Source of the DNA: Dehalococcoidia bacterium
GTDB taxonomy: Bacteria; Chloroflexota; Dehalococcoidia; UBA2979
DNA: 64,000 nucleotides
Direction: 5' to 3'
Assembly: GCA_041390625.1 (NCBI GenBank)
Contig: JAWKPM010000006.1
Location: forward strand, 69,131 to 133,130
A program made the position numbers and the translations under genes. The notes beneath the pieces are model-generated. The model did not search any database. It saw only the letters and a program-made list of their open reading frames with translations, and had not been told where the DNA came from. Positions 1 to 64,000 of this stretch are shown here, one piece after another. The first letter of the stretch is position 1. Each line of letters begins with the position of its first letter.

Positions 1-2
1 GC

Positions 3-1646
<1,644 letters not shown>

Positions 1647-1674
1647 TCCTCGACTGGTTCGAGCGGAATCATGC

Positions 1675-1711
1675 GAAGCCCCGGCCATCGGCCGGGGCTT
1701 CGTTCGTTTCG
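1675..1711 (+). terminator. Rho-independent terminator downstream of rpoC
   Basis: Perfect 12-bp GC-rich stem gaagccccggcc / ggccggggcttc with a 3-nt loop, followed by gttcgtttcg, 29 nt after the rpoC stop. Confidence 0.6.
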
Positions 1712-1810
1712 AGCGTCATTGGCGCGCCCTCGGATGGTGGCGGCTCGATACGATCGGTGCATTCGACCTCGATGCGGCTCGAATCTAGTCGTGCGACATA
1801 AGGACTGGCG

Positions 1811-3100
1811 ATGACGAACGAGACGGGAAGCGCTGCGGTGGGGATGAGCGACGGGGACCTGACCCTCGACAACGCGATGCGTCAGTTCCATCGGGCGGCG
1901 GACCGGCTGCGCCTGAGCGACAAGCACCGCGAGATCCTGACGTCGTTCAAGACCGTCTTCGAGACCGAGTTCCCGGTGGAGTTCGACGACGGATCGTTCC
2001 GCGTGTTCAAGGGCTACCGCGTGCTGCACAACGGCGCGCGGGGGCCGACGAAGGGTGGCATCCGCTATGCGCCGATGGTCTCGCTGGGCGAGGTGAAGGC
2101 GCTGGCGATGTGGATGACGTGGAAGTGCGCGGTCATCGACCTGCCGTTCGGAGGGGCGAAGGGCGGCGTGGTCGTCGATCCTCGGGAGCTGTCGCCGAGC
2201 GAGCTGCAGAACCTGACGCGGCGCTACGCGTCCGAGATCAACCCGATCATTGGGCCGGACCGTGACATCCCGGCGCCGGACCTGGGGACGAACCCGCAGG
2301 TGATGGCCTGGATCATGGACACGTACTCGATCGGGCAGGGGTACACCGTGCCGAGCGTGGTGACGGGCAAGCCGATCGCCATCGGTGGGTCCGAGGGGCG
2401 CTTCGAGGCGACGGGGCGGGGGCTGGTCTACGTCCTCGCGCAGCACCTGTCGGAGAGCGGGGGCATCGCGGGGCGCACGGCCTCGGTGCAAGGGTTCGGC
2501 AACGTGGGCGGCGTGACGGCACGGCTGCTGCAGGAGGCGGGCGCACGGGTGCAGTACGTGTGCGACCAGTACGTGGGGATCCACGACCCGGCAGGCATCG
2601 ACTGCATGGCGCTGTGGACGCACGTGCAGGACGGCGGCGGGTTGAGCGACTGGACCGGGCCGGGCGAGCGCATCCCCTCGGAGGACGTGCTGTACGCGGA
2701 CGTCGACGTCCTCGTGCCGGCGGCCGTCGAGGGCGTGATCACGGCTGCGAACGTCGATCGCGTCCAGGCGAGTCTCATCATCGAGGGCGCGAACGGACCG
2801 CTGTCGCCCGAGGCGGACGAGGAGCTGGCGGCGCGCGGGGTGACGGTGATCCCGGACATCCTCGCGAACGCGGGCGGCGTGACGGCCTCGTACTTCGAGT
2901 GGGTGCAGTCGCGCGACTTCCGTCGATGGACCATCGACGAGGTGAATCCGCTGCTGGCGCGGTACATGACGGATGGCTACACGGCGGTGGCGCGCCGCGC
3001 GCACGCGGGCGGCGAAATCTGCACGCTGCGGGACGCCTCGCAGTGGATCGGCATCGAGCGGGTGATCGAGGCGATGGAGCTGCGGGGCATCTTCCCGTGA
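1811..3100 (+). CDS. gdhA: Glutamate dehydrogenase (Glu/Leu/Phe/Val dehydrogenase family)
   Basis: KGGIRYAPMVSLGEVKALAMWMTWKCAVIDLPFGGAKGGV, the catalytic Lys/Gly-rich GDH signature. 429 aa. NAD(P)-binding GFGNVGG is present. Confidence 0.9.
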   Translation: MTNETGSAAVGMSDGDLTLDNAMRQFHRAADRLRLSDKHREILTSFKTVFETEFPVEFDDGSFRVFKGYRVLHNGARGPTKGGIRYAPMVSLGEVKALAMWMTWKCAVIDLPFGGAKGGVVVDPRELSPSELQNLTRRYASEINPIIGPDRDIPAPDLGTNPQVMAWIMDTYSIGQGYTVPSVVTGKPIAIGGSEGRFEATGRGLVYVLAQHLSESGGIAGRTASVQGFGNVGGVTARLLQEAGARVQYVCDQYVGIHDPAGIDCMALWTHVQDGGGLSDWTGPGERIPSEDVLYADVDVLVPAAVEGVITAANVDRVQASLIIEGANGPLSPEADEELAARGVTVIPDILANAGGVTASYFEWVQSRDFRRWTIDEVNPLLARYMTDGYTAVARRAHAGGEICTLRDASQWIGIERVIEAMELRGIFP

Positions 3101-3705
3101 CGCTGCCGCCGGTCGAGCCGCCCGGCGGCGTTCGCATCATCGACCTCGAGGCGTCGAACGAGGGGCTCGTGGGGGAAGTGGCGCAGCTGCTCCTCGATGG
3201 GTTTCGCGTGCACTCGCCGGGGTGGTTCGACGGCCTCGATGATGCGCTCGACGAGGTGCACGAGTCGTTCGACGAGGACCGCATCAGCCGGGTCGCCGTC
3301 GACGCCTCGGGGAGCGCGGTCGGGTTCATCGGCGGGATCAAGCAGTACGACGGGCTGACGTGGGAGCTGCACCCGCTGGTGGTGCGGGAGGACGCGCGGT
3401 TGCGCGGCCTCGGACGGGCGCTCGTGCGGGACCTCGAGCTGCGGGTGGTGGCGCGCGGCGGCGAGAGCATGTGGCTGGGCACGGACGACGAGGACGGCCG
3501 CACCTCGCTGAGCGCGGTCGACCTCTACGACGACCCGCTGGGGCACCTCGGGCGCATCGAGAACCCGGGGTGGCATCCATTCGAGTTCTATCAGCGGGTG
3601 GGGTACTCGATCGTGGGGGTGCTGCCGGACGCGAACGGGCCGGGGCGGCCCGACATCTTCCTCGCGCGGCGGCTGGTGCCTCGGGAGGCCTCGAAGGCGC
3701 CGTAA
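3097..3705 (+). CDS. GNAT-family N-acetyltransferase
   Basis: GTG start overlaps the gdh stop (GTGA). About 200 aa. LRGLGRALVRDLE matches the acetyl-CoA-binding R-x-x-G-x-G/A motif of the GNAT fold. Confidence 0.75.
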   Translation: MTLPPVEPPGGVRIIDLEASNEGLVGEVAQLLLDGFRVHSPGWFDGLDDALDEVHESFDEDRISRVAVDASGSAVGFIGGIKQYDGLTWELHPLVVREDARLRGLGRALVRDLELRVVARGGESMWLGTDDEDGRTSLSAVDLYDDPLGHLGRIENPGWHPFEFYQRVGYSIVGVLPDANGPGRPDIFLARRLVPREASKAP

Positions 3706-3721
3706 CATCTCGCAGCAGGGG

Positions 3722-3812
3722 CGCCCCTTGGGGGCGGCGTCCCGCCCGCCCGCCCCTTCTGGCAGCGAGGGGCTTCGCCCCTCGCGCTCCCCGCTTCCGC
3801 GAGAGGCTCCCC
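3722..3812. repeat. Intergenic palindromic repeat element, copy A
   Basis: Contains ccccttgggggcgg...cccgcccgcccc...gcgaggggcttcgcccctcgcgctcccc. It shares a roughly 60-80 bp core with the copies at 5873, 32822, 50044 and 63091. Located directly 3' of the GNAT stop. Confidence 0.6.
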
Positions 3813-3928
3813 GCGTCGTTGGGGACACGAAGTGGGTGCAAGCATCCGACGAGGGTTCCTCGGGTGCGACACAGGACGGCGGCCCATCGCGAGTCCGCGT
3901 GTCGACGGCGTGTACCTCGGGCGGCGGG

Positions 3929-4192
3929 CTAGCGGAGGGAGTCGTTCCTCGAGAGCCAGCCGAGCTGGCGCATGCGGGCATGGTCGCGGGCGTGGCGGAC
4001 GGCGCTGCGGAAGTCCTCGCCGCACTCGGCGCAGTGGAGGAGCGGGCCGACGCGGTCCTCGTCTGTGACGGGGTGCAGGCGCGCGCGCTCAGCGGCTTCG
4101 GTGGGATCGACCTCGATGGTGGCACGCGGGTGCTCGCAGTCCCAGTAGCAGCCGAAGGCGCAGAAGGTCCGCTCGGAGCGCTCGTCGCTCAT
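3929..4192 (-). CDS. Small Cys/His-rich protein, possible zinc-ribbon. Translationally coupled to the upstream nucleotidyltransferase.
   Basis: Its ATG overlaps the stop of the 4189..4965 gene (ATGA). 87 aa: MSDERSERTFCAFGCYWDCEH...HCAECGED, with paired Cys motifs. Codon usage matches the host. Confidence 0.45.
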   Translation of the reverse strand: MSDERSERTFCAFGCYWDCEHPRATIEVDPTEAAERARLHPVTDEDRVGPLLHCAECGEDFRSAVRHARDHARMRQLGWLSRNDSLR

Positions 4193-4965
4193 TCGAGGAG
4201 TCCCATCGCGGCCTCGATGGCTGGGTCGACGACGGCGCGCTGACGGTCGTCCAGCAGGCGACGGACGGCGCCTGCGGCGAGGACGTAGAGGCGCAGGGCG
4301 GCGCGCGTCTGGGCCTCGAAGTCCTCGTTCGTTGTGCCGAGCGCACAGGCCTGGGTGCTCGCCCACGGCTCGCCGATGGTCCCGGCGACGGCGGCCCAGA
4401 GGCCGTTCTCGCTGTCGTAGAGCAGGCGGTGGTGGACGCTCATGATCCAGGGGAGGCGGAGAGCGAGGACGGAGCGCTGCACGGCCTCGGTGGCGGGCCA
4501 GCCGCGGGCGCGGGCGTTGAGGAGCTTCTGTACCTCCTCGGCGTATCCGGTGATCTGCTCGGCGACCCAGTCGTTGCAGATGGCCTCGCGGGCGTCGGTC
4601 CAGCGCCAGTTGGCCGCGACGCCTCGGAGGGCGTTCGCGATGCCGTCGGGGTCGGCGAGGATGACGGCGTTCCGCCAGCCGGGCACGGCGGCGCCGAGGA
4701 CGGCGGGGTCATCGAAGGATGCCCTGGTGCGTTCGGCGTAGCCCCAGCTGACGGAGACAAGCACCCCGTCGCGCCGCGAGAGGCGGTAGCCGGGGCCGCG
4801 CCCCTCCCCGTCGGCGATCACGCCGAGGTCGAGGTCGGAGTAGGGGCCGGCGTCGCCTCGCGCGTGGCTGCCGGCGAGCCAGACGGCGAGGGCGCCGGGC
4901 TCGCGCATGAGCTCGCCGGCTATGGCGCGGGCGAGGTCGAGTGCCGCCTCGTGAGTCGTGCTCAT
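4189..4965 (-). CDS. Pol-beta-superfamily nucleotidyltransferase domain protein, ANT/KNTase-like
   Basis: GSHARGDAGPYSDLDLGV fits the hG[GS]x9-13Dh[DE]h nucleotidyltransferase motif. 258 aa with a helical C-terminal half. Confidence 0.65.
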   Translation of the reverse strand: MSTTHEAALDLARAIAGELMREPGALAVWLAGSHARGDAGPYSDLDLGVIADGEGRGPGYRLSRRDGVLVSVSWGYAERTRASFDDPAVLGAAVPGWRNAVILADPDGIANALRGVAANWRWTDAREAICNDWVAEQITGYAEEVQKLLNARARGWPATEAVQRSVLALRLPWIMSVHHRLLYDSENGLWAAVAGTIGEPWASTQACALGTTNEDFEAQTRAALRLYVLAAGAVRRLLDDRQRAVVDPAIEAAMGLLE

Positions 4966-5075
4966 GGCGGCAGTATGGCAGACGCACGGCGCGGCCGAGG
5001 GTCCCCTCCTCGATGGCGGTTCGGCCCTCGGACGGGCGCGGCTTGGCGACGAGACTGGAGGCTCGCAATCGCACC

Positions 5076-5828
5076 ATGAAGCAGTTGGAACGAGGAGTCA
5101 TGACGACACCCAAGCACCGCCAGTGGCTCGGAGTCACGACGTTGCTGGCTGCCACGGCGGCCATTGCCGCATTCGCCGCGGTCTTCGGATGGCCGGGGCT
5201 CGCCTCGGCGCAGTCACCGGGCCCCGGAGCGGGCGGTCCTCGCGTGGGCGGCGGCGTCCACGGCGACGCGCCCACGCCCGGCGGGATCGGCCTGATGGTG
5301 ACCACTCGCGACCAGGATCGCGACCAGATCATGCTGCAGCTGCAGGACCAGGACTGTGAGCCGCTCACGCTGGCGACGCTCACCGACGGTCGCTGGCACA
5401 TCTACATCCCCGGCGGTCCGGCTCAGCTGCAGAGCGATTTCCCGCAGCAGCTGGCGGCGGACACGCCGTTCTTCGTGCGTTGCCGCGACGCGGCGCCTGC
5501 GGTGGTTCGCGTTGGCGCGGACGACAGCGGCTCGAGCGTGAGCCTCGAGGTGGGTCAGCGGCTTCGGGTGACGCTGGAGTCGAACCCCACGACCGGGTAC
5601 AGCTGGCAGCTCACCGGCGCGCCGGACCCGGCAGTCCTCGAGCAGGTGCTTGGGCCGATCTACATCGGTGGAGCGTCGGACCTCGTGGGGGCCGCCGGGA
5701 CCGAGACGTTCGACTTCCTCGCGGTGGGAGCGGGTACGACCTCGATCTCGCTGGAGTACGCGCGGCCGTTCGAGGCGAACTCGATGACGGATGCGTGGAC
5801 GATCGATGTGACGGTGACGGCGCCCTAG
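5076..5828 (+). CDS. Secreted chagasin-family (I42) cysteine-peptidase inhibitor with an N-terminal extension
   Basis: Signal peptide MTTPKHRQWLGVTTLLAATAAIAAFAAV. The C-terminal domain has the three chagasin loops: NPTTGYSWQ, GAAGTETFDF and YARPFE. The start may be ATG 5076 or ATG 5100. Confidence 0.8.
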   Translation: MKQLERGVMTTPKHRQWLGVTTLLAATAAIAAFAAVFGWPGLASAQSPGPGAGGPRVGGGVHGDAPTPGGIGLMVTTRDQDRDQIMLQLQDQDCEPLTLATLTDGRWHIYIPGGPAQLQSDFPQQLAADTPFFVRCRDAAPAVVRVGADDSGSSVSLEVGQRLRVTLESNPTTGYSWQLTGAPDPAVLEQVLGPIYIGGASDLVGAAGTETFDFLAVGAGTTSISLEYARPFEANSMTDAWTIDVTVTAP

Positions 5829-5872
5829 CGCCTCGATCTGGGTGCGGGCGGCTGTTCGTTCCGGAGGGTGGA

Positions 5873-5951
5873 CGCCCCTTCGGGGCGGCGGCCCGCCCGT
5901 CCAGCCCTCTGGCTCGGGCGCAGCTAGGGGCCTCGCCCCTCGCGATCCCTC
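5873..5951. repeat. Intergenic palindromic repeat element, copy B
   Basis: gccccttcggggcggcggcccgcccgtcc...ggggcctcgcccctcgcgatccc, directly 3' of the chagasin stop. Confidence 0.55.
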
Positions 5952-6014
5952 TTTTAGGAGCTTGAGGGTTCGCTCCGCGCAGCCTCGATGTGCGTTACTC
6001 CTCGGTGAGCCCGC

Positions 6015-7967
6015 CTAGACGAGAGTGACAGGCTCCCAGCGCTTTTCGAGCTGCTCGCGGAGGCGGGCGGCCTTCTCCGGGCCGTGCTTTGCCGTGACGA
6101 GGTCCACGATCTTGTGGCGGCATTCGCCGTTCACGTCCTGGTGGCCGCAGACGTTGCAGGGGAAGCGCTTGCAGTCGAGCGTGACCTCCTCGTTGAGGGT
6201 CTTCATCCACTCGCCTCGGAGGAAGGGCTTCTGCGTCGCGGAGTCGATGTGGTCCCACGGCAGCGCCTCCCAGAGGTCGCGGTCGCGGTGGGCGTAGTCG
6301 GCGGGGTTCAGGCCGTGCTGGTCGAAGGCCTGCTGCCAGATCGACCAGTCGTGACGCTCGGACCAGGCATCGAAGGTGGCGCCGTTGCGCCAGGCGGTCT
6401 CGATGACGTCGGCGACGCGGCGGTCGCCCCTCGAGAGCACGGCCTCGAGGAGGGACTTCTCGGGGTCCTCCCATGTGAACTGGACGCCGGCGCGCTTGCA
6501 GCCGTCGCGCAGGAGGCGGTGGCGGCGTCGCAGCGTCTCGGCGTCGCACTGGGCGAGCCACTGGTAGGGCGTGTGCGCCTTCGGGATGAAGTTCGAGGTG
6601 GAGACGCGCACGCGGGCGCGGCCGCCGATGTGCCTACGGCCGATGGCCTTCACCTCGGAGGCGATGCGCACGATCTCCTCGACGTCGAAGTCGGTCTCGG
6701 TGGGCTGGCCGACCATGAAGTACATCTTGATCGAGGTCCAGCCGTTGGCGAAGGCGTTCTCAGCGGCTGAGAGCAGCTGCTCCTCGGTGATGAGCTTGTT
6801 GATGGTGTTGCGGAGGCGCTGCGAGCCGGCCTCGGGGGCGAGGGTGAGGGTGTGCTTCTTGCCTCGGGCGACGGCGTTCGCGATCTCGACGGAGAACGAG
6901 TCGACGCGGGTCGAAGGGATCGAGATCTTGAGGCCTCGATCGCCGTAGGCGTCCATGAGGGCGTGGACCATGGGCGCGATCTCGGTGTGGTCGGTCGTGG
7001 AGAGCGACATCAGCGAGAGCTCCTGGTAGCCGGTGTTGTCGAGGAGCTCGCCGGCGGCGCGCACGACCTCCTCGACGGAGCGCTCGCGGGTGGGGCGGTA
7101 GATCATCCCGGCCTGGCAGAAGCGGCAGCCCTGGGTGCAGCCGCGCTGGATCTCGATGGTGGCGCGGTCGTGGACGACCTCCATGAAGGGGACGATCGGC
7201 TTCGTGAGGGGCGGGGGCAGCTGCTGGACGACGCGGCGGACGACGCGCGCGGGAGCGGCCTCGTCGATGGGAACGGTCTCGAGGTAGCGCCCGGCCTCGT
7301 CGTAGCGGGCTTCGTACAGCGAGGGGACGTAGACGCCCCAGACGCGGGCGAGGCGGCGGTAGAGCTCGATGCGGGGCTCGCCCGAGGTCTTCCAGTCGCG
7401 GACGGCGTTCGCCACGTCCTCGATGACCTCTTCGCCCTCGCCGCAGACGAACGCGTCGAAGAAGGCGTGCATCGGCTCCGGCTCGAGGGCGGCCGAGCCG
7501 CCGGCGATGACGATGGTGTCGTCGCGGCCTCGGTCGGCGGCGCGGATGGGGATGCCGGCGAGGTCGAGCAGGTTCAGGACGTTGGTGAAGCAGACCTCGT
7601 ACTGGAGCGTGATGCCGAGGATGTCGAAGTCGCTCACAGGGTGGCGCGTCTCGAGGGAGCGCAGCGGCTCGTTGTGCTCTCGGAGCAGCGCCTCGAAGTC
7701 GGTCCAGGGCGAGAAGACGCGCTCGCAGAGCGTGTCGTCCCGCTTGTTGAGGATGTCGTAGAGGATGGCCAGGCCGAGGTTCGACATGCCGAGGTCGTAG
7801 AGGTCGGGGTAGGCGAGCACCACGCGCAGGTCGCGGGCGTCCCAGTCCTTTGCGATCGAGTGGAGCTCGCCGCCGGCGTAGCGGGTGGGCTTCTGAACGC
7901 GGCCAATCAGTCGCTCGTAGATCGACGAGTCGGAGGTCGCGGCCGGTCGTTCGATGGTGGTGGTCAT
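6015..7967 (-). CDS. Radical SAM protein of the TIGR03960-like uncharacterised family, about 650 aa
   Basis: CTQGCRFC (Cx3Cx2C) radical SAM cluster motif. The six-frame ORF runs to 8669, but homology begins at MTTTIERP (ATG at 7967). Confidence 0.8.
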   Translation of the reverse strand: MTTTIERPAATSDSSIYERLIGRVQKPTRYAGGELHSIAKDWDARDLRVVLAYPDLYDLGMSNLGLAILYDILNKRDDTLCERVFSPWTDFEALLREHNEPLRSLETRHPVSDFDILGITLQYEVCFTNVLNLLDLAGIPIRAADRGRDDTIVIAGGSAALEPEPMHAFFDAFVCGEGEEVIEDVANAVRDWKTSGEPRIELYRRLARVWGVYVPSLYEARYDEAGRYLETVPIDEAAPARVVRRVVQQLPPPLTKPIVPFMEVVHDRATIEIQRGCTQGCRFCQAGMIYRPTRERSVEEVVRAAGELLDNTGYQELSLMSLSTTDHTEIAPMVHALMDAYGDRGLKISIPSTRVDSFSVEIANAVARGKKHTLTLAPEAGSQRLRNTINKLITEEQLLSAAENAFANGWTSIKMYFMVGQPTETDFDVEEIVRIASEVKAIGRRHIGGRARVRVSTSNFIPKAHTPYQWLAQCDAETLRRRHRLLRDGCKRAGVQFTWEDPEKSLLEAVLSRGDRRVADVIETAWRNGATFDAWSERHDWSIWQQAFDQHGLNPADYAHRDRDLWEALPWDHIDSATQKPFLRGEWMKTLNEEVTLDCKRFPCNVCGHQDVNGECRHKIVDLVTAKHGPEKAARLREQLEKRWEPVTLV

Positions 7968-8177
7968 CGGAGGGTCCTCACGTGGGGCTGCGGTGTGGCC
8001 GGGCGCGCGACGCGCCTCGGGCCCCGGGAATCGTGGTCCGCATGCTGGGATTCGTGGTTGCTTCGAGTGATCAGGGTACCCATTGGTCCCAAGCCGACGC
8101 CAGCGTTCGGGGTGATTCTCGGTGCTTGCCGGGTGCCGTACGATGAGGACCTCGCGGAGGGTTTGCTGGAGGCATGG

Positions 8178-8258
8178 ATGCGCAAGGCACTTGGGCTCGT
8201 CGTACTGGTCGGCGTCGTCACCGCCGGTGTCGGCATGTGGTGGTGGCGCAAGGCCTAG
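8178..8258 (+). CDS. Candidate 26-aa single-transmembrane micro-protein
   Basis: GGAGG lies 6 nt upstream of the ATG. Translation is MRKALGLVVLVGVVTAGVGMWWWRKA. It is absent from the ORF track because it is short. It sits in the divergent promoter region between the radical SAM and MBL genes. Confidence 0.3.
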   Translation: MRKALGLVVLVGVVTAGVGMWWWRKA

Positions 8259-8358
8259 CCTCGACGGGGTAGCCCCCGCCTCGAGTCTCACTTCTCGGCA
8301 GCGGAATCTGCGATTCGCGACCTCGCCACGCGAGGTGTGACTGTGCCCGGGAGCAGCC

Positions 8359-9156
8359 ATGCATCGAACGAACGTCGGCGACATCGAGATCACCGCGCTG
8401 ATCGACATGGTGCAGGCGTACGGCGCCGCGGGTGTGTACTCCGAGGCCGGTGACGCACTGCAGCAGTACGCCCAGTTCCTCGATGGCGAAGGCAAGGTCA
8501 CGCTCAACTTCGCCTGCTTCCTGCTGCGGGCCGACGGGCGCACCGTCCTCGTGGATGCGGGGAACGGGCCGGAGGCGGACGGGAAGCTCCTCGAGGAGCT
8601 CGAGGCGGCCGGGGTGAGCGCCGGCGACATCGACGCGGTGCTGTTCACGCACCTGCACGGCGACCACACGGGCTGGAACCTCGTGCGGGAGAGTGGGCAA
8701 CCTCGATTCCCGAACGCGCGGTACCTCGTGCCGCAGGGCGACTGGAATCACTACCGCGTGCAGGACCCGCAGCCGAAGTCGTTCGTGCGCGACATGCTGC
8801 CGCTCGATGCCCTCGGGGTGATGGATCTCGTGGCTGGGGAGTACGAGATCACGCCGTCCCTCGTGACGTGGCACACGCCGGGGCACACGCCCGGCCATCT
8901 CTCGGTGGTGGCGAAGTCGGGCGGGGTGGAGGCGTACGTCATCGGGGACGCGCTGCTCACGCCCATCGATGTGGCGGAACCGGACTGGGTGACGACCTGG
9001 GACTGGGACGCCGAGCACGTGCGGGCGACGCGTCGAGCGCTGATCGAGCGCGTCGAGGCCTCGAACGCCCTCGTGGCGGCGTCGCATCTGCCGGTGCCGG
9101 GGCTCGGTCACCTCGCGACCGAGGGCGGGCGACGGGTGTTCCAGCCGCTCGGGTAG
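8359..9156 (+). CDS. MBL-fold metallo-hydrolase
   Basis: THLHGDHTG metal-binding motif. GGGAG RBS 5 nt upstream. 265 aa. Confidence 0.85.
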   Translation: MHRTNVGDIEITALIDMVQAYGAAGVYSEAGDALQQYAQFLDGEGKVTLNFACFLLRADGRTVLVDAGNGPEADGKLLEELEAAGVSAGDIDAVLFTHLHGDHTGWNLVRESGQPRFPNARYLVPQGDWNHYRVQDPQPKSFVRDMLPLDALGVMDLVAGEYEITPSLVTWHTPGHTPGHLSVVAKSGGVEAYVIGDALLTPIDVAEPDWVTTWDWDAEHVRATRRALIERVEASNALVAASHLPVPGLGHLATEGGRRVFQPLG

Positions 9157-9192
9157 GCGGTTGCGGGCCGCGTTTAGGGGCTCGGCACCTCG

Positions 9193-9579
9193 CTAGCCGT
9201 TCGGCGCGCTCTGGGTCCGGTCTCCGGCGCGGAGAACCCCTCGCCTTCGCAGCTCGCGGTAGAAGTCATCGACGTACGTTCCGGAACCGCCCCAGATGCT
9301 CCGTCTGATCTGGAATCGGTACAGCTGCGCATCCGTGCGTAGCCAGAGAACCGGGGGTCTCCATCGCGAGTCCTCGACGTCCACGGAGGCAATGTCCGAG
9401 ATCGGAACGCGAACGACCCTCGGGACTGACCGGCCGGCAACCCAGGCCATCCAGATGAGTGGTCGCCATGTCTGCGTCCAGATGAGGGCGTCCACCGTTA
9501 GCTCGAGCCGTCCGTGTCCTAAGCGTAGCCGGAGCCCCCGGCCGACAACGCCGGCCGCGAACGCGGCCATGTCTGCCAT
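9193..9579 (-). CDS. Hypothetical protein
   Basis: Its start lies 4 nt after the stop of the upstream luciferase-like gene, consistent with an operon. No recognisable motif. Confidence 0.35.
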   Translation of the reverse strand: MADMAAFAAGVVGRGLRLRLGHGRLELTVDALIWTQTWRPLIWMAWVAGRSVPRVVRVPISDIASVDVEDSRWRPPVLWLRTDAQLYRFQIRRSIWGGSGTYVDDFYRELRRRGVLRAGDRTQSAPNG

Positions 9580-9582
9580 CGC

Positions 9583-10578
9583 TTACACCTTGATCATGGC
9601 CTCGAGGGTCTTGCCGACCTCCGCTACGGAGCCGTTGGGCATGTGCAGCATCTGGATGTCGGCGCCGAGAGCGGCGCGCTCCTGGAGCTGCTCGCGCACC
9701 GACTCGATGGGGCCGATCACCTCGATCTCGCGGACCATTTCCTCGGTGATGGCAGCGAAGGAGGCCTCGACGTCGCGGTTGGCCCACGCCTCGCGCGAGG
9801 CGGCGACCTCGGCCTCGAAGCCGTTGCGGGTGAGCATCTGCCAGTAGAAGACGCCCATGCGGTTGATGTAGTACTGCAGCGGCTGGCGGGCGGCGCGCCA
9901 TTCGGCCTCGTCGTTCGTGCCGTCGAGGATGTGCACGTGCGTTTGCACTGCAATTGTCAGGTTTGAGGGGTCGCGGCCGACGGCCGTCGCGCCCTCGATG
10001 AGCTGGTCTTTGAGGTCCTTGAAGTGCTGGCGCGGCCAGTGGATCGGGATGATGCCATCGGCGATCTCGCCGGTCTGGCGAATCGACTTCGGGGTGATGG
10101 CGGCGATGTAGACGGGGATGTGGTTCCTCGGGCGGTCGTAGGGGAGCTTGAAGTCGCGGCTCATCTGGAAGATCTCGCCCTGGTAGTTCAGGGGCTCACC
10201 GCTGATCAGGGTGTTGAAGATCTCGACGTACTCGCGGAGGCGGCGCAGCGGCTTCTCGAATTTCATTCCGTGGAAGTGCTCGATCACGAAGGCGCCGGAC
10301 GAGCCGAGGCCGAGGATCGCGCGGCCGCCCGAGATCTGGTCGATTGCGGCGAACTCCTGCGCCAGCGCAGCGGGCGTCCGGGAGAAGCAGTTCAGGATTG
10401 ACGAGCCGATCTCGATCTTCGAGGTGTTCGCGGCGAGCACGGAGAGCCACGGGACGGGCGAGAGCGACCAGGCCTCGGTGCCGACGACGCGCTCATAGCC
10501 AAGGTCCTCGGCGATGCGCACCTTCTCGAGGGTCTCGCGCCAGTCCTCACCCATGCCTGCAATCAGTCCGAGTCGCAT
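9583..10578 (-). CDS. Luciferase-like monooxygenase (LLM) class, F420-dependent oxidoreductase-like
   Basis: 331 aa. TIM-barrel LLM features GLGSSGAFVIEHFHG and IPVYIAAITPKSI are typical of F420-dependent LLM oxidoreductases. Confidence 0.85.
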   Translation of the reverse strand: MRLGLIAGMGEDWRETLEKVRIAEDLGYERVVGTEAWSLSPVPWLSVLAANTSKIEIGSSILNCFSRTPAALAQEFAAIDQISGGRAILGLGSSGAFVIEHFHGMKFEKPLRRLREYVEIFNTLISGEPLNYQGEIFQMSRDFKLPYDRPRNHIPVYIAAITPKSIRQTGEIADGIIPIHWPRQHFKDLKDQLIEGATAVGRDPSNLTIAVQTHVHILDGTNDEAEWRAARQPLQYYINRMGVFYWQMLTRNGFEAEVAASREAWANRDVEASFAAITEEMVREIEVIGPIESVREQLQERAALGADIQMLHMPNGSVAEVGKTLEAMIKV

Positions 10579-10679
10579 CGTGTCTCCTTCGCGTCAGGTT
10601 CGGGGCGCATCGTAGCCGGTGTGGACGCTCGGCACTTGCCCGGCCGGGCGTCGCGTCGGATGCTGGGATCGCTCCAACC

Positions 10680-11714
10680 ATGATCTCGCTTCCGCCGGAG
10701 CTATTGGCGGCCGGAGAGTCCTCGATGCTGCGCGCCCTCCCCACGTCCCGCGTGCCCGTACTGCGCCACGGCGCCACCACACTCCTCGGGCTGGTCGCCG
10801 CCGGCGCGCTGGTCGCGTGCGGCGGGGGCAACGACGACCCGGGCTGGTCGGCACAGGCGATCGCGGAGTCCGGCACCTCGGCGGTCCAGCCCATCCTCGT
10901 GAACTCCGGCGTCGGCGTGGGCGAGGCGCGACTGGCCTTCGGGCTGTTCGACCGCGACGGGAACCTGCTCAACGAGGTCAGCGAGCCCAAGGTGCGGCTC
11001 TACACCCTCGATGGAGAGGACGGCACCCTAGCCGAGGAGTACGCGCTCAGCCCCTCGCGGCTTGTGGGTGAGGGGACGCCGCACGAGCACGCGGACGGCG
11101 AGCAGCACCTCCACGAGGGGCCGGTGACCACCGTCTTCGTTTCGAATGTCGAGCTGACGCAGCCGGAGTGGTGGGGCGCGGAGCTCTCGTTCGGCGTCGG
11201 CGACGAGACGTTCGAGGGGCTGCGGCTGCGGTTCTTCGTGCAGGAGGACACGTCCGAGCCGGCGGTGGGCGAGGCCGTTCCTGCCTCGAAGCAGCTCACG
11301 GTCGCGGACGTCGACGACATCAGCCTCGTGGACACGGCGTTCACGCCGAACGCGGCACTGCACGACATGACGGTCGCGGACGCCCTCGCGAGCGGCCGGC
11401 CCTCGGTGATCGCCTTCGCGACGCCGCTGTTCTGCCAGACGCGCTTCTGCGGGCCGGTGGTGGAGCAGGTGGTGACGCCGATCTGGGAGCAGTACGGGGA
11501 TCGCGTCAACGTGATGGCGATCGAGCCGTACGACGTCGCCGAGGCGCGCGCCGGACAGCTCGTGCCTGTGGCCACGATGCAGGAGTGGGGTCTGCAGACC
11601 GAGCCGTGGATCTTCGTGGTCGACGGGGAGGGGCGCGTCGTGGCCAAGTTCGAGGGCATCATGGGCCTCGATGAGGTCTCGGCCGCCGTGGATCGCGTCC
11701 TCGCCTCCGGCTAG
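10680..11714 (+). CDS. Putative lipoprotein with a C-terminal thioredoxin-like region
   Basis: Signal peptide plus lipobox LVAC-GGG. The C-terminal region has FCQTRFCGP. ATG 10725 is an alternative start. Confidence 0.55.
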   Translation: MISLPPELLAAGESSMLRALPTSRVPVLRHGATTLLGLVAAGALVACGGGNDDPGWSAQAIAESGTSAVQPILVNSGVGVGEARLAFGLFDRDGNLLNEVSEPKVRLYTLDGEDGTLAEEYALSPSRLVGEGTPHEHADGEQHLHEGPVTTVFVSNVELTQPEWWGAELSFGVGDETFEGLRLRFFVQEDTSEPAVGEAVPASKQLTVADVDDISLVDTAFTPNAALHDMTVADALASGRPSVIAFATPLFCQTRFCGPVVEQVVTPIWEQYGDRVNVMAIEPYDVAEARAGQLVPVATMQEWGLQTEPWIFVVDGEGRVVAKFEGIMGLDEVSAAVDRVLASG

Positions 11715-11769
11715 GTGGCGCGCGCTACGCTGAGTCCCATCTGCGCACACCGGGGCCAATAGGGACGCC

Positions 11770-12231
11770 ATGGACAACGCCGAGCAACTCGACCTCCTCG
11801 GGCGCACGCTGGCAGCGATGTTGATGGGCGCCATCGTCGGCATCGAGCGGGAGTTTCGCGGGCACGAGGCGGGGGTGCGGACCTCGGCGCTCGTGTGTGC
11901 CGGGGCGGCGCTGTTCGGCGTCGTCGACACGATGTTCCAGGACTCGAGGGTGGCGGCGGGCGTCGTGGGTGGCGTGGGCTTCCTCGGCGCCGGCGTGATC
12001 TTCCAGCGGGGGAACGCACCGCGCGGGGTGACCACGGCGACCACGATCTGGGTGCTGGCCGGCATCGGGCTGGCGACGGCGGCGGGTCTGTGGATTGTCG
12101 CGGTGGTCACGACGCTCGTCGTGGTCGTGCTCCTCGAGGCCTCGGCGATCTCGGACGCGATCCGCCACGTGGGCCGCGAGATGGACGCGCACCAGGCCGC
12201 GGAGGCGCGCCAGCGACCGGACGAGCCCTAG
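11770..12231 (+). CDS. MgtC/SapB family membrane protein
   Basis: GIEREFRGHEAGVRT matches the MgtC GxEREx signature. Hydrophobic segments present. 153 aa. Confidence 0.8.
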   Translation: MDNAEQLDLLGRTLAAMLMGAIVGIEREFRGHEAGVRTSALVCAGAALFGVVDTMFQDSRVAAGVVGGVGFLGAGVIFQRGNAPRGVTTATTIWVLAGIGLATAAGLWIVAVVTTLVVVVLLEASAISDAIRHVGREMDAHQAAEARQRPDEP

Positions 12232-12339
12232 CGGCGTTTCGCCCGTCATTCCAAGCATCTACCTCTCCTTAACGGGCGTGCTGTCACGCTCGATGGTGCG
12301 AATTCGCCATCGAGGACCAGTGCGCCGAATCGAGGCACG

Positions 12340-12606
12340 ATGCCGTACCGCCGTTCGCCGAGTGTGATCTTCGAGGTCGTGGATGGGCGCGCGATGCTCG
12401 TCTCCGCCGACGGGTCCGAGCTGCTCTCGCTCAACCCGGTGGGGACGCGCGTGTGGCAGCTGGTCGACGAGCACGAGGGCGACTCGGGTCGCCTGGCCTC
12501 GGCGTTGCTGTCGGAGATCGAGGGCGTCGAGCGCGACGAGCTCGAGCGCGACATTGCCGACTTCCTCTCCACGCTCTCCAGCGAGTCGCTCATCGAGCAG
12601 CGCTGA
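12340..12606 (+). CDS. PqqD-family protein, RiPP precursor recognition element-like
   Basis: 88 aa. VVDGRAMLVSADGSELLSLNPVGTRVWQLVDEH...DELERDIADFLSTL fits the PqqD pattern (winged helix, acidic C-terminal helix). Its stop overlaps the next start (TGATG). Confidence 0.75.
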   Translation: MPYRRSPSVIFEVVDGRAMLVSADGSELLSLNPVGTRVWQLVDEHEGDSGRLASALLSEIEGVERDELERDIADFLSTLSSESLIEQR

Positions 12607-13370
12607 TGCTCGAGGTCCAGCACCTCTCGAAGCGCTTCGAGCCGCCGCCGTTCTGGCTGCGGCTGCTCAGCCGTGTCGCCGCGCCGGAACCGGTGCAGGC
12701 GCTGGCCGGCGTCTCATTCGACGTCGCGCCCGGCGAGGTGGTGGGGCTGGTCGGCGCGAACGGCGCCGGGAAGACCACGCTGCTGCGGACGGTCGCGGGC
12801 CTCGTCGTGCCCTCGGAGGGGGACGTGCGCGTCGGCGGCCTCGACCCGACGCGCGACGGCGCGGCGCGGCAGCTCATGGGCATCGCGATGGCGGACGACC
12901 GCGGGTTCTACTGGCGTCTGAACGGTCGACGGAACCTCGAGCTGTTCGGGGTGCTGGGCGGGCTCACGCCGGCCGCGGCGGAGGCTCGCGCCGACGAGCT
13001 GCTCATCGAGGCAGGCCTCGCGCATCGGGACCGGATGCTGTTCGGGTACTCGTCCGGGATGATCACGCGGCTGCAACTGGCGCGCGCCTTCCTCGCGATG
13101 CCGCCACTGCTGCTCCTCGATGAGCCGACGCGCAGCCTCGACCCGGTCGTCAGCAAGCAGGTGCGCAGGTGGATCCGGGGGGCGGCCGACCGCGGCGCCG
13201 CAGTGCTGTTCTCCAGCCACGACCTCGATGAGGTGGTGGAGGTCTGCGACCGCGTGCTCGTGCTGAACTCGGGCGTCGTCGTGCGCCACGAGGCGGCGGC
13301 CAACCTGCGCGGTGAGGCCGAGCTGGGGGTGCGGTCGTTGCTGCAGTCGATCGAGCCGGTGGCCTCGTGA
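12606..13370 (+). CDS. ABC transporter ATP-binding protein, exporter type
   Basis: Walker A GANGAGKTT, signature YSSGM, Walker B LLLLDEPT, H-loop SSHD. Confidence 0.9.
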   Translation: MLEVQHLSKRFEPPPFWLRLLSRVAAPEPVQALAGVSFDVAPGEVVGLVGANGAGKTTLLRTVAGLVVPSEGDVRVGGLDPTRDGAARQLMGIAMADDRGFYWRLNGRRNLELFGVLGGLTPAAAEARADELLIEAGLAHRDRMLFGYSSGMITRLQLARAFLAMPPLLLLDEPTRSLDPVVSKQVRRWIRGAADRGAAVLFSSHDLDEVVEVCDRVLVLNSGVVVRHEAAANLRGEAELGVRSLLQSIEPVAS

Positions 13371-14197
13371 GCGCGGCGTTCGCACGGCCGTCGTCGAACC
13401 TCGAGCGGGTGATTGCGCTCGGGAAGCGCGATCTGCGGGTGCAGCTGTCGTACCACTTCGGGCAGCTGATGCAGCTGCTGGCGATCGCGATGCCGATCGT
13501 CACGTTCTTCTACGTCTCGCAGCTCGTGGGCGACGACTCGGCGCTCGGGGACTACCAGGGCGGGTACTTCGAGTTCGTGCTCATCGGGTTGGTAGCGACG
13601 ACGTTGTCGACCCTCGGTGCGCGGCTGTTCAGCACGATGGTGGCGCGGGAGCAGAGCGAGGGCACACTCGACGCGCTGCTGCGCACGCCGACGCCGCTGT
13701 GGGTGCTGCTAGCCGGTTCAACGCTGTGGCCGCTCGGGTTCGCGGCGCTGGAGATCGGCGTGTACCTCGGTGTCGGCGCCGGCGCCCTCGGTGCCGGCTT
13801 CTCGGCCAGCGGGCTGCTGCTGGCGCTGCCGGTGGCGCTGCTGACGGTCGCGGTGTTCGCGGCGATCGGCATCTTCTCGGCGGCGTTCATCGTCGTCACG
13901 AAGCGGGGTGAGCCGCTGGGGCCGCTGGTGAACGCGGCGACCTCGCTGTTCGCCGGTGCGCTGTTCCCGGTGGCACTGCTGCCGGGCGCGCTGCAGGTCG
14001 TGGGACGGATGCTGCCTTCGTACTACGCCATCGAGGGGTTGCGCGAGGCGCTCCTCGGCGCGGGGACGTTCGCCTCGGTCGCCGACGAGATCGCCATCCT
14101 CGGCGTCATGGCGGCGGTGCTGCTTCCGCTCTCGGTGTGGACGCTGTCGCAGGCGCTGCGCTGGGGCCGCATCTCCGGCACGCTGGCCAGCTTCTAA
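13367..14197 (+). CDS. ABC-2 type transporter permease
   Basis: GTGA overlap with the ATPase gene. Six predicted TM segments. Typical ABC-2 exporter layout. Confidence 0.8.
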   Translation: MSAAFARPSSNLERVIALGKRDLRVQLSYHFGQLMQLLAIAMPIVTFFYVSQLVGDDSALGDYQGGYFEFVLIGLVATTLSTLGARLFSTMVAREQSEGTLDALLRTPTPLWVLLAGSTLWPLGFAALEIGVYLGVGAGALGAGFSASGLLLALPVALLTVAVFAAIGIFSAAFIVVTKRGEPLGPLVNAATSLFAGALFPVALLPGALQVVGRMLPSYYAIEGLREALLGAGTFASVADEIAILGVMAAVLLPLSVWTLSQALRWGRISGTLASF

Positions 14198-14268
14198 GCC
14201 AGCTTTCGACACTCGGCAGGCTTCGGTGCGATGCGTGGCCTCGGGCGAGGTCGGTCGGGTGTCCGCGC

Positions 14269-15225
14269 CTAGGCGACGCGCGTGTCGGACGCAGAGGCGA
14301 TGGTGTCGAGGAGGCGACCGGCGTCGGCGACGCGCGTCGCGGGGTCGGCGCCGAGGCGCAGGCGCCAGGCGGGGCCGCGGGCGACGGTGGAGGCAAGCGG
14401 CATGAGGCGCGTCAGGGCCTCGTGGCTGCCGGCGGCGGGGTGTGAGGCGACGAGCTCGCGCAGCAGCTCGAGGGCGTTGGCGGGCTCGGTGTAGCCGAGC
14501 GCGCTCTTCGCATGGTCGAGCCAGAGCGTGCCGGCGAGCGGATGCCAGCCGGCGCCCAGCACGGTGGCCGGGAGCTGCCAGCGCTCGCGTGCGTCGCGGG
14601 TCATGCGTCGGGCGCCGGCGGGGATGCCGTCGGCGAGCTCGCCGGGGACGGCGACCGGCTTCGGGATGCCGCAGATCTCGACGGGAGTCTCGGCGCCGTC
14701 CTCGGAACGGCGCAGGACGACGTGGTCGTCGCCGAGGATGCGCCAGCCGGAGCGGTGCGCGGCGAAGGTGGTGGTCGACTTGCCTCGACCGCTCGCGCCC
14801 ATGACGAGGAGCGCGATGCCGTCGCGCTCGATGGCGGCGGCGTGGAGGAGCGGGCGCTCGAAGGGCGAGAGGAGGTCGGCGAGCACGGGCTGGCCGATCC
14901 AGGCCAGCCGGCGCGCGAGGTCCGGCCCATCGCCTCGGATTGTGGCATCGCCGCCGGCGACGCGGGCGGTGAGGCCCCAGCACTCGACGGTGTAGGTGTC
15001 GCCGTCGCGCCAGCCGAGCTGGCCGCCCACGTCCTCGTCCGGGTCGCGAGTCGGGAGATCGAGGGCGCCGGGTGCGAACTCGATGCGGGCCCGGGGCCGG
15101 AGTCGGGTCGGCGCGAGCGTGCCGAAGGCGGTCGCGAGCGCCTTGCGATGCCGGGCGGTCGTGCCCACGAACTCGGTGGGGAGGTCGCCCAGGAGACGGA
15201 CGGGGTTGGGGTCTCGAGCGGTCAT
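14269..15225 (-). CDS. HPr-kinase (HprK) C-terminal-domain-like P-loop kinase, RiPP-associated type
   Basis: P-loop GASGRGKST followed by ILGDDHVVL, which resembles the HprK LxADDxV motif. 318 aa. Last gene of the minus-strand operon with the peptidase and nucleotidyltransferase. Confidence 0.7.
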   Translation of the reverse strand: MTARDPNPVRLLGDLPTEFVGTTARHRKALATAFGTLAPTRLRPRARIEFAPGALDLPTRDPDEDVGGQLGWRDGDTYTVECWGLTARVAGGDATIRGDGPDLARRLAWIGQPVLADLLSPFERPLLHAAAIERDGIALLVMGASGRGKSTTTFAAHRSGWRILGDDHVVLRRSEDGAETPVEICGIPKPVAVPGELADGIPAGARRMTRDARERWQLPATVLGAGWHPLAGTLWLDHAKSALGYTEPANALELLRELVASHPAAGSHEALTRLMPLASTVARGPAWRLRLGADPATRVADAGRLLDTIASASDTRVA

Positions 15226-15328
15226 GCGCGGGCCTCGTGCCGGTGTCTACGTCAGGGGCGAGCGTAGATTTCGAGGCGCGTCAAACGCGTAGGAGGGGCG
15301 TATCGATTCGTTTTTGGCCGCGTGGGTG

Positions 15329-15358
15329 GGGTGGACGGCGGAAGTCCGCCGTCCACCC
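15329..15358 (-). promoter_or_regulatory. Perfect 12-bp GC stem-loop immediately downstream of the candidate precursor ORF
   Basis: ggtggacggcgg-aagt-ccgccgtccacc, plus a flanking g/c pair. It lies 12 nt past the stop of the 15370..15477 ORF and upstream of the kinase gene. No U-tract follows, so it is more likely a processing or attenuation hairpin than a full terminator. Confidence 0.4.
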
Positions 15359-15369
15359 GCCCGTCGTGA

Positions 15370-15477
15370 CTAGCGGTTCCGGAAGAAGAAGTAGTTTCCG
15401 GAGTAGTTGCCGCTCCCACGGTGGAGCTGGCCAACGACGCTGACACGCTCCTCAATAGCCGGCTTCTGGTACGTCAC
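15370..15477 (-). CDS. Candidate RiPP precursor peptide, 35 aa
   Basis: A minus-strand small ORF not in the ORF track. AGGAGG lies 4 nt upstream of the GTG. Translation is MTYQKPAIEERVSVVGQLHRGSGNYSGNYFFFRNR. Same strand as, and between, the S24 peptidase and HprK-like kinase genes. Confidence 0.35.
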   Translation of the reverse strand: MTYQKPAIEERVSVVGQLHRGSGNYSGNYFFFRNR

Positions 15478-15591
15478 GGGTCCTCCTACGTGAACCTGGG
15501 TGGAGCCAGATCTTTGGGCCCACGCGCGCAAGCGCACGTATGGCGATCGTAAGAAGGCGGAAGACCTTCCGATGAAGGCGGTGAGCGGCCT

Positions 15592-16053
15592 TCAGCGGCC
15601 AAGCCAGCGCCGGACGCGGCGCGCGCCGAGGCGGACCGCCAGGCCTCGGAGGGTGCGGTGGGCGAGGGCGATCGCCGTCGGCGGGAGGCGGCGGACGCCA
15701 TCGAGGGGGGCGGTGCGGCCGTTGCGGCGGACGCGGACGGCGCGGCCGACGAGCATCGAAGGCTCGACGGGCGGGTCGTCGTGCTGTGCGTCGCCCGCGA
15801 AGCGCATCGAGCGGCCGCGGCGGCCGAGGTAGCGGTGCACGACGAGGACGCCCGCGGCATCGACGTAGGCCCACACCTCGCCGAGGCGCGGGCCTCGGTT
15901 GGCGACCTCGAGCAGGACCTCGCTGCCGGCGCGGATGGTGCGGCCCATCGAATCGCCCTCGACGGGGAGCCAGAGGCCGCCGGCCTGCACGCGTCGACGC
16001 AGGAGGTCGGCGCTCGCGGGAGAGCGCGACTCGCTGCCGGCATCGGAGGTCAC
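15592..16053 (-). CDS. S24/S26-family serine peptidase, LexA/signal-peptidase-like
   Basis: The GTG start overlaps the stop of the upstream gene (GTGA). GDSMGRT is the catalytic Ser motif shared by LexA and type I signal peptidase. About 153 aa. The longer ORF-track start (16182) would lie inside the upstream gene. Confidence 0.6.
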   Translation of the reverse strand: MTSDAGSESRSPASADLLRRRVQAGGLWLPVEGDSMGRTIRAGSEVLLEVANRGPRLGEVWAYVDAAGVLVVHRYLGRRGRSMRFAGDAQHDDPPVEPSMLVGRAVRVRRNGRTAPLDGVRRLPPTAIALAHRTLRGLAVRLGARRVRRWLGR

Positions 16054-17072
16054 ACGCTGCCTCGGACCCACGCGGCCGCGGCCTCGGGTGTCGCGCCGCG
16101 CACGAGCAGGGGCAGGAAGCGCAGGCGGCGGCGGTCGCCGCCGGGGGAGCCGGTGCCGAGGAGGCGCTGGCTCGGTCCCCACAGGCGTCGCCAGAGGGCG
16201 GGTCGCCAGCCACGAGGGGCTCCCGGGAGGCCGGGCGGGGGATCGAGGCCGAGCGTGACGAGGACGGTGCGCAGCGTCTCGTGGACGGGGACCTCGGCGC
16301 CCTCGCGCCTCGTCATGCGCCAGAAGGCGGGCCAGTCGACGGCCTCCTGCTCGTCTTCGGGGATCAGCATGCGGGCGATGTCGGCGTAGCCGATCAGGTA
16401 GCGGAAGCGGTCGCGGTTCGTGTGGAGGAGGAGCTGGAGCAGCGCGGCCTCGGGGGCGAGGACGAGCGCCTCGGGACCGTCCTCGATGGCGATGGGGTGC
16501 ACGCCCTGCCAGAGCGCGCGCGGGTCGCGCGGCGTGACGCCGAGGCGCAGGAGGTCGAAGTGCACATCGACGGCGACCGTGCCGAGGTCGGTCGTGATGG
16601 GGACCTCGAGGACGGGAAGGCGCGACGCCTCGAGGGCGGCGCGCTTCTTCCTCGGGACCTCGAACTCAGGGGCGAGGGCCTCGACGAGGCGAGCGCCCTC
16701 GGCTCGCTGGTCGGGGTTCAGCCAGACGTCGAGGTCGGAAGCGGGGCGCTCGCTCGGGCGGGCGTACCAGCGCGCGGCGGCAGTGACGCCCTTGAACGAC
16801 GCCACCTCGAGGCCGGCCTCGGCGGCGCGGCGCTGGACCTCGGCGAGGGCGGAGCGTAGGACGCGATGGTGCTGGCGGTTCGCGAGGTCGATGCGGAGGA
16901 GGCGGGCGCGGTCGGCGTCCTCCACGGTGACGGCACCGGCCTCGATGCGGCTCCAGAGCAGGCCGGCCATGCGGTGGTCGATCGCCTGGTCGACGACGGC
17001 CGGCGAGGCGTGACGACCCTCGACCGCGCGCCGGGCGGCGAGATCGAGCAGCAGCGCGTCGGGCAGGGGCAT
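16050..17072 (-). CDS. Nucleotidyltransferase family protein, PF14907-like uncharacterised NTase
   Basis: FKGVTAAARWYARPSERPASDLDVWL matches the hG[GS]x9-13DhD Pol-beta NTase motif. 340 aa. First gene of the minus-strand operon. Confidence 0.65.
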   Translation of the reverse strand: MPLPDALLLDLAARRAVEGRHASPAVVDQAIDHRMAGLLWSRIEAGAVTVEDADRARLLRIDLANRQHHRVLRSALAEVQRRAAEAGLEVASFKGVTAAARWYARPSERPASDLDVWLNPDQRAEGARLVEALAPEFEVPRKKRAALEASRLPVLEVPITTDLGTVAVDVHFDLLRLGVTPRDPRALWQGVHPIAIEDGPEALVLAPEAALLQLLLHTNRDRFRYLIGYADIARMLIPEDEQEAVDWPAFWRMTRREGAEVPVHETLRTVLVTLGLDPPPGLPGAPRGWRPALWRRLWGPSQRLLGTGSPGGDRRRLRFLPLLVRGATPEAAAAWVRGSV

Positions 17073-17183
17073 CGGCGCGACCTCGGGCGTGGTCGGGGCT
17101 CGGGCGTGCGAGGACGCCTCGAGCGTATCGCCCGCAGGCGGCGGCGAGGATCCTCGTTTGCCCGCAGTCGGCGCCGTTGGGTG

Positions 17184-18599
17184 CTAGTCGAGGACGGGCG
17201 GTGTGCGCTCGCCGTGGCGCGTGGCGGCCTCGAAGGCGTGCGCGAGCTGCAGCACGCCGAAGTCGTCGTGGTGGCGACCGACGATCTGGACGCCGACGGG
17301 CATGCCCTCGGGCGTCCAGCCGGCGGGGACGGAGATCGAGGGGTGGCCGAGCGGGGTGATCAGGTAGCAGGAGCGCATCCAGTCGATGTAGGACTCCATC
17401 TGCACGCCATCGATCTCGGTGGGGTACTCGGTCTCGACGTCGAACGGCGGCACCTGGTTCACGGGCATGATCATGAACTCGTACTGCTCCATGAAGGCGC
17501 GGACGCGGCCGTAGTAGGCGGAGCGCAGGGCCTCGGCGCGTGAGATGTCGGCACCGCTGAGGCGCTGGCCTTCCTCGATCTCGCGGACGATCGTGGCCTT
17601 GAGCTGGTCGCGGTGATTCGCGTAGCGGTCGGCGTGACGGTGGGCGGAGGCCCACGCACGGAGGGTCTTGAAGGCCTCGTCGGCGCCGGTGAAGTCGGGC
17701 TGTGCGGCCTCGACGGTGGCGCCCAGCGACTCGAGGACGGGGATCGTCGACTCGATGACGGCGCGGATGCGGGGGTCGACGGGGAGGCCGCCGAGGTCGG
17801 CGACGTAGGCGATGCGCGTGCCTCGGAAGTCGCGGTCGAGCGGCGCGGCGAACATCGAGCCGGGCTGCTCGATTGAGAGCGGCGCGCGCGGGTCGGGGCC
17901 AGCCATCGCGCTGAGGAGGAGGGCGACGTCGCCAACGTTGCGCCCCATCGGGCCGGTGACGGACATGTTCGTCCAGGCGAGGGGCGGCGTGGCGGGGACG
18001 CGGCCGTTCGAGGCACGGAAGCCGACGACGTTGTTGAAGTTGGCGGGGTTGCGCAGCGAGCCGCCGAGGTCCGAGCCGTCCGCAATCGGCAGCATGCGGC
18101 AGGCGAGCGCGACACCGGCGCCGCCGCTGCTGCCGCCCGCCGTCTTCGACGTGTCCCACGGGTTGAGGGTGGCGCCGAAGACCTGGTTGAAGGTGTGAGA
18201 GCCGGCGCCGAACTCCGGGGTGTTCGTCTTGCCGATGACGATGGCGCCGGCGGCCTTGAGTCGCTCGACGACGATGGCGTCCTGCGTCGGCACGTCGTCG
18301 GCGTGGATCGGCGAGCCCTGGGTGGTGCGGATGCCTTTCGTCGGGACGAGGTCCTTGATGGCGATGGGGAGGCCGTGGAGCGGGCCCGGCTCCTCGCCCC
18401 GGGCGAGGGCGTCATCGGCGGCGCGTGCGCCCTCGAGGGCGAGGTCGGGGCGCAGCGTCACGATCGCGTTCACCTTCGGGTTCACGCGGTCGATCTGGGC
18501 GAGGTGGGCCTCCATGACCTCGACGGCGGAGAGGTCGCGGGCCGCGAGGCGGGCGCGGAGCTCGCGGGCGGTGAGCAGGCAGATCGAGGTGTCGGGCAT
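17184..18599 (-). CDS. Amidase (amidase-signature family)
   Basis: GGSSGGAG signature plus the conserved K/S/S triad context. Start chosen at ATG 18599 (MPDTSICLL). Confidence 0.9.
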   Translation of the reverse strand: MPDTSICLLTARELRARLAARDLSAVEVMEAHLAQIDRVNPKVNAIVTLRPDLALEGARAADDALARGEEPGPLHGLPIAIKDLVPTKGIRTTQGSPIHADDVPTQDAIVVERLKAAGAIVIGKTNTPEFGAGSHTFNQVFGATLNPWDTSKTAGGSSGGAGVALACRMLPIADGSDLGGSLRNPANFNNVVGFRASNGRVPATPPLAWTNMSVTGPMGRNVGDVALLLSAMAGPDPRAPLSIEQPGSMFAAPLDRDFRGTRIAYVADLGGLPVDPRIRAVIESTIPVLESLGATVEAAQPDFTGADEAFKTLRAWASAHRHADRYANHRDQLKATIVREIEEGQRLSGADISRAEALRSAYYGRVRAFMEQYEFMIMPVNQVPPFDVETEYPTEIDGVQMESYIDWMRSCYLITPLGHPSISVPAGWTPEGMPVGVQIVGRHHDDFGVLQLAHAFEAATRHGERTPPVLD

Positions 18600-18738
18600 C
18601 GCGGGCCCTCCTGTCGCTGGTCCTCGAGGGCGGGCGGAGCATAGCGCGGCCCGAATCGGGCGTGCCGCCATACAATCCTGTGCCGAACTGCCCTCGAGCC
18701 CCCGTGCCTCGGGCTACGCGATCGGAGTCGACAGCGGC

Positions 18739-19953
18739 ATGCCACACGTCGAGATTCGCCCGGCCACGCCCGAGGAGATGCCCGCCGTCGCGGAGCAGGG
18801 ATCGCGGCAGCTCGCGCTGCCGATCTCGATGTTCGACGGGGTCTCGCCGGAGTGGACGATGTGCGCCTTCGTCAACGGCGAGCTGGCGACGACGTACGCG
18901 TTCTGGCCGCTGCAGCTGCGGCTGAACGGGCGCGTGGCCTCGATGGCCGGGGTGACGCAGGTCTCGACGCACCCGGCGCACCGGCGTCGTGGCTACTTGC
19001 GGGCGGTGACGCGCCGCCACTTCGAGGAGAAGCACGAGCGGGGCGAGACGGCGATCGCGTGCCTGCACCCGGCGTGGGACGCGATCTACCGGCGCTACGG
19101 CTACGGGCTGGTGCACGAGCGCACCTCGTACCGCGTGGAGCCTCGACAGATCGCCTTCCATCACCCCCTCGAGCTTGCGGGCACGGTGCGGGAGGTCGAC
19201 CTCGATACGGAGTTCGGGCTGCTGGTCGACGTGTACCGGCGGTACCGCGAGGACCGGACGGGGCTGATCCATCGCGGGCGCGCGATGTGGGACGCGGGGC
19301 CGCTGCAGGACCCACCGGCGGGGCATCGACGGACGGTGCTCGCGTACGAGGAGGGCGGCGAGGCGCAGGGGTATGTGGTGTATCACCACGGGCCGGGCCT
19401 CGAGCGGTCCGGGCCGGAGGCGAACCAGTACCTGCGGGTGATGGACCTGTTCGGGCTGACGCCGGCGGCGCACCAGGCGCTGTGGTCGATCCTCGGGAAC
19501 TACGACAGCGTGGGCGAGATCCGCTGGGACAACGCGCCGGCGGACGACCCGCTGCCGCACATGCTGGTGGAGCCTCGGATGCTGCAGGCGTCGACGCGCG
19601 GGGGGATCATGGCGCGCCTGGTGACGGTGGAGGCGGCGCTGACGCAGCGCGGCTACGACCGCGCGGGCGAGCTGCGCTTCGAGCTGGTGGATCCGTTCTG
19701 CGAGTGGAACGCGGGGCGCTGGTGCCTCGAGGCCTCTCCCGAGGGCGCCTCGATGCGGCGCATCGACGGGGAGGCGGTCGACCTGCGGCTGACGGCGGAC
19801 ACGCTCGCCTCGATGGCGGTCGGGTTCCTGCCGGCGTCGCGTGCCTCGGCGGCCGGGCTGCTCGAGGACGTGGCGAACGCGAGCGTCCTCGAGCGGTGGG
19901 ACTCGACGCTGCGGACGTTGCACCCGCCGCACGAGGCGGAGCACACGTGGTGA
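18739..19953 (+). CDS. Eis-like GNAT acetyltransferase with a C-terminal SCP2-like domain
   Basis: 404 aa. N-terminal GNAT with HRRRGYLRAV. The fusion architecture matches the enhanced-intracellular-survival family. Confidence 0.75.
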   Translation: MPHVEIRPATPEEMPAVAEQGSRQLALPISMFDGVSPEWTMCAFVNGELATTYAFWPLQLRLNGRVASMAGVTQVSTHPAHRRRGYLRAVTRRHFEEKHERGETAIACLHPAWDAIYRRYGYGLVHERTSYRVEPRQIAFHHPLELAGTVREVDLDTEFGLLVDVYRRYREDRTGLIHRGRAMWDAGPLQDPPAGHRRTVLAYEEGGEAQGYVVYHHGPGLERSGPEANQYLRVMDLFGLTPAAHQALWSILGNYDSVGEIRWDNAPADDPLPHMLVEPRMLQASTRGGIMARLVTVEAALTQRGYDRAGELRFELVDPFCEWNAGRWCLEASPEGASMRRIDGEAVDLRLTADTLASMAVGFLPASRASAAGLLEDVANASVLERWDSTLRTLHPPHEAEHTW

Positions 19954-20018
19954 GGCCGCGGGCGGTGGTGTCCTCGGTCGCGCGCGGGCCTCGCCGCCTC
20001 GTATGCTCTTGGGGCACG

Positions 20019-20094
20019 CGCCGGTAGCTCAGCGGATAGAGCATCAGTCTTCGGAACTGAGGGTCGGGGGTTCGAATCCCTCCCGGCGCGCCAC
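20019..20094 (+). tRNA. tRNA-Arg, anticodon TCG
   Basis: 7-bp acceptor stem gcgccgg/ccggcgc. D-stem gctc/gagc. Anticodon stem tcagt/actga with loop ctTCGga. T-arm ggggg-ttcgaat-ccctc. Discriminator G. CCA is encoded. Confidence 0.85.
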
Positions 20095-20234
20095 CTTTCG
20101 AACTCCCCGCGCGCCTTGAGCACCAGACAGCTACGCGGGCAGTCGAAGGCACCCTCAAGAGCGGTCGAGCGCTTGCCGACGCTCTACCCGACCGAGTCAG
20201 ACGCGGCGGATCCCATCGGCGGAGGTGTGCGCCC

Positions 20235-21479
20235 GTGCCCCAGTGGCGCGACAGGCTCCTAATGCTGGCGGTCACCGCCTTGGGCATCGTGCTCTCGCCG
20301 ATGGCCTGCAGCGATACGCCCACTGAGCAGCGCACGAGGGAAGCCGTTGTCTCCAGCGGCGGGGATTCTCCGCTGCCCTCGGTCACTTCGGCGGCGACTG
20401 CTGTCACGACGAGAACGGTCGCACCTACTCCCCAGCGGCCGGAGCCTCCGCAGGCCGACGGCACGTTGGCTGATGCGATTGTCGCATTGGCGTCGGCGTG
20501 GACGGGGCTCGATGACGAGGCGTTTGAGGTTGCCTCCGTCGAGGAGTTCGATGCGGACGATTCGTGCCTCGGAGCGGAGGCGCTGTGGCTCTCGTGTGTC
20601 GCGGGTACTTCCGTTGCCATTCGCGTCAGGGTTCGAGCCGGTGGCGTCGTGGAATATCAGTTCCACCTCGACGAGGGCGGTTCGACCGCCGTCTGGGTCC
20701 CTGGGGCGACGATCGAGGGCCGCGTGGAAGACGTCTCAGACGACGGGCTTGTCAGGCTGTCTGGGAGTGGCGATGTGTTCGCCAAGACCATCGAGCCCGG
20801 GTTCATTCAAGGTCAGATCGTACCTGGCACCGTGATTCCCGATGGATCGGCGCTCACCCCGGGCACGTTGGTGACGGCGGGAATCGCGGGAAAACCCAAC
20901 TCGGATGTGACGCTACTCGTGGGAATCGTAGCGACACCGCCCTCTCGGCCTGTACCGCTCCACGATCGAGGTACGCGAACGGGAATCGACAGCGTGGACG
21001 AGGTGATTGACGCCGTCCTCTCGGGCGACATCGATGCGCTCGTTGACCGCGCCTCGATGATCAATGCCCCGTGCGTCAGCGACGTTGTGAGTGAAGAAGA
21101 GATGCACCTTCCGCGCTGCGGTGCGAGCGAGAGCATCGGCTCTCGGCACGAGGTTTTCCCATATGGGCACTGCGATGGTCACCTCATTAGCGACCCACGA
21201 GCGCTGCTGACGGATGCTGTGCGGGAGATCGAAGGTCTGTACGCAGTGGTTCGTATTGACCAAGAAGACGGTCTGGACCCGCTCAAGAATTTCGTCGATG
21301 GCGATGTGCGCGTGGTGTTCGCCTCATCTCCGAGCGCGCCGACACGCACTGCGCGGGGCTATGCGTTCGGCCTCAGCGAGGATGGGGCGATCGTGTCCGC
21401 CCGATGGGGTTGTCACACCCCAGAATCTCTGGCCTCCGGACCGGGGGTGGCCGAGCCGATACTCGCGCCTTTGCGCTGA
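20235..21479 (+). CDS. Putative lipoprotein, hypothetical
   Basis: Signal peptide with lipobox LSPMAC-S. 414 aa. The gene has visibly lower GC than its surroundings. Confidence 0.55.
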   Translation: MPQWRDRLLMLAVTALGIVLSPMACSDTPTEQRTREAVVSSGGDSPLPSVTSAATAVTTRTVAPTPQRPEPPQADGTLADAIVALASAWTGLDDEAFEVASVEEFDADDSCLGAEALWLSCVAGTSVAIRVRVRAGGVVEYQFHLDEGGSTAVWVPGATIEGRVEDVSDDGLVRLSGSGDVFAKTIEPGFIQGQIVPGTVIPDGSALTPGTLVTAGIAGKPNSDVTLLVGIVATPPSRPVPLHDRGTRTGIDSVDEVIDAVLSGDIDALVDRASMINAPCVSDVVSEEEMHLPRCGASESIGSRHEVFPYGHCDGHLISDPRALLTDAVREIEGLYAVVRIDQEDGLDPLKNFVDGDVRVVFASSPSAPTRTARGYAFGLSEDGAIVSARWGCHTPESLASGPGVAEPILAPLR

Positions 21480-21600
21480 CGGCAGAGGCGCGAGTGCGGC
21501 TGCTCCATCCGCACCGGCCCTCAACCCACGCGAAGATCTTTGGCCAGCGACTTCGAGGGCGCGCCAGCTTCTCGCTTCGAACACCTTCTTGTCGTGGTTG

Positions 21601-22380
21601 TCAGTCGCCGGGGTCGAACTCGGGGGGGAGTGTGGTGGGGCCGGGCGGGGACTCCATCAGGGCCCGGACGCGGTCCCACGAGGGGGTCCGGACTCGGCGG
21701 CCGCCGAGCCAGCGGGAGACCCGGAATGAGCCGTTGAAGGTGGACTTCGAGCCGGGGGTCTGGCGGAACGAGGCGCGCAGCGACGCGGCGTTGTGCGGCC
21801 GGATGACGCCGGTGGAGCAGGTGACGCCTCGACGGCGGAGCTCCTGGAAGAGGTAGCGCCGGGTGCGGCCGTGGATGTTCTTGCCTCGGAAGCTCGGTGC
21901 GACCTCGACTTCGTAGACGACGCTGAAGTTCGAGGCGAGCGGGCCGCCGAAGTGGTACTCCGGCATCTCGAAGTAGCCCTGCTCGATGGTGCGGAAGCCG
22001 ATGATCTGGTGCGTGCCGTCTTCTTGCGTGTAGTCGAAGAAGAGCACGCAGCGACTTCTGCCCGGCTTTGTGATGAAACGGACCAAGTAGTCGTAGTCGA
22101 GGGCGGGATGGAGGTCGCCTCTACGCTGCGCGAGCGCCTCGACGGTCTCGACGATCTCGCCTCGGACGGTCTCGGGGCCTTCCTCTGCGCCCTCTTCGAT
22201 GGCGTCGTAGTCGACGTAGAGGTTCTGGATGATGAGGGTCTGCGAGGCGTAGAGGGGTGAGGCGAGCCTCGTGATCGCGCGGCGCAGCGCGGTGCGGGTG
22301 CCGGTACTGACGACGAGGTAGCGCAGCCGGCGGGCGGAGCGCCCCAGCGTCGATGTCATGCGTTCGAGATCCGAGCTCAC
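21601..22380 (-). CDS. Hypothetical protein, possibly an acyl-CoA N-acyltransferase fold
   Basis: 259 aa. A weak GNAT-like motif (FRGKNIHGRTRRYLFQELRRRG). It lies inside the lower-GC patch downstream of the tRNA-Arg. Confidence 0.45.
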   Translation of the reverse strand: MSSDLERMTSTLGRSARRLRYLVVSTGTRTALRRAITRLASPLYASQTLIIQNLYVDYDAIEEGAEEGPETVRGEIVETVEALAQRRGDLHPALDYDYLVRFITKPGRSRCVLFFDYTQEDGTHQIIGFRTIEQGYFEMPEYHFGGPLASNFSVVYEVEVAPSFRGKNIHGRTRRYLFQELRRRGVTCSTGVIRPHNAASLRASFRQTPGSKSTFNGSFRVSRWLGGRRVRTPSWDRVRALMESPPGPTTLPPEFDPGD

Positions 22381-22478
22381 CTCGACCTGCCCGTCTGCTG
22401 CGGCGACATCGTACGCGAGACGGTCACGGGCCTCGGTGGTCGTCCCCGCCTCGGACGGCTTCGGCGTACATTGGCGGC

Positions 22479-23180
22479 ATGGAGCCCCTCGACAATCCCG
22501 CGTGGTACGCGCTCGGCAGCCGGCAGGCGGACGTTGCGCTCGGTGACGAGCGGGCGCGCCGGTATCGCGTCGACATCGACCCGATCGCGGGTGTGCCGGA
22601 CGAGCCGGGGCCGGAGGCGTGGGCGGCGCTGGCGGCGCTACACGGGTCGGACGGGCCGCTGATCCTGCTGCGGCGGCACACCGAACTGCCCTCGACGTTC
22701 GAGGTGCGGTTCAGCGGGCGGGTGCACCAGATGGTGGCTCGGACGCCGATCGCGCGGCCGGCGGGTGCGACGTTCCTCGAGCTAACGGCATCGGACGACG
22801 AGGAGATGCTGGCGCTGGCGCGGGAGACGAATCCGGGGCCGTTCGCGATCCACACGCGTGAACTCGGTGAGTACATCGGCTTGCGGGACGAGGGCCGGCG
22901 CCTCGTGGCGATGGCGGGGCAGCGGATGCGGCTGCCGGGGTACACCGAGGTGAGTGCCGTCTGCACGCTGCCGGACCAGCGGGGCCGCGGCCTGGCGGCG
23001 GCGCTCACGGCGGAGATCTCCGCGCGCATCTTCGAGGCGGGGGACGTGCCGTTCCTGCACGTCCTCGAGACGAACGAGGGGGCGCGGCGCATCTACGAGC
23101 GGATGGGCTTCGAGACGCGTGCCGTCCTCGATGCGCTCTTCATCCGACCGGTTCGGGAGGGCAGCGACGGAGGCGCGTAG
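22479..23180 (+). CDS. GNAT-family N-acetyltransferase
   Basis: 233 aa from ATG 22479. QRGRGLAAALTAEI motif and a C-terminal YERMGF. Confidence 0.75.
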   Translation: MEPLDNPAWYALGSRQADVALGDERARRYRVDIDPIAGVPDEPGPEAWAALAALHGSDGPLILLRRHTELPSTFEVRFSGRVHQMVARTPIARPAGATFLELTASDDEEMLALARETNPGPFAIHTRELGEYIGLRDEGRRLVAMAGQRMRLPGYTEVSAVCTLPDQRGRGLAAALTAEISARIFEAGDVPFLHVLETNEGARRIYERMGFETRAVLDALFIRPVREGSDGGA

Positions 23181-23264
23181 CCGCTGAGGCGGTTGTGCAG
23201 AACTGGCGTTCTGTACGCTATACTCCGCGCGTCTCGCCGTCCCTCGCGACCACCGGCCTACGCC

Positions 23265-24284
23265 ATGACCGTCCGCCTGCTGCCCTGGGCGCCCGAATAC
23301 GGCACATCGATGCAGTTCGATGCGGACGAGGGCGCGCGTGGCGAGGGATCCCCACGCGTCGACGTCGACACCACGGTCGAACAGGCCTCGTGGGCGGCGG
23401 TGCGGGCCTCGGGTGAGGCGCCCTCGACGGTCCAGGTCGTCGACGGGGTGCGTCGCGCGGAGGCGCACGCGCTGGAGGACGGGCCGGGCGGCGAGCCGCT
23501 GTTCGGGCTGTTCGGGTCGTATGCCGTCGGGGCGGTGCGCCTCGAGGGCGGACGGGCGCGCATCCTCGAGGACGCGGTGCGCGTCGAGCGGCGCTACTTC
23601 CAGGCCGGCGGCGAGCCCTCGGATCGGGTCTTCAACGTCGGCGGGCACGCGATGAGCTTTCGCGCCGAGGTGCGGCCCGAGGCAACGACGGCGAACGGCC
23701 TCGTGGACGCGCTCAACCGCGCGATGCTCGACGAGGAATCGAAGCTGGCGGAGTCGCTCTCGCGCGACGAGAGCGCGCTGACGCTCGTTGATGGACCGCT
23801 GAGGAGCCTGCGCTCGCCCGGCCGTCGGGCCGTCGGCTACGTGAAGCGGGTCGTGCACTGGTACGTCTCACCGGAAGCGCAGCGGCTGCTGCCGCGCCTC
23901 GAGGTGGGCGAGCGGACGCCGCTGTTTCGCCTCGACGACGCGGCCGACCTCGGCCGGCCCGGACGCACGAGCTGGTTCCTGCGCATCGCGGATCTCGGGG
24001 CGAGCTGGCATCCCCTCGGCGGGATCATGCGCCTCGAGGTGCCGGGCGGGCTGCCGATCGCGGAGGCCGTTGCGCTCGCGGACCAAAGCGCGATCGTGCT
24101 CCCTCGACTGGCGTCCTCGCCGCATCGGGACCCGCGCGCGCCGCAGAACCTGACGCCGGTGGGCGCGCTCGAGGAGGCGCTGACGCACCGCCTCGGTGAC
24201 CGGCTGTGGGTGCGTCGGTTGATCACCGCGCACGTCGCGGAGGCGGAGCGCGCCTCGTGGGCGCTGCCGGGAGCGGTGCGATGA
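23265..24284 (+). CDS. nurA: NurA-like 5'-3' nuclease
   Basis: About 340 aa. LTLVDGPLRSL resembles the NurA catalytic D-G-S/P motif. The stop overlaps the start of the downstream HerA-like ATPase (ATGA), the canonical NurA-HerA pairing. TTG 23193 is an alternative start. Confidence 0.6.
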   Translation: MTVRLLPWAPEYGTSMQFDADEGARGEGSPRVDVDTTVEQASWAAVRASGEAPSTVQVVDGVRRAEAHALEDGPGGEPLFGLFGSYAVGAVRLEGGRARILEDAVRVERRYFQAGGEPSDRVFNVGGHAMSFRAEVRPEATTANGLVDALNRAMLDEESKLAESLSRDESALTLVDGPLRSLRSPGRRAVGYVKRVVHWYVSPEAQRLLPRLEVGERTPLFRLDDAADLGRPGRTSWFLRIADLGASWHPLGGIMRLEVPGGLPIAEAVALADQSAIVLPRLASSPHRDPRAPQNLTPVGALEEALTHRLGDRLWVRRLITAHVAEAERASWALPGAVR

Positions 24285-26017
24285 CCGAGGGAACGCCGAA
24301 CGGCCTCGAAGCGTTCGCCGCGGCGCTGCCGCCCTCCCTCGAGGGTGAGGCAACCGGCTGGGTGCTGGGGACGCCACAGAACGCGGCGACGCCCCTCGAC
24401 TTCTGGGTGTACGTCGACCCGCAGCACTACCTCCAGCTCGACGACGTCGTGCACGTGCGCTCGTCATTGCCGGACGGCCGGGACGTCGACGTCTACGGCG
24501 TGGTGGACGAGGTGCGGGCGACGCACGAGGGCGTGCGCTTCGAGTCGGACGTCGTGCTGGCGACGGCGGGCACGCTGCCGGTCGAGACCTCGGTCGCGGC
24601 GCACGTCTCGGTGACACGCGTCGAGCCGGAGATCTTCGTGCCGCCGATGCCCGGGCGGGCGGTGTCGCGGGCGCACGGCGCGGCGCGCGAGGAGGCGCTA
24701 TTCTTCGACCGCATGCCGGTGCGCATTCCCCTCGGCCTCTCGCGGTCGGGGGAGTCCGTGTTCGGGAACTTCGACTTCCTGAACGGCACACGCGGCGCGC
24801 ACGTGAACATCAGCGGCATCTCGGGCGTCGCGACGAAGACCTCGTACGCGATGTTCCTGCTGTACGGGCTGCTCGAGGGCGGGGCGCTGGGGGCGGAGGC
24901 GCACACGGCGCGGTCGCTCATCTTCAACGTGAAGGGCGAGGACCTGCTGTTCCTCGATCAGCCGAACGCGGGCCTCGATGGCGACGACCGGGCGCGGTAC
25001 GAGGCGCTCGACCTGCCGGCGCGGCCGTTCCAGTCGGTGGCGTTCTTCGCGCCGGTGAAGCGCGGCAACGAGACCGTGCCGGACACCGGATCGCGGATGG
25101 ACGGGGTGACCGGCTTCTACTGGACGCTGCGCGAGTTCTGCGCCGAAGGCTACCTGCGCTTCCTCTTCACCGACGCCGACGACGACCGATCGCAGCTGGG
25201 CTACATCGTCGACCTCGTGACGCGGCAGCTGCAGATCGTCGCGCGGCTCTCGCCGGCGGACCGCCCGACCGTGCAGATCGCGGGTTCGACGGTCGCGACG
25301 TTCGACGAGCTGGTGGACGCGATCGAGGAGATGACCGACCCGGATGCGGGCGGGACGTGGGCGAGCCGCGCGGCGGCCGGCACCGTGCACGCCTTCCTGC
25401 GCCGCCTCGAGGCCTCGGCGGCGCACGTCGGACACCTCATTCGCGGGAACGCGCCGGGGCACGACGCGCCGCATCGCGTCGACTGGACGCGCACGCAGGT
25501 GACGGTGGTGGACCTCAACCGCCTCCACGATCGCGCCCAGCGCTTCGTCGTCGGCGTGGTGCTGAAGCGGATGTTCGAGGACCGGCTGGCGAGCGGGCAC
25601 AACCGGCCGCTGACGTTCGTCGTCCTCGATGAGCTGAACAAATACGCGCCACGCGAGGGCTCGAGCCCGATCAAGGACGTGCTGCTCGACATCGCCGAGC
25701 GCGGTCGATCCCTCGGGGTGGTGCTGATCGGGGCGCAGCAGACGGCCTCGGAGGTCGAGCCTCGGGTGGTGGCGAACTGCTCGTATCGGGTCGTGGGGCG
25801 CCTCGATGCTGCCGAGGCACAGCGCGGGGAGTACCGCTTCCTCACGCAGGCGGCGCGTGCGCGGGCGAGCCTGCTCAAGCCGGGGAGCCTGATCCTCCAG
25901 CAGCCCGACATCCCGGTGCCGCTGCTCGTGCAATTCCCGCGGCCGGCGTGGGCGACCCGGCCCTCCGAGGTCCCGGAGCGCGCAGACAGCGACGTTTTCG
26001 CGGCGTTCGGCGAGTAG
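24281..26017 (+). CDS. herA: HerA-like FtsK/HerA-clade ATPase (DUF87-type)
   Basis: 578 aa. Walker B VVLDELNKY. C-terminal RGRSLGVVLIGAQQTASEV, a HerA-type arginine-finger region. The Walker A region is degenerate (ISGISGVATKTS). Confidence 0.65.
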   Translation: MTEGTPNGLEAFAAALPPSLEGEATGWVLGTPQNAATPLDFWVYVDPQHYLQLDDVVHVRSSLPDGRDVDVYGVVDEVRATHEGVRFESDVVLATAGTLPVETSVAAHVSVTRVEPEIFVPPMPGRAVSRAHGAAREEALFFDRMPVRIPLGLSRSGESVFGNFDFLNGTRGAHVNISGISGVATKTSYAMFLLYGLLEGGALGAEAHTARSLIFNVKGEDLLFLDQPNAGLDGDDRARYEALDLPARPFQSVAFFAPVKRGNETVPDTGSRMDGVTGFYWTLREFCAEGYLRFLFTDADDDRSQLGYIVDLVTRQLQIVARLSPADRPTVQIAGSTVATFDELVDAIEEMTDPDAGGTWASRAAAGTVHAFLRRLEASAAHVGHLIRGNAPGHDAPHRVDWTRTQVTVVDLNRLHDRAQRFVVGVVLKRMFEDRLASGHNRPLTFVVLDELNKYAPREGSSPIKDVLLDIAERGRSLGVVLIGAQQTASEVEPRVVANCSYRVVGRLDAAEAQRGEYRFLTQAARARASLLKPGSLILQQPDIPVPLLVQFPRPAWATRPSEVPERADSDVFAAFGE

Positions 26018-26027
26018 GAGGCCACCG

Positions 26028-27215
26028 ATGCGCTTCCTGCATACGGCCGACTGGCACCTCGGTCGCACGATTCGCGGGCGGAGCCGCCAGGCGGAGTTCG
26101 AGACGGTGCTGGCGGAGGTCGTGGCGATCGCGCGTTCGGAGCAGGTCGAGGCGGTGCTCGTCTGCGGCGACATCTACGACACGACGACGCCGTCGCCGGA
26201 CTCCGAGCGGCTGCTATACGAGACGCTGCGCGAGCTGATCGGCCTCGACGTGCAGGTGCTGCTGCTGGCGGGGAACCACGACAACCCTCGACGGCTCGAT
26301 GCGCTGGGGCGGCTGTCTGACCTCCTCGGGGTGCACGTGCGCTGGATGCCGCGGCCGGCGGACCAGGGCGGGGTCGTGCACCTCGTGGGGCGGGAGCATG
26401 AGGCGCGGATCGCCGCCGTACCGTGGATCGCGGAGGGGCGGCTCGTCGACGCCGAAGCGCTGTTCGGCCTCGATCGTGACGCGCGCATCGCGGGCTACGC
26501 CGACAGCGCGGCCGCGATCCTGAAGGCGGTGTGTCGCGGCTTCGAGCCGGACACGGTCAACCTCCTCGCGGCGCACATCTTCATCGATGGAGCGCAGCTC
26601 GCGGCCCTCGATGGGTCGGAGCGGCTGCTGCACGTTGGGCAGACGTACGGCATCAACCCGGCCGCGCTGCCCGCGACGCCGCAGTACATGGCACTCGGCC
26701 ACATCCACCAGCCGCAGGAGGTGCGGTCGGCGCCGGCGCCTGCGGCGTACTCGGGATCGCTGTTGCAGCTCGACTTCGGTGAGCGGGGGCAGCAGAAGGT
26801 CGTGCGGATCATCGATGCCGTGCCGGGGCGGCCCGTCGAGCAGCGGGCCGTGCCGCTGACCTCGGGGCGCCCGCTCGTCGAGCTGCGCGGATCGTTCGAC
26901 GAGGTGCTGCGCGAGGCGGGGGACGTCGGTGACGCCCACCTGCGCGTGGTCCTCGATGTGGAGCGGCCGGAGCCGGGGATGGCGCAGCGGTTGCGGGACG
27001 CGGTCGCGGGCGTCGTCGATGTGAGGCTGCAGTACGAGCGCACGGACCTCGATGAGCCGACGCCGGACCTCGCGCAGCTCGCGCCGACGGACCTCTTCGC
27101 GCGCTACTACCGCACGCAGCACGGGGCGGAGCCGGCGCCGGAGTTGCTGGCGCTGTTCAGCGAGCTGTTCGAGGCCGAGTCCTCGATCGAAGCGGGCGTC
27201 GAGGTGGGCTCGTGA
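26028..27215 (+). CDS. sbcD: SbcD/Mre11 nuclease
   Basis: AGGAGG RBS. Phosphoesterase motifs TADWHLG, VCGDIYD and AGNHD. Confidence 0.9.
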   Translation: MRFLHTADWHLGRTIRGRSRQAEFETVLAEVVAIARSEQVEAVLVCGDIYDTTTPSPDSERLLYETLRELIGLDVQVLLLAGNHDNPRRLDALGRLSDLLGVHVRWMPRPADQGGVVHLVGREHEARIAAVPWIAEGRLVDAEALFGLDRDARIAGYADSAAAILKAVCRGFEPDTVNLLAAHIFIDGAQLAALDGSERLLHVGQTYGINPAALPATPQYMALGHIHQPQEVRSAPAPAAYSGSLLQLDFGERGQQKVVRIIDAVPGRPVEQRAVPLTSGRPLVELRGSFDEVLREAGDVGDAHLRVVLDVERPEPGMAQRLRDAVAGVVDVRLQYERTDLDEPTPDLAQLAPTDLFARYYRTQHGAEPAPELLALFSELFEAESSIEAGVEVGS

Positions 27216-30200
27216 AGCCGCTGCGCCTGCAGATCGAGGGGTTCACGGCGTTCCGGCGGCCGGCGGTCGTCGACTTCCGCGACCGCACGCTGTTCGCGAT
27301 CACCGGGCCGACGGGGGCGGGCAAGTCCTCGATCCTCGACGCGATGACGTGGGCGCTGTACGGCGCCGTGCCTCGGGTGGGGAACGCGACGAAGCAGCTG
27401 ATCACGCACGGCGAGCGGTCGCTGCGCGTGCAGCTCGACTTCGAGGCGCGGGGGCAGACGTACCGGGTGGCGCGGGCGACCTCGTTGAGCAGCAGCGGCG
27501 AGGCGCGCCTCGAGGTGCTGGCGGAGGACGGCGTCGCGTGGCGGTCGCTGTCGGACCGGGCACGTGAAGTCACCGAGCGGGTGACGTCGATCCTCGGGTT
27601 GGACTACGCCACGTTCACAAAGACCATCGTGCTGCCGCAGGGCGAGTTCGCCTCGTTCCTGCGCGGGGACGACAAGGACCGCCGCAAGATCCTGAGTGCG
27701 CTCCTGGGCCTCGAGACGTACATGGCGGCGGGGCGGGCGGCGCGGCAGCGGGCGCGCTCGGCGAAGGACGCGAGCGGGATGCTGGCGGCGCAGATCGAGC
27801 GACTGACGTTCGGGACGCCCGAGGCGATGGCCGCCCTGGAAGCGGAGCGCGCGGAGCTGGCGCGGCTGATCGCGGACCTCGATGTGCGACGCGGACACCT
27901 CGCGGCGCTCGAGGAGGCGACGGCCGCGCACCTCGATGCGCGGCGTGCGCTGGTGGCAGCGACCGAGGCGGCGACCGCGCGCGGCCTGGAGCTGACGCAG
28001 GCGCGCACTGACCTCGAGGGGATCGTGGCGCGGCGTACCGGCCTCGATGCGGACATCGCACGCCTCGAGGGTGAGCGGGCCGCGACGCGCTACGACACGG
28101 AGGAGCACACGCGACTCAAGCGAGCGGTCGAGCTCCTCGAACTGCGCGAGCAGGCCGAGGCCGCGGCGACGCGCGCGCGGGCCGCACTCGCCGAGGCCGA
28201 GCGTCGTGTCGAGGAGGCGCGTAGGAGCGGGACCGCCCTCGATGGTGAGGCGACGAAGGCTGCCGCCGCCGCCGGGGGAGCGAGCGAGGTGCGCGCCGCG
28301 GCCTCGAGTGTCGCGCTCGACGCGGCCGGGCGGGCGGCGACGCTCGCGGAGCGGCTCGAGGCGCTGGCGACCTCGAGCGTTGCCTCGGCGGCGGAAGCGG
28401 ATCGAGCGCGGGCGGCGGCCGAGCAGCGCGTCGCGCAGCTGGAGCAGCTGGCGCGCGTGTTGGCCGGGATCGACGAGGAGACGACGCGCCTCGAAGGTGC
28501 GCGTGCGGCAGCCGAAGCCGCGCTCGCCGACGCGACTGCGCGAGCCGAGGCGAGCGAGCGCGCGGCCGTCGAGGCCGAGGCGGGTCTCACCGAGGCGCGC
28601 GCACGCCTCGATGAGGCGACCGCCGGGGATGCCGCGGCCGCGCTGCGAGCGCGACTCAAGCCGGGCGACGTCTGCCCCGTCTGCGGGGAGGTCATCACCT
28701 CGATCGCGGAGCACGAGGCGACGCCTGACCTCGACGCTGCGCACGGCGCGGTCGAGGAGGCGGAGGCGGCGCTCGGCGCTGCACGTCGCGCGCGCGACCT
28801 CGATGTCTCCGCGCTGGCGCGAGCCACCGCGGCGCGCGACGAGGCACTGGCGGCCGAGGCGCGGCTGGCGCCTCGACGGGACGAGCTCGGCACGGCGCTG
28901 ACGAGTTCGGGAGTCGAGACCGCGGAGGCACTGGCGGCGGCAATCGAATCGACGCGCGCGAGCGGCCTCGATGCGGCGACGGAGCACGGGCGGGCGCGAG
29001 CCTTCGCGGAATCGACGCGCGGGGCCGGGCAGGCGCTGACGCAGATCATTGCCTCGGCGCGGGCGGCGCTCGGCCTCGAGGGGCTCGAGGTCGCGGCCGG
29101 CACGATCGACCTCAATGACGACACGCTCCTCGATGAGGCGGCGCGCGTCGGCGGCGAGCTCGAGCGGGCGCTCACGGCGCGGCAGCAGGCGGCGCGCATC
29201 GAAGAACAGGCCGCGCAGACGGCACGGGCGGCCGAGGATGCCGCTCGGCAGGGCGCCGAGACGCTGCGGCTGGCGGAGCGCGAGCAGGCGGCGGCCGCGC
29301 GTGCGGTCGAGGCGGCGGAGTCACAACTCACCTCGATCGCCGGAACCGGCGAGGCTGGCGCGGGCGCGACGCCCGAGGCGACGCGCACTGCGCTCGCCGA
29401 GGCGGAGCGGCAGGCGGCGAGCGTCGCCTCGATCGACGCGCGGCTGCAGGAACAGCGGACTGCGCTCGCGGTGCTCGTGCAGCAGCAGGACGACCGCAGC
29501 TCGATGGTCGCCCGCCTCGATGGGGAAGTGGCGCAGGCCGAGCGGGCGGGGGCGGAGGCGGCGGAGGCCGACCGCGTCGCGACCTCGACGTTCGAGCAGG
29601 CGTGGGTGGCGCTCGTCGGCAGCGAGACCGGCGCGCCGGCGGCGGACGCCGCGCGCGTGCCGGCGCTACGCCAGCGCATCGAGGACCGGGGACGCGAACA
29701 CGCCTCGAAGCTTGGCGCCCTCGAGGCGCGGATCGCGCAGGCGGCGGAGCAGGCGGCGCTGGCCGCGGAGCTGCGGGCGGAGATCGCGGAGCACGAGTCG
29801 CGTGCCCGCCTCGCGACGTCGCTGGAGCAGGAGCTGCACGCGGACCGTTTCATCGCATACGTGCAGCGCGAGGCGCTGGCGGTGCTGGCGGCCGACGCGT
29901 CCTCGCGGCTGCTTCACCTCACGGCGGAGCGCTACCGGCTGGAGGCGGACGCGGGCGAGTTCGTCGTGATCGACCAGCTCAACGGCGACGAGCGGCGCTC
30001 GGTGAAGACGCTGTCGGGCGGCGAGACCTTCCTCGCGAGCCTCGCGCTCGCCCTCGCATTGTCCGAGCGGCTGCCCGAGATCGCAGGCAACGGCGGGGCG
30101 ATGGCCCTCGAATCGCTGTTCCTCGATGAGGGCTTCGGCTCGCTGGACGCGGAGTCGCTGGACGTCGCGATCGAAGGCCTCGAGCGACTGGCGGGCGGGC

Positions 30201-30346
30201 AGCGGATGATCGGCGTGATCTCGCACGTGCCGGAGATCGCTGAGCGGTTGCCGGAGCGCATCGATGTGCTGAAGTCGCCCGACTCGAGCCGCATCGCGGG
30301 CGCGGTGGCGTCGGTCGAGCCGCCGCCGGTGCCGCACCTCGTTTAG
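27212..30346 (+). CDS. sbcC: SbcC/Rad50 ATPase
   Basis: GTGA overlap with sbcD. Walker A GPTGAGKSS. A long Ala/Glu-rich coiled coil with a central CPVCGE zinc-hook CxxC. Signature LSGGETFLASLALALA. Walker B LFLDEGF. Confidence 0.9.
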   Translation: MKPLRLQIEGFTAFRRPAVVDFRDRTLFAITGPTGAGKSSILDAMTWALYGAVPRVGNATKQLITHGERSLRVQLDFEARGQTYRVARATSLSSSGEARLEVLAEDGVAWRSLSDRAREVTERVTSILGLDYATFTKTIVLPQGEFASFLRGDDKDRRKILSALLGLETYMAAGRAARQRARSAKDASGMLAAQIERLTFGTPEAMAALEAERAELARLIADLDVRRGHLAALEEATAAHLDARRALVAATEAATARGLELTQARTDLEGIVARRTGLDADIARLEGERAATRYDTEEHTRLKRAVELLELREQAEAAATRARAALAEAERRVEEARRSGTALDGEATKAAAAAGGASEVRAAASSVALDAAGRAATLAERLEALATSSVASAAEADRARAAAEQRVAQLEQLARVLAGIDEETTRLEGARAAAEAALADATARAEASERAAVEAEAGLTEARARLDEATAGDAAAALRARLKPGDVCPVCGEVITSIAEHEATPDLDAAHGAVEEAEAALGAARRARDLDVSALARATAARDEALAAEARLAPRRDELGTALTSSGVETAEALAAAIESTRASGLDAATEHGRARAFAESTRGAGQALTQIIASARAALGLEGLEVAAGTIDLNDDTLLDEAARVGGELERALTARQQAARIEEQAAQTARAAEDAARQGAETLRLAEREQAAAARAVEAAESQLTSIAGTGEAGAGATPEATRTALAEAERQAASVASIDARLQEQRTALAVLVQQQDDRSSMVARLDGEVAQAERAGAEAAEADRVATSTFEQAWVALVGSETGAPAADAARVPALRQRIEDRGREHASKLGALEARIAQAAEQAALAAELRAEIAEHESRARLATSLEQELHADRFIAYVQREALAVLAADASSRLLHLTAERYRLEADAGEFVVIDQLNGDERRSVKTLSGGETFLASLALALALSERLPEIAGNGGAMALESLFLDEGFGSLDAESLDVAIEGLERLAGGQRMIGVISHVPEIAERLPERIDVLKSPDSSRIAGAVASVEPPPVPHLV

Positions 30347-30391
30347 CCTCTGGACTGAGCCTCGCCGCCCTCGAGGCCGTACGATGCGGCC

Positions 30392-31225
30392 ATGACCTCG
30401 ATGACTCCAGAGACCTCGATGGACGGATCTCACGTCGCGGCGCTGTACCACCATCCGGTGAAGGGGCTGACGCCCGAGTCGGTTGAGCACCTCAAGGTGC
30501 TCGCGAGCGGGGCGGTCGAGGGTGATCGCGTCCTCGGGCTGCAGCTGGCCGACGCGGGGCCGCCCGTGCGTGGGGAGTGGTGGCCGAAGGACCGCTTCGT
30601 CACGCTGATGACGACGCCGGGGCTCGCCCGCCTCGATGCGCGCTTCGACGTGGAGTCGCGGCGGCTGCGCCTCGAGGCTGGCGGGGAGTTGCTGGCGTCA
30701 GCGCAGCTCGATGACGTGTCGGAGCGAAGCGCCCTCGAGGCGGCCGCGACGGAGTTCGTGCTGTCGCTCGACGAGAACCCGCTGGCGGGGCGGCCGGAGC
30801 GTGCGCCGCTGCGGTTGGTGGGCGACGGACGCACGCCCCGGTTTCATGACCGTGGCGCGCGGCAGGTCACGATCCTCAACCGCGCCTCGGTGCGAGCGCT
30901 GACCGAGGCGATCGGCGCGCCGATCGACGAGCGGCGCTTCCGCGGGAACGTCGTCCTCGATGGGCTGGCGCCGTGGGACGAGTTGACGTGGGTCGGGCGG
31001 GACATCGTCCTCGGGAGCACGCGGTTCCGGGTGACGGGACCGGTGATTCGCTGCCTCGCGACGCACGCGGATCCCGAGGGCGGTGGCCATGACCTGCCGG
31101 TGATGCAGACCCTCGTGCGGGCGTTCGAGCAGGAGCAGCCGACGATGGGCGTGCTGGCCGAGATGCGGGGCGGGGGCGGCGACCTCGATGTGGGCGCGGG
31201 TCTCGAGGTGCGCGCGGAGAGCTAG
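30392..31225 (+). CDS. MOSC domain-containing protein
   Basis: RFRGNVVLDG...GPVIRCLATHADPEGG with the conserved MOSC Cys. 277 aa. Confidence 0.8.
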   Translation: MTSMTPETSMDGSHVAALYHHPVKGLTPESVEHLKVLASGAVEGDRVLGLQLADAGPPVRGEWWPKDRFVTLMTTPGLARLDARFDVESRRLRLEAGGELLASAQLDDVSERSALEAAATEFVLSLDENPLAGRPERAPLRLVGDGRTPRFHDRGARQVTILNRASVRALTEAIGAPIDERRFRGNVVLDGLAPWDELTWVGRDIVLGSTRFRVTGPVIRCLATHADPEGGGHDLPVMQTLVRAFEQEQPTMGVLAEMRGGGGDLDVGAGLEVRAES

Positions 31226-31638
31226 GCGCGGCGGATGCGCGGGCCGATCGCGAAGTTCGCGAACATCGAGACGATCGAGATGATGATGGCGCCGACGACG
31301 GCGTCCCAGAAACCATCGACGTAGAAGTTCAGGTCGAGTTTGCCGGCTGCCCAGGCGGTGGCGCCGAGCATGGCGGCGTTCACGACGATGACGAACAGGC
31401 CGAGGGTCAGGATCACGAGGCAGCACGAGAGCAGCAGCGCGATCGGGCGCACCAGCAGGTTGACGATCGTGAAGATGGCAGTGCCGGCGAGGAGGGATTG
31501 CCAGTCCTCGATGCGGATGCCGGGCACGATCACGGACGCGAGGAAGAGCCCCGTCGCGGCGACGACGAAGCGCAGCAGCAGGACGCCCGGGCTGGCGGGG
31601 TCCGGCGACTGGTAGCGGTAGAAGACGACGCGGCTCAC
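31222..31638 (-). CDS. Phage-holin-IV/DUF360-like small membrane protein
   Basis: 138 aa with 4 TM helices and a GxxxG-rich segment. Convergent with the MOSC gene and overlapping it by 4 nt. Confidence 0.55.
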   Translation of the reverse strand: MSRVVFYRYQSPDPASPGVLLLRFVVAATGLFLASVIVPGIRIEDWQSLLAGTAIFTIVNLLVRPIALLLSCCLVILTLGLFVIVVNAAMLGATAWAAGKLDLNFYVDGFWDAVVGAIIISIVSMFANFAIGPRIRRA

Positions 31639-31686
31639 AGGCCGAGTGTATCGCTCGCGACCTAGGCCCCTCGGCCTCGGTGCGGG

Positions 31687-32727
31687 CTAGACCTCGTCGA
31701 GTCGGACGACGCGGCCGCCCTCGTTCCACGAGCGGTAGACCGCCTCGGTGAACTGCATGTAGCGCACACCGTCCTCGAAGTTGGTGAGCTCGACGGGGGC
31801 ACCGTCGCGGATCGAAGCGACGAAGTCGGCCTCGACCTGCCAGCCGTGCGCCGTGCCCTCGTCGGGGTCGAGCGGCGCGACTTCGCCTCCGACTGGCGCG
31901 AAGGACATCGAGTCGCCCACCCGCCAGTGGAGCGTGCCGTTCGAACCGTAGACGGAGACGCCATTCGCCTCGACGGTCGCGTTCGCGACAGTGCTCAGTC
32001 GCATCGTGAGTCGCGCACCGCTTTCGAGGCGGCCGATCACGCCGAGGCTGTCGGGCACGTCGAGGGTGACCGGCTGGTCGCTGTCGCCGTCGATGCGCGA
32101 GGTGATGAAGGTCTCGGCGTCGGCGGCGACGCGCTCGAAGGGGCCGAGCCAGCGCTGCACGGCCTCGGCGAGGATGCCCATGATCATGACGTTGGCGCCG
32201 GAATAGCGCTGCTGTTCGCGCCAGTGCGGGGGCGCCTCGCGCAGGCTGTTGCCGTTCATCGAGGTGACGTGGACCTCGCGGATCATGCCGAGCGAGCCGT
32301 CGGCGACGAGTCGGCGGATCGTGCGCCACGACTTGAAGTCGAACGGTGCCGGCACGATCTGGGCGACGAGGTCGGGGTGGGCCTGGGAGGCGGCGAGCAT
32401 GTCGCGGGCCTCGGAGGCGTTCATCGCCATGCGGGCCTCGACGAGGACGTGCTTGCCGGCCTCCAGCGCGCGCACGACGAAGTCGCGGTGCATGTAGGGC
32501 CAGGTGCCGATGCAGACGGCATCGATGTCGTCGGCGCCGAAGATGTCGTCGGGGTCGATGGTCACCCGGTCGATGCCGTGGGCGTCGGCGACGCGTTGGC
32601 CACTGGCCTCTGAGCGGTTGCAGACGGCGACGAGCTCCACGCCCTCGATGGCCTGCAGGCCGGGGATGTGGCGCAGGGTCGTGTTGGCGCCGGCGCCGAT
32701 GAAGCCGACGCGGAGTGGTTCAACCAT
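31687..32727 (-). CDS. Gfo/Idh/MocA family oxidoreductase
   Basis: N-terminal Rossmann fold VGFIGAGANTTLRHIPGLQ and an EKP-like motif. 346 aa. Confidence 0.85.
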   Translation of the reverse strand: MVEPLRVGFIGAGANTTLRHIPGLQAIEGVELVAVCNRSEASGQRVADAHGIDRVTIDPDDIFGADDIDAVCIGTWPYMHRDFVVRALEAGKHVLVEARMAMNASEARDMLAASQAHPDLVAQIVPAPFDFKSWRTIRRLVADGSLGMIREVHVTSMNGNSLREAPPHWREQQRYSGANVMIMGILAEAVQRWLGPFERVAADAETFITSRIDGDSDQPVTLDVPDSLGVIGRLESGARLTMRLSTVANATVEANGVSVYGSNGTLHWRVGDSMSFAPVGGEVAPLDPDEGTAHGWQVEADFVASIRDGAPVELTNFEDGVRYMQFTEAVYRSWNEGGRVVRLDEV

Positions 32728-32821
32728 GAGGGAGTTCCTTGCTGTTCGCTGCTGCTCGATCGGGACGGGAGTGTCCCCGTTTCGTGTGGTCGCGACAACC
32801 GTGGGAGGCTGAGGTCCGCGC

Positions 32822-32952
32822 TCCGGGCGGGCAGCCCGCCCACCCGCCCCTCTTCAGCGAGGGGCGCAGCCCCTCGCGCTCCCCGGGGTCCGAATCGTCT
32901 GCGGACGGCGCACCTCGCGCGGTGCGAGGGGCCCTGCCCCTCGCATCCCCCT
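32822..32952. repeat. Intergenic palindromic repeat element, copy C, with a duplicated hairpin module
   Basis: cccgcccacccgcccctcttcagcgaggggcgcagcccctcgcgctcccc, plus a second gcgaggggccctgcccctcgc hairpin. Located 3' of the thiamine-pyrophosphate (TPP) enzyme gene. Confidence 0.55.
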
Positions 32953-32988
32953 GGGGTTCGACCGGCCTCGTGACCGGCGCGCCGCCGT

Positions 32989-34644
32989 CTAGAGGTTCAG
33001 CACCGGGCGCGGGGGCAGCGGCTGCATGGTGTAGGCCGCCGGCAGGTCGACCGTCGGCGTCATTGGCACCTCGATGAGGTGCGGGGCGTTGGACGCGAGG
33101 GCGTCGCTGAGGGCGCGCTTCAGCTCCTCGGGCGACGACGCGCGCGTGGCCGGGACGCCGAAGGACTCGGACATCGCGACGATGTCGGGGTTCTTCAGGT
33201 CGGACGCGATGGTGTGGCCGTTGAAGCGGGTGTCCTGGATGCGGCGGACGTTGCCATAGGCGTTGTCGTTGAAGACGACGGCGACCAGCGGGATGTTGTG
33301 GCGAGCCATCGTCGACAGTTCCTGGACGTTGTAGAAGAAGCCGCCGTCGCCGTTGATCGAGACGACCTTGCGGTCGGGGTTGCCGACCTGCGCGCCGAGG
33401 GCGGTGGCGAAGCCGTAGCCGAGCGTGCCCTGGTAGCCCGAGGTCACCATCGTGCGGGGCTCGTAGACGGGGAAGCCGCCGCCGTGGGCCCAGTAGCCGA
33501 CCTGCGTGCTCTCGCTGACGAGGATGCCGTCGTCCGGCAGGACCTCGCGGATCGCGAGGCCGTAGCTCGACTGGACCGGGAGCTTTGCCATCTCGGCGGT
33601 GACCGAGGCCTTGAGGGCGTTCAGCTCGTCGGCACGGGGGGTGCGGGCACGGTTGTGGCCCGGCACGCGCTGGACGAGGTCGGCGAGGCCTCGCTTCGCG
33701 TCGCCGACGATGCCGAGGTCCGGCGTGCGGTTGCGGCCGACCTCCTCGGGGTCGATGTCGAGCTGGATGAACTTCTGGCCGGCGGGGGCCTCGGCGGCCA
33801 TGCGCGGCGGCATGACGAAGCGCGTGCCGACGGCGAGGACGACATCGGCCTCGGGGAGCAGCGCGCCGAGGGCGGAGGCGCCGGTGACGCCTCGGTGGTC
33901 GCGGTCGGAGACGGCGCCGCGGCCGTTGTTCGTCATGTAGACGGGGGCCTCGAGGATCTCGGACAGCGCGCGGAGCTCCTCCCACGCGCCGGCGGACAGG
34001 ACGCCGCCGCCGGAGACGATGAGTGGGCGCTCGGCCTTGCCGAGCAGCTCGGCGGCCTGCTCGATGAGGTCGGGGTCGGCCTCGGCGCGGCTGAAGGCCT
34101 CGGGCTCGAGGAGGGTGACGTCGCCGACGCGCTCCAGCACGTCAGGCGGGATCTCGATCTCGACGGGCCGCGGGCGGCCGGTCTGCAGCTCGCGCATTGC
34201 GCGGTGGACCATCGCGGGGATCTCCTGCGGGGTCATGGCGCGCTCGACGTGCTTGCACACGGCGGAGATGGTCTCGAGCTGGTTGTTGATCTCGTGGAGG
34301 ACGCCGCGGCCGAGGCCGATGAGGTCGGACTGGATCTGGCCGGAGATGGCGAAGACCGGCGAGGAGCACGCGTAGGCCGTCGAGAGGCCGGCGGCGGCGT
34401 TCAGCAAGCCGGGGCCGGGCACGACCATGAAGGTGCCGATGCGACCGGTGGTGCGGGCGAAGCCGTCCGCCATGTAGGCGCAGGCTTGCTCGTGCCTGGT
34501 GTGGAGCACGGTGATGGCGTCGCGCTCGTCGTAGAGCGCGTCGAACGCGAAGTCCATCTGGATGCCGGGCAGGCCGAAGATGGTGTCGATGCCCTCGATC
34601 TTGAGGGACTGCACGAGGGCCTGCCCGCCGGTCATCTCTGTCAT
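32989..34644 (-). CDS. Thiamine-pyrophosphate-dependent enzyme, acetolactate synthase large subunit-like
   Basis: 551 aa. N-terminal TPP Pyr domain GIDTIFGLPG. C-terminal GDGGF and N-x-x-Y-G-N TPP-binding motif. Confidence 0.85.
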   Translation of the reverse strand: MTEMTGGQALVQSLKIEGIDTIFGLPGIQMDFAFDALYDERDAITVLHTRHEQACAYMADGFARTTGRIGTFMVVPGPGLLNAAAGLSTAYACSSPVFAISGQIQSDLIGLGRGVLHEINNQLETISAVCKHVERAMTPQEIPAMVHRAMRELQTGRPRPVEIEIPPDVLERVGDVTLLEPEAFSRAEADPDLIEQAAELLGKAERPLIVSGGGVLSAGAWEELRALSEILEAPVYMTNNGRGAVSDRDHRGVTGASALGALLPEADVVLAVGTRFVMPPRMAAEAPAGQKFIQLDIDPEEVGRNRTPDLGIVGDAKRGLADLVQRVPGHNRARTPRADELNALKASVTAEMAKLPVQSSYGLAIREVLPDDGILVSESTQVGYWAHGGGFPVYEPRTMVTSGYQGTLGYGFATALGAQVGNPDRKVVSINGDGGFFYNVQELSTMARHNIPLVAVVFNDNAYGNVRRIQDTRFNGHTIASDLKNPDIVAMSESFGVPATRASSPEELKRALSDALASNAPHLIEVPMTPTVDLPAAYTMQPLPPRPVLNL

Positions 34645-34804
34645 GTCGAAGCCTCCTGGCCGCTAGCGGAGCCGCCACGGTACAGGGTTCCGTCTACCCT
34701 CGCGAGGCGGCCGAATACGGGCTGGACGCGTTATCCAATAGTGGTCCACGGGTCGTCAACAGGCTCTTCAACGGGGCTTGTGTGCCCCGTCTACACTGCC
34801 CCCG

Positions 34805-35503
34805 ATGCGGGTACTTCTCGTCGGTATCGACACGCAAACGGCGGCTCAAATCGAGGCGGCGCTGGGCCTCGAGATCGACGATCTCGAGTTCGAGCAGCGT
34901 GCCGCCGCGCGCCTCGAGGCGGACGATGTGCGGGCGTTCGACCCGGACGTCATCTTCGTCGACGCGCGCGCGCTCGAGGCCTGTCCCACGGTGCGTCGCG
35001 CCTCGGATCAGCCGATGCTCGTGCTGACGGGCAACGAGCCGATCGACCGTGGACGCGCGCTGCGCCTGGGGGCGACGGGCTTCGTGAGGCAGCCTTTCCT
35101 GCCGGCCGACCTGCTGACGCGCGTGCGCGCGGCGGCACGGCTGCTGGGCGAGCCGACGGGCGCCGGCGGGCAGCCTGCCTTTGAGGCAGGTCCGCTGCGG
35201 ATCGACTATGCTGCTCGCTCGGTGACCGTCAGTGGCGGAGCAGTGCGGCTCTCCGCCGTCGAGTACGGCATCCTCTACCACCTCGCGCGGCATGCCGGGC
35301 GCACGCTTTCGCATCGCACGCTCCTCTCCAAGGTGTGGGGGCGTGAGTTTGCGGATGACATCGAGTGCCTGACGGTCCAGGTGGAACAGCTGCGCGTGAA
35401 GCTGAACGATGCCGGTGCGGGTCCGCCCGGCATCACGAGTCGCCAGGGGGTGGGTTTCGCGTTGATCGCGGAACCCCTATCGTCCCCCGCCCGGCCCGCG
35501 TGA
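34805..35503 (+). CDS. OmpR-type response regulator with a winged-helix output domain and an atypical receiver
   Basis: The C-terminal LRIDYAARSVTVSGGAVRLSAVEYGILYHL is an OmpR/PhoB trans_reg_C domain. The receiver lacks the canonical N-terminal acidic pair. Confidence 0.7.
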   Translation: MRVLLVGIDTQTAAQIEAALGLEIDDLEFEQRAAARLEADDVRAFDPDVIFVDARALEACPTVRRASDQPMLVLTGNEPIDRGRALRLGATGFVRQPFLPADLLTRVRAAARLLGEPTGAGGQPAFEAGPLRIDYAARSVTVSGGAVRLSAVEYGILYHLARHAGRTLSHRTLLSKVWGREFADDIECLTVQVEQLRVKLNDAGAGPPGITSRQGVGFALIAEPLSSPARPA

Positions 35504-35513
35504 CGCCGCGGGA

Positions 35514-37970
35514 GTGAAGGACGCGCATTCGATGAATTGGGACGAGCGCGAACGAACCTCGGGCGTCGTCGCAGACTGGATTGCCTCCGGTCGGCGCCCG
35601 TACGCGGACGTGCTTCGCAACCTCGGAGAGCTGCTGGTCGCCATCGCCGAACACGATGGCGCCGAGCGCACCTCGCCACCCCAGCGGGCGCGGGGCGATG
35701 CAGTCACGGCCGGCGGTCCAGCCCGCGCGGCCAGGGAGGGAACCATGACTGAGACGACGGAGCGGGCCACGCGGGAGGCGTTCTTCCCTCCGCCGTTGCC
35801 ATCGGCCGAGGCGCCCTCGACCGAGGACATCGCGATGATGCTCGCGGACGCGCGCGCGCGTGCGCATGAGCTGATCGACCAGTCGGTTGCCCGGGCGAAG
35901 GAGATGCTGGAGCGACGACAGCCGGCCGTCGACGAGGCGGCGACGAACGCGCAGCGTGAGGCGCAGCGCCTCGCCCTCGAGCGGCTGCGGCGATCCGTGG
36001 CCGAGATCCACTCCGACATTCGTGCGCTGCACGCGCGCCTCGATGGGATCGAGGGGCTGCTGCGACAGCGCCGCGAGCCCGACACCTCGACGAGCGCGGC
36101 GAACTCGGGCGGTACGCCGACCGCGACCGCACGCCCATCGGCCGCCGCCGCCTCGACGGCTGCGCCCTCGGCCTCGAAGGCCGCCGCACCGGCAGCGAAG
36201 TCGACGGCGCCGAGCGCCACGACCGCGCCGGCGGCCAGTACCACCGACTCGGCTGCGCCGACGGCGCGCCCGACGATGCCGGCTCGGAGTGAGTCGGAGC
36301 GCACTTCGACCTCGAACACCGCGAGCTCGACGGCCACGACCGGCTCGACCGCGACGCCGGCGCGCGACGAGCGCGCTGAGGACGCCGCCAAGCAGGAGGC
36401 GTCCTCGGACGCTGGCACGTCCTCGGCGACGGCCACGCCGGATGCGGTCGCCGCCGTGCGGGCCGAGCGGACCGAGCGCAGCTCCGAGGAGCGCGCCGCC
36501 CTCGCGGCCGGTGCGCGGGCCTCGCTGGCCACGGCTACCGACGAGGACGACGCGAAGGCCGAGACCTCGGGTGGCGCGAAGTCCGAGGACGCGGAGCGAG
36601 CGGGCACCTCGACGGCGGCGACGGCTTCGGCGCCGACGGACGCGCGCAGCGAGGCGACTTCCGCCGCCGCCTCGACGGCCGCGACCTCGGACGCGGAGCG
36701 AACCGCCGAGCAGCACGCGGAGCCCGCGACGGCGACGCCGAGCGAGGCAGCCGCGCGGGCGACGAGCGCTGAGACGAGCGAGCCGCCCGTCGAGCAGGCG
36801 CACCGCCGGATCGAGGACGCCGTCGCCACGGCGCTCACGGCCGCGCGGAATGCCGCGATAGCCGCCGCGAAGCCGGCGCTGCCCTCGAGCCTGGCCGGCA
36901 GCGGGCGTGACCGCGAGACCTCGAACCTCGACGAGTCGACGGAGGCGCCGCCTGCCAGTTCGGCCACGACGACCCGTACGCCGGCCTCGGTCGGGTCTGG
37001 CGCGCGCAACGAGCTGCAGAGCGCGGCGCCGGCGGAGCCTCGGACGAGCGAGGCCTCCAAGGAGCAGACGTCATCGAGCTCGACGGGTGCGACCTCGACG
37101 TCCGCCGCGAGCACCCCGAGCGCGGCTCGCAGCGAGGCGCCTGCCTCGGCGCGACCGGCCGGGCTGTGGACGCCGCCGACGGTGGCGCCGCCAACGCCCG
37201 CTCAGCCTCGAGCGGAGGCGCCCGCTGAGGTTGCTTCGAGCGAGGCGACGCAGAAGAAGGACGAGTCCGAGGCGGCACGTGACGCCTCGAGTGAGGCAGT
37301 GGAGCGCACCGTGGCGGCCTCGGCGCTGCGTCAGGAGAGCGAGCGGCGCTCGCCGCTGACGCCCACGCCGCGGCCGTTCACGCCCGTGACGCCGCCGAGC
37401 GGGAGCGCGACGCCGACCGTCGAGCGGGTCGTCGAACCTGCCTCGCAGGGGCTGCCGCGATTCGCGACGCCGGTGCAGTCCGGTAGCGAGCGGGCCACCG
37501 AAGAGGCCGAGGCGACCTCACCTCGGACGTCGGCGCCGCCGGCCTCGTTGCGGCCGAACCCGCCGACCCTGACGCCGCCGCGCGGCCACTCGGACGCGCC
37601 GCCGGCGGAGACCTACGTCCCGGGCAAGGCCGCCGAGGCGCTCACTCGTGAGGAACCGGCCTCGGAGGCCGCGGAGAGCAGCAGCAAGTCGACTGCCTTC
37701 CCCGGTGGAGGTGCGATCGTCGTTCGCGTGTCGCCCATCTCGGGCTTCCAGGGGCTGATGCGCGTGCAGGACGCGATTGCGAACCTGCGAGAGGTGCGCG
37801 AGGCCGCCGTCGAGGCGTACGCTCGGGGCGAGGCGCAGCTGCGCGTCGCGCTGGTCGACGAACTCGCGCCGGAGCGCCTGACCAAGGCGCTCTCGGACGG
37901 GCTCGGCCAGGACGCGAAGGTTGAGGCAGCCTCGGTCGATGAGCGCACCATGCGGGTGACGCTGGCGTAG
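35514..37970 (+). CDS. Large (818 aa) Ala/Ser/Thr/Glu-rich low-complexity protein with short structured N- and C-terminal regions
   Basis: About 80% of the protein is a compositionally biased disordered region. The last ~90 aa (AIVVRVSPISGFQGLMRVQDAIANLREVREAAVEAY...) look folded. It lies between the response regulator and the histidine kinase. Confidence 0.55.
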   Translation: MKDAHSMNWDERERTSGVVADWIASGRRPYADVLRNLGELLVAIAEHDGAERTSPPQRARGDAVTAGGPARAAREGTMTETTERATREAFFPPPLPSAEAPSTEDIAMMLADARARAHELIDQSVARAKEMLERRQPAVDEAATNAQREAQRLALERLRRSVAEIHSDIRALHARLDGIEGLLRQRREPDTSTSAANSGGTPTATARPSAAAASTAAPSASKAAAPAAKSTAPSATTAPAASTTDSAAPTARPTMPARSESERTSTSNTASSTATTGSTATPARDERAEDAAKQEASSDAGTSSATATPDAVAAVRAERTERSSEERAALAAGARASLATATDEDDAKAETSGGAKSEDAERAGTSTAATASAPTDARSEATSAAASTAATSDAERTAEQHAEPATATPSEAAARATSAETSEPPVEQAHRRIEDAVATALTAARNAAIAAAKPALPSSLAGSGRDRETSNLDESTEAPPASSATTTRTPASVGSGARNELQSAAPAEPRTSEASKEQTSSSSTGATSTSAASTPSAARSEAPASARPAGLWTPPTVAPPTPAQPRAEAPAEVASSEATQKKDESEAARDASSEAVERTVAASALRQESERRSPLTPTPRPFTPVTPPSGSATPTVERVVEPASQGLPRFATPVQSGSERATEEAEATSPRTSAPPASLRPNPPTLTPPRGHSDAPPAETYVPGKAAEALTREEPASEAAESSSKSTAFPGGGAIVVRVSPISGFQGLMRVQDAIANLREVREAAVEAYARGEAQLRVALVDELAPERLTKALSDGLGQDAKVEAASVDERTMRVTLA

Positions 37971-38090
37971 CCGCCGTCGCGGCTGGCTGGAGGACGCGGC
38001 ATCTTCGATCAGCTCGCGTTCGATCCAGAGGTCGGCTCGACGCTCCGACGCATCTCGGCCGCCACGCGCCGCCTGCAACTGGCGGCGCTC

Positions 38091-39593
38091 GTGGCGGTCG
38101 TGGCCGTCTTCGGCGCGCACCTCGCGGTGTGGTGGGCCCGCTTCGACGGATTCGACGGCACGGTCCTCGCGGTCGACACGTTGCTGGCGGTGGCGGCGCT
38201 CGTCGCGATCGCGACGCACATCGAATCGCTGGCGCGCGAGCGTCGGCGCTCGGCGATGCTGCGGCTCATGGCCTCGACGTACTCGGTGCCGCGGGGGATC
38301 AACGAGACCGCGGGCGCGGGCGTCGAGCTGCTGGTGGCGGCCGGGTTCGCGGACGCTGGTGTCGCCGCGATCGTCCGCACCGAGGCGGGCGGCGGCGTTG
38401 CCACGGGCGACGACGCACTGGGCGACGTCGCGATGCTCAACGCCGTCGGGACGGCCGGGTTCCCAGAAGGCCTCGAGGAGCCGAGCGCCGACAGCCTGCC
38501 GATCTCCGCAGTGCACGAGTTCCGCATCGGGCGCGAGGCGACGGAGACCGATCGCTGGCTCGCGCCCCTCGGGGAGGACCTCGGACCTCGACCGTGGGTG
38601 GCGCGCATCCCGCTGCACAACGGCGAGGAGACGCTCGGCGCGCTGCTGCTGGTAGCGCGGCATCGAGGGGCGCTGCAGGACGAGGGACTGCTGCAGCTGA
38701 TCGCCTCGTTGATGGGCGGCGCCCTCGACTACGCGCGGCTCTACCAGGCGGCCTACGACCAGGCGCGCGACCTGGAGGCGCAGGATGGGCGGCGTCGCGA
38801 GTTCCTGAACGCGATCTCACACGAGCTGCGGACCCCGCTCACCTCGATCCGGGCGTTCGCGGAGCTGCTGAGCGAGCAGCGGCGGCCGACGCGGGGGCGT
38901 CGACGTCCCTCGGACGACGAGCTGCTGCAGTCGCTGGCGCGCGGGGTCGACCGGCTGAGCGAGCTCGTCGAGGACCTGCTGGGTCTCGGGCGGATGGAGG
39001 AGGTCCACGACGTCGTCGAGGTGGGCCCCGTCGAGCTTCGGGCGGTGCTTCACGACGTCGAGACGATCCTGCGGCCGGCGTTCGCGCAGGCGGAGCAGGA
39101 GCTGCACCTCGAGCTGCCCGAGGAGCCGGTGTGGGTGCGTGCCGAGACGCGGACCCTCGAGCACGTGCTGATGAACCTGATGTCAAACGCGAACCGACAC
39201 ACACCCTCGGGCGGCAGCGTCGATGTGCGCGTCATCGAGGAGCCGACGGCGGTGCGTGTCGAAGTGCACGACAGCGGGCCGGGCATCGAGGCGGCGGACC
39301 GCGACCGCATCTTCGAGCCGTTCTATCGCGTGCAGCGGCCGGGCGTGGCGCAGGTGCCGGGGGCGGGCCTCGGGCTCGCGATTGCGCGTCGGAGCGCCGA
39401 GCGCCTGCGGGGGCGGTTGTGGGTGGATGGCGAGACGGCGGCGGGGGACGGCGGGGCGCGCTTCTGCCTCGAAGTACCCGCACTGCCGGCCTCGGAAGTG
39501 CCGCTGCCGATCGAGGAGCCCGAGGTGGCGCCCGCCGAGCCGGACCCGCAGCTGCGGATGGACCTCGTCGAGGGTCGAGGCGTGGAGCGCTGA
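38091..39593 (+). CDS. GAF-domain sensor histidine kinase
   Basis: HisKA H-box ISHELRTPLTSI. HATPase N-box NLMSNANRHT, G1 HDSGPGI and G2 GAGLGLAI. A GAF-like region precedes these motifs. Confidence 0.85.
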   Translation: MAVVAVFGAHLAVWWARFDGFDGTVLAVDTLLAVAALVAIATHIESLARERRRSAMLRLMASTYSVPRGINETAGAGVELLVAAGFADAGVAAIVRTEAGGGVATGDDALGDVAMLNAVGTAGFPEGLEEPSADSLPISAVHEFRIGREATETDRWLAPLGEDLGPRPWVARIPLHNGEETLGALLLVARHRGALQDEGLLQLIASLMGGALDYARLYQAAYDQARDLEAQDGRRREFLNAISHELRTPLTSIRAFAELLSEQRRPTRGRRRPSDDELLQSLARGVDRLSELVEDLLGLGRMEEVHDVVEVGPVELRAVLHDVETILRPAFAQAEQELHLELPEEPVWVRAETRTLEHVLMNLMSNANRHTPSGGSVDVRVIEEPTAVRVEVHDSGPGIEAADRDRIFEPFYRVQRPGVAQVPGAGLGLAIARRSAERLRGRLWVDGETAAGDGGARFCLEVPALPASEVPLPIEEPEVAPAEPDPQLRMDLVEGRGVER

Positions 39594-39657
39594 GCTCACG
39601 CTGTCGCCCTCGGTAGCGGTGCTGCCGCTCCTCGGGTGTGTGCCGTAGCCTGAGGCC

Positions 39658-40842
39658 ATGCACGTCTCTCACCTCGAGCTCTCGAATGTGCGCTCGTTTC
39701 GACGCCTCGAGCTCCCGCTCGCGCCGGGGATTCACGTCGTCGTCGGGTCGAACGCCAGCGGGAAGACGAACCTGCTCGAGGCGATCGCGATGCTGGCGAC
39801 GACGCGCGGGGTACGCGGCGGCAGCGACGGCGAGCTGATCTCCTGGGACGCCGTTCGGGAGGACCCGCTGCCCGCGGCGCGGTTGGCGGCGCAGGTCGAA
39901 TCCAACGGCGGGCGGACGAGCATCGAGATCACCGTGATCGCGCGGGCGGGCGGCCTCGCGGCGAGCGCGGACGCGCCCACGGCCTCGAGGCGGTTTCGCG
40001 TCAACGGCGTCGCGCGGCGGGCCTCGGACCTGATCGGGCGGCTGCGCGTCGTCATGTTCTCCGCGGACGACATCGCGATCATCGACGGATCGCCCTCGGG
40101 GCGGCGCCGTTTCCTAGACATCACGCTGTCGCAGCTCGATGGACGCTACGTGCGTGCGCTGCAGCGCTACGGGCGCGTGGTTCAGCAGCGGAACAGCCTG
40201 CTGCGGCAGTTCCAGGGCCGGCGGCACGACCCGAACGAGCTCGAGTTCTGGGACGGCGAGCTGGCGACGGCGGGGGCCGTGATCCTCGGTGGGCGGGCGC
40301 GGCTGCTGTGCGAGCTGGGGAAAGAGGCGGCGGCGCGCCACGCGGAGCTCTCGACGGGGTCGGCGCCCCTCGAGATCGCGTATCGCCCGGCGGTGCCGGA
40401 CGGCCTCGACGTGGGCCAGCCGGAGGAGGCGCTCGAGGCGGCGCTGCGCGAGGCGCTCGAGCAGGGGCGGGCGCACGATGTGCGGCGGGGAGTGACGCAG
40501 ATCGGGCCGCACCGCGACGACGTCGCGTTCCTCCTCGGCGGGCACGACGCGGGCGCGTATGCCTCGAGGGGGGAGCAGCGCACGGTGGCGCTGGCGCTGC
40601 GCCTCGCCGAGGTGGCGCTGTCGACCTCGAGGACGGGCGAGCCGCCCCTGCTGCTGCTCGACGACATCCTCTCGGAGCTCGACGAGGAGCGGCGGGCGCG
40701 GGTGATCCATGCTGCGTACGACGTCGACCAGGTGCTGATTACGACCCCGGACGGCGATCGTCCGACGGCGGAGGAGCTGCCCGGCGCGCGGCGTTACCGG
40801 TTATCGGAGGGCGCGCTGCATCCCATCGAGGCGTCGACGTAG
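39658..40842 (+). CDS. recF: DNA replication and repair protein RecF
   Basis: Walker A GSNASGKTN. SMC-like signature SRGEQRTVALALRLAE. Walker B LLLLDDILSELD. 394 aa. Confidence 0.85.
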   Translation: MHVSHLELSNVRSFRRLELPLAPGIHVVVGSNASGKTNLLEAIAMLATTRGVRGGSDGELISWDAVREDPLPAARLAAQVESNGGRTSIEITVIARAGGLAASADAPTASRRFRVNGVARRASDLIGRLRVVMFSADDIAIIDGSPSGRRRFLDITLSQLDGRYVRALQRYGRVVQQRNSLLRQFQGRRHDPNELEFWDGELATAGAVILGGRARLLCELGKEAAARHAELSTGSAPLEIAYRPAVPDGLDVGQPEEALEAALREALEQGRAHDVRRGVTQIGPHRDDVAFLLGGHDAGAYASRGEQRTVALALRLAEVALSTSRTGEPPLLLLDDILSELDEERRARVIHAAYDVDQVLITTPDGDRPTAEELPGARRYRLSEGALHPIEAST

Positions 40843-40941
40843 CCTCGTTCGGCGCAGCCGCGGCACCTTGGTACCATCGGGCTTCCTGAGCGCCCGGGCT
40901 GCCTCGGGCGCGACCGATCGAGCACGACGCAAGGAGCAGCG

Positions 40942-41850
40942 GTGCTGGACATCACCCGCATCGACCACATCAGCATGGCCGTCAGCGACGCCGAGGCACA
41001 GGTGCAGTTCCTCGAGGGGTTGCTGGGCTTCGAGGCGACCGGGACCTGGACCGAGCAGACCGACGGGTATCGCGGCGTGAACCTGCGGGTGCCGGGCCGG
41101 TCGGACATCAACTGGGAAGTCCTCGAGCCGTTGCGGCCGGACTCGTTCGTCCAGCGCTTCCTCGACTCGCCGATGGGGCCCGGGCTGCACCATGTCACGT
41201 TCGAGGTGCCGGACGTCGATGCGACGGTCGAGCAGCTGCGTGACGTGAACATCGAGCCGTGGGGCGACCCGCCGCCGGTGGGCGAGCACTGGCGCGAGGT
41301 CTTCATCCACCCTCGAGACGGGCACGGCTTCCTGTTTCAGTTCGCCGGCCGGCACGATCACGACGCGGATGACGACGAGCCGGCGGCGCGTGCCCCACAT
41401 GAGCCGGGACGCCCTGCCCTCGGGATCACCGCGATCAACCACCTCTCGCACTCGCATCCGGACCGCACGGCCCTCGCGTTCTGGTACGAGCGCGTGTTCG
41501 GGATGCAGGGGATCTTCGCGAGCGACGCTTCGGGCGGGCCGTTCTCGACGGCGGTGCTAGAGACGCCGACGCAGCAGATGCGCTGGGAGGTGCTGCAGCC
41601 CTCGGGCCCCGGTTCGTTCGTCCAGCGCTTCCTCGATGAGCGCGGGCCTACGATGCACCACGTCACGTTCGAGGTGGGCGACTGGCGCCAGGCCGTCGAT
41701 GCGTGCGGCGACCACGATGTGCCGATGTTCGGGGAGCGCGAGGGCGTGACCGACGGCGCGCGGTGGCGCGAGGCGTTCATCCACCCTCGACATACGGGGG
41801 GGCTGCTGATTCAGTTCTTCTGGGAAGAGCGTCCGGGGGTCTGGATCTAG
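40942..41850 (+). CDS. Tandem VOC (glyoxalase/bleomycin-resistance/dioxygenase) domain protein
   Basis: Two repeated beta-alpha-beta-beta-beta modules with HHVTFEV in both halves. Confidence 0.8.
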   Translation: MLDITRIDHISMAVSDAEAQVQFLEGLLGFEATGTWTEQTDGYRGVNLRVPGRSDINWEVLEPLRPDSFVQRFLDSPMGPGLHHVTFEVPDVDATVEQLRDVNIEPWGDPPPVGEHWREVFIHPRDGHGFLFQFAGRHDHDADDDEPAARAPHEPGRPALGITAINHLSHSHPDRTALAFWYERVFGMQGIFASDASGGPFSTAVLETPTQQMRWEVLQPSGPGSFVQRFLDERGPTMHHVTFEVGDWRQAVDACGDHDVPMFGEREGVTDGARWREAFIHPRHTGGLLIQFFWEERPGVWI

Positions 41851-42884
41851 CTCGCGGGGTCGGAGACGAGGCGTGTGCCGCCGGCGGCGGTGTGGAGGCC
41901 CTCCATCTCGTGGACGTCGCCGTAGACCATCAGGCGGTCGCCGGTTCGCAACTGGGTGTTGCCGGCGGGGGCGACGATGAACTCGGCACCGGCGCGCTCG
42001 ATGCCGAGCAGGCGGCAGGTGCGCAGGGCACCGAAGACCTGCGCCACGGATTGACCCGAGAGGTCGGCCGTCTCGTCACCGAGGACGATCTCGGCGAACA
42101 TGCGGTTCTCGAGGCCGCCGTGGCGCGTCACGGAATCGATGAAGTCGACGACGAGGGGCTGGACCGCCTGCAGGGCCATGCGTCGACCGGCGATCTGAGC
42201 GGGTGAGATGACGCGGTCGGCGCCCGCCGCGAGCAGCCGGCGCTCACCGGACTCGGTGCCGGCGCGCGCGATGATCATGATCTGCGGGTTCAGGGCGCGG
42301 GCGGTGAGAGCGACGAAGGCGTTCTCGGCGTCGCTGTCGGCGGCGGCGACGATGACGCGGGCCGTGTCAGCATGGGCCTGGCGCAGCATCGCCTCGTCGG
42401 TGGCATCGCCGACGAGGGTCGTGATCTCGGTCTCGCGAGCGCGCTCGGCGACGGCGGGGTCACGCTCGATGACGAGGATCTCCTCGCCTCGCTCACGGAG
42501 CTCGAGGGCGACCTCCTGGCCGACGCGGCCGTAGCCGCAGATCACGATGTGGTTTCGCATGCGCTCGATCCTCCGATTGAGCCGCTGCAGGCCGAAGGCG
42601 TGCGCGACCTCGCCCAGCACGAGTTCCTCGACGGTGAGCCCGACGACGTAGAGCAGTGCACCGACGCCGATCGGGACGAAGAACAGAGTGAAGATGCGGC
42701 CACTCGTGTCGAGCGGCTGGACTTCCTCGTATCCGACGGTCGTGATGCTGATGACCACCATATAGGCGGCGTCGAGCAGGTCCCAGCCCTCGGCGAGCAT
42801 GTACCAGGCGACGCCGACGAGGGCGATCGCGAGGAGGACCAGCAGCGCGGCCGGGACTCGCCTCGAGAGGAAGCCAGTCCTCAC
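41847..42884 (-). CDS. Potassium-channel-family protein with a C-terminal RCK/TrkA-N domain and a variant selectivity filter
   Basis: Pore region ISITTVGYEEV where the canonical sequence is TVGYGD. RCK Rossmann motif ICGYGRVG. Confidence 0.75.
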   Translation of the reverse strand: MRTGFLSRRVPAALLVLLAIALVGVAWYMLAEGWDLLDAAYMVVISITTVGYEEVQPLDTSGRIFTLFFVPIGVGALLYVVGLTVEELVLGEVAHAFGLQRLNRRIERMRNHIVICGYGRVGQEVALELRERGEEILVIERDPAVAERARETEITTLVGDATDEAMLRQAHADTARVIVAAADSDAENAFVALTARALNPQIMIIARAGTESGERRLLAAGADRVISPAQIAGRRMALQAVQPLVVDFIDSVTRHGGLENRMFAEIVLGDETADLSGQSVAQVFGALRTCRLLGIERAGAEFIVAPAGNTQLRTGDRLMVYGDVHEMEGLHTAAGGTRLVSDPAS

Positions 42885-42920
42885 GAGGCCTCGAGGGTCA
42901 GGCGGGCGCCGGGCGTGCCC

Positions 42921-45251
42921 CTACGAGGCGCGCCCGATGCGCTTGCGCTTGTGCTGGACGTAGTCGACGAGGATGTACTCGCCGAGCTTGTCCGGTGTGG
43001 TGTAGAAGACGCGGCCACCGTTGATCTTTGCCAGCTGGTTCACGAACTCCTTCAGATAGTAGTTGCGATCCAGCATGAAGGTATTGATGGTGATCCGCTG
43101 CTGCGACACGCGCTTCACGGCCTTGAGCGTCTCGCGAATCGTGATGGGGCTGGGCGGGTAGGCGAACTGCGAGCGGCCGCGCTCGAGGTGCGCCGTGGGC
43201 TCGCCGTCCGAGATCATCAGGATCTGCCTCGTGGCGCCCTTGTGCTTGGCGAGCAGCTGCTCGGCCATCATGAAGGCGTGGTGCATGTTCGTGCCGAGGA
43301 CGGACTCGTCCCAGCGCACGTACGGCAGCTCGTGGAGCTTCAACTCGCGGGCGTAGGCCGAGAACCCGATGACGTAGAGGTGGTCGCGCGGGTACATCGA
43401 CGTGATGAGGTTCTGCAGCGCGAGCGCGACCTTCTTCGCGGCCTGGAACGAGCCTCGCAGGGCCATCGACCACGAGAGGTCGACCATCAGCACGGTCGCC
43501 GTCTGGGTCACCAGCTCCGAGCGATAGACCTCGAAGTCGTCGGGGTGCAGGCGGACGGGCATCGAGGCGCCTTCGCGCTCGAGGGCGTTACGGATGGTGC
43601 GCTCCATGTGGAGGTGGAACGGGTCACCGAACTCGTAGGGCTTGGTCTCGTCGATGCGCTCGCCGAGGCGGCCGGACTCCGGCGTCGGGTGGTTGCCGAT
43701 GCCCTGCTTGCGGAGCTGCTTGTAGATCTCGCCGAGGGCCTTCTGGCCGATGGTGCGCATGCCTCGGGGCGTGAGCTCCCAGGCGTCGCCGTCGCGCCGC
43801 ACGTAGCCGGCCTTCTCCAGCACCTCGAGGAGCTGCTTCAGCTCATCGAGGGTGTCGACGGCGTCGTCGCCGAGCAGCTCCCGCAGGGCATCGACGTCGA
43901 TGTGCTCGAGGTCGCCGCCGTACTGGGCGCGCTCGAGGTCGCGCTCGAGGCCATCGATGTCCTGCATCTGGCGCATGAGCTCCATGGCCGCCTCGAGACC
44001 GATCTCCTCGTCGCCGCGGAACGGGTAGGAGGAGGCCTGGTCCCTGGAGGGGTTGAGGAAGTCGAGGTTCTGCGCGAGCTGGCTCAGCTCGCCCTCGAGC
44101 TCCGGGTCGCCGAGCTTGTCGCCCAGCATCGACTGGAGCTGCTCACGCTGGTCGCCGGGGAGTGACTCCATCAGCGACTGCATGGCGGACATCTGCGCCT
44201 GCATCTGCTGGATCAGCTCGTCGAGCGACTGCGGCGGGTTGTCGCCGAACATGTCGCCGAACTGCTCCATGAAGTTCTCGAAGTCGGGCTCACCGCCGCG
44301 CATGCGCTCGGTGAGCATGTCGTTGAGGGCGCGCGCCATGTCTTTCATGCGCTGCATGTCGCCCTCGGACATCTGCTCGACCATCTGCTGCACGTTCTGG
44401 AAGAACGAGTTCACCATGGACTGGCGGAGGCTCTCGACGAGCTCCTGGAACTTGTGCTGTGCCTCGGGGTTGAGGAACTCGTAGTTCTGGAGCTCGCGCA
44501 TCTGGCCGGCGGGCTCGGGCGGCAGGTCATCGAGGAAGTCGTTCTTGCGCTCGGCGATGCGCCGGAGCATCTCGGCGAACTGCTCCTCCTCGGAGCGGCC
44601 GTCCTGGGCGGCGCCGCCTTCGGCGCCCTGTTCGCCACCCTGTTCGGAGCCGGGCTGGCCCGGCTGCCCGGGCTGTTGCTGGCCCGCCTGGCCTCGTTGC
44701 CCGGCCTGACCGCGCTGACCGCGCGCACCGCTCATCGAGGGGGTGCCGCGTGCGGAGGAGGGGGCGCCGTTCGCGCCCTCGGAGCCGGGTGCGCCGGACT
44801 CGCCCTGATCGCCGTCGGCGCCCGCCTCACCCTGCTCGCCGGAATCGCCTTCGGAGGGCTCGCCCGACTGCTGGTCGCTGGGGGCCTCGCCGGCCTGGTC
44901 GCCGCCCTGGGGCTGGCCGCCGGCCTGCTCCAGGCGCTCGCGGAGCGTGTCGCGCTCGAGACCGAGGATCTCCTCCAACTGTCGCTGGATGTCCTCCATG
45001 ATCCCGGAGAGGTCGAACTGGTCGAGGCGCTGGCGGCGCTGCTGGCGCAACTGCTGGAGGAGGTCGCGGAGGCCCTGCATGCGATCGCCCTGCGGGGTGC
45101 GCATGCCGCGCTGCATCAGGTTGCGCAGCGCGTGCTGGAGGTCGCCGAAGTTCATGAGGTCGTCGGTGAGCGCCTCGAGCACGTCGGCGGCGTCGAGCGT
45201 CGGGATGTCCTGTGTCCCGTCCCACTCGGAGTATCGGTAGCGCGTCGTCAT
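42921..45251 (-). CDS. VWA-domain protein with a long acidic Gly/Gln/Glu-rich linker
   Basis: C-terminal MIDAS VLMVDLSWSM (DxSxS). Central low-complexity acidic region. 776 aa. Gene downstream of the ChlI-like ATPase. Confidence 0.8.
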   Translation of the reverse strand: MTTRYRYSEWDGTQDIPTLDAADVLEALTDDLMNFGDLQHALRNLMQRGMRTPQGDRMQGLRDLLQQLRQQRRQRLDQFDLSGIMEDIQRQLEEILGLERDTLRERLEQAGGQPQGGDQAGEAPSDQQSGEPSEGDSGEQGEAGADGDQGESGAPGSEGANGAPSSARGTPSMSGARGQRGQAGQRGQAGQQQPGQPGQPGSEQGGEQGAEGGAAQDGRSEEEQFAEMLRRIAERKNDFLDDLPPEPAGQMRELQNYEFLNPEAQHKFQELVESLRQSMVNSFFQNVQQMVEQMSEGDMQRMKDMARALNDMLTERMRGGEPDFENFMEQFGDMFGDNPPQSLDELIQQMQAQMSAMQSLMESLPGDQREQLQSMLGDKLGDPELEGELSQLAQNLDFLNPSRDQASSYPFRGDEEIGLEAAMELMRQMQDIDGLERDLERAQYGGDLEHIDVDALRELLGDDAVDTLDELKQLLEVLEKAGYVRRDGDAWELTPRGMRTIGQKALGEIYKQLRKQGIGNHPTPESGRLGERIDETKPYEFGDPFHLHMERTIRNALEREGASMPVRLHPDDFEVYRSELVTQTATVLMVDLSWSMALRGSFQAAKKVALALQNLITSMYPRDHLYVIGFSAYARELKLHELPYVRWDESVLGTNMHHAFMMAEQLLAKHKGATRQILMISDGEPTAHLERGRSQFAYPPSPITIRETLKAVKRVSQQRITINTFMLDRNYYLKEFVNQLAKINGGRVFYTTPDKLGEYILVDYVQHKRKRIGRAS

Positions 45252-45296
45252 GAAGTCCCCTGACCGCCGGCCGTGCCGGCGCGGTGTGCTTGTCGC

Positions 45297-46685
45297 TTAG
45301 CCTCGGTAGCGCGCCGCCTGTCCGGCGACGGTGTCCTTGTTGAGGCGCTTGTTCAGGTGCAGCCCCTCGAGGACGAACTCGACGGCCGAGGCCTGCACGG
45401 CCGGCGTGCCGTCGCTCGTGACCTGTGCCACGGCCTCCTTGAGCCCCTCGACGTCCTTCAGGAGGCCCTGGTACTCCGCAGCGGCCATCACCTCGCCGGT
45501 GTCGACGGAGATGCCGTTCTTGAAGGCCTGCACGATCGGCTCCATGTCGGCAGCGTCGCAGCGGCGGTTGAAGACCGCCACGATCGCGCCCTGGAGCAGC
45601 CGCTCGAGGACCTGCTGGTCACGACCCTCCTCGACGGTGTCGAGCTCCACCTTGCCCTGGAGCGAGGGGAGCACGAAGGGGAGGTCGGAGATGCGCGGCA
45701 CCACGTCCGTCTCCTGGAGGCGGATGGCGCGCCGGAGCGCGTTCGCGAGCATCGCCTCGTAGTTCGCCACGGAAGCGCGGACGGAGACGCCGGAGCGCTG
45801 ATTCACGTCCGGCGAGCGGCGGGCGAGGCGCGTGATCTCAGCGACGATCTCGGCCATGTACTCGGGGACGATGACGTTGTAGTCGTCGAGGGAGAGGTGG
45901 GCGCCCTCGGACGCCATGATCTCCATCTCCGCCTCGATGGTCTGGGGGTAGTGAGTGCGGATCTGGGAGCCGTAGCGGTCCTTGAGCGGGGTGATGATGC
46001 GCCCGCGGTTCGTGTAGTCCTCGGGGTTGGCGGTGGCGACGATGAAGACATCGAGGTCGAGGCGGACCTTGTGGCCTCGAATCTGGATGTCGCGCTCTTC
46101 CATCACGTTGAGGAGGCCGACCTGGATGCGCTCGGCGAGGTCGGGCAGCTCGTTGATGGCGAAGATGCCGCGGTTGGTGCGCGGGATGATGCCGTAGTGG
46201 ATGGTCAGCTCGTCGGAGAGGTAGCGGCCCTCGGCGACCTTGATCGGGTCCACCTCGCCGATGAGGTCGGCGATGGTGATATCCGGGGTGGCGAGCTTCT
46301 CGCCGTAGCGCTCATCGCGGTGCATCCAGCGGATGGGGGCGTCGTCGCCCATCTCCTCGACGATCTGCTTGCCGGGGGCGCTGATCGGGTTGAAGGGGCT
46401 CTCCGGGATCTCGGCGCCGGCGAGGACGGGCGTCCACTCATCGAGGAGGGAGGTGAGGCTGCGGATGATGCGGGACTTCGCCTGGCCTCGTTCGCCGAGC
46501 AGGATGATGTCCTGGCCGGACAGAATCGCGTTCTCGATCTGCGGGATGACCGTCTCGTCGTAGCCGACGATGCCGGGGAAGAGGTTCGCACCTGAGCGCA
46601 GGCCGGCGATGAGGTTCTTCCTCATCTCCTCGCGCACCGGCAGCACGGACGTGACGCCGGATGCGCGCAGCGCGCCGAGGGTCAT
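45297..46685 (-). CDS. ChlI/BchI-like (Mg-chelatase subunit I family) AAA+ ATPase
   Basis: Walker A LLGERGQAKS. Walker B/sensor IFAINELPDL. About 460 aa. Start chosen at ATG 46685. GTG 46739 is an alternative. Confidence 0.8.
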   Translation of the reverse strand: MTLGALRASGVTSVLPVREEMRKNLIAGLRSGANLFPGIVGYDETVIPQIENAILSGQDIILLGERGQAKSRIIRSLTSLLDEWTPVLAGAEIPESPFNPISAPGKQIVEEMGDDAPIRWMHRDERYGEKLATPDITIADLIGEVDPIKVAEGRYLSDELTIHYGIIPRTNRGIFAINELPDLAERIQVGLLNVMEERDIQIRGHKVRLDLDVFIVATANPEDYTNRGRIITPLKDRYGSQIRTHYPQTIEAEMEIMASEGAHLSLDDYNVIVPEYMAEIVAEITRLARRSPDVNQRSGVSVRASVANYEAMLANALRRAIRLQETDVVPRISDLPFVLPSLQGKVELDTVEEGRDQQVLERLLQGAIVAVFNRRCDAADMEPIVQAFKNGISVDTGEVMAAAEYQGLLKDVEGLKEAVAQVTSDGTPAVQASAVEFVLEGLHLNKRLNKDTVAGQAARYRG

Positions 46686-46908
46686 TGGTCGTTCGCTCGT
46701 CAACGCGCCAGTCCTCCCCTGGGGGCAGGCGGTTCGCACCGAGTGCGCCTGCCGTGATGTTCCGAAGCCGTTCAGCGGATGTCTGCCGAACGTGGCGCCA
46801 GTATACGCCCCCCGTCAGCGCGCCTGTCCGGGGCTCGACGAGCCCCCTCGATATGCAACGAGCCCCGCGTGAGCGGGGCTCGTGACTTCGCGGCGGAGGA
46901 CGGTTCGC

Positions 46909-47259
46909 CTAGGAGGCGACGGCCTCCACGCTGAGGTGCTCAGGGGCGACGATCTCGACGAGCTCGGGGTGGCGGACCAGACGCTCGACGGCGCGGCTCA
47001 GGCGGGAGTCGCGGACGATGAGGACCTCTTCGGTCTCGAGGAGGTCGCCGACGCCGACGTCGAGGGCCTTCGCGACGCCGAGGAAGGTCGAGAGCGGGAG
47101 GTCGCGCTTGCCGGTCTCGTAGTTGGAGAGGGAGGCCTGGGTGATGCCGGCGACGCGGGCGACCTCGGCCTGCGAGAGGTCGCGGCGGAGCCGCCACTCG
47201 CGGATGCGCTGACCGACTTCCTTGCGGTGGAGACTCGTGTGGTTCGTCGTGCGGGGCAT
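46909..47259 (-). CDS. XRE-family helix-turn-helix transcriptional regulator
   Basis: HTH LSQAEVARVAGITQASLSNYETGKR. About 116 aa. Confidence 0.75.
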   Translation of the reverse strand: MPRTTNHTSLHRKEVGQRIREWRLRRDLSQAEVARVAGITQASLSNYETGKRDLPLSTFLGVAKALDVGVGDLLETEEVLIVRDSRLSRAVERLVRHPELVEIVAPEHLSVEAVAS

Positions 47260-47345
47260 GGTCTCTCTTCTCACTCGGATCGCCGCGAGGCGAAAGCAGT
47301 TTGGTCGGTGGGCGCGGGTAGCGCCCACAAATGTTCTCACATCGT

Positions 47346-47367
47346 CATTGTGCCCACAAGCACAATG
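47346..47367. promoter_or_regulatory. Perfect inverted repeat (8-6-8) in an AT-rich leader, a candidate operator
   Basis: cattgtgc-ccacaa-gcacaatg, inside an unusually AT-rich ~170-bp intergenic segment upstream of the XRE regulator gene and downstream of the 3D-domain gene. Confidence 0.3.
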
Positions 47368-47433
47368 AGACGAGCACAGAGAGGTTTTTACGTTTGTTGC
47401 CGAGGAGTGTCAGGTTCGGAGCGCTGGAGGGGG

Positions 47434-48102
47434 CTAGGGAAGGATCTCGATGATGCCGACGTGGCCGACCTCGTTGATCCATGCCCAGCCTGAGGCGGCC
47501 GAGTTGAACCAGATGTCGCGGTGGAGTCCACCGACGGCGCTCCCGGTGTCCGCGCAGCGATAGACGCGGTTCAGCGGGTCGCCCTGGATGCGGAACTGCT
47601 GGCCGAGGTAGGCGGCGTCGCACGCGGCAACGCCCGGCGCGACGTGGCTGCCGTCGGCGGTGTAACCGCAGAAGCCGCCGCCATCGCCGCCGCCGACCGA
47701 GGGGTCGAGGTGCTGGCAGTAGTAGAAGGAGAGCGTCACCTGGACGCGGTCGCCCCCGCCGAGGGGGTACGGCGTCGATGCGACCGGCGGCGCAGTCTCG
47801 ATGGGAGCGGCGGCGGGCGGCTCGACGCTCAGGAGGCGCGCGGTCTCGTGCACGGCGTCGGTGGCCTGCACGCGGGGCATGTCCATGTCCTCGGGCGGGC
47901 CGATCTGCGCCGCCAGCAGCTCGGGGGCGGGGCGCTCGACGGGCTCGATGAGCGCCGCCTTGCCGGCGGTGCCGAGGAAGCCGGAGGCGTCCGCCACCGT
48001 GGGCGCACCGACATTCATGCGGTACGCCGCCGCTCCGGTCAGCACCGCGACGGCGAGAGCTCCCGCCGCGACGACGCTGCCGATCTGGAGCCACCGCTCC
48101 AT
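47434..48102 (-). CDS. Secreted 3D-domain protein (MltA/RlpA-like double-psi beta-barrel)
   Basis: Signal/TM segment at the N-terminus. C-terminal VAACDAAYLGQQFRI...YRCADTGSAVGGLHRDIWF matches the 3D-domain conserved Asp pattern. Confidence 0.7.
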   Translation of the reverse strand: MERWLQIGSVVAAGALAVAVLTGAAAYRMNVGAPTVADASGFLGTAGKAALIEPVERPAPELLAAQIGPPEDMDMPRVQATDAVHETARLLSVEPPAAAPIETAPPVASTPYPLGGGDRVQVTLSFYYCQHLDPSVGGGDGGGFCGYTADGSHVAPGVAACDAAYLGQQFRIQGDPLNRVYRCADTGSAVGGLHRDIWFNSAASGWAWINEVGHVGIIEILP

Positions 48103-48249
48103 GGGTGAGGTTCGATGTCCACTCACGAAGGGGGAGTATGTCAGGCTGGCAGTGCCAACGCCTACCCCCTAAGGGTCACAATCATCACGAAAGCAATGAC
48201 GGTGATCCACCGGGCGAGAGGCCTCGGGAGCGGTGCGACGGGCGTGGAT

Positions 48250-49596
48250 CTAGCTGAGCAGGCCCTCTGCGCGGAGGTCGCCGATGGCCGAGCGGAACGC
48301 CTCGACGGTGCGATCCACATCCTCGGGACCGTGCGCGCTCGAGACCATGCCGCCGGCGCCCATGAGGTCGACGCCGTGGTTGTAGAGCGCCCAGCGGAGG
48401 GGGGACATCAGGTCGTCGGCGACTCCAAGGGGCTCCTCGGCGGCGTCCCACTCGATGTCGGCGGGACGCGGGGCGTCGTAGCCGAGGTTGAAGTGCCACA
48501 TCGAAGAGACGGCCCAGGCGGAGCCGGGGACCGACGCTTCCGCGAAGAGCGCGTTCAGGCCTCGGACGATGGCGGCCGCGGTCTCGTCGGCACGCTCGAC
48601 CTCGCCGCCGGCGGCGATCAGCTGGAGGCAGGTGATGCCGGCGACGGCCGAGACGGGGTTCGCGTTGAAGGTGCCCTGGTGCGAGATGCGGTGGCGCTGG
48701 TTCCAGTCCTGGTCCTCGGCGCGGATCTCGAGCATCGAGACGATGTCGTCGCGGCCGGTGACGCAGCCGCCGGGGAGGCCGCCGGCGAGGATCTTCGCGT
48801 GGGTCGAGAGGTCCGGTGTGACGCCGTAGCGCTCGGACGCGCCGCCGGGCGCCATGCGGAAGCCCGTGATCACCTCGTCGAGGATGAAGAGCGTGCCGGT
48901 CTCCTCGGTGAGACGCCGCGCCTCGCGGAGGTACTCCGGCGAGAGCGGGTGGGTGCCCCAGTGGGCGCCGGTCGGCTCGAGGATCACGGCGGCGACGTCG
49001 CGGCCCGCGAGGGCCATGCTCAGCGCCTCGACATCGCCGGCCGGCACGATCGTCAGGGCGTCGTAGAAGCCCTCGGGGACGCCGGGCGAATGCGGGTGCG
49101 GATCATCCTCGCGGAGGCGGCCGACGACGAGGTCGTGCCATCCGTGGAAGTGCTCCTCGAGCTTCACGACGCGCTCGCGGCCGGTGTAGGCGCGGGCGAG
49201 GCGCAGGGCCATCATCGTGGCCTCGGTGCCGGAGCTGGTGAAGCGGACGCGCTCGGCGCAGGGGACCATCGAGATCACCTGTTCGGCCCACTCGATCTCC
49301 CAGCGGTGCGAGGAGCCGAAGTGGGTGCCTCGGGTGTAGGCCTCCTGCACGGCCTCGACGACCTCGGGGCGCTGGTGCCCGAGGAGGAGAGCGCCGTGGC
49401 CGCCGATGTAGTCGACGTACTCGTTGCCGTCCACGTCCCACTTGCGGCTGCCGGCAGCTCGTTCGACATAAATTGGAAACGGGCGGAAGGCACGGGTGTC
49501 GTGCGTCACGCCCGAGGGGAAGGCGGCGGCGCCACGGGCGGCGAGCGCCTTCGACCCGTGGTGGAGCGCCTCGTACGTCTCGAGAATCGAAGCCAC
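48250..49596 (-). CDS. Class-III aminotransferase, glutamate-1-semialdehyde 2,1-aminomutase-like
   Basis: GTG start with GGAGG 6 nt upstream. PLP-Lys region with THAKILAGG. 448 aa. The ORF track extends it spuriously to 50670. Confidence 0.85.
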   Translation of the reverse strand: MASILETYEALHHGSKALAARGAAAFPSGVTHDTRAFRPFPIYVERAAGSRKWDVDGNEYVDYIGGHGALLLGHQRPEVVEAVQEAYTRGTHFGSSHRWEIEWAEQVISMVPCAERVRFTSSGTEATMMALRLARAYTGRERVVKLEEHFHGWHDLVVGRLREDDPHPHSPGVPEGFYDALTIVPAGDVEALSMALAGRDVAAVILEPTGAHWGTHPLSPEYLREARRLTEETGTLFILDEVITGFRMAPGGASERYGVTPDLSTHAKILAGGLPGGCVTGRDDIVSMLEIRAEDQDWNQRHRISHQGTFNANPVSAVAGITCLQLIAAGGEVERADETAAAIVRGLNALFAEASVPGSAWAVSSMWHFNLGYDAPRPADIEWDAAEEPLGVADDLMSPLRWALYNHGVDLMGAGGMVSSAHGPEDVDRTVEAFRSAIGDLRAEGLLS

Positions 49597-49737
49597 GAGC
49601 TGCCTCCATGCCGCGCGCCGGTCCCGCTGGTGCGACCAGTCTCGCGCTGAGGCCTCGGTCCGGCAATACGAGGCGGGAGGCCGCCCCTCGACGGCCCCGT
49701 AGACTGGAGGTTCCCACGGGCGAGGAAGGAGCTCCCG

Positions 49738-50028
49738 ATGCCGAAGCTGAGCGACGAGGCGATCGCCGAGGCGCTGTCTCACCTCGAGGGGTGGGCGCGG
49801 GAGGACGACTCGCTGGTGCGGGAGTTCGTGTTGCCGGACTTCGTGGCGGCGCTGGGGCTGATGGCGCAGACCGGCGTGCTGGCGGAGCGGGCGAACCATC
49901 ACCCCTCGATGGCGAACATCTACAACCGGGTTCGGATTGCGCTGTCGACGCACGACGAAGGTGGGATCACGGAGCGCGACGTGGCGCTGGCGCGCGAGAT
50001 CACCGACCGCGCCTCGAAGCTGATGTAG
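49738..50028 (+). CDS. Pterin-4a-carbinolamine dehydratase
   Basis: 96 aa. ERANHHPSMANIYNRV matches the [EDKH]-H-H-P-x5-6-Y-x-x-V PCD signature. AAGGAG RBS. Confidence 0.85.
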   Translation: MPKLSDEAIAEALSHLEGWAREDDSLVREFVLPDFVAALGLMAQTGVLAERANHHPSMANIYNRVRIALSTHDEGGITERDVALAREITDRASKLM

Positions 50029-50043
50029 CCGGACCTCGGACCG

Positions 50044-50146
50044 GAGCATGGACGGCCCTTTGGGCCGGCGAGCCCACCCGCCCACCCTTCTTGTGCGAGG
50101 GGCTTCGCCCCTCGCGCTCTCCTCGGAACGGGCGCCGGCGCGAGAG
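50044..50146. repeat. Intergenic palindromic repeat element, copy D
   Basis: ggccctttgggccggcgagcccacccgcccacccttcttgtgcgaggggcttcgcccctcgcgctc, between convergent gene ends. Confidence 0.6.
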
Positions 50147-50326
50147 CCTCGCGCTGGGGGGCTGCCGACACGCGTCGCGAGGGATTGCCCGCGCATCCTC
50201 TCGGGAGCATGTCGACGGCGAGTGCCGCAGCGGCCGGGTCCTTTGCGCCGCGACATCGTGCGGGGGACCGCCGCCCTCGGGCATGCGAGTGGCGCTCGGT
50301 GTCTGGAAGTCGAGCCCCCGGGCCTC

Positions 50327-51148
50327 CTAGTCGAGGCGGTCGGTGTTGGCTTCGACCTCGAGAATGAAGTCGAGCACGATGCGGTTCCAGTCGTCCGGGC
50401 GCTCGAAGTAGCCGGAGTGGCCGGCCTTCGGGACGAGGTGGAAGCGCGAGCCGGGGGTGAGGCGGTGTGAGCGCTCGATGAGCTCCGGCGCGACGACGCG
50501 GTCGCGCTCGCCGACGAGCCAGAGGATCGGGATGCCGCTCTCGGTGAGCCTGGTGGCGGTCGAGCCTCGATAGTTGAGACGCCTCGGGGCGGGTGCGAGG
50601 AAGTCGCGCGGGCGGGGCGGGTTGATGCCGCGGAGCTGGCGGTAGAGGTAGGCGTGCTCAGGCGACTCATCGTAGAAATCGTCGGCGAGGGCGCGGCGGA
50701 GTAGTGAGCCCTCGTAGTAGCCCTCGGCCTCGAGCTCGACCTTGCGGTTGCGTGCCTCGTCGTTGACGACGCCGCCGTTCGTGCCGGAGTAGGTCAGCGA
50801 GGCGACGCGCTGCGGGGCGCGCGAGAAGAGGCCGAAGGCGGTCCGCCCGCCCATCGAGTGGGCGACGAAGTGCACGCGCTCGAGCTCGAGGTGATCGACG
50901 AGGGCGAGCGTGTCCGTGCCGAAGGCGATGCGGCCGGGGCCGTCCTCGAGGTCGGGCGAGCGACCGAAGGCACGGTGGTCGAAGGTAATTGTCGTGAAGT
51001 GCCTCGAGAAGGCTGGGACCTGCTGCCACCAGACCATCGCGTTGCCGCCGGCGCCGTGCGCGAGGAGGACGGCCGGTGCCGTCCCCGGCGCGGGGCCGTG
51101 CACCTCGTAGTAGAGGCTGAAGCCGTCATCGAGGTCGAGGTGCGGCAC
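50327..51148 (-). CDS. Alpha/beta-fold hydrolase
   Basis: GTG start with GAGGAG 7 nt upstream. Nucleophile elbow HSMGG. HGAGG oxyanion region. Confidence 0.8.
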   Translation of the reverse strand: MPHLDLDDGFSLYYEVHGPAPGTAPAVLLAHGAGGNAMVWWQQVPAFSRHFTTITFDHRAFGRSPDLEDGPGRIAFGTDTLALVDHLELERVHFVAHSMGGRTAFGLFSRAPQRVASLTYSGTNGGVVNDEARNRKVELEAEGYYEGSLLRRALADDFYDESPEHAYLYRQLRGINPPRPRDFLAPAPRRLNYRGSTATRLTESGIPILWLVGERDRVVAPELIERSHRLTPGSRFHLVPKAGHSGYFERPDDWNRIVLDFILEVEANTDRLD

Positions 51149-51638
51149 GCTCGCGCTCCTCGTCGGTCCAGGGAACGCCGGTGGCGTTCGCGATGTAGTC
51201 GAGCACGTCCTCGATGTCGCCGTAGATGTCGTCATCGGGGTCGCAGATCTCGCGTGCACGCAGCATGGTCGCCGTCGCGGCGTCGAACAAGTCCTCGAAG
51301 GTGTGGTCGACGGGCTGGTGCCGCGCGCGGAGGCCGCCGCGCATCATCGACTGCGCCACGAACTCCTGGCACCAGCCGAGGGTGTAGAGGATGCCCACGT
51401 CCTCGGGGGCGAGCTCGGCGGCACGCTCCAGGGCGGCGAGGCCGTCGGCGAAACGACGTTTGCGAGTCACGAGGGTGTTGCCGAGGTAGGCGTGGGCCTC
51501 GGCGAGGTCGGGGGCGAGCTCGATGGCGCGCATGGCCTCGGTCAGGGCGGTGTCGACGTCGTCGGCGGCGTGGAGCTGCATCGCGCGCTGGAGGGCGGCG
51601 CGGGCCTCGACGTGTGCGGGGTCGGGTTCGGGGCTCAT
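51126..51638 (-). CDS. TPR-repeat protein
   Basis: 170 aa of helical repeats with the TPR-like pattern LAPDLAEAHAYLGNTL. Confidence 0.55.
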   Translation of the reverse strand: MSPEPDPAHVEARAALQRAMQLHAADDVDTALTEAMRAIELAPDLAEAHAYLGNTLVTRKRRFADGLAALERAAELAPEDVGILYTLGWCQEFVAQSMMRGGLRARHQPVDHTFEDLFDAATATMLRAREICDPDDDIYGDIEDVLDYIANATGVPWTDEERERAAPRPR

Positions 51639-51647
51639 GCCCTCATT

Positions 51648-52478
51648 CTACGGGTGCGTCGAGGCCTCGCCTCGGTCGGGCATGTCGAGCGCGGGGAGCA
51701 CGACCGGGCGGCCGCTGTCGGGGTCGAGCATCACCCGCACACGGGTGCCGAAGAGGCTCGACACGCCCTCGGCGGTGAGGACCTCGGTTGGAGCGCCATC
51801 GAAGACGACTGCGCCGTCGTGGAGGCCGATCACGCGGTCGGCAGCGTGGGCTGCCTGGCTGAGGTCGTGCAGCACCATCACCACCGTCAGGCCTCGGTCG
51901 CGGTTCAGGCGGGCGAGCAGGCGCAGCAGGTCGGCCTGGTGGCCGATGTCGAGGAACGTCGTGGGCTCGTCGAGGAGGAGGACGTCCGGCTCCTGCGCGA
52001 GCGCGAGGGCGACCCAGGCGCGCTGACGCTCGCCGCCGGAGAGCGTGCCGAGGGTGCGATCGGCGAGCTCATCGACCTCGGCGAGGCTCATCGCGGTCTC
52101 GACGGCGCGGCGGTCGGCCTCGCCGGCGGCCGTGAGCCAGCGGCGATGAGGGTAGCGGCCGCGCCAGGCGAGCTCGCCGACGGTGAGGTCGACGGGTGCG
52201 ATCGGCGACTGGGGGAGGTAGGCGACACGCCTCGCGACGGCCTTCGGCGCGAGCGCCTCGAGCGGTTCGCCCTCGAAGAGCACGGCGCCGGTCGTCGGGC
52301 GCAGCGAACCGGAGAGCAGGCGGAGCAGGGTGGACTTGCCGGAGCCGTTGGGACCGAGGATGGCCGTGACCTCGCCTCGGCGGACCTCGAGGGAGAGCTC
52401 GCGCACGGCGAGGTGCGCGCCGAGGCGGGCGCTCGCGCCGCGTAGCTCGAAGACGGCGGTGCCTCGAGCGGCGGTCAT
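51648..52478 (-). CDS. Iron-siderophore/cobalamin-type ABC transporter ATP-binding protein
   Basis: Walker A GPNGSGKST, signature LSGGERQR, Walker B LLLDEPT. ATGA overlap with the permease gene. Confidence 0.9.
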   Translation of the reverse strand: MTAARGTAVFELRGASARLGAHLAVRELSLEVRRGEVTAILGPNGSGKSTLLRLLSGSLRPTTGAVLFEGEPLEALAPKAVARRVAYLPQSPIAPVDLTVGELAWRGRYPHRRWLTAAGEADRRAVETAMSLAEVDELADRTLGTLSGGERQRAWVALALAQEPDVLLLDEPTTFLDIGHQADLLRLLARLNRDRGLTVVMVLHDLSQAAHAADRVIGLHDGAVVFDGAPTEVLTAEGVSSLFGTRVRVMLDPDSGRPVVLPALDMPDRGEASTHP

Positions 52479-53476
52479 GTGCGGGTTCGGATCAGGAGCA
52501 GGAGGGCGGGGGCGCCGAGGACGGCAGTGACGATGCCCACCGGGATCTCCACGGGGGCGATCACGACTCGCGCGAGGGTATCGGCGAGGACGAGCAGGAG
52601 CGCGCCGAGCAGCGCGGAGAGCGGGACCACGGCTCGATAGTCGCCGCCGACGGCGAGTCGCGCGACGTGCGGCACCATCAGGCCGATGAACGCGAGGAGG
52701 CCGGCGACCGCGACGGCCGAGCCGGTGAGCAGCGCGGCGACGACCACGAGGCCGAGACGCACGCGTTCGACGCGCATCCCGAGGCTCCTCGCGACGTCGT
52801 CGCCGAGCGCGAGGACGTTGAGGTTGTCGGCCATGACGATGGCGCCTGCACCGGCGATGAGGGTGTAAGGCCAGATGTGCTGGACCTCGTCCCAGCCGGA
52901 GCCGTAGAGGCCGCCGGCGAGGAAGGCGAGGACGGACTGCGTGAAGCGATCGGAGGTCGCGAGCACGGCCGTCGAGAGCGCGGTGAAGAGCGCCGCCACG
53001 GCGACGCCCGCGAGCGCGAAGCGGACCGGCGTGATGCCGCTGCGCCACGCGAGTGCGTAGACGACGGCGGCGGAAACGAGCGAGCCAACGAAGGCCGCCG
53101 GCGTCACGATCGCCGTCGGTGTGGCCGGGAGGACATCGATGGCGATCACGGCGAAGAGGCCCGCGCCAGCGGAGAAGCCGAGGAGGTGGGGGTCGCCGAG
53201 CGGGTTGCGGGTGATGCCCTGCAGCAGCGCGCCCGCGATCGCGAGGTTCGCGCCGACGAGGGCGGCGATCATCACGCGGGGCAGGCGGAGGTCGTGGACG
53301 ATGCGGGCGGTGACCGGGTCACCGCGCTCGATGAGGCCGCGCAGGACCTCGGATGGGGTGAGGAGGAACGCGCCGACCGAGACGGCGAGCAGCATCGCCA
53401 GCACGAGCAGCAGGGCCGCCCCGGACAACGCCGGAGCGGCCCTGATCATGCGCGGACTGGGGCGGCTGGTCGCCAC
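52475..53476 (-). CDS. FecCD-family ABC permease
   Basis: 333 aa, about 9 TM segments, FecCD/BtuC-like. Confidence 0.9.
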   Translation of the reverse strand: MATSRPSPRMIRAAPALSGAALLLVLAMLLAVSVGAFLLTPSEVLRGLIERGDPVTARIVHDLRLPRVMIAALVGANLAIAGALLQGITRNPLGDPHLLGFSAGAGLFAVIAIDVLPATPTAIVTPAAFVGSLVSAAVVYALAWRSGITPVRFALAGVAVAALFTALSTAVLATSDRFTQSVLAFLAGGLYGSGWDEVQHIWPYTLIAGAGAIVMADNLNVLALGDDVARSLGMRVERVRLGLVVVAALLTGSAVAVAGLLAFIGLMVPHVARLAVGGDYRAVVPLSALLGALLLVLADTLARVVIAPVEIPVGIVTAVLGAPALLLLIRTRT

Positions 53477-53485
53477 CTCGAGATC

Positions 53486-54520
53486 CTAGCGGGCCGCCGG
53501 GTACAGGTACTCGGCGAGCTCGCGCAGGCCGTCGGCCGCGCGGGGGCCGGGAGCCTGGAGGAAGACCTCGGCGTCGATCTCGTGCACGCGGCCGTTCTGG
53601 ACCGCGGGGAGATCGGCGTACGCGGTCTCACCGAGGATGCCCTGCGACAGGGTCGCGCCGGGAGGGCCGAGCGTGATCGCGAGGATGACGTCGGCCTCGG
53701 AGGCGAGGATGGCCTCGAGCGAGAGCTGGGTGTAGCCCGGGAACGGGCCGGCGGCGGGCTGGCTGGCGGCGACGTTCTCACCGCCCAGGACCTCGACGAG
53801 GCTGCCCGGCCAGGAGTCCGGGAGCGCGACGAAGAAGTCGTCGGGCGCGCCGTCGATGATGAGGACCTTGGGCGGGGTCTGGTCCGCGGCTGCGGCCTCG
53901 GCGTCGGCCTTCGCGGCCTCCATCTCGGCGATGGCGGCTTCTGCCTCGGTCTGCTTGCCGAGCAGCTGGCCGAGGATGCCCATCGAGGTGGCGACATCGT
54001 CGTAGACCACGGCACCGACGAAGACGACCGGCACGTCACCGAGTGCGGCGGTGATCTGGTCGAGCAGGTGGGCCTGCGCGGAGGCGTCCGCGATCACGAG
54101 GTCAGGATCGAGGGCGAGTACTGCCTCGAAGTTGGGCTGGTAGGAGGGGCCGATGTCCTCGAGCGACTCGACACCCTCGGGGTGGACGGCGGTCGTCGAG
54201 CGGCCGACGGCCTCGCCGCCGACGGCGTAGAGGATCTCGATGGCGGACGGGCTCAGCGTGACGATGCGCTCCGGTGGCGAGGCCACGGTGACCTCGCGGC
54301 CGAGGAGGTCGGTGGCGGTGCCCTCGGCGCCGGCCGCGGTGGTGGCGGAGGCCTCGGCGGTCGTGGTCTCGGTGGCGGCCTCGGTCGCCGTGGCCGTCTC
54401 GGATGCCGTGGTGGCGGTCGCCTCGGCCGTCGAGTCGCCGTCGTCGTCGCTCGAGCAGGCCGAGAGCAGGCTGACCGACACGAGCAGTGCGCCGAGCAGC
54501 AGCAGCACGGGTTTCTTCAC
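53486..54520 (-). CDS. ABC transporter substrate-binding lipoprotein, class III (BtuF/FepB-like)
   Basis: GTG start with GGAGG 7 nt upstream. Signal peptide plus lipobox LSAC-S. Thr/Ala-rich linker. Periplasmic binding fold. Confidence 0.8.
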   Translation of the reverse strand: MKKPVLLLLGALLVSVSLLSACSSDDDGDSTAEATATTASETATATEAATETTTAEASATTAAGAEGTATDLLGREVTVASPPERIVTLSPSAIEILYAVGGEAVGRSTTAVHPEGVESLEDIGPSYQPNFEAVLALDPDLVIADASAQAHLLDQITAALGDVPVVFVGAVVYDDVATSMGILGQLLGKQTEAEAAIAEMEAAKADAEAAAADQTPPKVLIIDGAPDDFFVALPDSWPGSLVEVLGGENVAASQPAAGPFPGYTQLSLEAILASEADVILAITLGPPGATLSQGILGETAYADLPAVQNGRVHEIDAEVFLQAPGPRAADGLRELAEYLYPAAR

Positions 54521-54710
54521 GCAGATTCCTCCGATGTGTCCCTCTGGTTGTTGGCCGCGCTCAGTCTCCGTACCGCCGTCGGCAACGATCAATGAGGGAC
54601 TCGGGCAGACCTCGCGAGAATCGGACAGAATCGAGGAGAAACGGCGAGGTGCGTCTCGGGAACCCTCAGGTTGCGACGGGGCCTCGTGGCGCGGGTGGCG
54701 GCAGCCTGGG

Positions 54711-55568
54711 TCAGGCGGGGAGCGCGTGCTCGAGGAAGACGGAGACCCGCTCGAAGATGCCCTCGGCGCCACCGCTCGAGGCGAGGGCGCCGCTGATCGC
54801 GGGCGCGAGCCAGTCGTCGGGTGGATCCTCGCGCTCGGTGCTCTCGATGCCGTTCGACATGCCGTAGCTGCGGGCGAATTCGCGGGCTCGGATGACCTGT
54901 GCGGCGAGGGAGCGCGGGTCGGGGACGTCCGCGAGCGAGCGATGGTGGAGGCGGACCGCCTCGATGAGCGGCGGGGGGAAGTTCCACATCTCGGCGAGGA
55001 CGGCGCCGAGATCGGCGTCGGTGTAGCCGAGGACGGCCGATTCGGCCTCGTGGATCGAGATGTGCTGGTGCGTGGCGAGCCGGACGATGGCGCGCAGCAG
55101 CTCGGGTTCGTGCTGGTCGAGGGCGAGCCGGCCGATCTGGTGGACGACGCCAGCGGTGAAGGCCTCGCCCTGGTTGATGTGGTCGGCGCGCGCCAGCACC
55201 TCGGCGAGCATGCCGGTGGCGACGGAGAAGAACCAGAAGTCGCGCCGGTTGAGCACGGTCGTCTCGTTCATCGCATCGATGACGCTCGAGGCGATGGTGG
55301 TGGCGCGGACCTCGCGGAAGCCGAGGAGCACCACGGCGTCTCGCACCGTCGAGATGCGGCGGGGGAAGCCGTAGTAGGCGGAGTTCGCCAGGCGCAGCAG
55401 CTTGGTCGTGAGCACCTGATCGGAGGCGATGACGCGCGCGAGCTCGTGGGCCGAGAACTGATCGCCCTCGGTGAGCTGGAGCGTGCGCGCGGCGACGGCC
55501 CCGATCGGGCGCAGCTCTGCGACTCGCTGTGCGAGCTCGCGAACCGTCGGCGCAGACTCGTGCGGCAC
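54711..55568 (-). CDS. HDOD-domain signalling protein
   Basis: GTG start with GGAG 6 nt upstream. HDOD pattern LLRLANSAYYG...HDLGAV-like. Confidence 0.7.
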   Translation of the reverse strand: MPHESAPTVRELAQRVAELRPIGAVAARTLQLTEGDQFSAHELARVIASDQVLTTKLLRLANSAYYGFPRRISTVRDAVVLLGFREVRATTIASSVIDAMNETTVLNRRDFWFFSVATGMLAEVLARADHINQGEAFTAGVVHQIGRLALDQHEPELLRAIVRLATHQHISIHEAESAVLGYTDADLGAVLAEMWNFPPPLIEAVRLHHRSLADVPDPRSLAAQVIRAREFARSYGMSNGIESTEREDPPDDWLAPAISGALASSGGAEGIFERVSVFLEHALPA

Positions 55569-55653
55569 GATGCACTCCTGACTCGTCCCACCAGCATGGG
55601 TGGAACCTGACAGGACTTCATCGGGGAAACGCCCTACTCGGCTAGCCGCTGCG

Positions 55654-56646
55654 CTACGGGAAGCGGTCCGGGTACATCGCTCGCGCCATCGCCTCGATGG
55701 CCTCGGCGAGGCGGGGGCCAGGCCGGTTCGAGGTGTCGGGGTCGACGGCGAAGACGCGGCCATCGACGACGGCGGTCACGGCGTCCCAGCCGGGTCTCGC
55801 CCGCAGCGATTCCAGGCTCTCGCCGAAGTCGGCGTCGGCGAGGAAGACGACCTCGGGATCGGCATCGATCACGGCCTCGGCGGTGAGCTGGGGGAACTGC
55901 GTCGTCGCGCCTTCGGCGACGTTCTGGCCCTTGAGCGCCTCGATCAGCCCGCCCACGAACGAGTCGGGCGCGACGCTGTAGAGGTCGGCCGAGATCTCGA
56001 AGTAGACGCGCGGGCCGGCATCGACCTCGGCGAGCGCGCCCGTCACGGCATCGACGCGCGCGTGCATGTCATCGAGGACCGCCTGTGCGCCGTCCTCGTG
56101 GCCGGTCACGCGGCCGAGGAATTCGATCTGGTCGTAGACCTCGTCGAGCGAGTCGGCGGAGCCGAGGTAGACGACGGGCAGGCCGGCGTTGCGGAAGACC
56201 TCGACCTGCTCGTCCTGGCGTGAGGTGAGGAGCACGAGGTCGGGCTCGAACGAGAGCGCGGCCTCGGGATCGGGGTCGGAGTACTCGACCCCCTGCAGGC
56301 TGGCGGCCTGCGGCGGGTAGTCGGAGAAGCGGTCGACGGCGACGACCTGCTCGCCGGCGCCGATGGCGAAGAGGATCTCGGTGCCACCGGGGGAGTAGGA
56401 GATGATCGCGTCCGGCTGGGCGGGGATCTCGACCTCGGTGCCGCCGTAGTCGACGACGGTGAGCGGGAACGAGCTCGCCTCGGCGGTCGCCGACGCGGCC
56501 TCAGTGGAGGTCGCGGCCTCGGACGTCGATGTTGCGGTCGGTTCGTCGTCGTCGCTGCAGGCCACCAGGGCGAACGCGAGCAAGGCGCCGACGCCGAGCA
56601 CGAGTGTGCGCCAGAGGCGCGGGCGGGGCAGGGAATCGAATCTCAT
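55654..56646 (-). CDS. Second class-III ABC substrate-binding lipoprotein
   Basis: ATG with GGAGG upstream. Lipobox LVAC-S. Ser/Thr/Ala-rich linker. BtuF-like fold. No adjacent permease of its own. Confidence 0.75.
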   Translation of the reverse strand: MRFDSLPRPRLWRTLVLGVGALLAFALVACSDDDEPTATSTSEAATSTEAASATAEASSFPLTVVDYGGTEVEIPAQPDAIISYSPGGTEILFAIGAGEQVVAVDRFSDYPPQAASLQGVEYSDPDPEAALSFEPDLVLLTSRQDEQVEVFRNAGLPVVYLGSADSLDEVYDQIEFLGRVTGHEDGAQAVLDDMHARVDAVTGALAEVDAGPRVYFEISADLYSVAPDSFVGGLIEALKGQNVAEGATTQFPQLTAEAVIDADPEVVFLADADFGESLESLRARPGWDAVTAVVDGRVFAVDPDTSNRPGPRLAEAIEAMARAMYPDRFP

Positions 56647-56904
56647 CGCTTCGACCTCCACATGCGGCAGAGGTCGATGCACACGAGCCCGGCGCGAGGG
56701 AGGGTGCGCCGAACCTCGTGCCGTCGCCTCGTCCTCGAAGGCTAGACACGGCGCAGGTCGGCGACCTGGCTTGCCGCCTCGGTGTCCGGGGACGCCGGGC
56801 GGATCACAGTTGCGGGACAGCGCCGGCATCTCACCGGCTTCCCCGAGCACTGCGCCGGGAGGGAGCCTAGCACCGCGCGGGACGTCCGGCGAGACGGGCG
56901 AGCG

Positions 56905-57675
56905 TCAGCCGCTCGGTGCGATTGTTGGGGGTGGTGGTGCCTCGGCAGTGGCTGCCTGGAGGACGATCACCCCGGCGAGGCCCATCGCGCTCACGAGCGA
57001 GAGCACGAGGACCTCGGGGGTGAGGCCGGGCCAGCCGGCGACCGACATCGGTGTGAGGCCGAGGCGCAGACCGGCGACCGCGAGGACGGCGAACAGCCCG
57101 GGGACGCCGGGCCGCCAGTGTGGCCACGAGGCGAGCAGCAGCCCGAGCCCCAGCAGCATGAGCGCGGCCTCGACGAGCGGCGTGGCGAGGCGGGTGTCGG
57201 CGAAGCCGGACATCGTAAAGCCGAGCGGCGCCGGCGCCTGTGCGCCGTAGCAGGCGTCGCGGAGCGGGCAGGCGAGGTCGTAGGTCGTGACGGCGAGGGC
57301 CAGGCCGAGGCCCCAGGCGGAGAGCCACGCGCCACTGGCCGAGCGGACATCGTCGTTGTCGCCCGGACCTCGATACATCATCCATGTGGCGACGGCGGCG
57401 GCTGCGAGTGCGCCGGCGATCGGTGCGATGCCGCCCTGGACGCGGATGGCCACGAGGGGGTCGAGGAGGGAGCCCGACGCCTCGTCGAGGAGGTAGGCAG
57501 CACGGCCGACGACGACGAAGGCGATGCCGGCGTTCCAGAACAGGTCGGCGACGCGCCGGCGCTCGAGGCCGACGAGGAGCGCGACGCGCGGCGCCGCGAC
57601 GGTCAGCGCGAGCGCCACGAGGAGCAGCGAAAAGATCTCGCCACGGGGATGCACGAAGTCGAGGGCGGCGCTCAT
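56905..57675 (-). CDS. Integral membrane protein, hypothetical. Translationally coupled to the TlpA-like gene.
   Basis: 256 aa with about 7 TM segments. The ATG overlaps the TlpA stop (ATGA). Confidence 0.5.
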   Translation of the reverse strand: MSAALDFVHPRGEIFSLLLVALALTVAAPRVALLVGLERRRVADLFWNAGIAFVVVGRAAYLLDEASGSLLDPLVAIRVQGGIAPIAGALAAAAVATWMMYRGPGDNDDVRSASGAWLSAWGLGLALAVTTYDLACPLRDACYGAQAPAPLGFTMSGFADTRLATPLVEAALMLLGLGLLLASWPHWRPGVPGLFAVLAVAGLRLGLTPMSVAGWPGLTPEVLVLSLVSAMGLAGVIVLQAATAEAPPPPTIAPSG

Positions 57676-58277
57676 CGCGAGGCCTGCGCGGCCGACTCAC
57701 TGCGACTGAGCGCGTCCTCGATGAGAGCTGTCAGACGACTCTCAGAAATCGGTCCAAAGTGCGTCGCAATCACGTTGCCGGAGGCGTCGAGCACGAAGGT
57801 CATCGGGAGGCCGCGGACGCCGAAGTCACGGCCGAACGAACCGTCATCGAAGGCGGCCGTGAAGGTGAGGTCGAACTCCTCGAGGAAGCGCGTCGCGTCC
57901 TCGCGCCGGTCGTTGTGGGCGACGCCGAGGAAGGCCACGCGCGTGGGGTCGGTGTCCTCGTAGGCGCGACGGAGGACCGGCGCCTCCTCGCGGCAGGGCG
58001 CGCACCACGACGCGAAGGCGTTGATCACCGCCACGCGCCCCTCGAATTCGGCGCTCGTGATTCTGCCATCGCCGTTCAGGGCCTCGAGATCGAACGGCGG
58101 CGCCGGGCTTCCGGCGATGGAGGGCGGGGGCTGCGTGGCGAGCAGGCCCAGCCAGCCAAGCGCCAGGAGGACGAGCCCAGCGAGCGCGAAGAAGCCCCGA
58201 CTCCACCGCCGGCGCATGGCCTCGGTGGTGTTGCGGGCCTCGATGGGGGTGGGAGCTTCGAACGTCGCGTCGGCCAT
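57672..58277 (-). CDS. TlpA/ResA-family thiol:disulfide oxidoreductase, membrane-anchored thioredoxin
   Basis: WCAPC active site. N-terminal signal anchor. ATG 58214 is an alternative start. Confidence 0.8.
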   Translation of the reverse strand: MADATFEAPTPIEARNTTEAMRRRWSRGFFALAGLVLLALGWLGLLATQPPPSIAGSPAPPFDLEALNGDGRITSAEFEGRVAVINAFASWCAPCREEAPVLRRAYEDTDPTRVAFLGVAHNDRREDATRFLEEFDLTFTAAFDDGSFGRDFGVRGLPMTFVLDASGNVIATHFGPISESRLTALIEDALSRSESAAQASR

Positions 58278-58523
58278 TGCGGTCGATCGTACCGTGCGCT
58301 GGAGTGGCGCGTGAGTGTGCCTCGATACGGACGTGAGACGTCGGGAGAGCCGCACAGCAGTTCGGATCGAAATGGAACTGATACGCGGTGTTGATTGCGA
58401 AGCTGACGAATCGCTAGCGCTCAACCAAGGGGGTGACTATCGTACGCGACGAACGAGCCGTTGAAGCGGCGCACGATCGCTCCACTCCGCGTCGGGTGTC
58501 CGGGAAAGTGAGTCGTCCGCAGT

Positions 58524-58781
58524 ATGCCGAAGTTCACGAAGATGAACCCGGGTGAGGTTGTCGTGGGTCGCGGTCGCGCCGCCCAGGAGGCGCGCAAGCC
58601 CTTCATCGAGGCGTTGAAGTCCTCGGAAGCCGGCCGCATCGAGCTCGAGCGTGGCGAGAAGCCCGCGACCGTGAAGCGGCTGCTGCAGGACTCCGCGAAG
58701 GAAGTCGGCGTGCGCATTCGCTCGTCGTGGAGCGACAACCAGCAGCGCGTGCTGTTGTGGAAGAAGGTCGGCGCGCGCTAG
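58524..58781 (+). CDS. Small hypothetical protein, 85 aa
   Basis: Clean ORF with host-like codon usage after an AT-richer ~240-bp intergenic region. No motif recognised. Confidence 0.45.
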   Translation: MPKFTKMNPGEVVVGRGRAAQEARKPFIEALKSSEAGRIELERGEKPATVKRLLQDSAKEVGVRIRSSWSDNQQRVLLWKKVGAR

Positions 58782-58815
58782 CGCCGGCCTTCGAGGCATC
58801 GCCTCGGGGCCTGTC

Positions 58816-59979
58816 CTAGAAGAACGGCATTCCCGGGTCGAGCCCGAGCTCGGCCCGCCCCGCCGCCTCGTAGGTGAGCGGTCCGATCATCACGTGCGCC
58901 GCGGCCGTGTGGATGTCACGGAAGCGGCGCTCGAGCGGGCTGCCGCGCCCGACGGCGCTCGTGCCCAGCGCACTTTGCAGTAGATCGACGGCCTGCACGC
59001 CGGCGCGAGCGGCGTGACTCGTCGCGAGGCGCGTCCTCGCGCGGAGGAGCGTGGTGTCGGCCCCGGCGGCCACGGTCGCGCGCCAGAGCGCATCGGACGT
59101 GGCGTACAGCCAGTGTCGCGCGGACTCGATGAGCGCCGTCGCCTCGGCGATCGCCGTCTGCAGGCGGGGGACATCACGCAGCGGTGCGTCGCCGTAGCCG
59201 CGACGGTTCACAAGGATCGCGCGAGCGGCCTCGAGGGCGCCGCGCGCGACGCCGAGGGCGTGGCTTCCGTGCGTCACGAAGATGAGTGGGTCGGCGCGGT
59301 ACAGCGCCCACGGGTGCTGCGGTTCCGTGCGGAGCATCTGGAAGCCGTGCGACGCGGGGACGAATGACGCCTCGATGGTGAAGTCGTGGCTCGCGGTACC
59401 GCCGAGGCCGAGCGCGTCCCACGTCTCGTGGATCACGACCTCGTCGCGCGGCACGAAGACCATGCGGGTCTCTTCCTCGTCGCCACGCATGCGCGGCCTG
59501 TCGCCGTCGTAGACAACGCACTCGCCCGCGAACCACGTCGCGTGCGTGCTCCCACTCGCGAACGGCCAGTGGCCGGAGACGTTCCAGCCGTCCTCGGGTT
59601 CCGAGGTGACGACGGCGCGGCCGATGGGTCGGGCGACGCCCGCGGCGATGCCGCCGTCGCCCCAGACCTCGCGGGCGGCGGTCTCGGGGAGGTAGCCCGC
59701 GAAGCTGGCGGACTGGGCGGCAAGCATCACGCACCACCCGGTCGACCCGTCGGCCAGCGCGACCTCCTCGATGGCGCGACAGGCGTCGACGGGGTTCGTC
59801 TCGAGGCCGCCGAGGGAGCGCGGGAGCATCATGTGGAAGAGGTGCTCACGTTGCAGAGCGTCGACGACCTCCTCGGTGAGGCGGCCGCTCGCCTCGATCT
59901 CGCTCGATGCGGCCTCGATGAGCGGTCGCAGGCGGCGTGCCGCCTCGACCTCGGGGGGCGTCGTCTCGAGAGCGCTCAC
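58816..59979 (-). CDS. Acyl-CoA dehydrogenase-fold flavin-dependent oxidoreductase
   Basis: 387 aa from GTG 59979. ACAD-like middle and C-terminal domains. The longer track ORF (to 60318) is an upstream extension. Confidence 0.75.
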   Translation of the reverse strand: MSALETTPPEVEAARRLRPLIEAASSEIEASGRLTEEVVDALQREHLFHMMLPRSLGGLETNPVDACRAIEEVALADGSTGWCVMLAAQSASFAGYLPETAAREVWGDGGIAAGVARPIGRAVVTSEPEDGWNVSGHWPFASGSTHATWFAGECVVYDGDRPRMRGDEEETRMVFVPRDEVVIHETWDALGLGGTASHDFTIEASFVPASHGFQMLRTEPQHPWALYRADPLIFVTHGSHALGVARGALEAARAILVNRRGYGDAPLRDVPRLQTAIAEATALIESARHWLYATSDALWRATVAAGADTTLLRARTRLATSHAARAGVQAVDLLQSALGTSAVGRGSPLERRFRDIHTAAAHVMIGPLTYEAAGRAELGLDPGMPFF

Positions 59980-59987
59980 GGCGCTGC

Positions 59988-60668
59988 CTAGAACTCGGAC
60001 GCGGGCAGCTGGGCCTGGAACTGCGCCAGGTCGAGGCGGGCGCGGAACGCCTCGACGTCGAGGCCCATGATCTGGAGGTCGTGGAGGGCGTCGTCGCGGT
60101 CGATCACCTGACCTCGGAGCACCGCCTCGCGGACGAAGCCCATGCGCTCGAAGGCGCGGATGGCGGCCTCCTGGTCGGTCGTCATGCGGGCGATCATCTT
60201 GCGGACGCCGCGCTCCTGGGCGATGGCGAACGCCTGCTCGGTCAGGAGCTGACCGAGACCGACGCCGCGCAGGCTGGGCGAAACGAGCACTCGGATCTCC
60301 GCCATGTGGCGCGCCCACGTCATCGGGTCCGACGCCACAGTGGTGTAGCCGACGATCTCGGCGCCGCGGACGACGACCACCGTGACGTAGCGACTTGCCG
60401 CTACGTCCTCGATCCAGGCGTCGACCTGGTCGGGCTGGGTGATGTCGCGGCGCAGGAAGAGGAGGTCATGCTCGGGCAGCGCGCGGGCGAAGGTCAGCAT
60501 CGCCTCGCGGTCGCCGGCCTCGAGCAGGCGGAGCGTCAGCTCCTCGCCTCGGAGAGTGACGGTCGCGGGGTAGTCGAGCCGCACGGCACGCCGCTGCGAC
60601 TCGGCCTGGCGCCCGAGGTCCTGGGCCGGCCCCCCGAGGATGCGGCCCAGCGTCTGTAGCAGTCCCAT
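59988..60668 (-). CDS. GNAT-family N-acetyltransferase
   Basis: ATG 60668 with GAAGGAGG 5 nt upstream. LRGVGLGQLLTEQA motif A. Confidence 0.75.
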   Translation of the reverse strand: MGLLQTLGRILGGPAQDLGRQAESQRRAVRLDYPATVTLRGEELTLRLLEAGDREAMLTFARALPEHDLLFLRRDITQPDQVDAWIEDVAASRYVTVVVVRGAEIVGYTTVASDPMTWARHMAEIRVLVSPSLRGVGLGQLLTEQAFAIAQERGVRKMIARMTTDQEAAIRAFERMGFVREAVLRGQVIDRDDALHDLQIMGLDVEAFRARLDLAQFQAQLPASEF

Positions 60669-60712
60669 CGCGACCTCCTTCGCCCCCCGACCGCGAGCGT
60701 AGGGACTTGAGC

Positions 60713-60734
60713 GCTCGTGTGCGCGCTCACGAGC
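60713..60734. promoter_or_regulatory. Palindrome in a divergent promoter region
   Basis: gctcgtg-tgcgcgct-cacgagc (7-bp arms) between the divergently transcribed GNAT and CoA-transferase genes. Confidence 0.25.
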
Positions 60735-60801
60735 ACGAGCCGACCGAACCGGCGCGACGCGCGGTCGCGGATATGATGCGGCGGCGAGCGAGGAGGAACG
60801 A

Positions 60802-61980
60802 ATGGCCTCAGCCTTCGAGGGCGTGCGCGTCCTCGACTTCACGCGCTACCAGCAGGGGCCGTTCGCCGGCGTGCTGCTCGCCGACATGGGCGCCGAGGTG
60901 GTGAAGGTCGAGGAGCCGGGTGGCGAGCCGGGGCGCGCGAACGGCCTCGATGCCAGCGGGTTCTCGGCGTACTTCGAGGCGCACAACCGCGGCAAGCGGA
61001 GCATGGTCCTCGATCTGCGTGTGGCCGAGTCGCGGGACGCCATTCGGCGCCTCGTGCCGGGCTTCGACGTCGTGATCGAGAACTTCCGGCCGGGCGTGAT
61101 GGAGCGCTGGGGCCTCGGGTACGACGACCTGCGGGCGCTACGGCCGGACATCATCCTCGCCTCGGGGTCGGCATGGGGCCGCGAGGGACCCTGGGCGCAG
61201 CGGCCGGGCTACGACCACGTCGCGCAGGCGCTGAGCGGCGTGATGGTGGAGCAGGGCGGCGGACCGGAGCACGAGCCGCACGCGCTCATCGGCGGGTTCG
61301 CGGACCAGATCGGCGCGATGCTCCTCGCATACGGCGTCTCGAGCGCGCTCTTCGTGCGAGAGCGGAGCGGCCGGGGCCAGCACGTCGACGTCGCGTTGAT
61401 AGGCGCGATGATGGCGCTGCAGGCGATGCCGGTGACGCGCTACCTGCGGACGGGGAACCAGCCGGGCTTCGAGTTCCGGCGCGCGGCGACGTACACGCAC
61501 TACCGCGCCTCGGATGGGCGCTACGTCGCGATCGCCGCGAACACGCAGGCGATGTGGGAGCGCTGCGCCGAGGCGATGGGGCACCCCGAGTGGCGCGAGG
61601 ACCATCGGTTCGTCGGGCCGTTCGAGCGGGCGGAGCACAAGCTCGCCCTCGTCGATGCGTTCGAGCGGGCCTTCCTCGAGCGGCCCTCGGCGGAGTGGCT
61701 CGAGCGGCTGACGGCGCACGACGTGCCGAACGCGCCGGTGCTCGACTACGCCGGGGTGGCGGCGCACGAGCAGTACTGGGCGAACGGCTACCTGCAGGAG
61801 ATCGAGTCGCCGAACCTCGGGCCGATGCGCGTGCCGGGGCCGCCCGTGCGCATGAGCGCGACGCCGCCTCGAATCCAGGGGGCGGGGCCGGAGCTCGGGC
61901 AGGACACGGAGGCCGTGCTCCTCGATGGCGGCTTCACGTGGCCAGAGATCGAGGCGCTGCGGGAGGCCGGGGGGTTCTGA
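60802..61980 (+). CDS. CoA-transferase family III (CaiB/BaiF) protein
   Basis: GVRVLDFTRYQQGPFAGVLLADMGAEVVKVE N-terminal signature. Conserved Asp region. 392 aa. Confidence 0.9.
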   Translation: MASAFEGVRVLDFTRYQQGPFAGVLLADMGAEVVKVEEPGGEPGRANGLDASGFSAYFEAHNRGKRSMVLDLRVAESRDAIRRLVPGFDVVIENFRPGVMERWGLGYDDLRALRPDIILASGSAWGREGPWAQRPGYDHVAQALSGVMVEQGGGPEHEPHALIGGFADQIGAMLLAYGVSSALFVRERSGRGQHVDVALIGAMMALQAMPVTRYLRTGNQPGFEFRRAATYTHYRASDGRYVAIAANTQAMWERCAEAMGHPEWREDHRFVGPFERAEHKLALVDAFERAFLERPSAEWLERLTAHDVPNAPVLDYAGVAAHEQYWANGYLQEIESPNLGPMRVPGPPVRMSATPPRIQGAGPELGQDTEAVLLDGGFTWPEIEALREAGGF

Positions 61981-62098
61981 GTCCCGGCTTGCCTCCCCAC
62001 ATCGGCGTCCGGTTGGCGTAGAATCCCGCTCCCATTGGAGTGCGACCATCGCTCGTAGCGGAGCGTCTTCCATCACCAGCCAGCTGAGGAACGACCAC

Positions 62099-62272
62099 GT
62101 GGCCAACGTGCTGGAGGCGGCGATTCGCTACATCGCCGAGGAGCGGGCGTACACGCTCGAATCCCAGCAGGCGAACGACGAGCTCGTGATCACGCTGCGG
62201 CTCGCGGAACCGGCCTCGTACCACGCGACCCTCGAGCAGGTGACCGCGGAGCGACCGCCTCGCGTGGACTGA
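62099..62272 (+). CDS. Small ORF, 57 aa, hypothetical
   Basis: GTG start with GAGGAA 8 nt upstream. Translation VANVLEAAIRYIAEERAYTLESQQANDELVITLRLAEPASYHATLEQVTAERPPRVD. Upstream of the ubiE/menG-like gene. Confidence 0.3.
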   Translation: MANVLEAAIRYIAEERAYTLESQQANDELVITLRLAEPASYHATLEQVTAERPPRVD

Positions 62273-62318
62273 TCTCACTCGTGCGGCGCACTTCGGTGCC
62301 CTGCCCTACCCTCGACGC

Positions 62319-63062
62319 GTGACGCACCAGCCGGACACCGAGGCTCCCGAGCGGCTCTTCGAGGGCGACGTCGACCGCGCGCCCTACGTGCGCTCGATGT
62401 TCGGCGACATCGCCGGGCGCTACGACCTGATGAACACGGTGATGACCGGCGGGCGCCACCACGCGTGGCGACGCGCTGCGGCCGAGGCGCTGGTCCGGCC
62501 GGGCGATCGCGTCGTCGATGTGGGCTGTGGGACCGGGGACCTCTCCTTCGCGTGCCTCGAGGCGGGGGCGGGGTCGGTCCTCGGGCTCGACTTCGCGGCG
62601 CCGATGCTCGACCACGCGCGTCGGAAGGCCGCCGACCGCGGGCTGCGGGCGACGTTCGGCCTCGGCGACGCGACGCGGCTGCCGCTGGCCGACGCCTCGG
62701 TGGACGCGTGGTGCTCGGCCTTCGTCGTCCGCAACATCCCGGACCTCGATGCCGCGCTGTCCGAGGCGTGGCGGGTGCTGCGGCCGGGCGGGCGCCTCGC
62801 GGTCCTCGAGATCCCGAAGCTCGAGCCGAGCGTGCTGCGGCCGGCGATCCGGCTGCACTTCGCACGGGTGGTGCCGCTGGTGGGGCGCGTGATCTCGGGC
62901 CACGACAGCGCGTACCGCTACCTGCCGGTGTCGGTGGACCACTTCCTCACGCCGAGCGAGTTCACCTCGCGGTTGCGAGGCGCCGGGTTCGAGGTGCGGT
63001 CGGTGCGGCGGATGATGCTCGGGACGATCGCGCTCCACGTGGCGGAGCGACCGGCCTCGTAG
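62319..63062 (+). CDS. Demethylmenaquinone/ubiquinone C-methyltransferase (UbiE/MenG family)
   Basis: SAM motif I VVDVGCGTG, post-I LGLDF, and a UbiE-like N-terminus YDLMNTVMTGGRHHAWRR. Confidence 0.85.
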   Translation: MTHQPDTEAPERLFEGDVDRAPYVRSMFGDIAGRYDLMNTVMTGGRHHAWRRAAAEALVRPGDRVVDVGCGTGDLSFACLEAGAGSVLGLDFAAPMLDHARRKAADRGLRATFGLGDATRLPLADASVDAWCSAFVVRNIPDLDAALSEAWRVLRPGGRLAVLEIPKLEPSVLRPAIRLHFARVVPLVGRVISGHDSAYRYLPVSVDHFLTPSEFTSRLRGAGFEVRSVRRMMLGTIALHVAERPAS

Positions 63063-63090
63063 GCCGACTCCCAGTCGACGGAGCGAGGTC

Positions 63091-63166
63091 GGCCCTTCGG
63101 GCCGGCGAGCCCACCCGCCCACCCCTTCTCAAGCGAGGGGCTTCGCCCCTCGCGCTCCCCTCCGGA
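63091..63166. repeat. Intergenic palindromic repeat element, copy E
   Basis: ggcccttcgggccggcgagcccacccgcccaccccttctcaagcgaggggcttcgcccctcgcgctcccc, between convergent gene ends. Confidence 0.6.
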
Positions 63167-63265
63167 TCGCGTCGGACTGACGCAGGTCGGTGCGTACCGC
63201 CGCTAAGACGGACCCAGAGGTTGGAGACCTCGGCGGTACTCCTGTGCCCGGGCACGTGCCTCGAA

Positions 63266-63718
63266 TCAGCGTGTCGAGGTGGGTGGAAGGGGCGGGTCGA
63301 AGGGCTCGCGGGGGACGTCCTGGCCCTCGTTGATCATGTGGTGGGCGAGGGGGCCGAGCCGCTGGAAGACCTCGACGGTGACGGCGGGGTCGACCTCGCA
63401 CGCCTCGAAGGCGGCGCGCATGTGGTGGAGCCACCGCCCGGCCTCGCGCGGACCGATCTCGAAGGGGAAGTGGCGGCGGCGGAGCATCGGGTGGCCTCGG
63501 GAGGTCGAGTAGCGCGGCGGGCCGCCGAGCCACTCCTCGAGGAAGGCCTTCTGCCGCTCGCGCCCCTCGGTCAGGTCCTCGGGGAAGAGCGGGCGCAGCA
63601 GCGGGTCGGCCTCCACGCCGTCGTAGAAGGTGTCGACGATGCGCTCGACGACCTCGCGGCCGCCGATGCGCTCGAAGGGGGTGCCACGAGGGCGACCGGG
63701 GAGATCCACGGGCATCAT
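63266..63718 (-). CDS. Group II truncated haemoglobin (HbO-like)
   Basis: 150 aa. FYDGVEADPLLRPLFP...QKAFLEEWLGGPPRY...GHPMLRRRHFPF matches the trHb 2/2 fold signature. Confidence 0.8.
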   Translation of the reverse strand: MMPVDLPGRPRGTPFERIGGREVVERIVDTFYDGVEADPLLRPLFPEDLTEGRERQKAFLEEWLGGPPRYSTSRGHPMLRRRHFPFEIGPREAGRWLHHMRAAFEACEVDPAVTVEVFQRLGPLAHHMINEGQDVPREPFDPPLPPTSTR

Positions 63719-63936
63719 CCGTCGAGTATCGCCTGATCTGGCGCTTGCGGTGGAGGGTCGTTCGGCTCGTAGCCAACGCAGGCGAGCACGGGGATCGCCG
63801 GGTAGCGCCGGAAGCGCGGGTCGACGTCGGAGCGGCCGCAACGCCAGAACCTCGAGCCGCGGGCGGACTCGACGACCGAGGCCCAGCGGCACGACTCGCA
63901 GAGGCCGGCGGGGGTTGCGGGGCGCGCGCCGGTCAC
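63715..63936 (-). CDS. Small Cys-rich protein translationally coupled to the truncated haemoglobin
   Basis: 73 aa. CESC...C...C, four Cys. Its stop overlaps the haemoglobin ATG (ATGA). GTG start without an obvious RBS. Confidence 0.35.
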   Translation of the reverse strand: MTGARPATPAGLCESCRWASVVESARGSRFWRCGRSDVDPRFRRYPAIPVLACVGYEPNDPPPQAPDQAILDG

Positions 63937-64000
63937 TGGGGGCCGCGCGCTACCATCGACGCGGTCCCGACCGTGTGGCGACCGAGGTGAGGAGCTCTTC

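Follow-up and report, generated by a model that had tools for sequence, protein, structure and literature searches.

A chromosomal nurA-herA-sbcD-sbcC operon of a Dehalococcoidia bacterium with a putative LexA-type operator

In the archaea Sulfolobus and Pyrococcus, DNA-end processing genes are clustered as herA-mre11-rad50-nurA. E. coli SbcCD is a two-subunit nuclease/ATPase with phosphoesterase motifs, an ABC-type head, and a CxxC hook; we know of no NurA-HerA partner genes in E. coli. In Deinococcus radiodurans, nurA and herA form an operon with nurA first, and sbcCD is presumably located elsewhere in the genome. Structures of the D. radiodurans NurA-HerA complex are available (PDB 7F6D, 7WRW, 7WRX; PMC9960219). 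K175 and T176 of the D. radiodurans protein (drHerA) contact the ADP beta-phosphate and Mg2+ (PMC9960219), and a K175 mutation impairs its ATPase activity, according to earlier work cited there. The link between NurA-HerA and SbcCD is treated as open in the D. radiodurans literature, according to which no SbcCD-HerA contact has been demonstrated in any bacterium (PMC4663267). A four-gene bacterial cluster, nurA-hepA-sbcD-sbcC, is described in Oceanithermus profundus; its authors take it as support for a function similar to archaeal double-strand break repair, and present it as exceptional, SbcCD having been recruited in that one genus (Blesa et al. 2017, PMC5448004).

Gene layout and protein identities

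The locus described here is contained in a window of 64,000 nucleotides, the whole stretch of Dehalococcoidia DNA that was analyzed. It has the same four-gene layout as O. profundus, in a different phylum. An earlier note on this DNA had reported four co-oriented, tightly packed genes for NurA, HerA, SbcD, and SbcC, and all four were found on the + strand:

23265..24284, + strand: nurA, bacterial-type NurA nuclease, 339 aa
24281..26017, + strand: herA, bacterial-type HerA hexameric translocase ATPase, 578 aa
26028..27215, + strand: sbcD, Mre11-family nuclease, 395 aa
27212..30346, + strand: sbcC, Rad50-family SMC-like ATPase, 1044 aa

The coordinates given previously hold, except for the nurA start. 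The nurA gene itself is real, but the TTG codon at 23193, originally taken as its start, sits inside the −35-like hexamer of the promoter (see below) and was ruled out in favor of the ATG at 23265, which yields the N-terminus MTVRLLPW, with W8 kept in relatives. The genes are coupled by 4-nt overlaps or a 10-nt gap at all junctions: the stop codon of nurA and the ATG of herA share bases (ATGA, 24281-24284, read from sequence), the TGA of sbcD overlaps the GTG start of sbcC (GTGA, 27212-27215), and the 10-nt herA-sbcD spacer carries a GGAGG ribosome-binding site 7 nt before the sbcD ATG. No terminator-like sites were revealed by a scan of the locus on the + strand within the operon. The assigned gene identities were borne out by model and PDB profile scores. 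The four genes are a genuine operon, most likely for trimming DNA ends, of a bacterial type already structurally solved in Deinococcus. In contrast to the presumed arrangement in D. radiodurans, sbcD and sbcC directly follow herA here, in one transcription unit.

NurA scored above the gathering score of Pfam PF09376 (31.6 bits, compared to 21), in agreement with the initial assignment. In a PDB profile search, it matched D. radiodurans NurA (7f6d_H) with E=8.8e-31 and Thermotoga TM1739 (1zup) with E=1.2e-5. Among 67 cluster-linked NurA proteins, residues D60-G61, E158, D176-G177, K194, R291, Q294, and N295 are 91-100% conserved, and D60, E158, and D176 are 100% conserved. The conserved acidic residues are consistent with putative catalytic positions of an RNase-H-like active site.

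The HerA family profile matched drHerA (PDB 7f6d_B/7wrw/7wrx) over the full length with E=1.8e-188 and 631 bits; profile positions 12-564 align to residues 7-603 of the 7f6d_B chain. Judged by this match, homology to the solved drHerA structure is unambiguous, and both HerA and NurA, as full-length homologues, are clear orthologues of the components of the D. radiodurans complex. HerA produced no match to Pfam, with PF01935 (DUF87) absent at E<=0.1, so that the proposed DUF87 membership was not recovered, while the HerA identity stood through the drHerA profile. The functional elements of HerA are as follows:

24815-24841, + strand: HerA Walker A, GISGVATKT, family-invariant motif
about 25619-25633, + strand: HerA Walker B, VVLDE, maps to drHerA D487/E488
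25697-25711, + strand: HerA arginine-finger region, ERGRS, from sequence

In the alignment, drHerA K175/T176, K217/D220, and D487/E488 correspond to K186/T187, K218/D221, and D450/E451, while drHerA R495 and R513 correspond to R458 (the pore arginine) and R476 (the trans arginine finger). Sixteen family members carry K186/T187, D450/E451, K218/E220/D221, R476, and R458 without exception, with K218/E220/D221 covering the catalytic acidic residue that follows beta2. The GISGVATKT P-loop, the Walker B DE pair, the arginine finger, and a DNA-contacting arginine are thus common to the two proteins; drHerA R154 is not conserved, with D165 at the equivalent position here. The Walker A motif had been described as degenerate; it is instead invariant in the family, and the same motif binds ADP/Mg in drHerA.

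SbcD passed the TIGR00619 cutoff (172.6 bits, compared to 77.65) and contains Metallophos (PF00149) and SbcD_C (PF12320) domains, each exceeding the gathering score. Its set of phosphoesterase motifs is complete, as anticipated (DWH, GD, GNHD, H183, GHxH), and 68 relatives all keep D8, H10, D48, N83-H84, H183, H225, and H227. In SbcC, both AAA_23 (78.5 bits) and SbcC_Walker_B (38.5 bits) exceeded Pfam gathering scores, while the score with TIGR00618 (sbcc), 299.5 bits, was under the curated cutoff of 478.5. By its model scores, the protein is a divergent SbcC, yet by far nearest to SbcC models. The motifs GPTGAGKS (Walker A, residue 32), LSGGE (signature, 934), FLDEGFG (Walker B, 970), and ISHV (H-loop, ~1003) are present, in keeping with the SbcC/Rad50 architecture of a split ABC-type head, a long coiled coil, and a central hook, and the predicted zinc hook was located as CPVC at residues 488-491 of 1044 (28673-28684, + strand); a mid-length CPxC hook is found in 62 of 64 cluster-linked SbcC proteins. 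Compared to E. coli SbcCD, the two subunits are divergent, with 126 and 160 bits to the E. coli-type equivalog models (cutoffs 450 and 750).

The analogy to the archaeal herA-mre11-rad50-nurA module, drawn in the earlier note, holds insofar as the same four functional components are clustered. The proteins, which had been called archaeal-style, are nevertheless of the bacterial type, and nurA is first here. Archaeal HerA identity was rejected (13 bits with NF040819, compared to a cutoff of 970), and no archaeal HerA chains were found at E<=1 in a PDB profile search with the HerA family. Import of the proteins from archaea was likewise rejected: SbcD and SbcC score well higher with bacterial SbcCD than with archaeal Mre11/Rad50 models.

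The nurA promoter region and its LexA-type box

The following elements were distinguished upstream of nurA:

23193..23224, + strand: putative promoter and LexA-type operator, read from sequence
23193-23198, + strand: −35-like TTGTGC, read from sequence
23199-23212, + strand: LexA-type box AGAACTGGCGTTCT, read from sequence
23195-23216, + strand: extended inverted repeat GTGCAGAAC/GTTCTGTAC, inverted-repeat scan
23219-23224, + strand: −10-like TATACT, read from sequence

The spacing between the hexamers, 20 nt, is longer than canonical, and a sigma-70 scan called no promoter at the nurA upstream region. In Firmicutes and Actinobacteria, the LexA motif is GAAC-N4-GTTC, and variants of it occur in Chloroflexi (PMC4951493); the box was judged by the Firmicutes/Actinobacteria consensus, which may not be the host's own LexA motif. 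The copy in the nurA promoter is the sole one in the 64-kb window, with 0.46 expected per window. The same box and TATACT are found upstream of nurA in L081, a relative with 88% identity whose upstream genes differ. Of 25 other nurA-first loci, 8 have a perfect or one-mismatch box 27-61 nt ahead of nurA. In the next relatives, L001 and L002, the box is missing or changed, and it was found in none of the herA-first loci surveyed. The D. radiodurans locus differs from this one with respect to the LexA-type box. The perfect putative box in the nurA promoter, together with its conservation in L081, suggests that the operon may be under SOS (DNA-damage) control. LexA would probably repress the operon by binding to the predicted operator inside the promoter, and DNA damage would induce it. 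Neither the lexA nor the recA promoter of the organism is contained in the window.

Proposed function and competing readings

The reading we prefer, at a probability of roughly 75%, is that the locus is a chromosomal, single-transcript operon that combines D. radiodurans-type NurA-HerA with bacterial SbcCD in a probably LexA-repressed machine for processing double-strand break ends. By archaeal analogy, NurA-HerA and SbcCD most likely act as one machine on such ends; we infer their physical co-operation for this operon, as we do LexA binding and the in vivo role. SbcC dimers, linked via CPVC zinc hooks, would bind DNA ends, and SbcD would open or clean ends that are hairpin-capped or blocked. 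The HerA hexamer (K186/T187 P-loop, D450/E451, R476 finger) would then use ATP to pump the duplex into a NurA dimer sitting on its HAS-barrel face, and NurA would separate the strands and degrade the 5' strand, so that RecA could be loaded on the remaining 3' tail.

We assign a small chance to a DNA role other than recombinational break repair, such as hairpin or stalled-fork clearing, DNA uptake or transfer, or thermo-/stress tolerance of the Thermus HepA-like kind. The best-known activity of E. coli SbcCD is hairpin cleavage at replication forks, and the published record on the Thermus HerA homologue is mixed; its mutants reportedly show impaired competence and DNA donation, and are heat- and UV-sensitive. 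Moreover, deletion of D. radiodurans nurA and herA makes cells more, not less, damage-resistant, with UV and MMC resistance increased about 10-fold (PMC9960219), which counts against a settled break-repair role in vivo; the authors of that work propose that the NurA-HerA complex competes with RecJ-RecQ. In vitro, however, it is the 5' strand that D. radiodurans NurA-HerA resects (PMC9960219), and end resection fits the tight, deeply conserved coupling to SbcCD, as well as the putative LexA-type box and occasional recF adjacency. Such roles are, in addition, compatible with break repair, and not mutually exclusive with it.

HerA-family ATPases are the cores of several defence systems, and the earlier note had raised a defence or mobile origin. 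In an anti-phage or anti-plasmid system, SbcCD would sense foreign ends or structures and HerA-NurA would degrade invading DNA; we consider this very unlikely for the locus. Anti-phage HerA proteins with SIR2 or DUF4297 effectors (PDB 8xau, 8ziq, 9c1m) share an FtsK/HerA-superfamily core and a nuclease-type partner with it, but the likeness of these chains, and of 8yho, is weak and does not extend beyond the C-terminal ATPase core (E 1e-6 to 2e-3), and HerA is partnered here by NurA and SbcCD rather than such effectors. PADLOC returned weak matches to mad8 and HerA for the HerA protein and to LmuB and mad3 for SbcC, the latter reflecting generic SMC-head likeness; NurA had no PADLOC match. The PADLOC HerA model reached at most 29 bits, over the C-terminal region alone, compared to 631 bits for drHerA, and the NCBIfam anti-phage models NF042943 and NF042944 reached 23.6 bits (cutoff 800) and 15.3 bits (cutoff 850), with model matches confined to the P-loop or the C-terminal core. 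A copy of the cluster on a Streptomyces linear megaplasmid adjoins TIGR02680/TIGR02678/DUF2397 (Wadjet-like) and ImmA/IrrE genes, and the unusual cross-phylum similarity of HerA (53-72% identity) with its patchy distribution would fit horizontal spread. Still, members of the HerA family hardly ever occur on plasmids (6 of 72,556 records) or in phages (2 of 50,697 records, with 27% identity), the proteins are very highly conserved, unlike fast-evolving defence genes, and the putative LexA-type operator fits repair genes.

Composition and flanks also speak against a foreign origin. Codon GC3 of the operon is 0.88-0.93, matching the remaining window, and synteny extends to two to three genes downstream of it in Dehalococcoidia genomes with 63-72% HerA identity. 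The low-GC patch pointed out earlier is real (20.2-21.5 kb, GC 0.64 versus 0.71 for the window) and follows a tRNA-Arg gene; it is a single 414-aa ORF separated from the operon by two genes of native composition. Read by eye, this ORF has a lipoprotein-like N-terminus, a hydrophobic stretch followed by Cys. No integrase or transposase was found near the operon or the patch. The defence or mobile origin is thus unsupported, and the operon looks native to the chromosome and stable.

Linkage of nurA-herA and sbcCD across genomes

Synteny was surveyed in the 80 nearest species-level genomes, with 79 loci assessable for herA-sbcD. sbcD is downstream of herA in 75 of these 79, with a gap of <=300 bp in 66, and all four genes form a single string in 64 of 80 loci; nurA either adjoins herA or ends the cluster. 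Linked loci span Chloroflexota, Actinomycetota, Acidobacteriota, Gemmatimonadota, Myxococcota, Proteobacteria, and others, and linkage is still present at 44%, 34%, and 32% HerA identity. recF is 9 kb downstream of the operon here, and directly after sbcC in one other lineage.

Two gene orders were seen, nurA-first and herA-sbcD-sbcC-nurA, the latter being the archaeal order and occurring in a sister clade of the family (Acidimicrobiia, Micromonosporaceae). A quick NJ distance tree, computed without branch support, places the loci with the second order in a single clade inside the nurA-first group. If this topology holds, one rearrangement moved nurA and left the cluster intact. Chance adjacency of four genes with no functional tie, for which no supporting point was found, is hardly conceivable, given linkage across several phyla that survives gene-order rearrangement and holds at 32-44% HerA identity, and given overlapping start and stop codons: the genes stay together and are not scattered.

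Contrary to the O. profundus account, linkage is thus widespread and not limited to one genus, and the view that bacterial HerA/NurA genes are generally not in an operon with SbcCD, also adopted in the earlier note, does not apply to the surveyed loci, where linkage is the norm. Within the bacterial HerA family, the linked state is probably the ancestral one. Published work regards bacterial NurA-HerA as rare and as having no connection to SbcCD; the survey shows their linkage as the rule in many bacterial phyla.

Operon layout and identity of the encoded proteins

In the window, whose G+C content is ~71%, the region 23193-30346 is filled by four ORFs on the + strand:

23265-24284, +: nurA
24281-26017, +: herA
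26028-27215, +: sbcD
27212-30346, +: sbcC

The tight junctions pointed out in the earlier note were confirmed: the stop codon of nurA and the start codon of herA share an ATGA (24281-24284), and the stop of sbcD and the GTG start of sbcC share a GTGA (27212-27215). A GGAGG precedes sbcD, whose start at 26028 closely follows the end of herA at 26017. The longest nurA ORF had been read from a TTG at 23193; this codon sits within the promoter, and the nurA start was reassigned to ATG 23265. The resulting protein of 339 aa has a conserved N-terminus (MTVRLLPW), the tryptophan of which, W8, is kept in 93% of 67 relatives. A scan of the four-gene string revealed neither + strand terminator-like sites nor a σ70-like promoter inside it.

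NurA scored above the Pfam NurA threshold (31.6 bits vs 21) and matched the NurA chain of the Deinococcus radiodurans NurA-HerA complex (7f6d_H, E=8.8e-31), as well as Thermotoga TM1739. Residues D60-G61, E158, and D176-G177 are invariant in 67 cluster-linked NurA proteins. SbcD exceeded the TIGR00619 cutoff (172.6 vs 77.65) and contains all phosphoesterase motifs. The 1044-aa SbcC combines a split ABC head with a CPVC hook (residues 488-491), and a mid-length CPxC hook is found in 62 of the 64 cluster-linked SbcC proteins; its score fell below the TIGR00618 cutoff, indicating that this SbcC is divergent. For both SbcD and SbcC, bacterial SbcCD models outscored archaeal Mre11/Rad50 models several-fold, and the archaeal HerA model gave HerA a score of 13 bits. 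Judged by these scores, the operon proteins are of bacterial type and not a recent archaeal import. The analogy of the operon to archaeal herA-mre11-rad50-nurA stands.

A Pfam search with HerA returned no matches, including to DUF87 (PF01935), the model by which the protein had been expected to be recognized, and available HerA models matched weakly and in the C-terminal part only. More than 8000 clusters of homologues exist for the protein, many at 60-90% identity, and a family profile was built from 16 homologues. This profile matched D. radiodurans HerA (drHerA; 7f6d_B, 7wrw, and 7wrx) over its full length with E=1.8e-188. The conclusion that the protein is not HerA, which the empty Pfam result might have suggested, was therefore dropped, and the refuting condition that the earlier note set on the first two proteins does not apply. 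Only 460 clusters at 50% identity, many of them fragments, reached E<=1e-30 among 1.84 billion representatives; this compactness of the family reflects strong sequence conservation.

The Walker A motif of HerA had been described as degenerate. In drHerA, the Walker A motif lies between β1 and α1, K175 pairs with the β-phosphate of ADP, and T176 coordinates Mg2+ (PMC9960219); in earlier work cited there, mutations of K175 and D487/E488 are reported to impair ATPase activity and resection. The sequence GISGVATKT, encoded at 24815-24841, is the one whose K and T correspond to drHerA K175 and T176. It is one residue longer than GxxGxGK[ST], and N-I-S-G-[IV]-S-G-V-A-T-K-T is invariant in the HerA family alignment, as are the Walker B motif VVLDELNKYAPREG and ERGRSLG with its arginine finger. 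Because the motif is invariant and shared with the drHerA P-loop, the alignment identifies GISGVATKT as the P-loop that is normal and functional in bacterial HerA, and the description as degenerate was abandoned.

Linkage of the four genes across genomes

HerA of the operon's type is encoded in at least 594 loci, as revealed by a scan with one genome per GTDB species, and the best 80 of these were compared. They come from Chloroflexota (Dehalococcoidia and others), Actinobacteria (Acidimicrobiia and the Micromonosporaceae Actinoplanes, Micromonospora, and Longispora), Acidobacteriota, Gemmatimonadota, Myxococcota, Planctomycetia, Saprospiraceae, and metagenome-assembled Gamma-, Delta-, and Alphaproteobacteria genomes. 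Gene order was determined by tblastn with the four window proteins as queries.

Within this best-80 set, 79 loci could be assessed for sbcD, and in 75 of them it follows herA on the same strand; the complete four-gene string is present in 64/80, and most of the remaining 16 are truncated contigs. For this HerA family, the expectation that bacterial nurA and herA generally do not form one operon with sbcCD is contradicted by these counts, which also refute a chance adjacency of the genes. The herA-sbcD gap is at most 300 bp in 66 of the 75 linked loci. In the other nine (L019, L022, L026, L028, L043, L048, L053, L060, and L076), 0.6-3.4 kb is inserted between the two genes. The inserted genes, identified by eye from translations, are thioredoxin/DsbA-like, glycosyltransferase-like, FAD oxidoreductase, MerR-like, and DinB-like, and lie on mixed strands. 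A fifth component of the operon was rejected on these grounds; the unrelated inserts imply that in some genomes the operon is interrupted although its genes stay clustered.

Two gene orders were observed: nurA-herA-sbcD-sbcC, as in the window (nurA-first), and herA-sbcD-sbcC-nurA (herA-first). The archaeal operon matches the latter in gene order, while the window operon is nurA-first instead. In a neighbour-joining HerA tree (BLOSUM62 distances, midpoint rooting, no bootstrap), the herA-first loci form a single clade nested in nurA-first loci. If this topology holds, it looks as if nurA changed place in one rearrangement, with the cluster remaining together. Distant HerA proteins with 44%, 34%, and 32% identity are still encoded in x-herA-sbcD-sbcC strings, and so the linked state looks ancestral for the bacterial HerA family; two other representatives, at 36% and 39% identity, are not encoded in such strings.

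Sequences upstream of the operon

The 84-nt gap before nurA contains TTGTGC-AGAACTGGCGTTCT-GTACGC-TATACT. In Firmicutes and Actinobacteria, LexA recognizes the motif GAAC-N4-GTTC, and variants have been reported in Chloroflexi (PMC4951493). This motif occurs once in the 64-kb window, before nurA, with ~0.46 occurrences expected anywhere in the window; the arms of the inverted repeat extend to 9 nt, with 8/9 positions complementary. The spacing from TTGTGC to TATACT, 20 nt, is above canonical. The same box and TATACT precede nurA at another locus, L081, which has different upstream genes. A perfect or one-mismatch box is located 27-61 nt before nurA in 8 of 25 other nurA-first loci, against a background of 0.36 such boxes per kb, and none was found in this interval in herA-first loci. 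Counting against a LexA operator, besides the long spacing of the hexamers, the canonical box is absent from the next relatives, L001 and L002 (both Dehalococcoidia). At the box position L001 (6810-6850) has GGAACC-CCGC-GGTTCC, with GAAC-N6-GTTC spacing, 9 nt before TATACT, and in L002 (6850-6890) one half-site is left; the operator may have drifted or been lost in these genomes. Exact matching of the operator with the −10 element to the JGI metagenomes gave no hits, a result that carries no weight, as the known close relative, with its promoter, is in ENA and not in JGI. LexA control of the operon in the window's lineage is well founded and probable, with the box as the putative operator.

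A different block is conserved ~130 to 40 nt 5' of herA in nine loci of the Actinoplanes group (L046, L052, L055, L058, L064, L065, L067, L070, and L077). It contains three DnaA-box-like 9-mers in the same orientation, TTGTG[CG]ATAA, CTGTGGATG, and TTGTGGACAA, the last of which we take to be the complement of the Streptomyces-type DnaA box TTGTCCACA. These are followed by a promoter-like TTGTCGTAC-N8-CAnnAT, presumably loosely similar to the actinobacterial RecA-independent damage promoter (RecA-NDp). Control of herA-first loci by RecA-NDp was rejected on a strict regular expression, TGTC[AG]G[TC]G, which had zero matches 5' of these loci and may differ from the exact consensus.

Origin and function of the operon

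Several features flank the operon in the window:

20018-20093: tRNA-Arg(TCG), adjoining the 414-aa ORF
20235-21479, +: low-GC ORF of 414 aa (GC 0.64; GC3 0.72 vs ~0.9 for neighbours)
30392-31225: MOSC gene, 3' of sbcC
31222-31638: holin-family membrane protein gene, 3' of sbcC
31687-32727: GFO/IDH/MocA oxidoreductase gene, 3' of sbcC
39658-40842, +: recF (TIGR00611, 296 bits vs cutoff 172), 9 kb 3' of the operon

Also downstream of the operon, an 818-aa ORF of low complexity, rich in Ala, Ser, Thr, Pro, and Glu (35514-37970, +), ends just before tRNA-Ala(CGC) at 37980-38063. It lies in the highest-GC stretch of the window (0.77), with strong AT skew, and failed the GC3/GC2 gene filter; it is a candidate coding sequence. 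A gene pair at 42921-46739 (-) encodes an AAA ATPase similar to a Mg-chelatase subunit (45297-46739) and an adjoining protein of 776 aa (42921-45251) that has a VWA domain and, in its N-terminal part, a Gly-rich, collagen-like region.

A mobile or defence origin had been proposed from the low-GC patch beside the tRNA gene. The patch is real; it consists of the single 414-aa ORF, whose N-terminus appears lipoprotein-like by eye (a hydrophobic stretch, then Cys), with no Pfam or NCBIfam matches and no integrase found beside it. Two genes of native composition, one for a protein of 259 aa and one for a GNAT acetyltransferase, lie between it and the operon, and GC3 of the four operon genes (0.88-0.93) falls within that of other window genes (0.81-0.97). 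A mobile island was rejected on these grounds. The holin-family and GFO/IDH/MocA genes also follow sbcC in two Dehalococcoidia genomes (HerA 72% identical), and the MOSC gene does so in a third; on the upstream side, conservation is already lost in a relative of 88% identity. Searches with the defence models of PADLOC and NCBIfam gave weak matches to the core only, negligible vs the drHerA match, and a defence assignment was likewise rejected. Among 72,556 plasmid records searched by tblastn, just 6 contained the HerA family (megaplasmids and one mislabelled chromosome); among 50,697 phage records there were 2, with 27% identity. One observation points toward the mobile or defence reading: in Streptomyces sp. 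BB1-1-1 (L091; NZ_CP134205.1, 413748-429379), a herA-sbcD-sbcC-nurA cluster on a 452-kb linear megaplasmid adjoins Wadjet-like TIGR02680/TIGR02678/DUF2397 genes and an ImmA/IrrE peptidase gene. The window operon is most likely an everyday housekeeping operon for repair, and not a system of a new kind.

The best-supported model for the operon is a break-end processing machine. SbcCD would recognise DNA ends and then open or clean them; HerA would pump duplex DNA into the NurA dimer, which would degrade the 5' strand, leaving a 3' tail. To our knowledge, co-operation of HerA-NurA with Mre11-Rad50 is documented in archaea only. The translocation and 5' strand degradation steps have been shown in vitro for the D. 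radiodurans NurA-HerA (PMC9960219), and the connection of bacterial SbcCD with NurA-HerA has been termed an open question (PMC4663267). Knockouts of nurA-herA in D. radiodurans are more resistant to UV and MMC (PMC9960219), which counts against a simple repair role. The recF gene near the operon fits RecFOR-type RecA loading, though the association is rare: a 35%-identical recF homologue lies directly 3' of sbcC (13598-14776) in L084-L086, whose HerA is 44% identical, and no other fetched locus has one nearby.

The kind of system is already known: a structure of bacterial NurA-HerA has been determined, and Oceanithermus profundus was noted to have the four-gene layout (PMC5448004). Bacterial NurA-HerA has been said to occur only in a few bacteria, e.g., Deinococcus-Thermus (PMC9960219, 2023), and its function is called controversial in the structural literature (PMC9960219, PMC4663267). 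The breadth and depth of the linkage are under-appreciated, though Iyer et al. 2004 or Constantinesco et al. 2004 may already describe it. Our survey indicates that the four genes normally form one operon in many phyla, that the cluster held through an apparent single change of gene order, and that in the window's lineage it carries a putative LexA-type operator. We offer the model that SbcCD together with NurA-HerA corresponds, in bacteria, to the Mre11-Rad50-HerA-NurA resection machine of archaea. Actinoplanes and Micromonospora are carriers that may be easier to grow and manipulate. In L091, the single NCBI-annotated copy examined, HerA is labelled "ATP-binding protein" and NurA "hypothetical protein", an annotation gap.

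To the full proposal, that the string is a self-contained, damage-inducible end-resection machine, ancestral to the entire bacterial HerA family and found in eight phyla or more, with the well-studied Deinococcus-Thermus versions derived and uncoupled, we give slightly less than even odds (ca. 0.45). If true, it would explain the puzzling knockout phenotypes of Deinococcus-Thermus, and would overturn the published view of NurA-HerA as a system of few bacteria with no known link to SbcCD.
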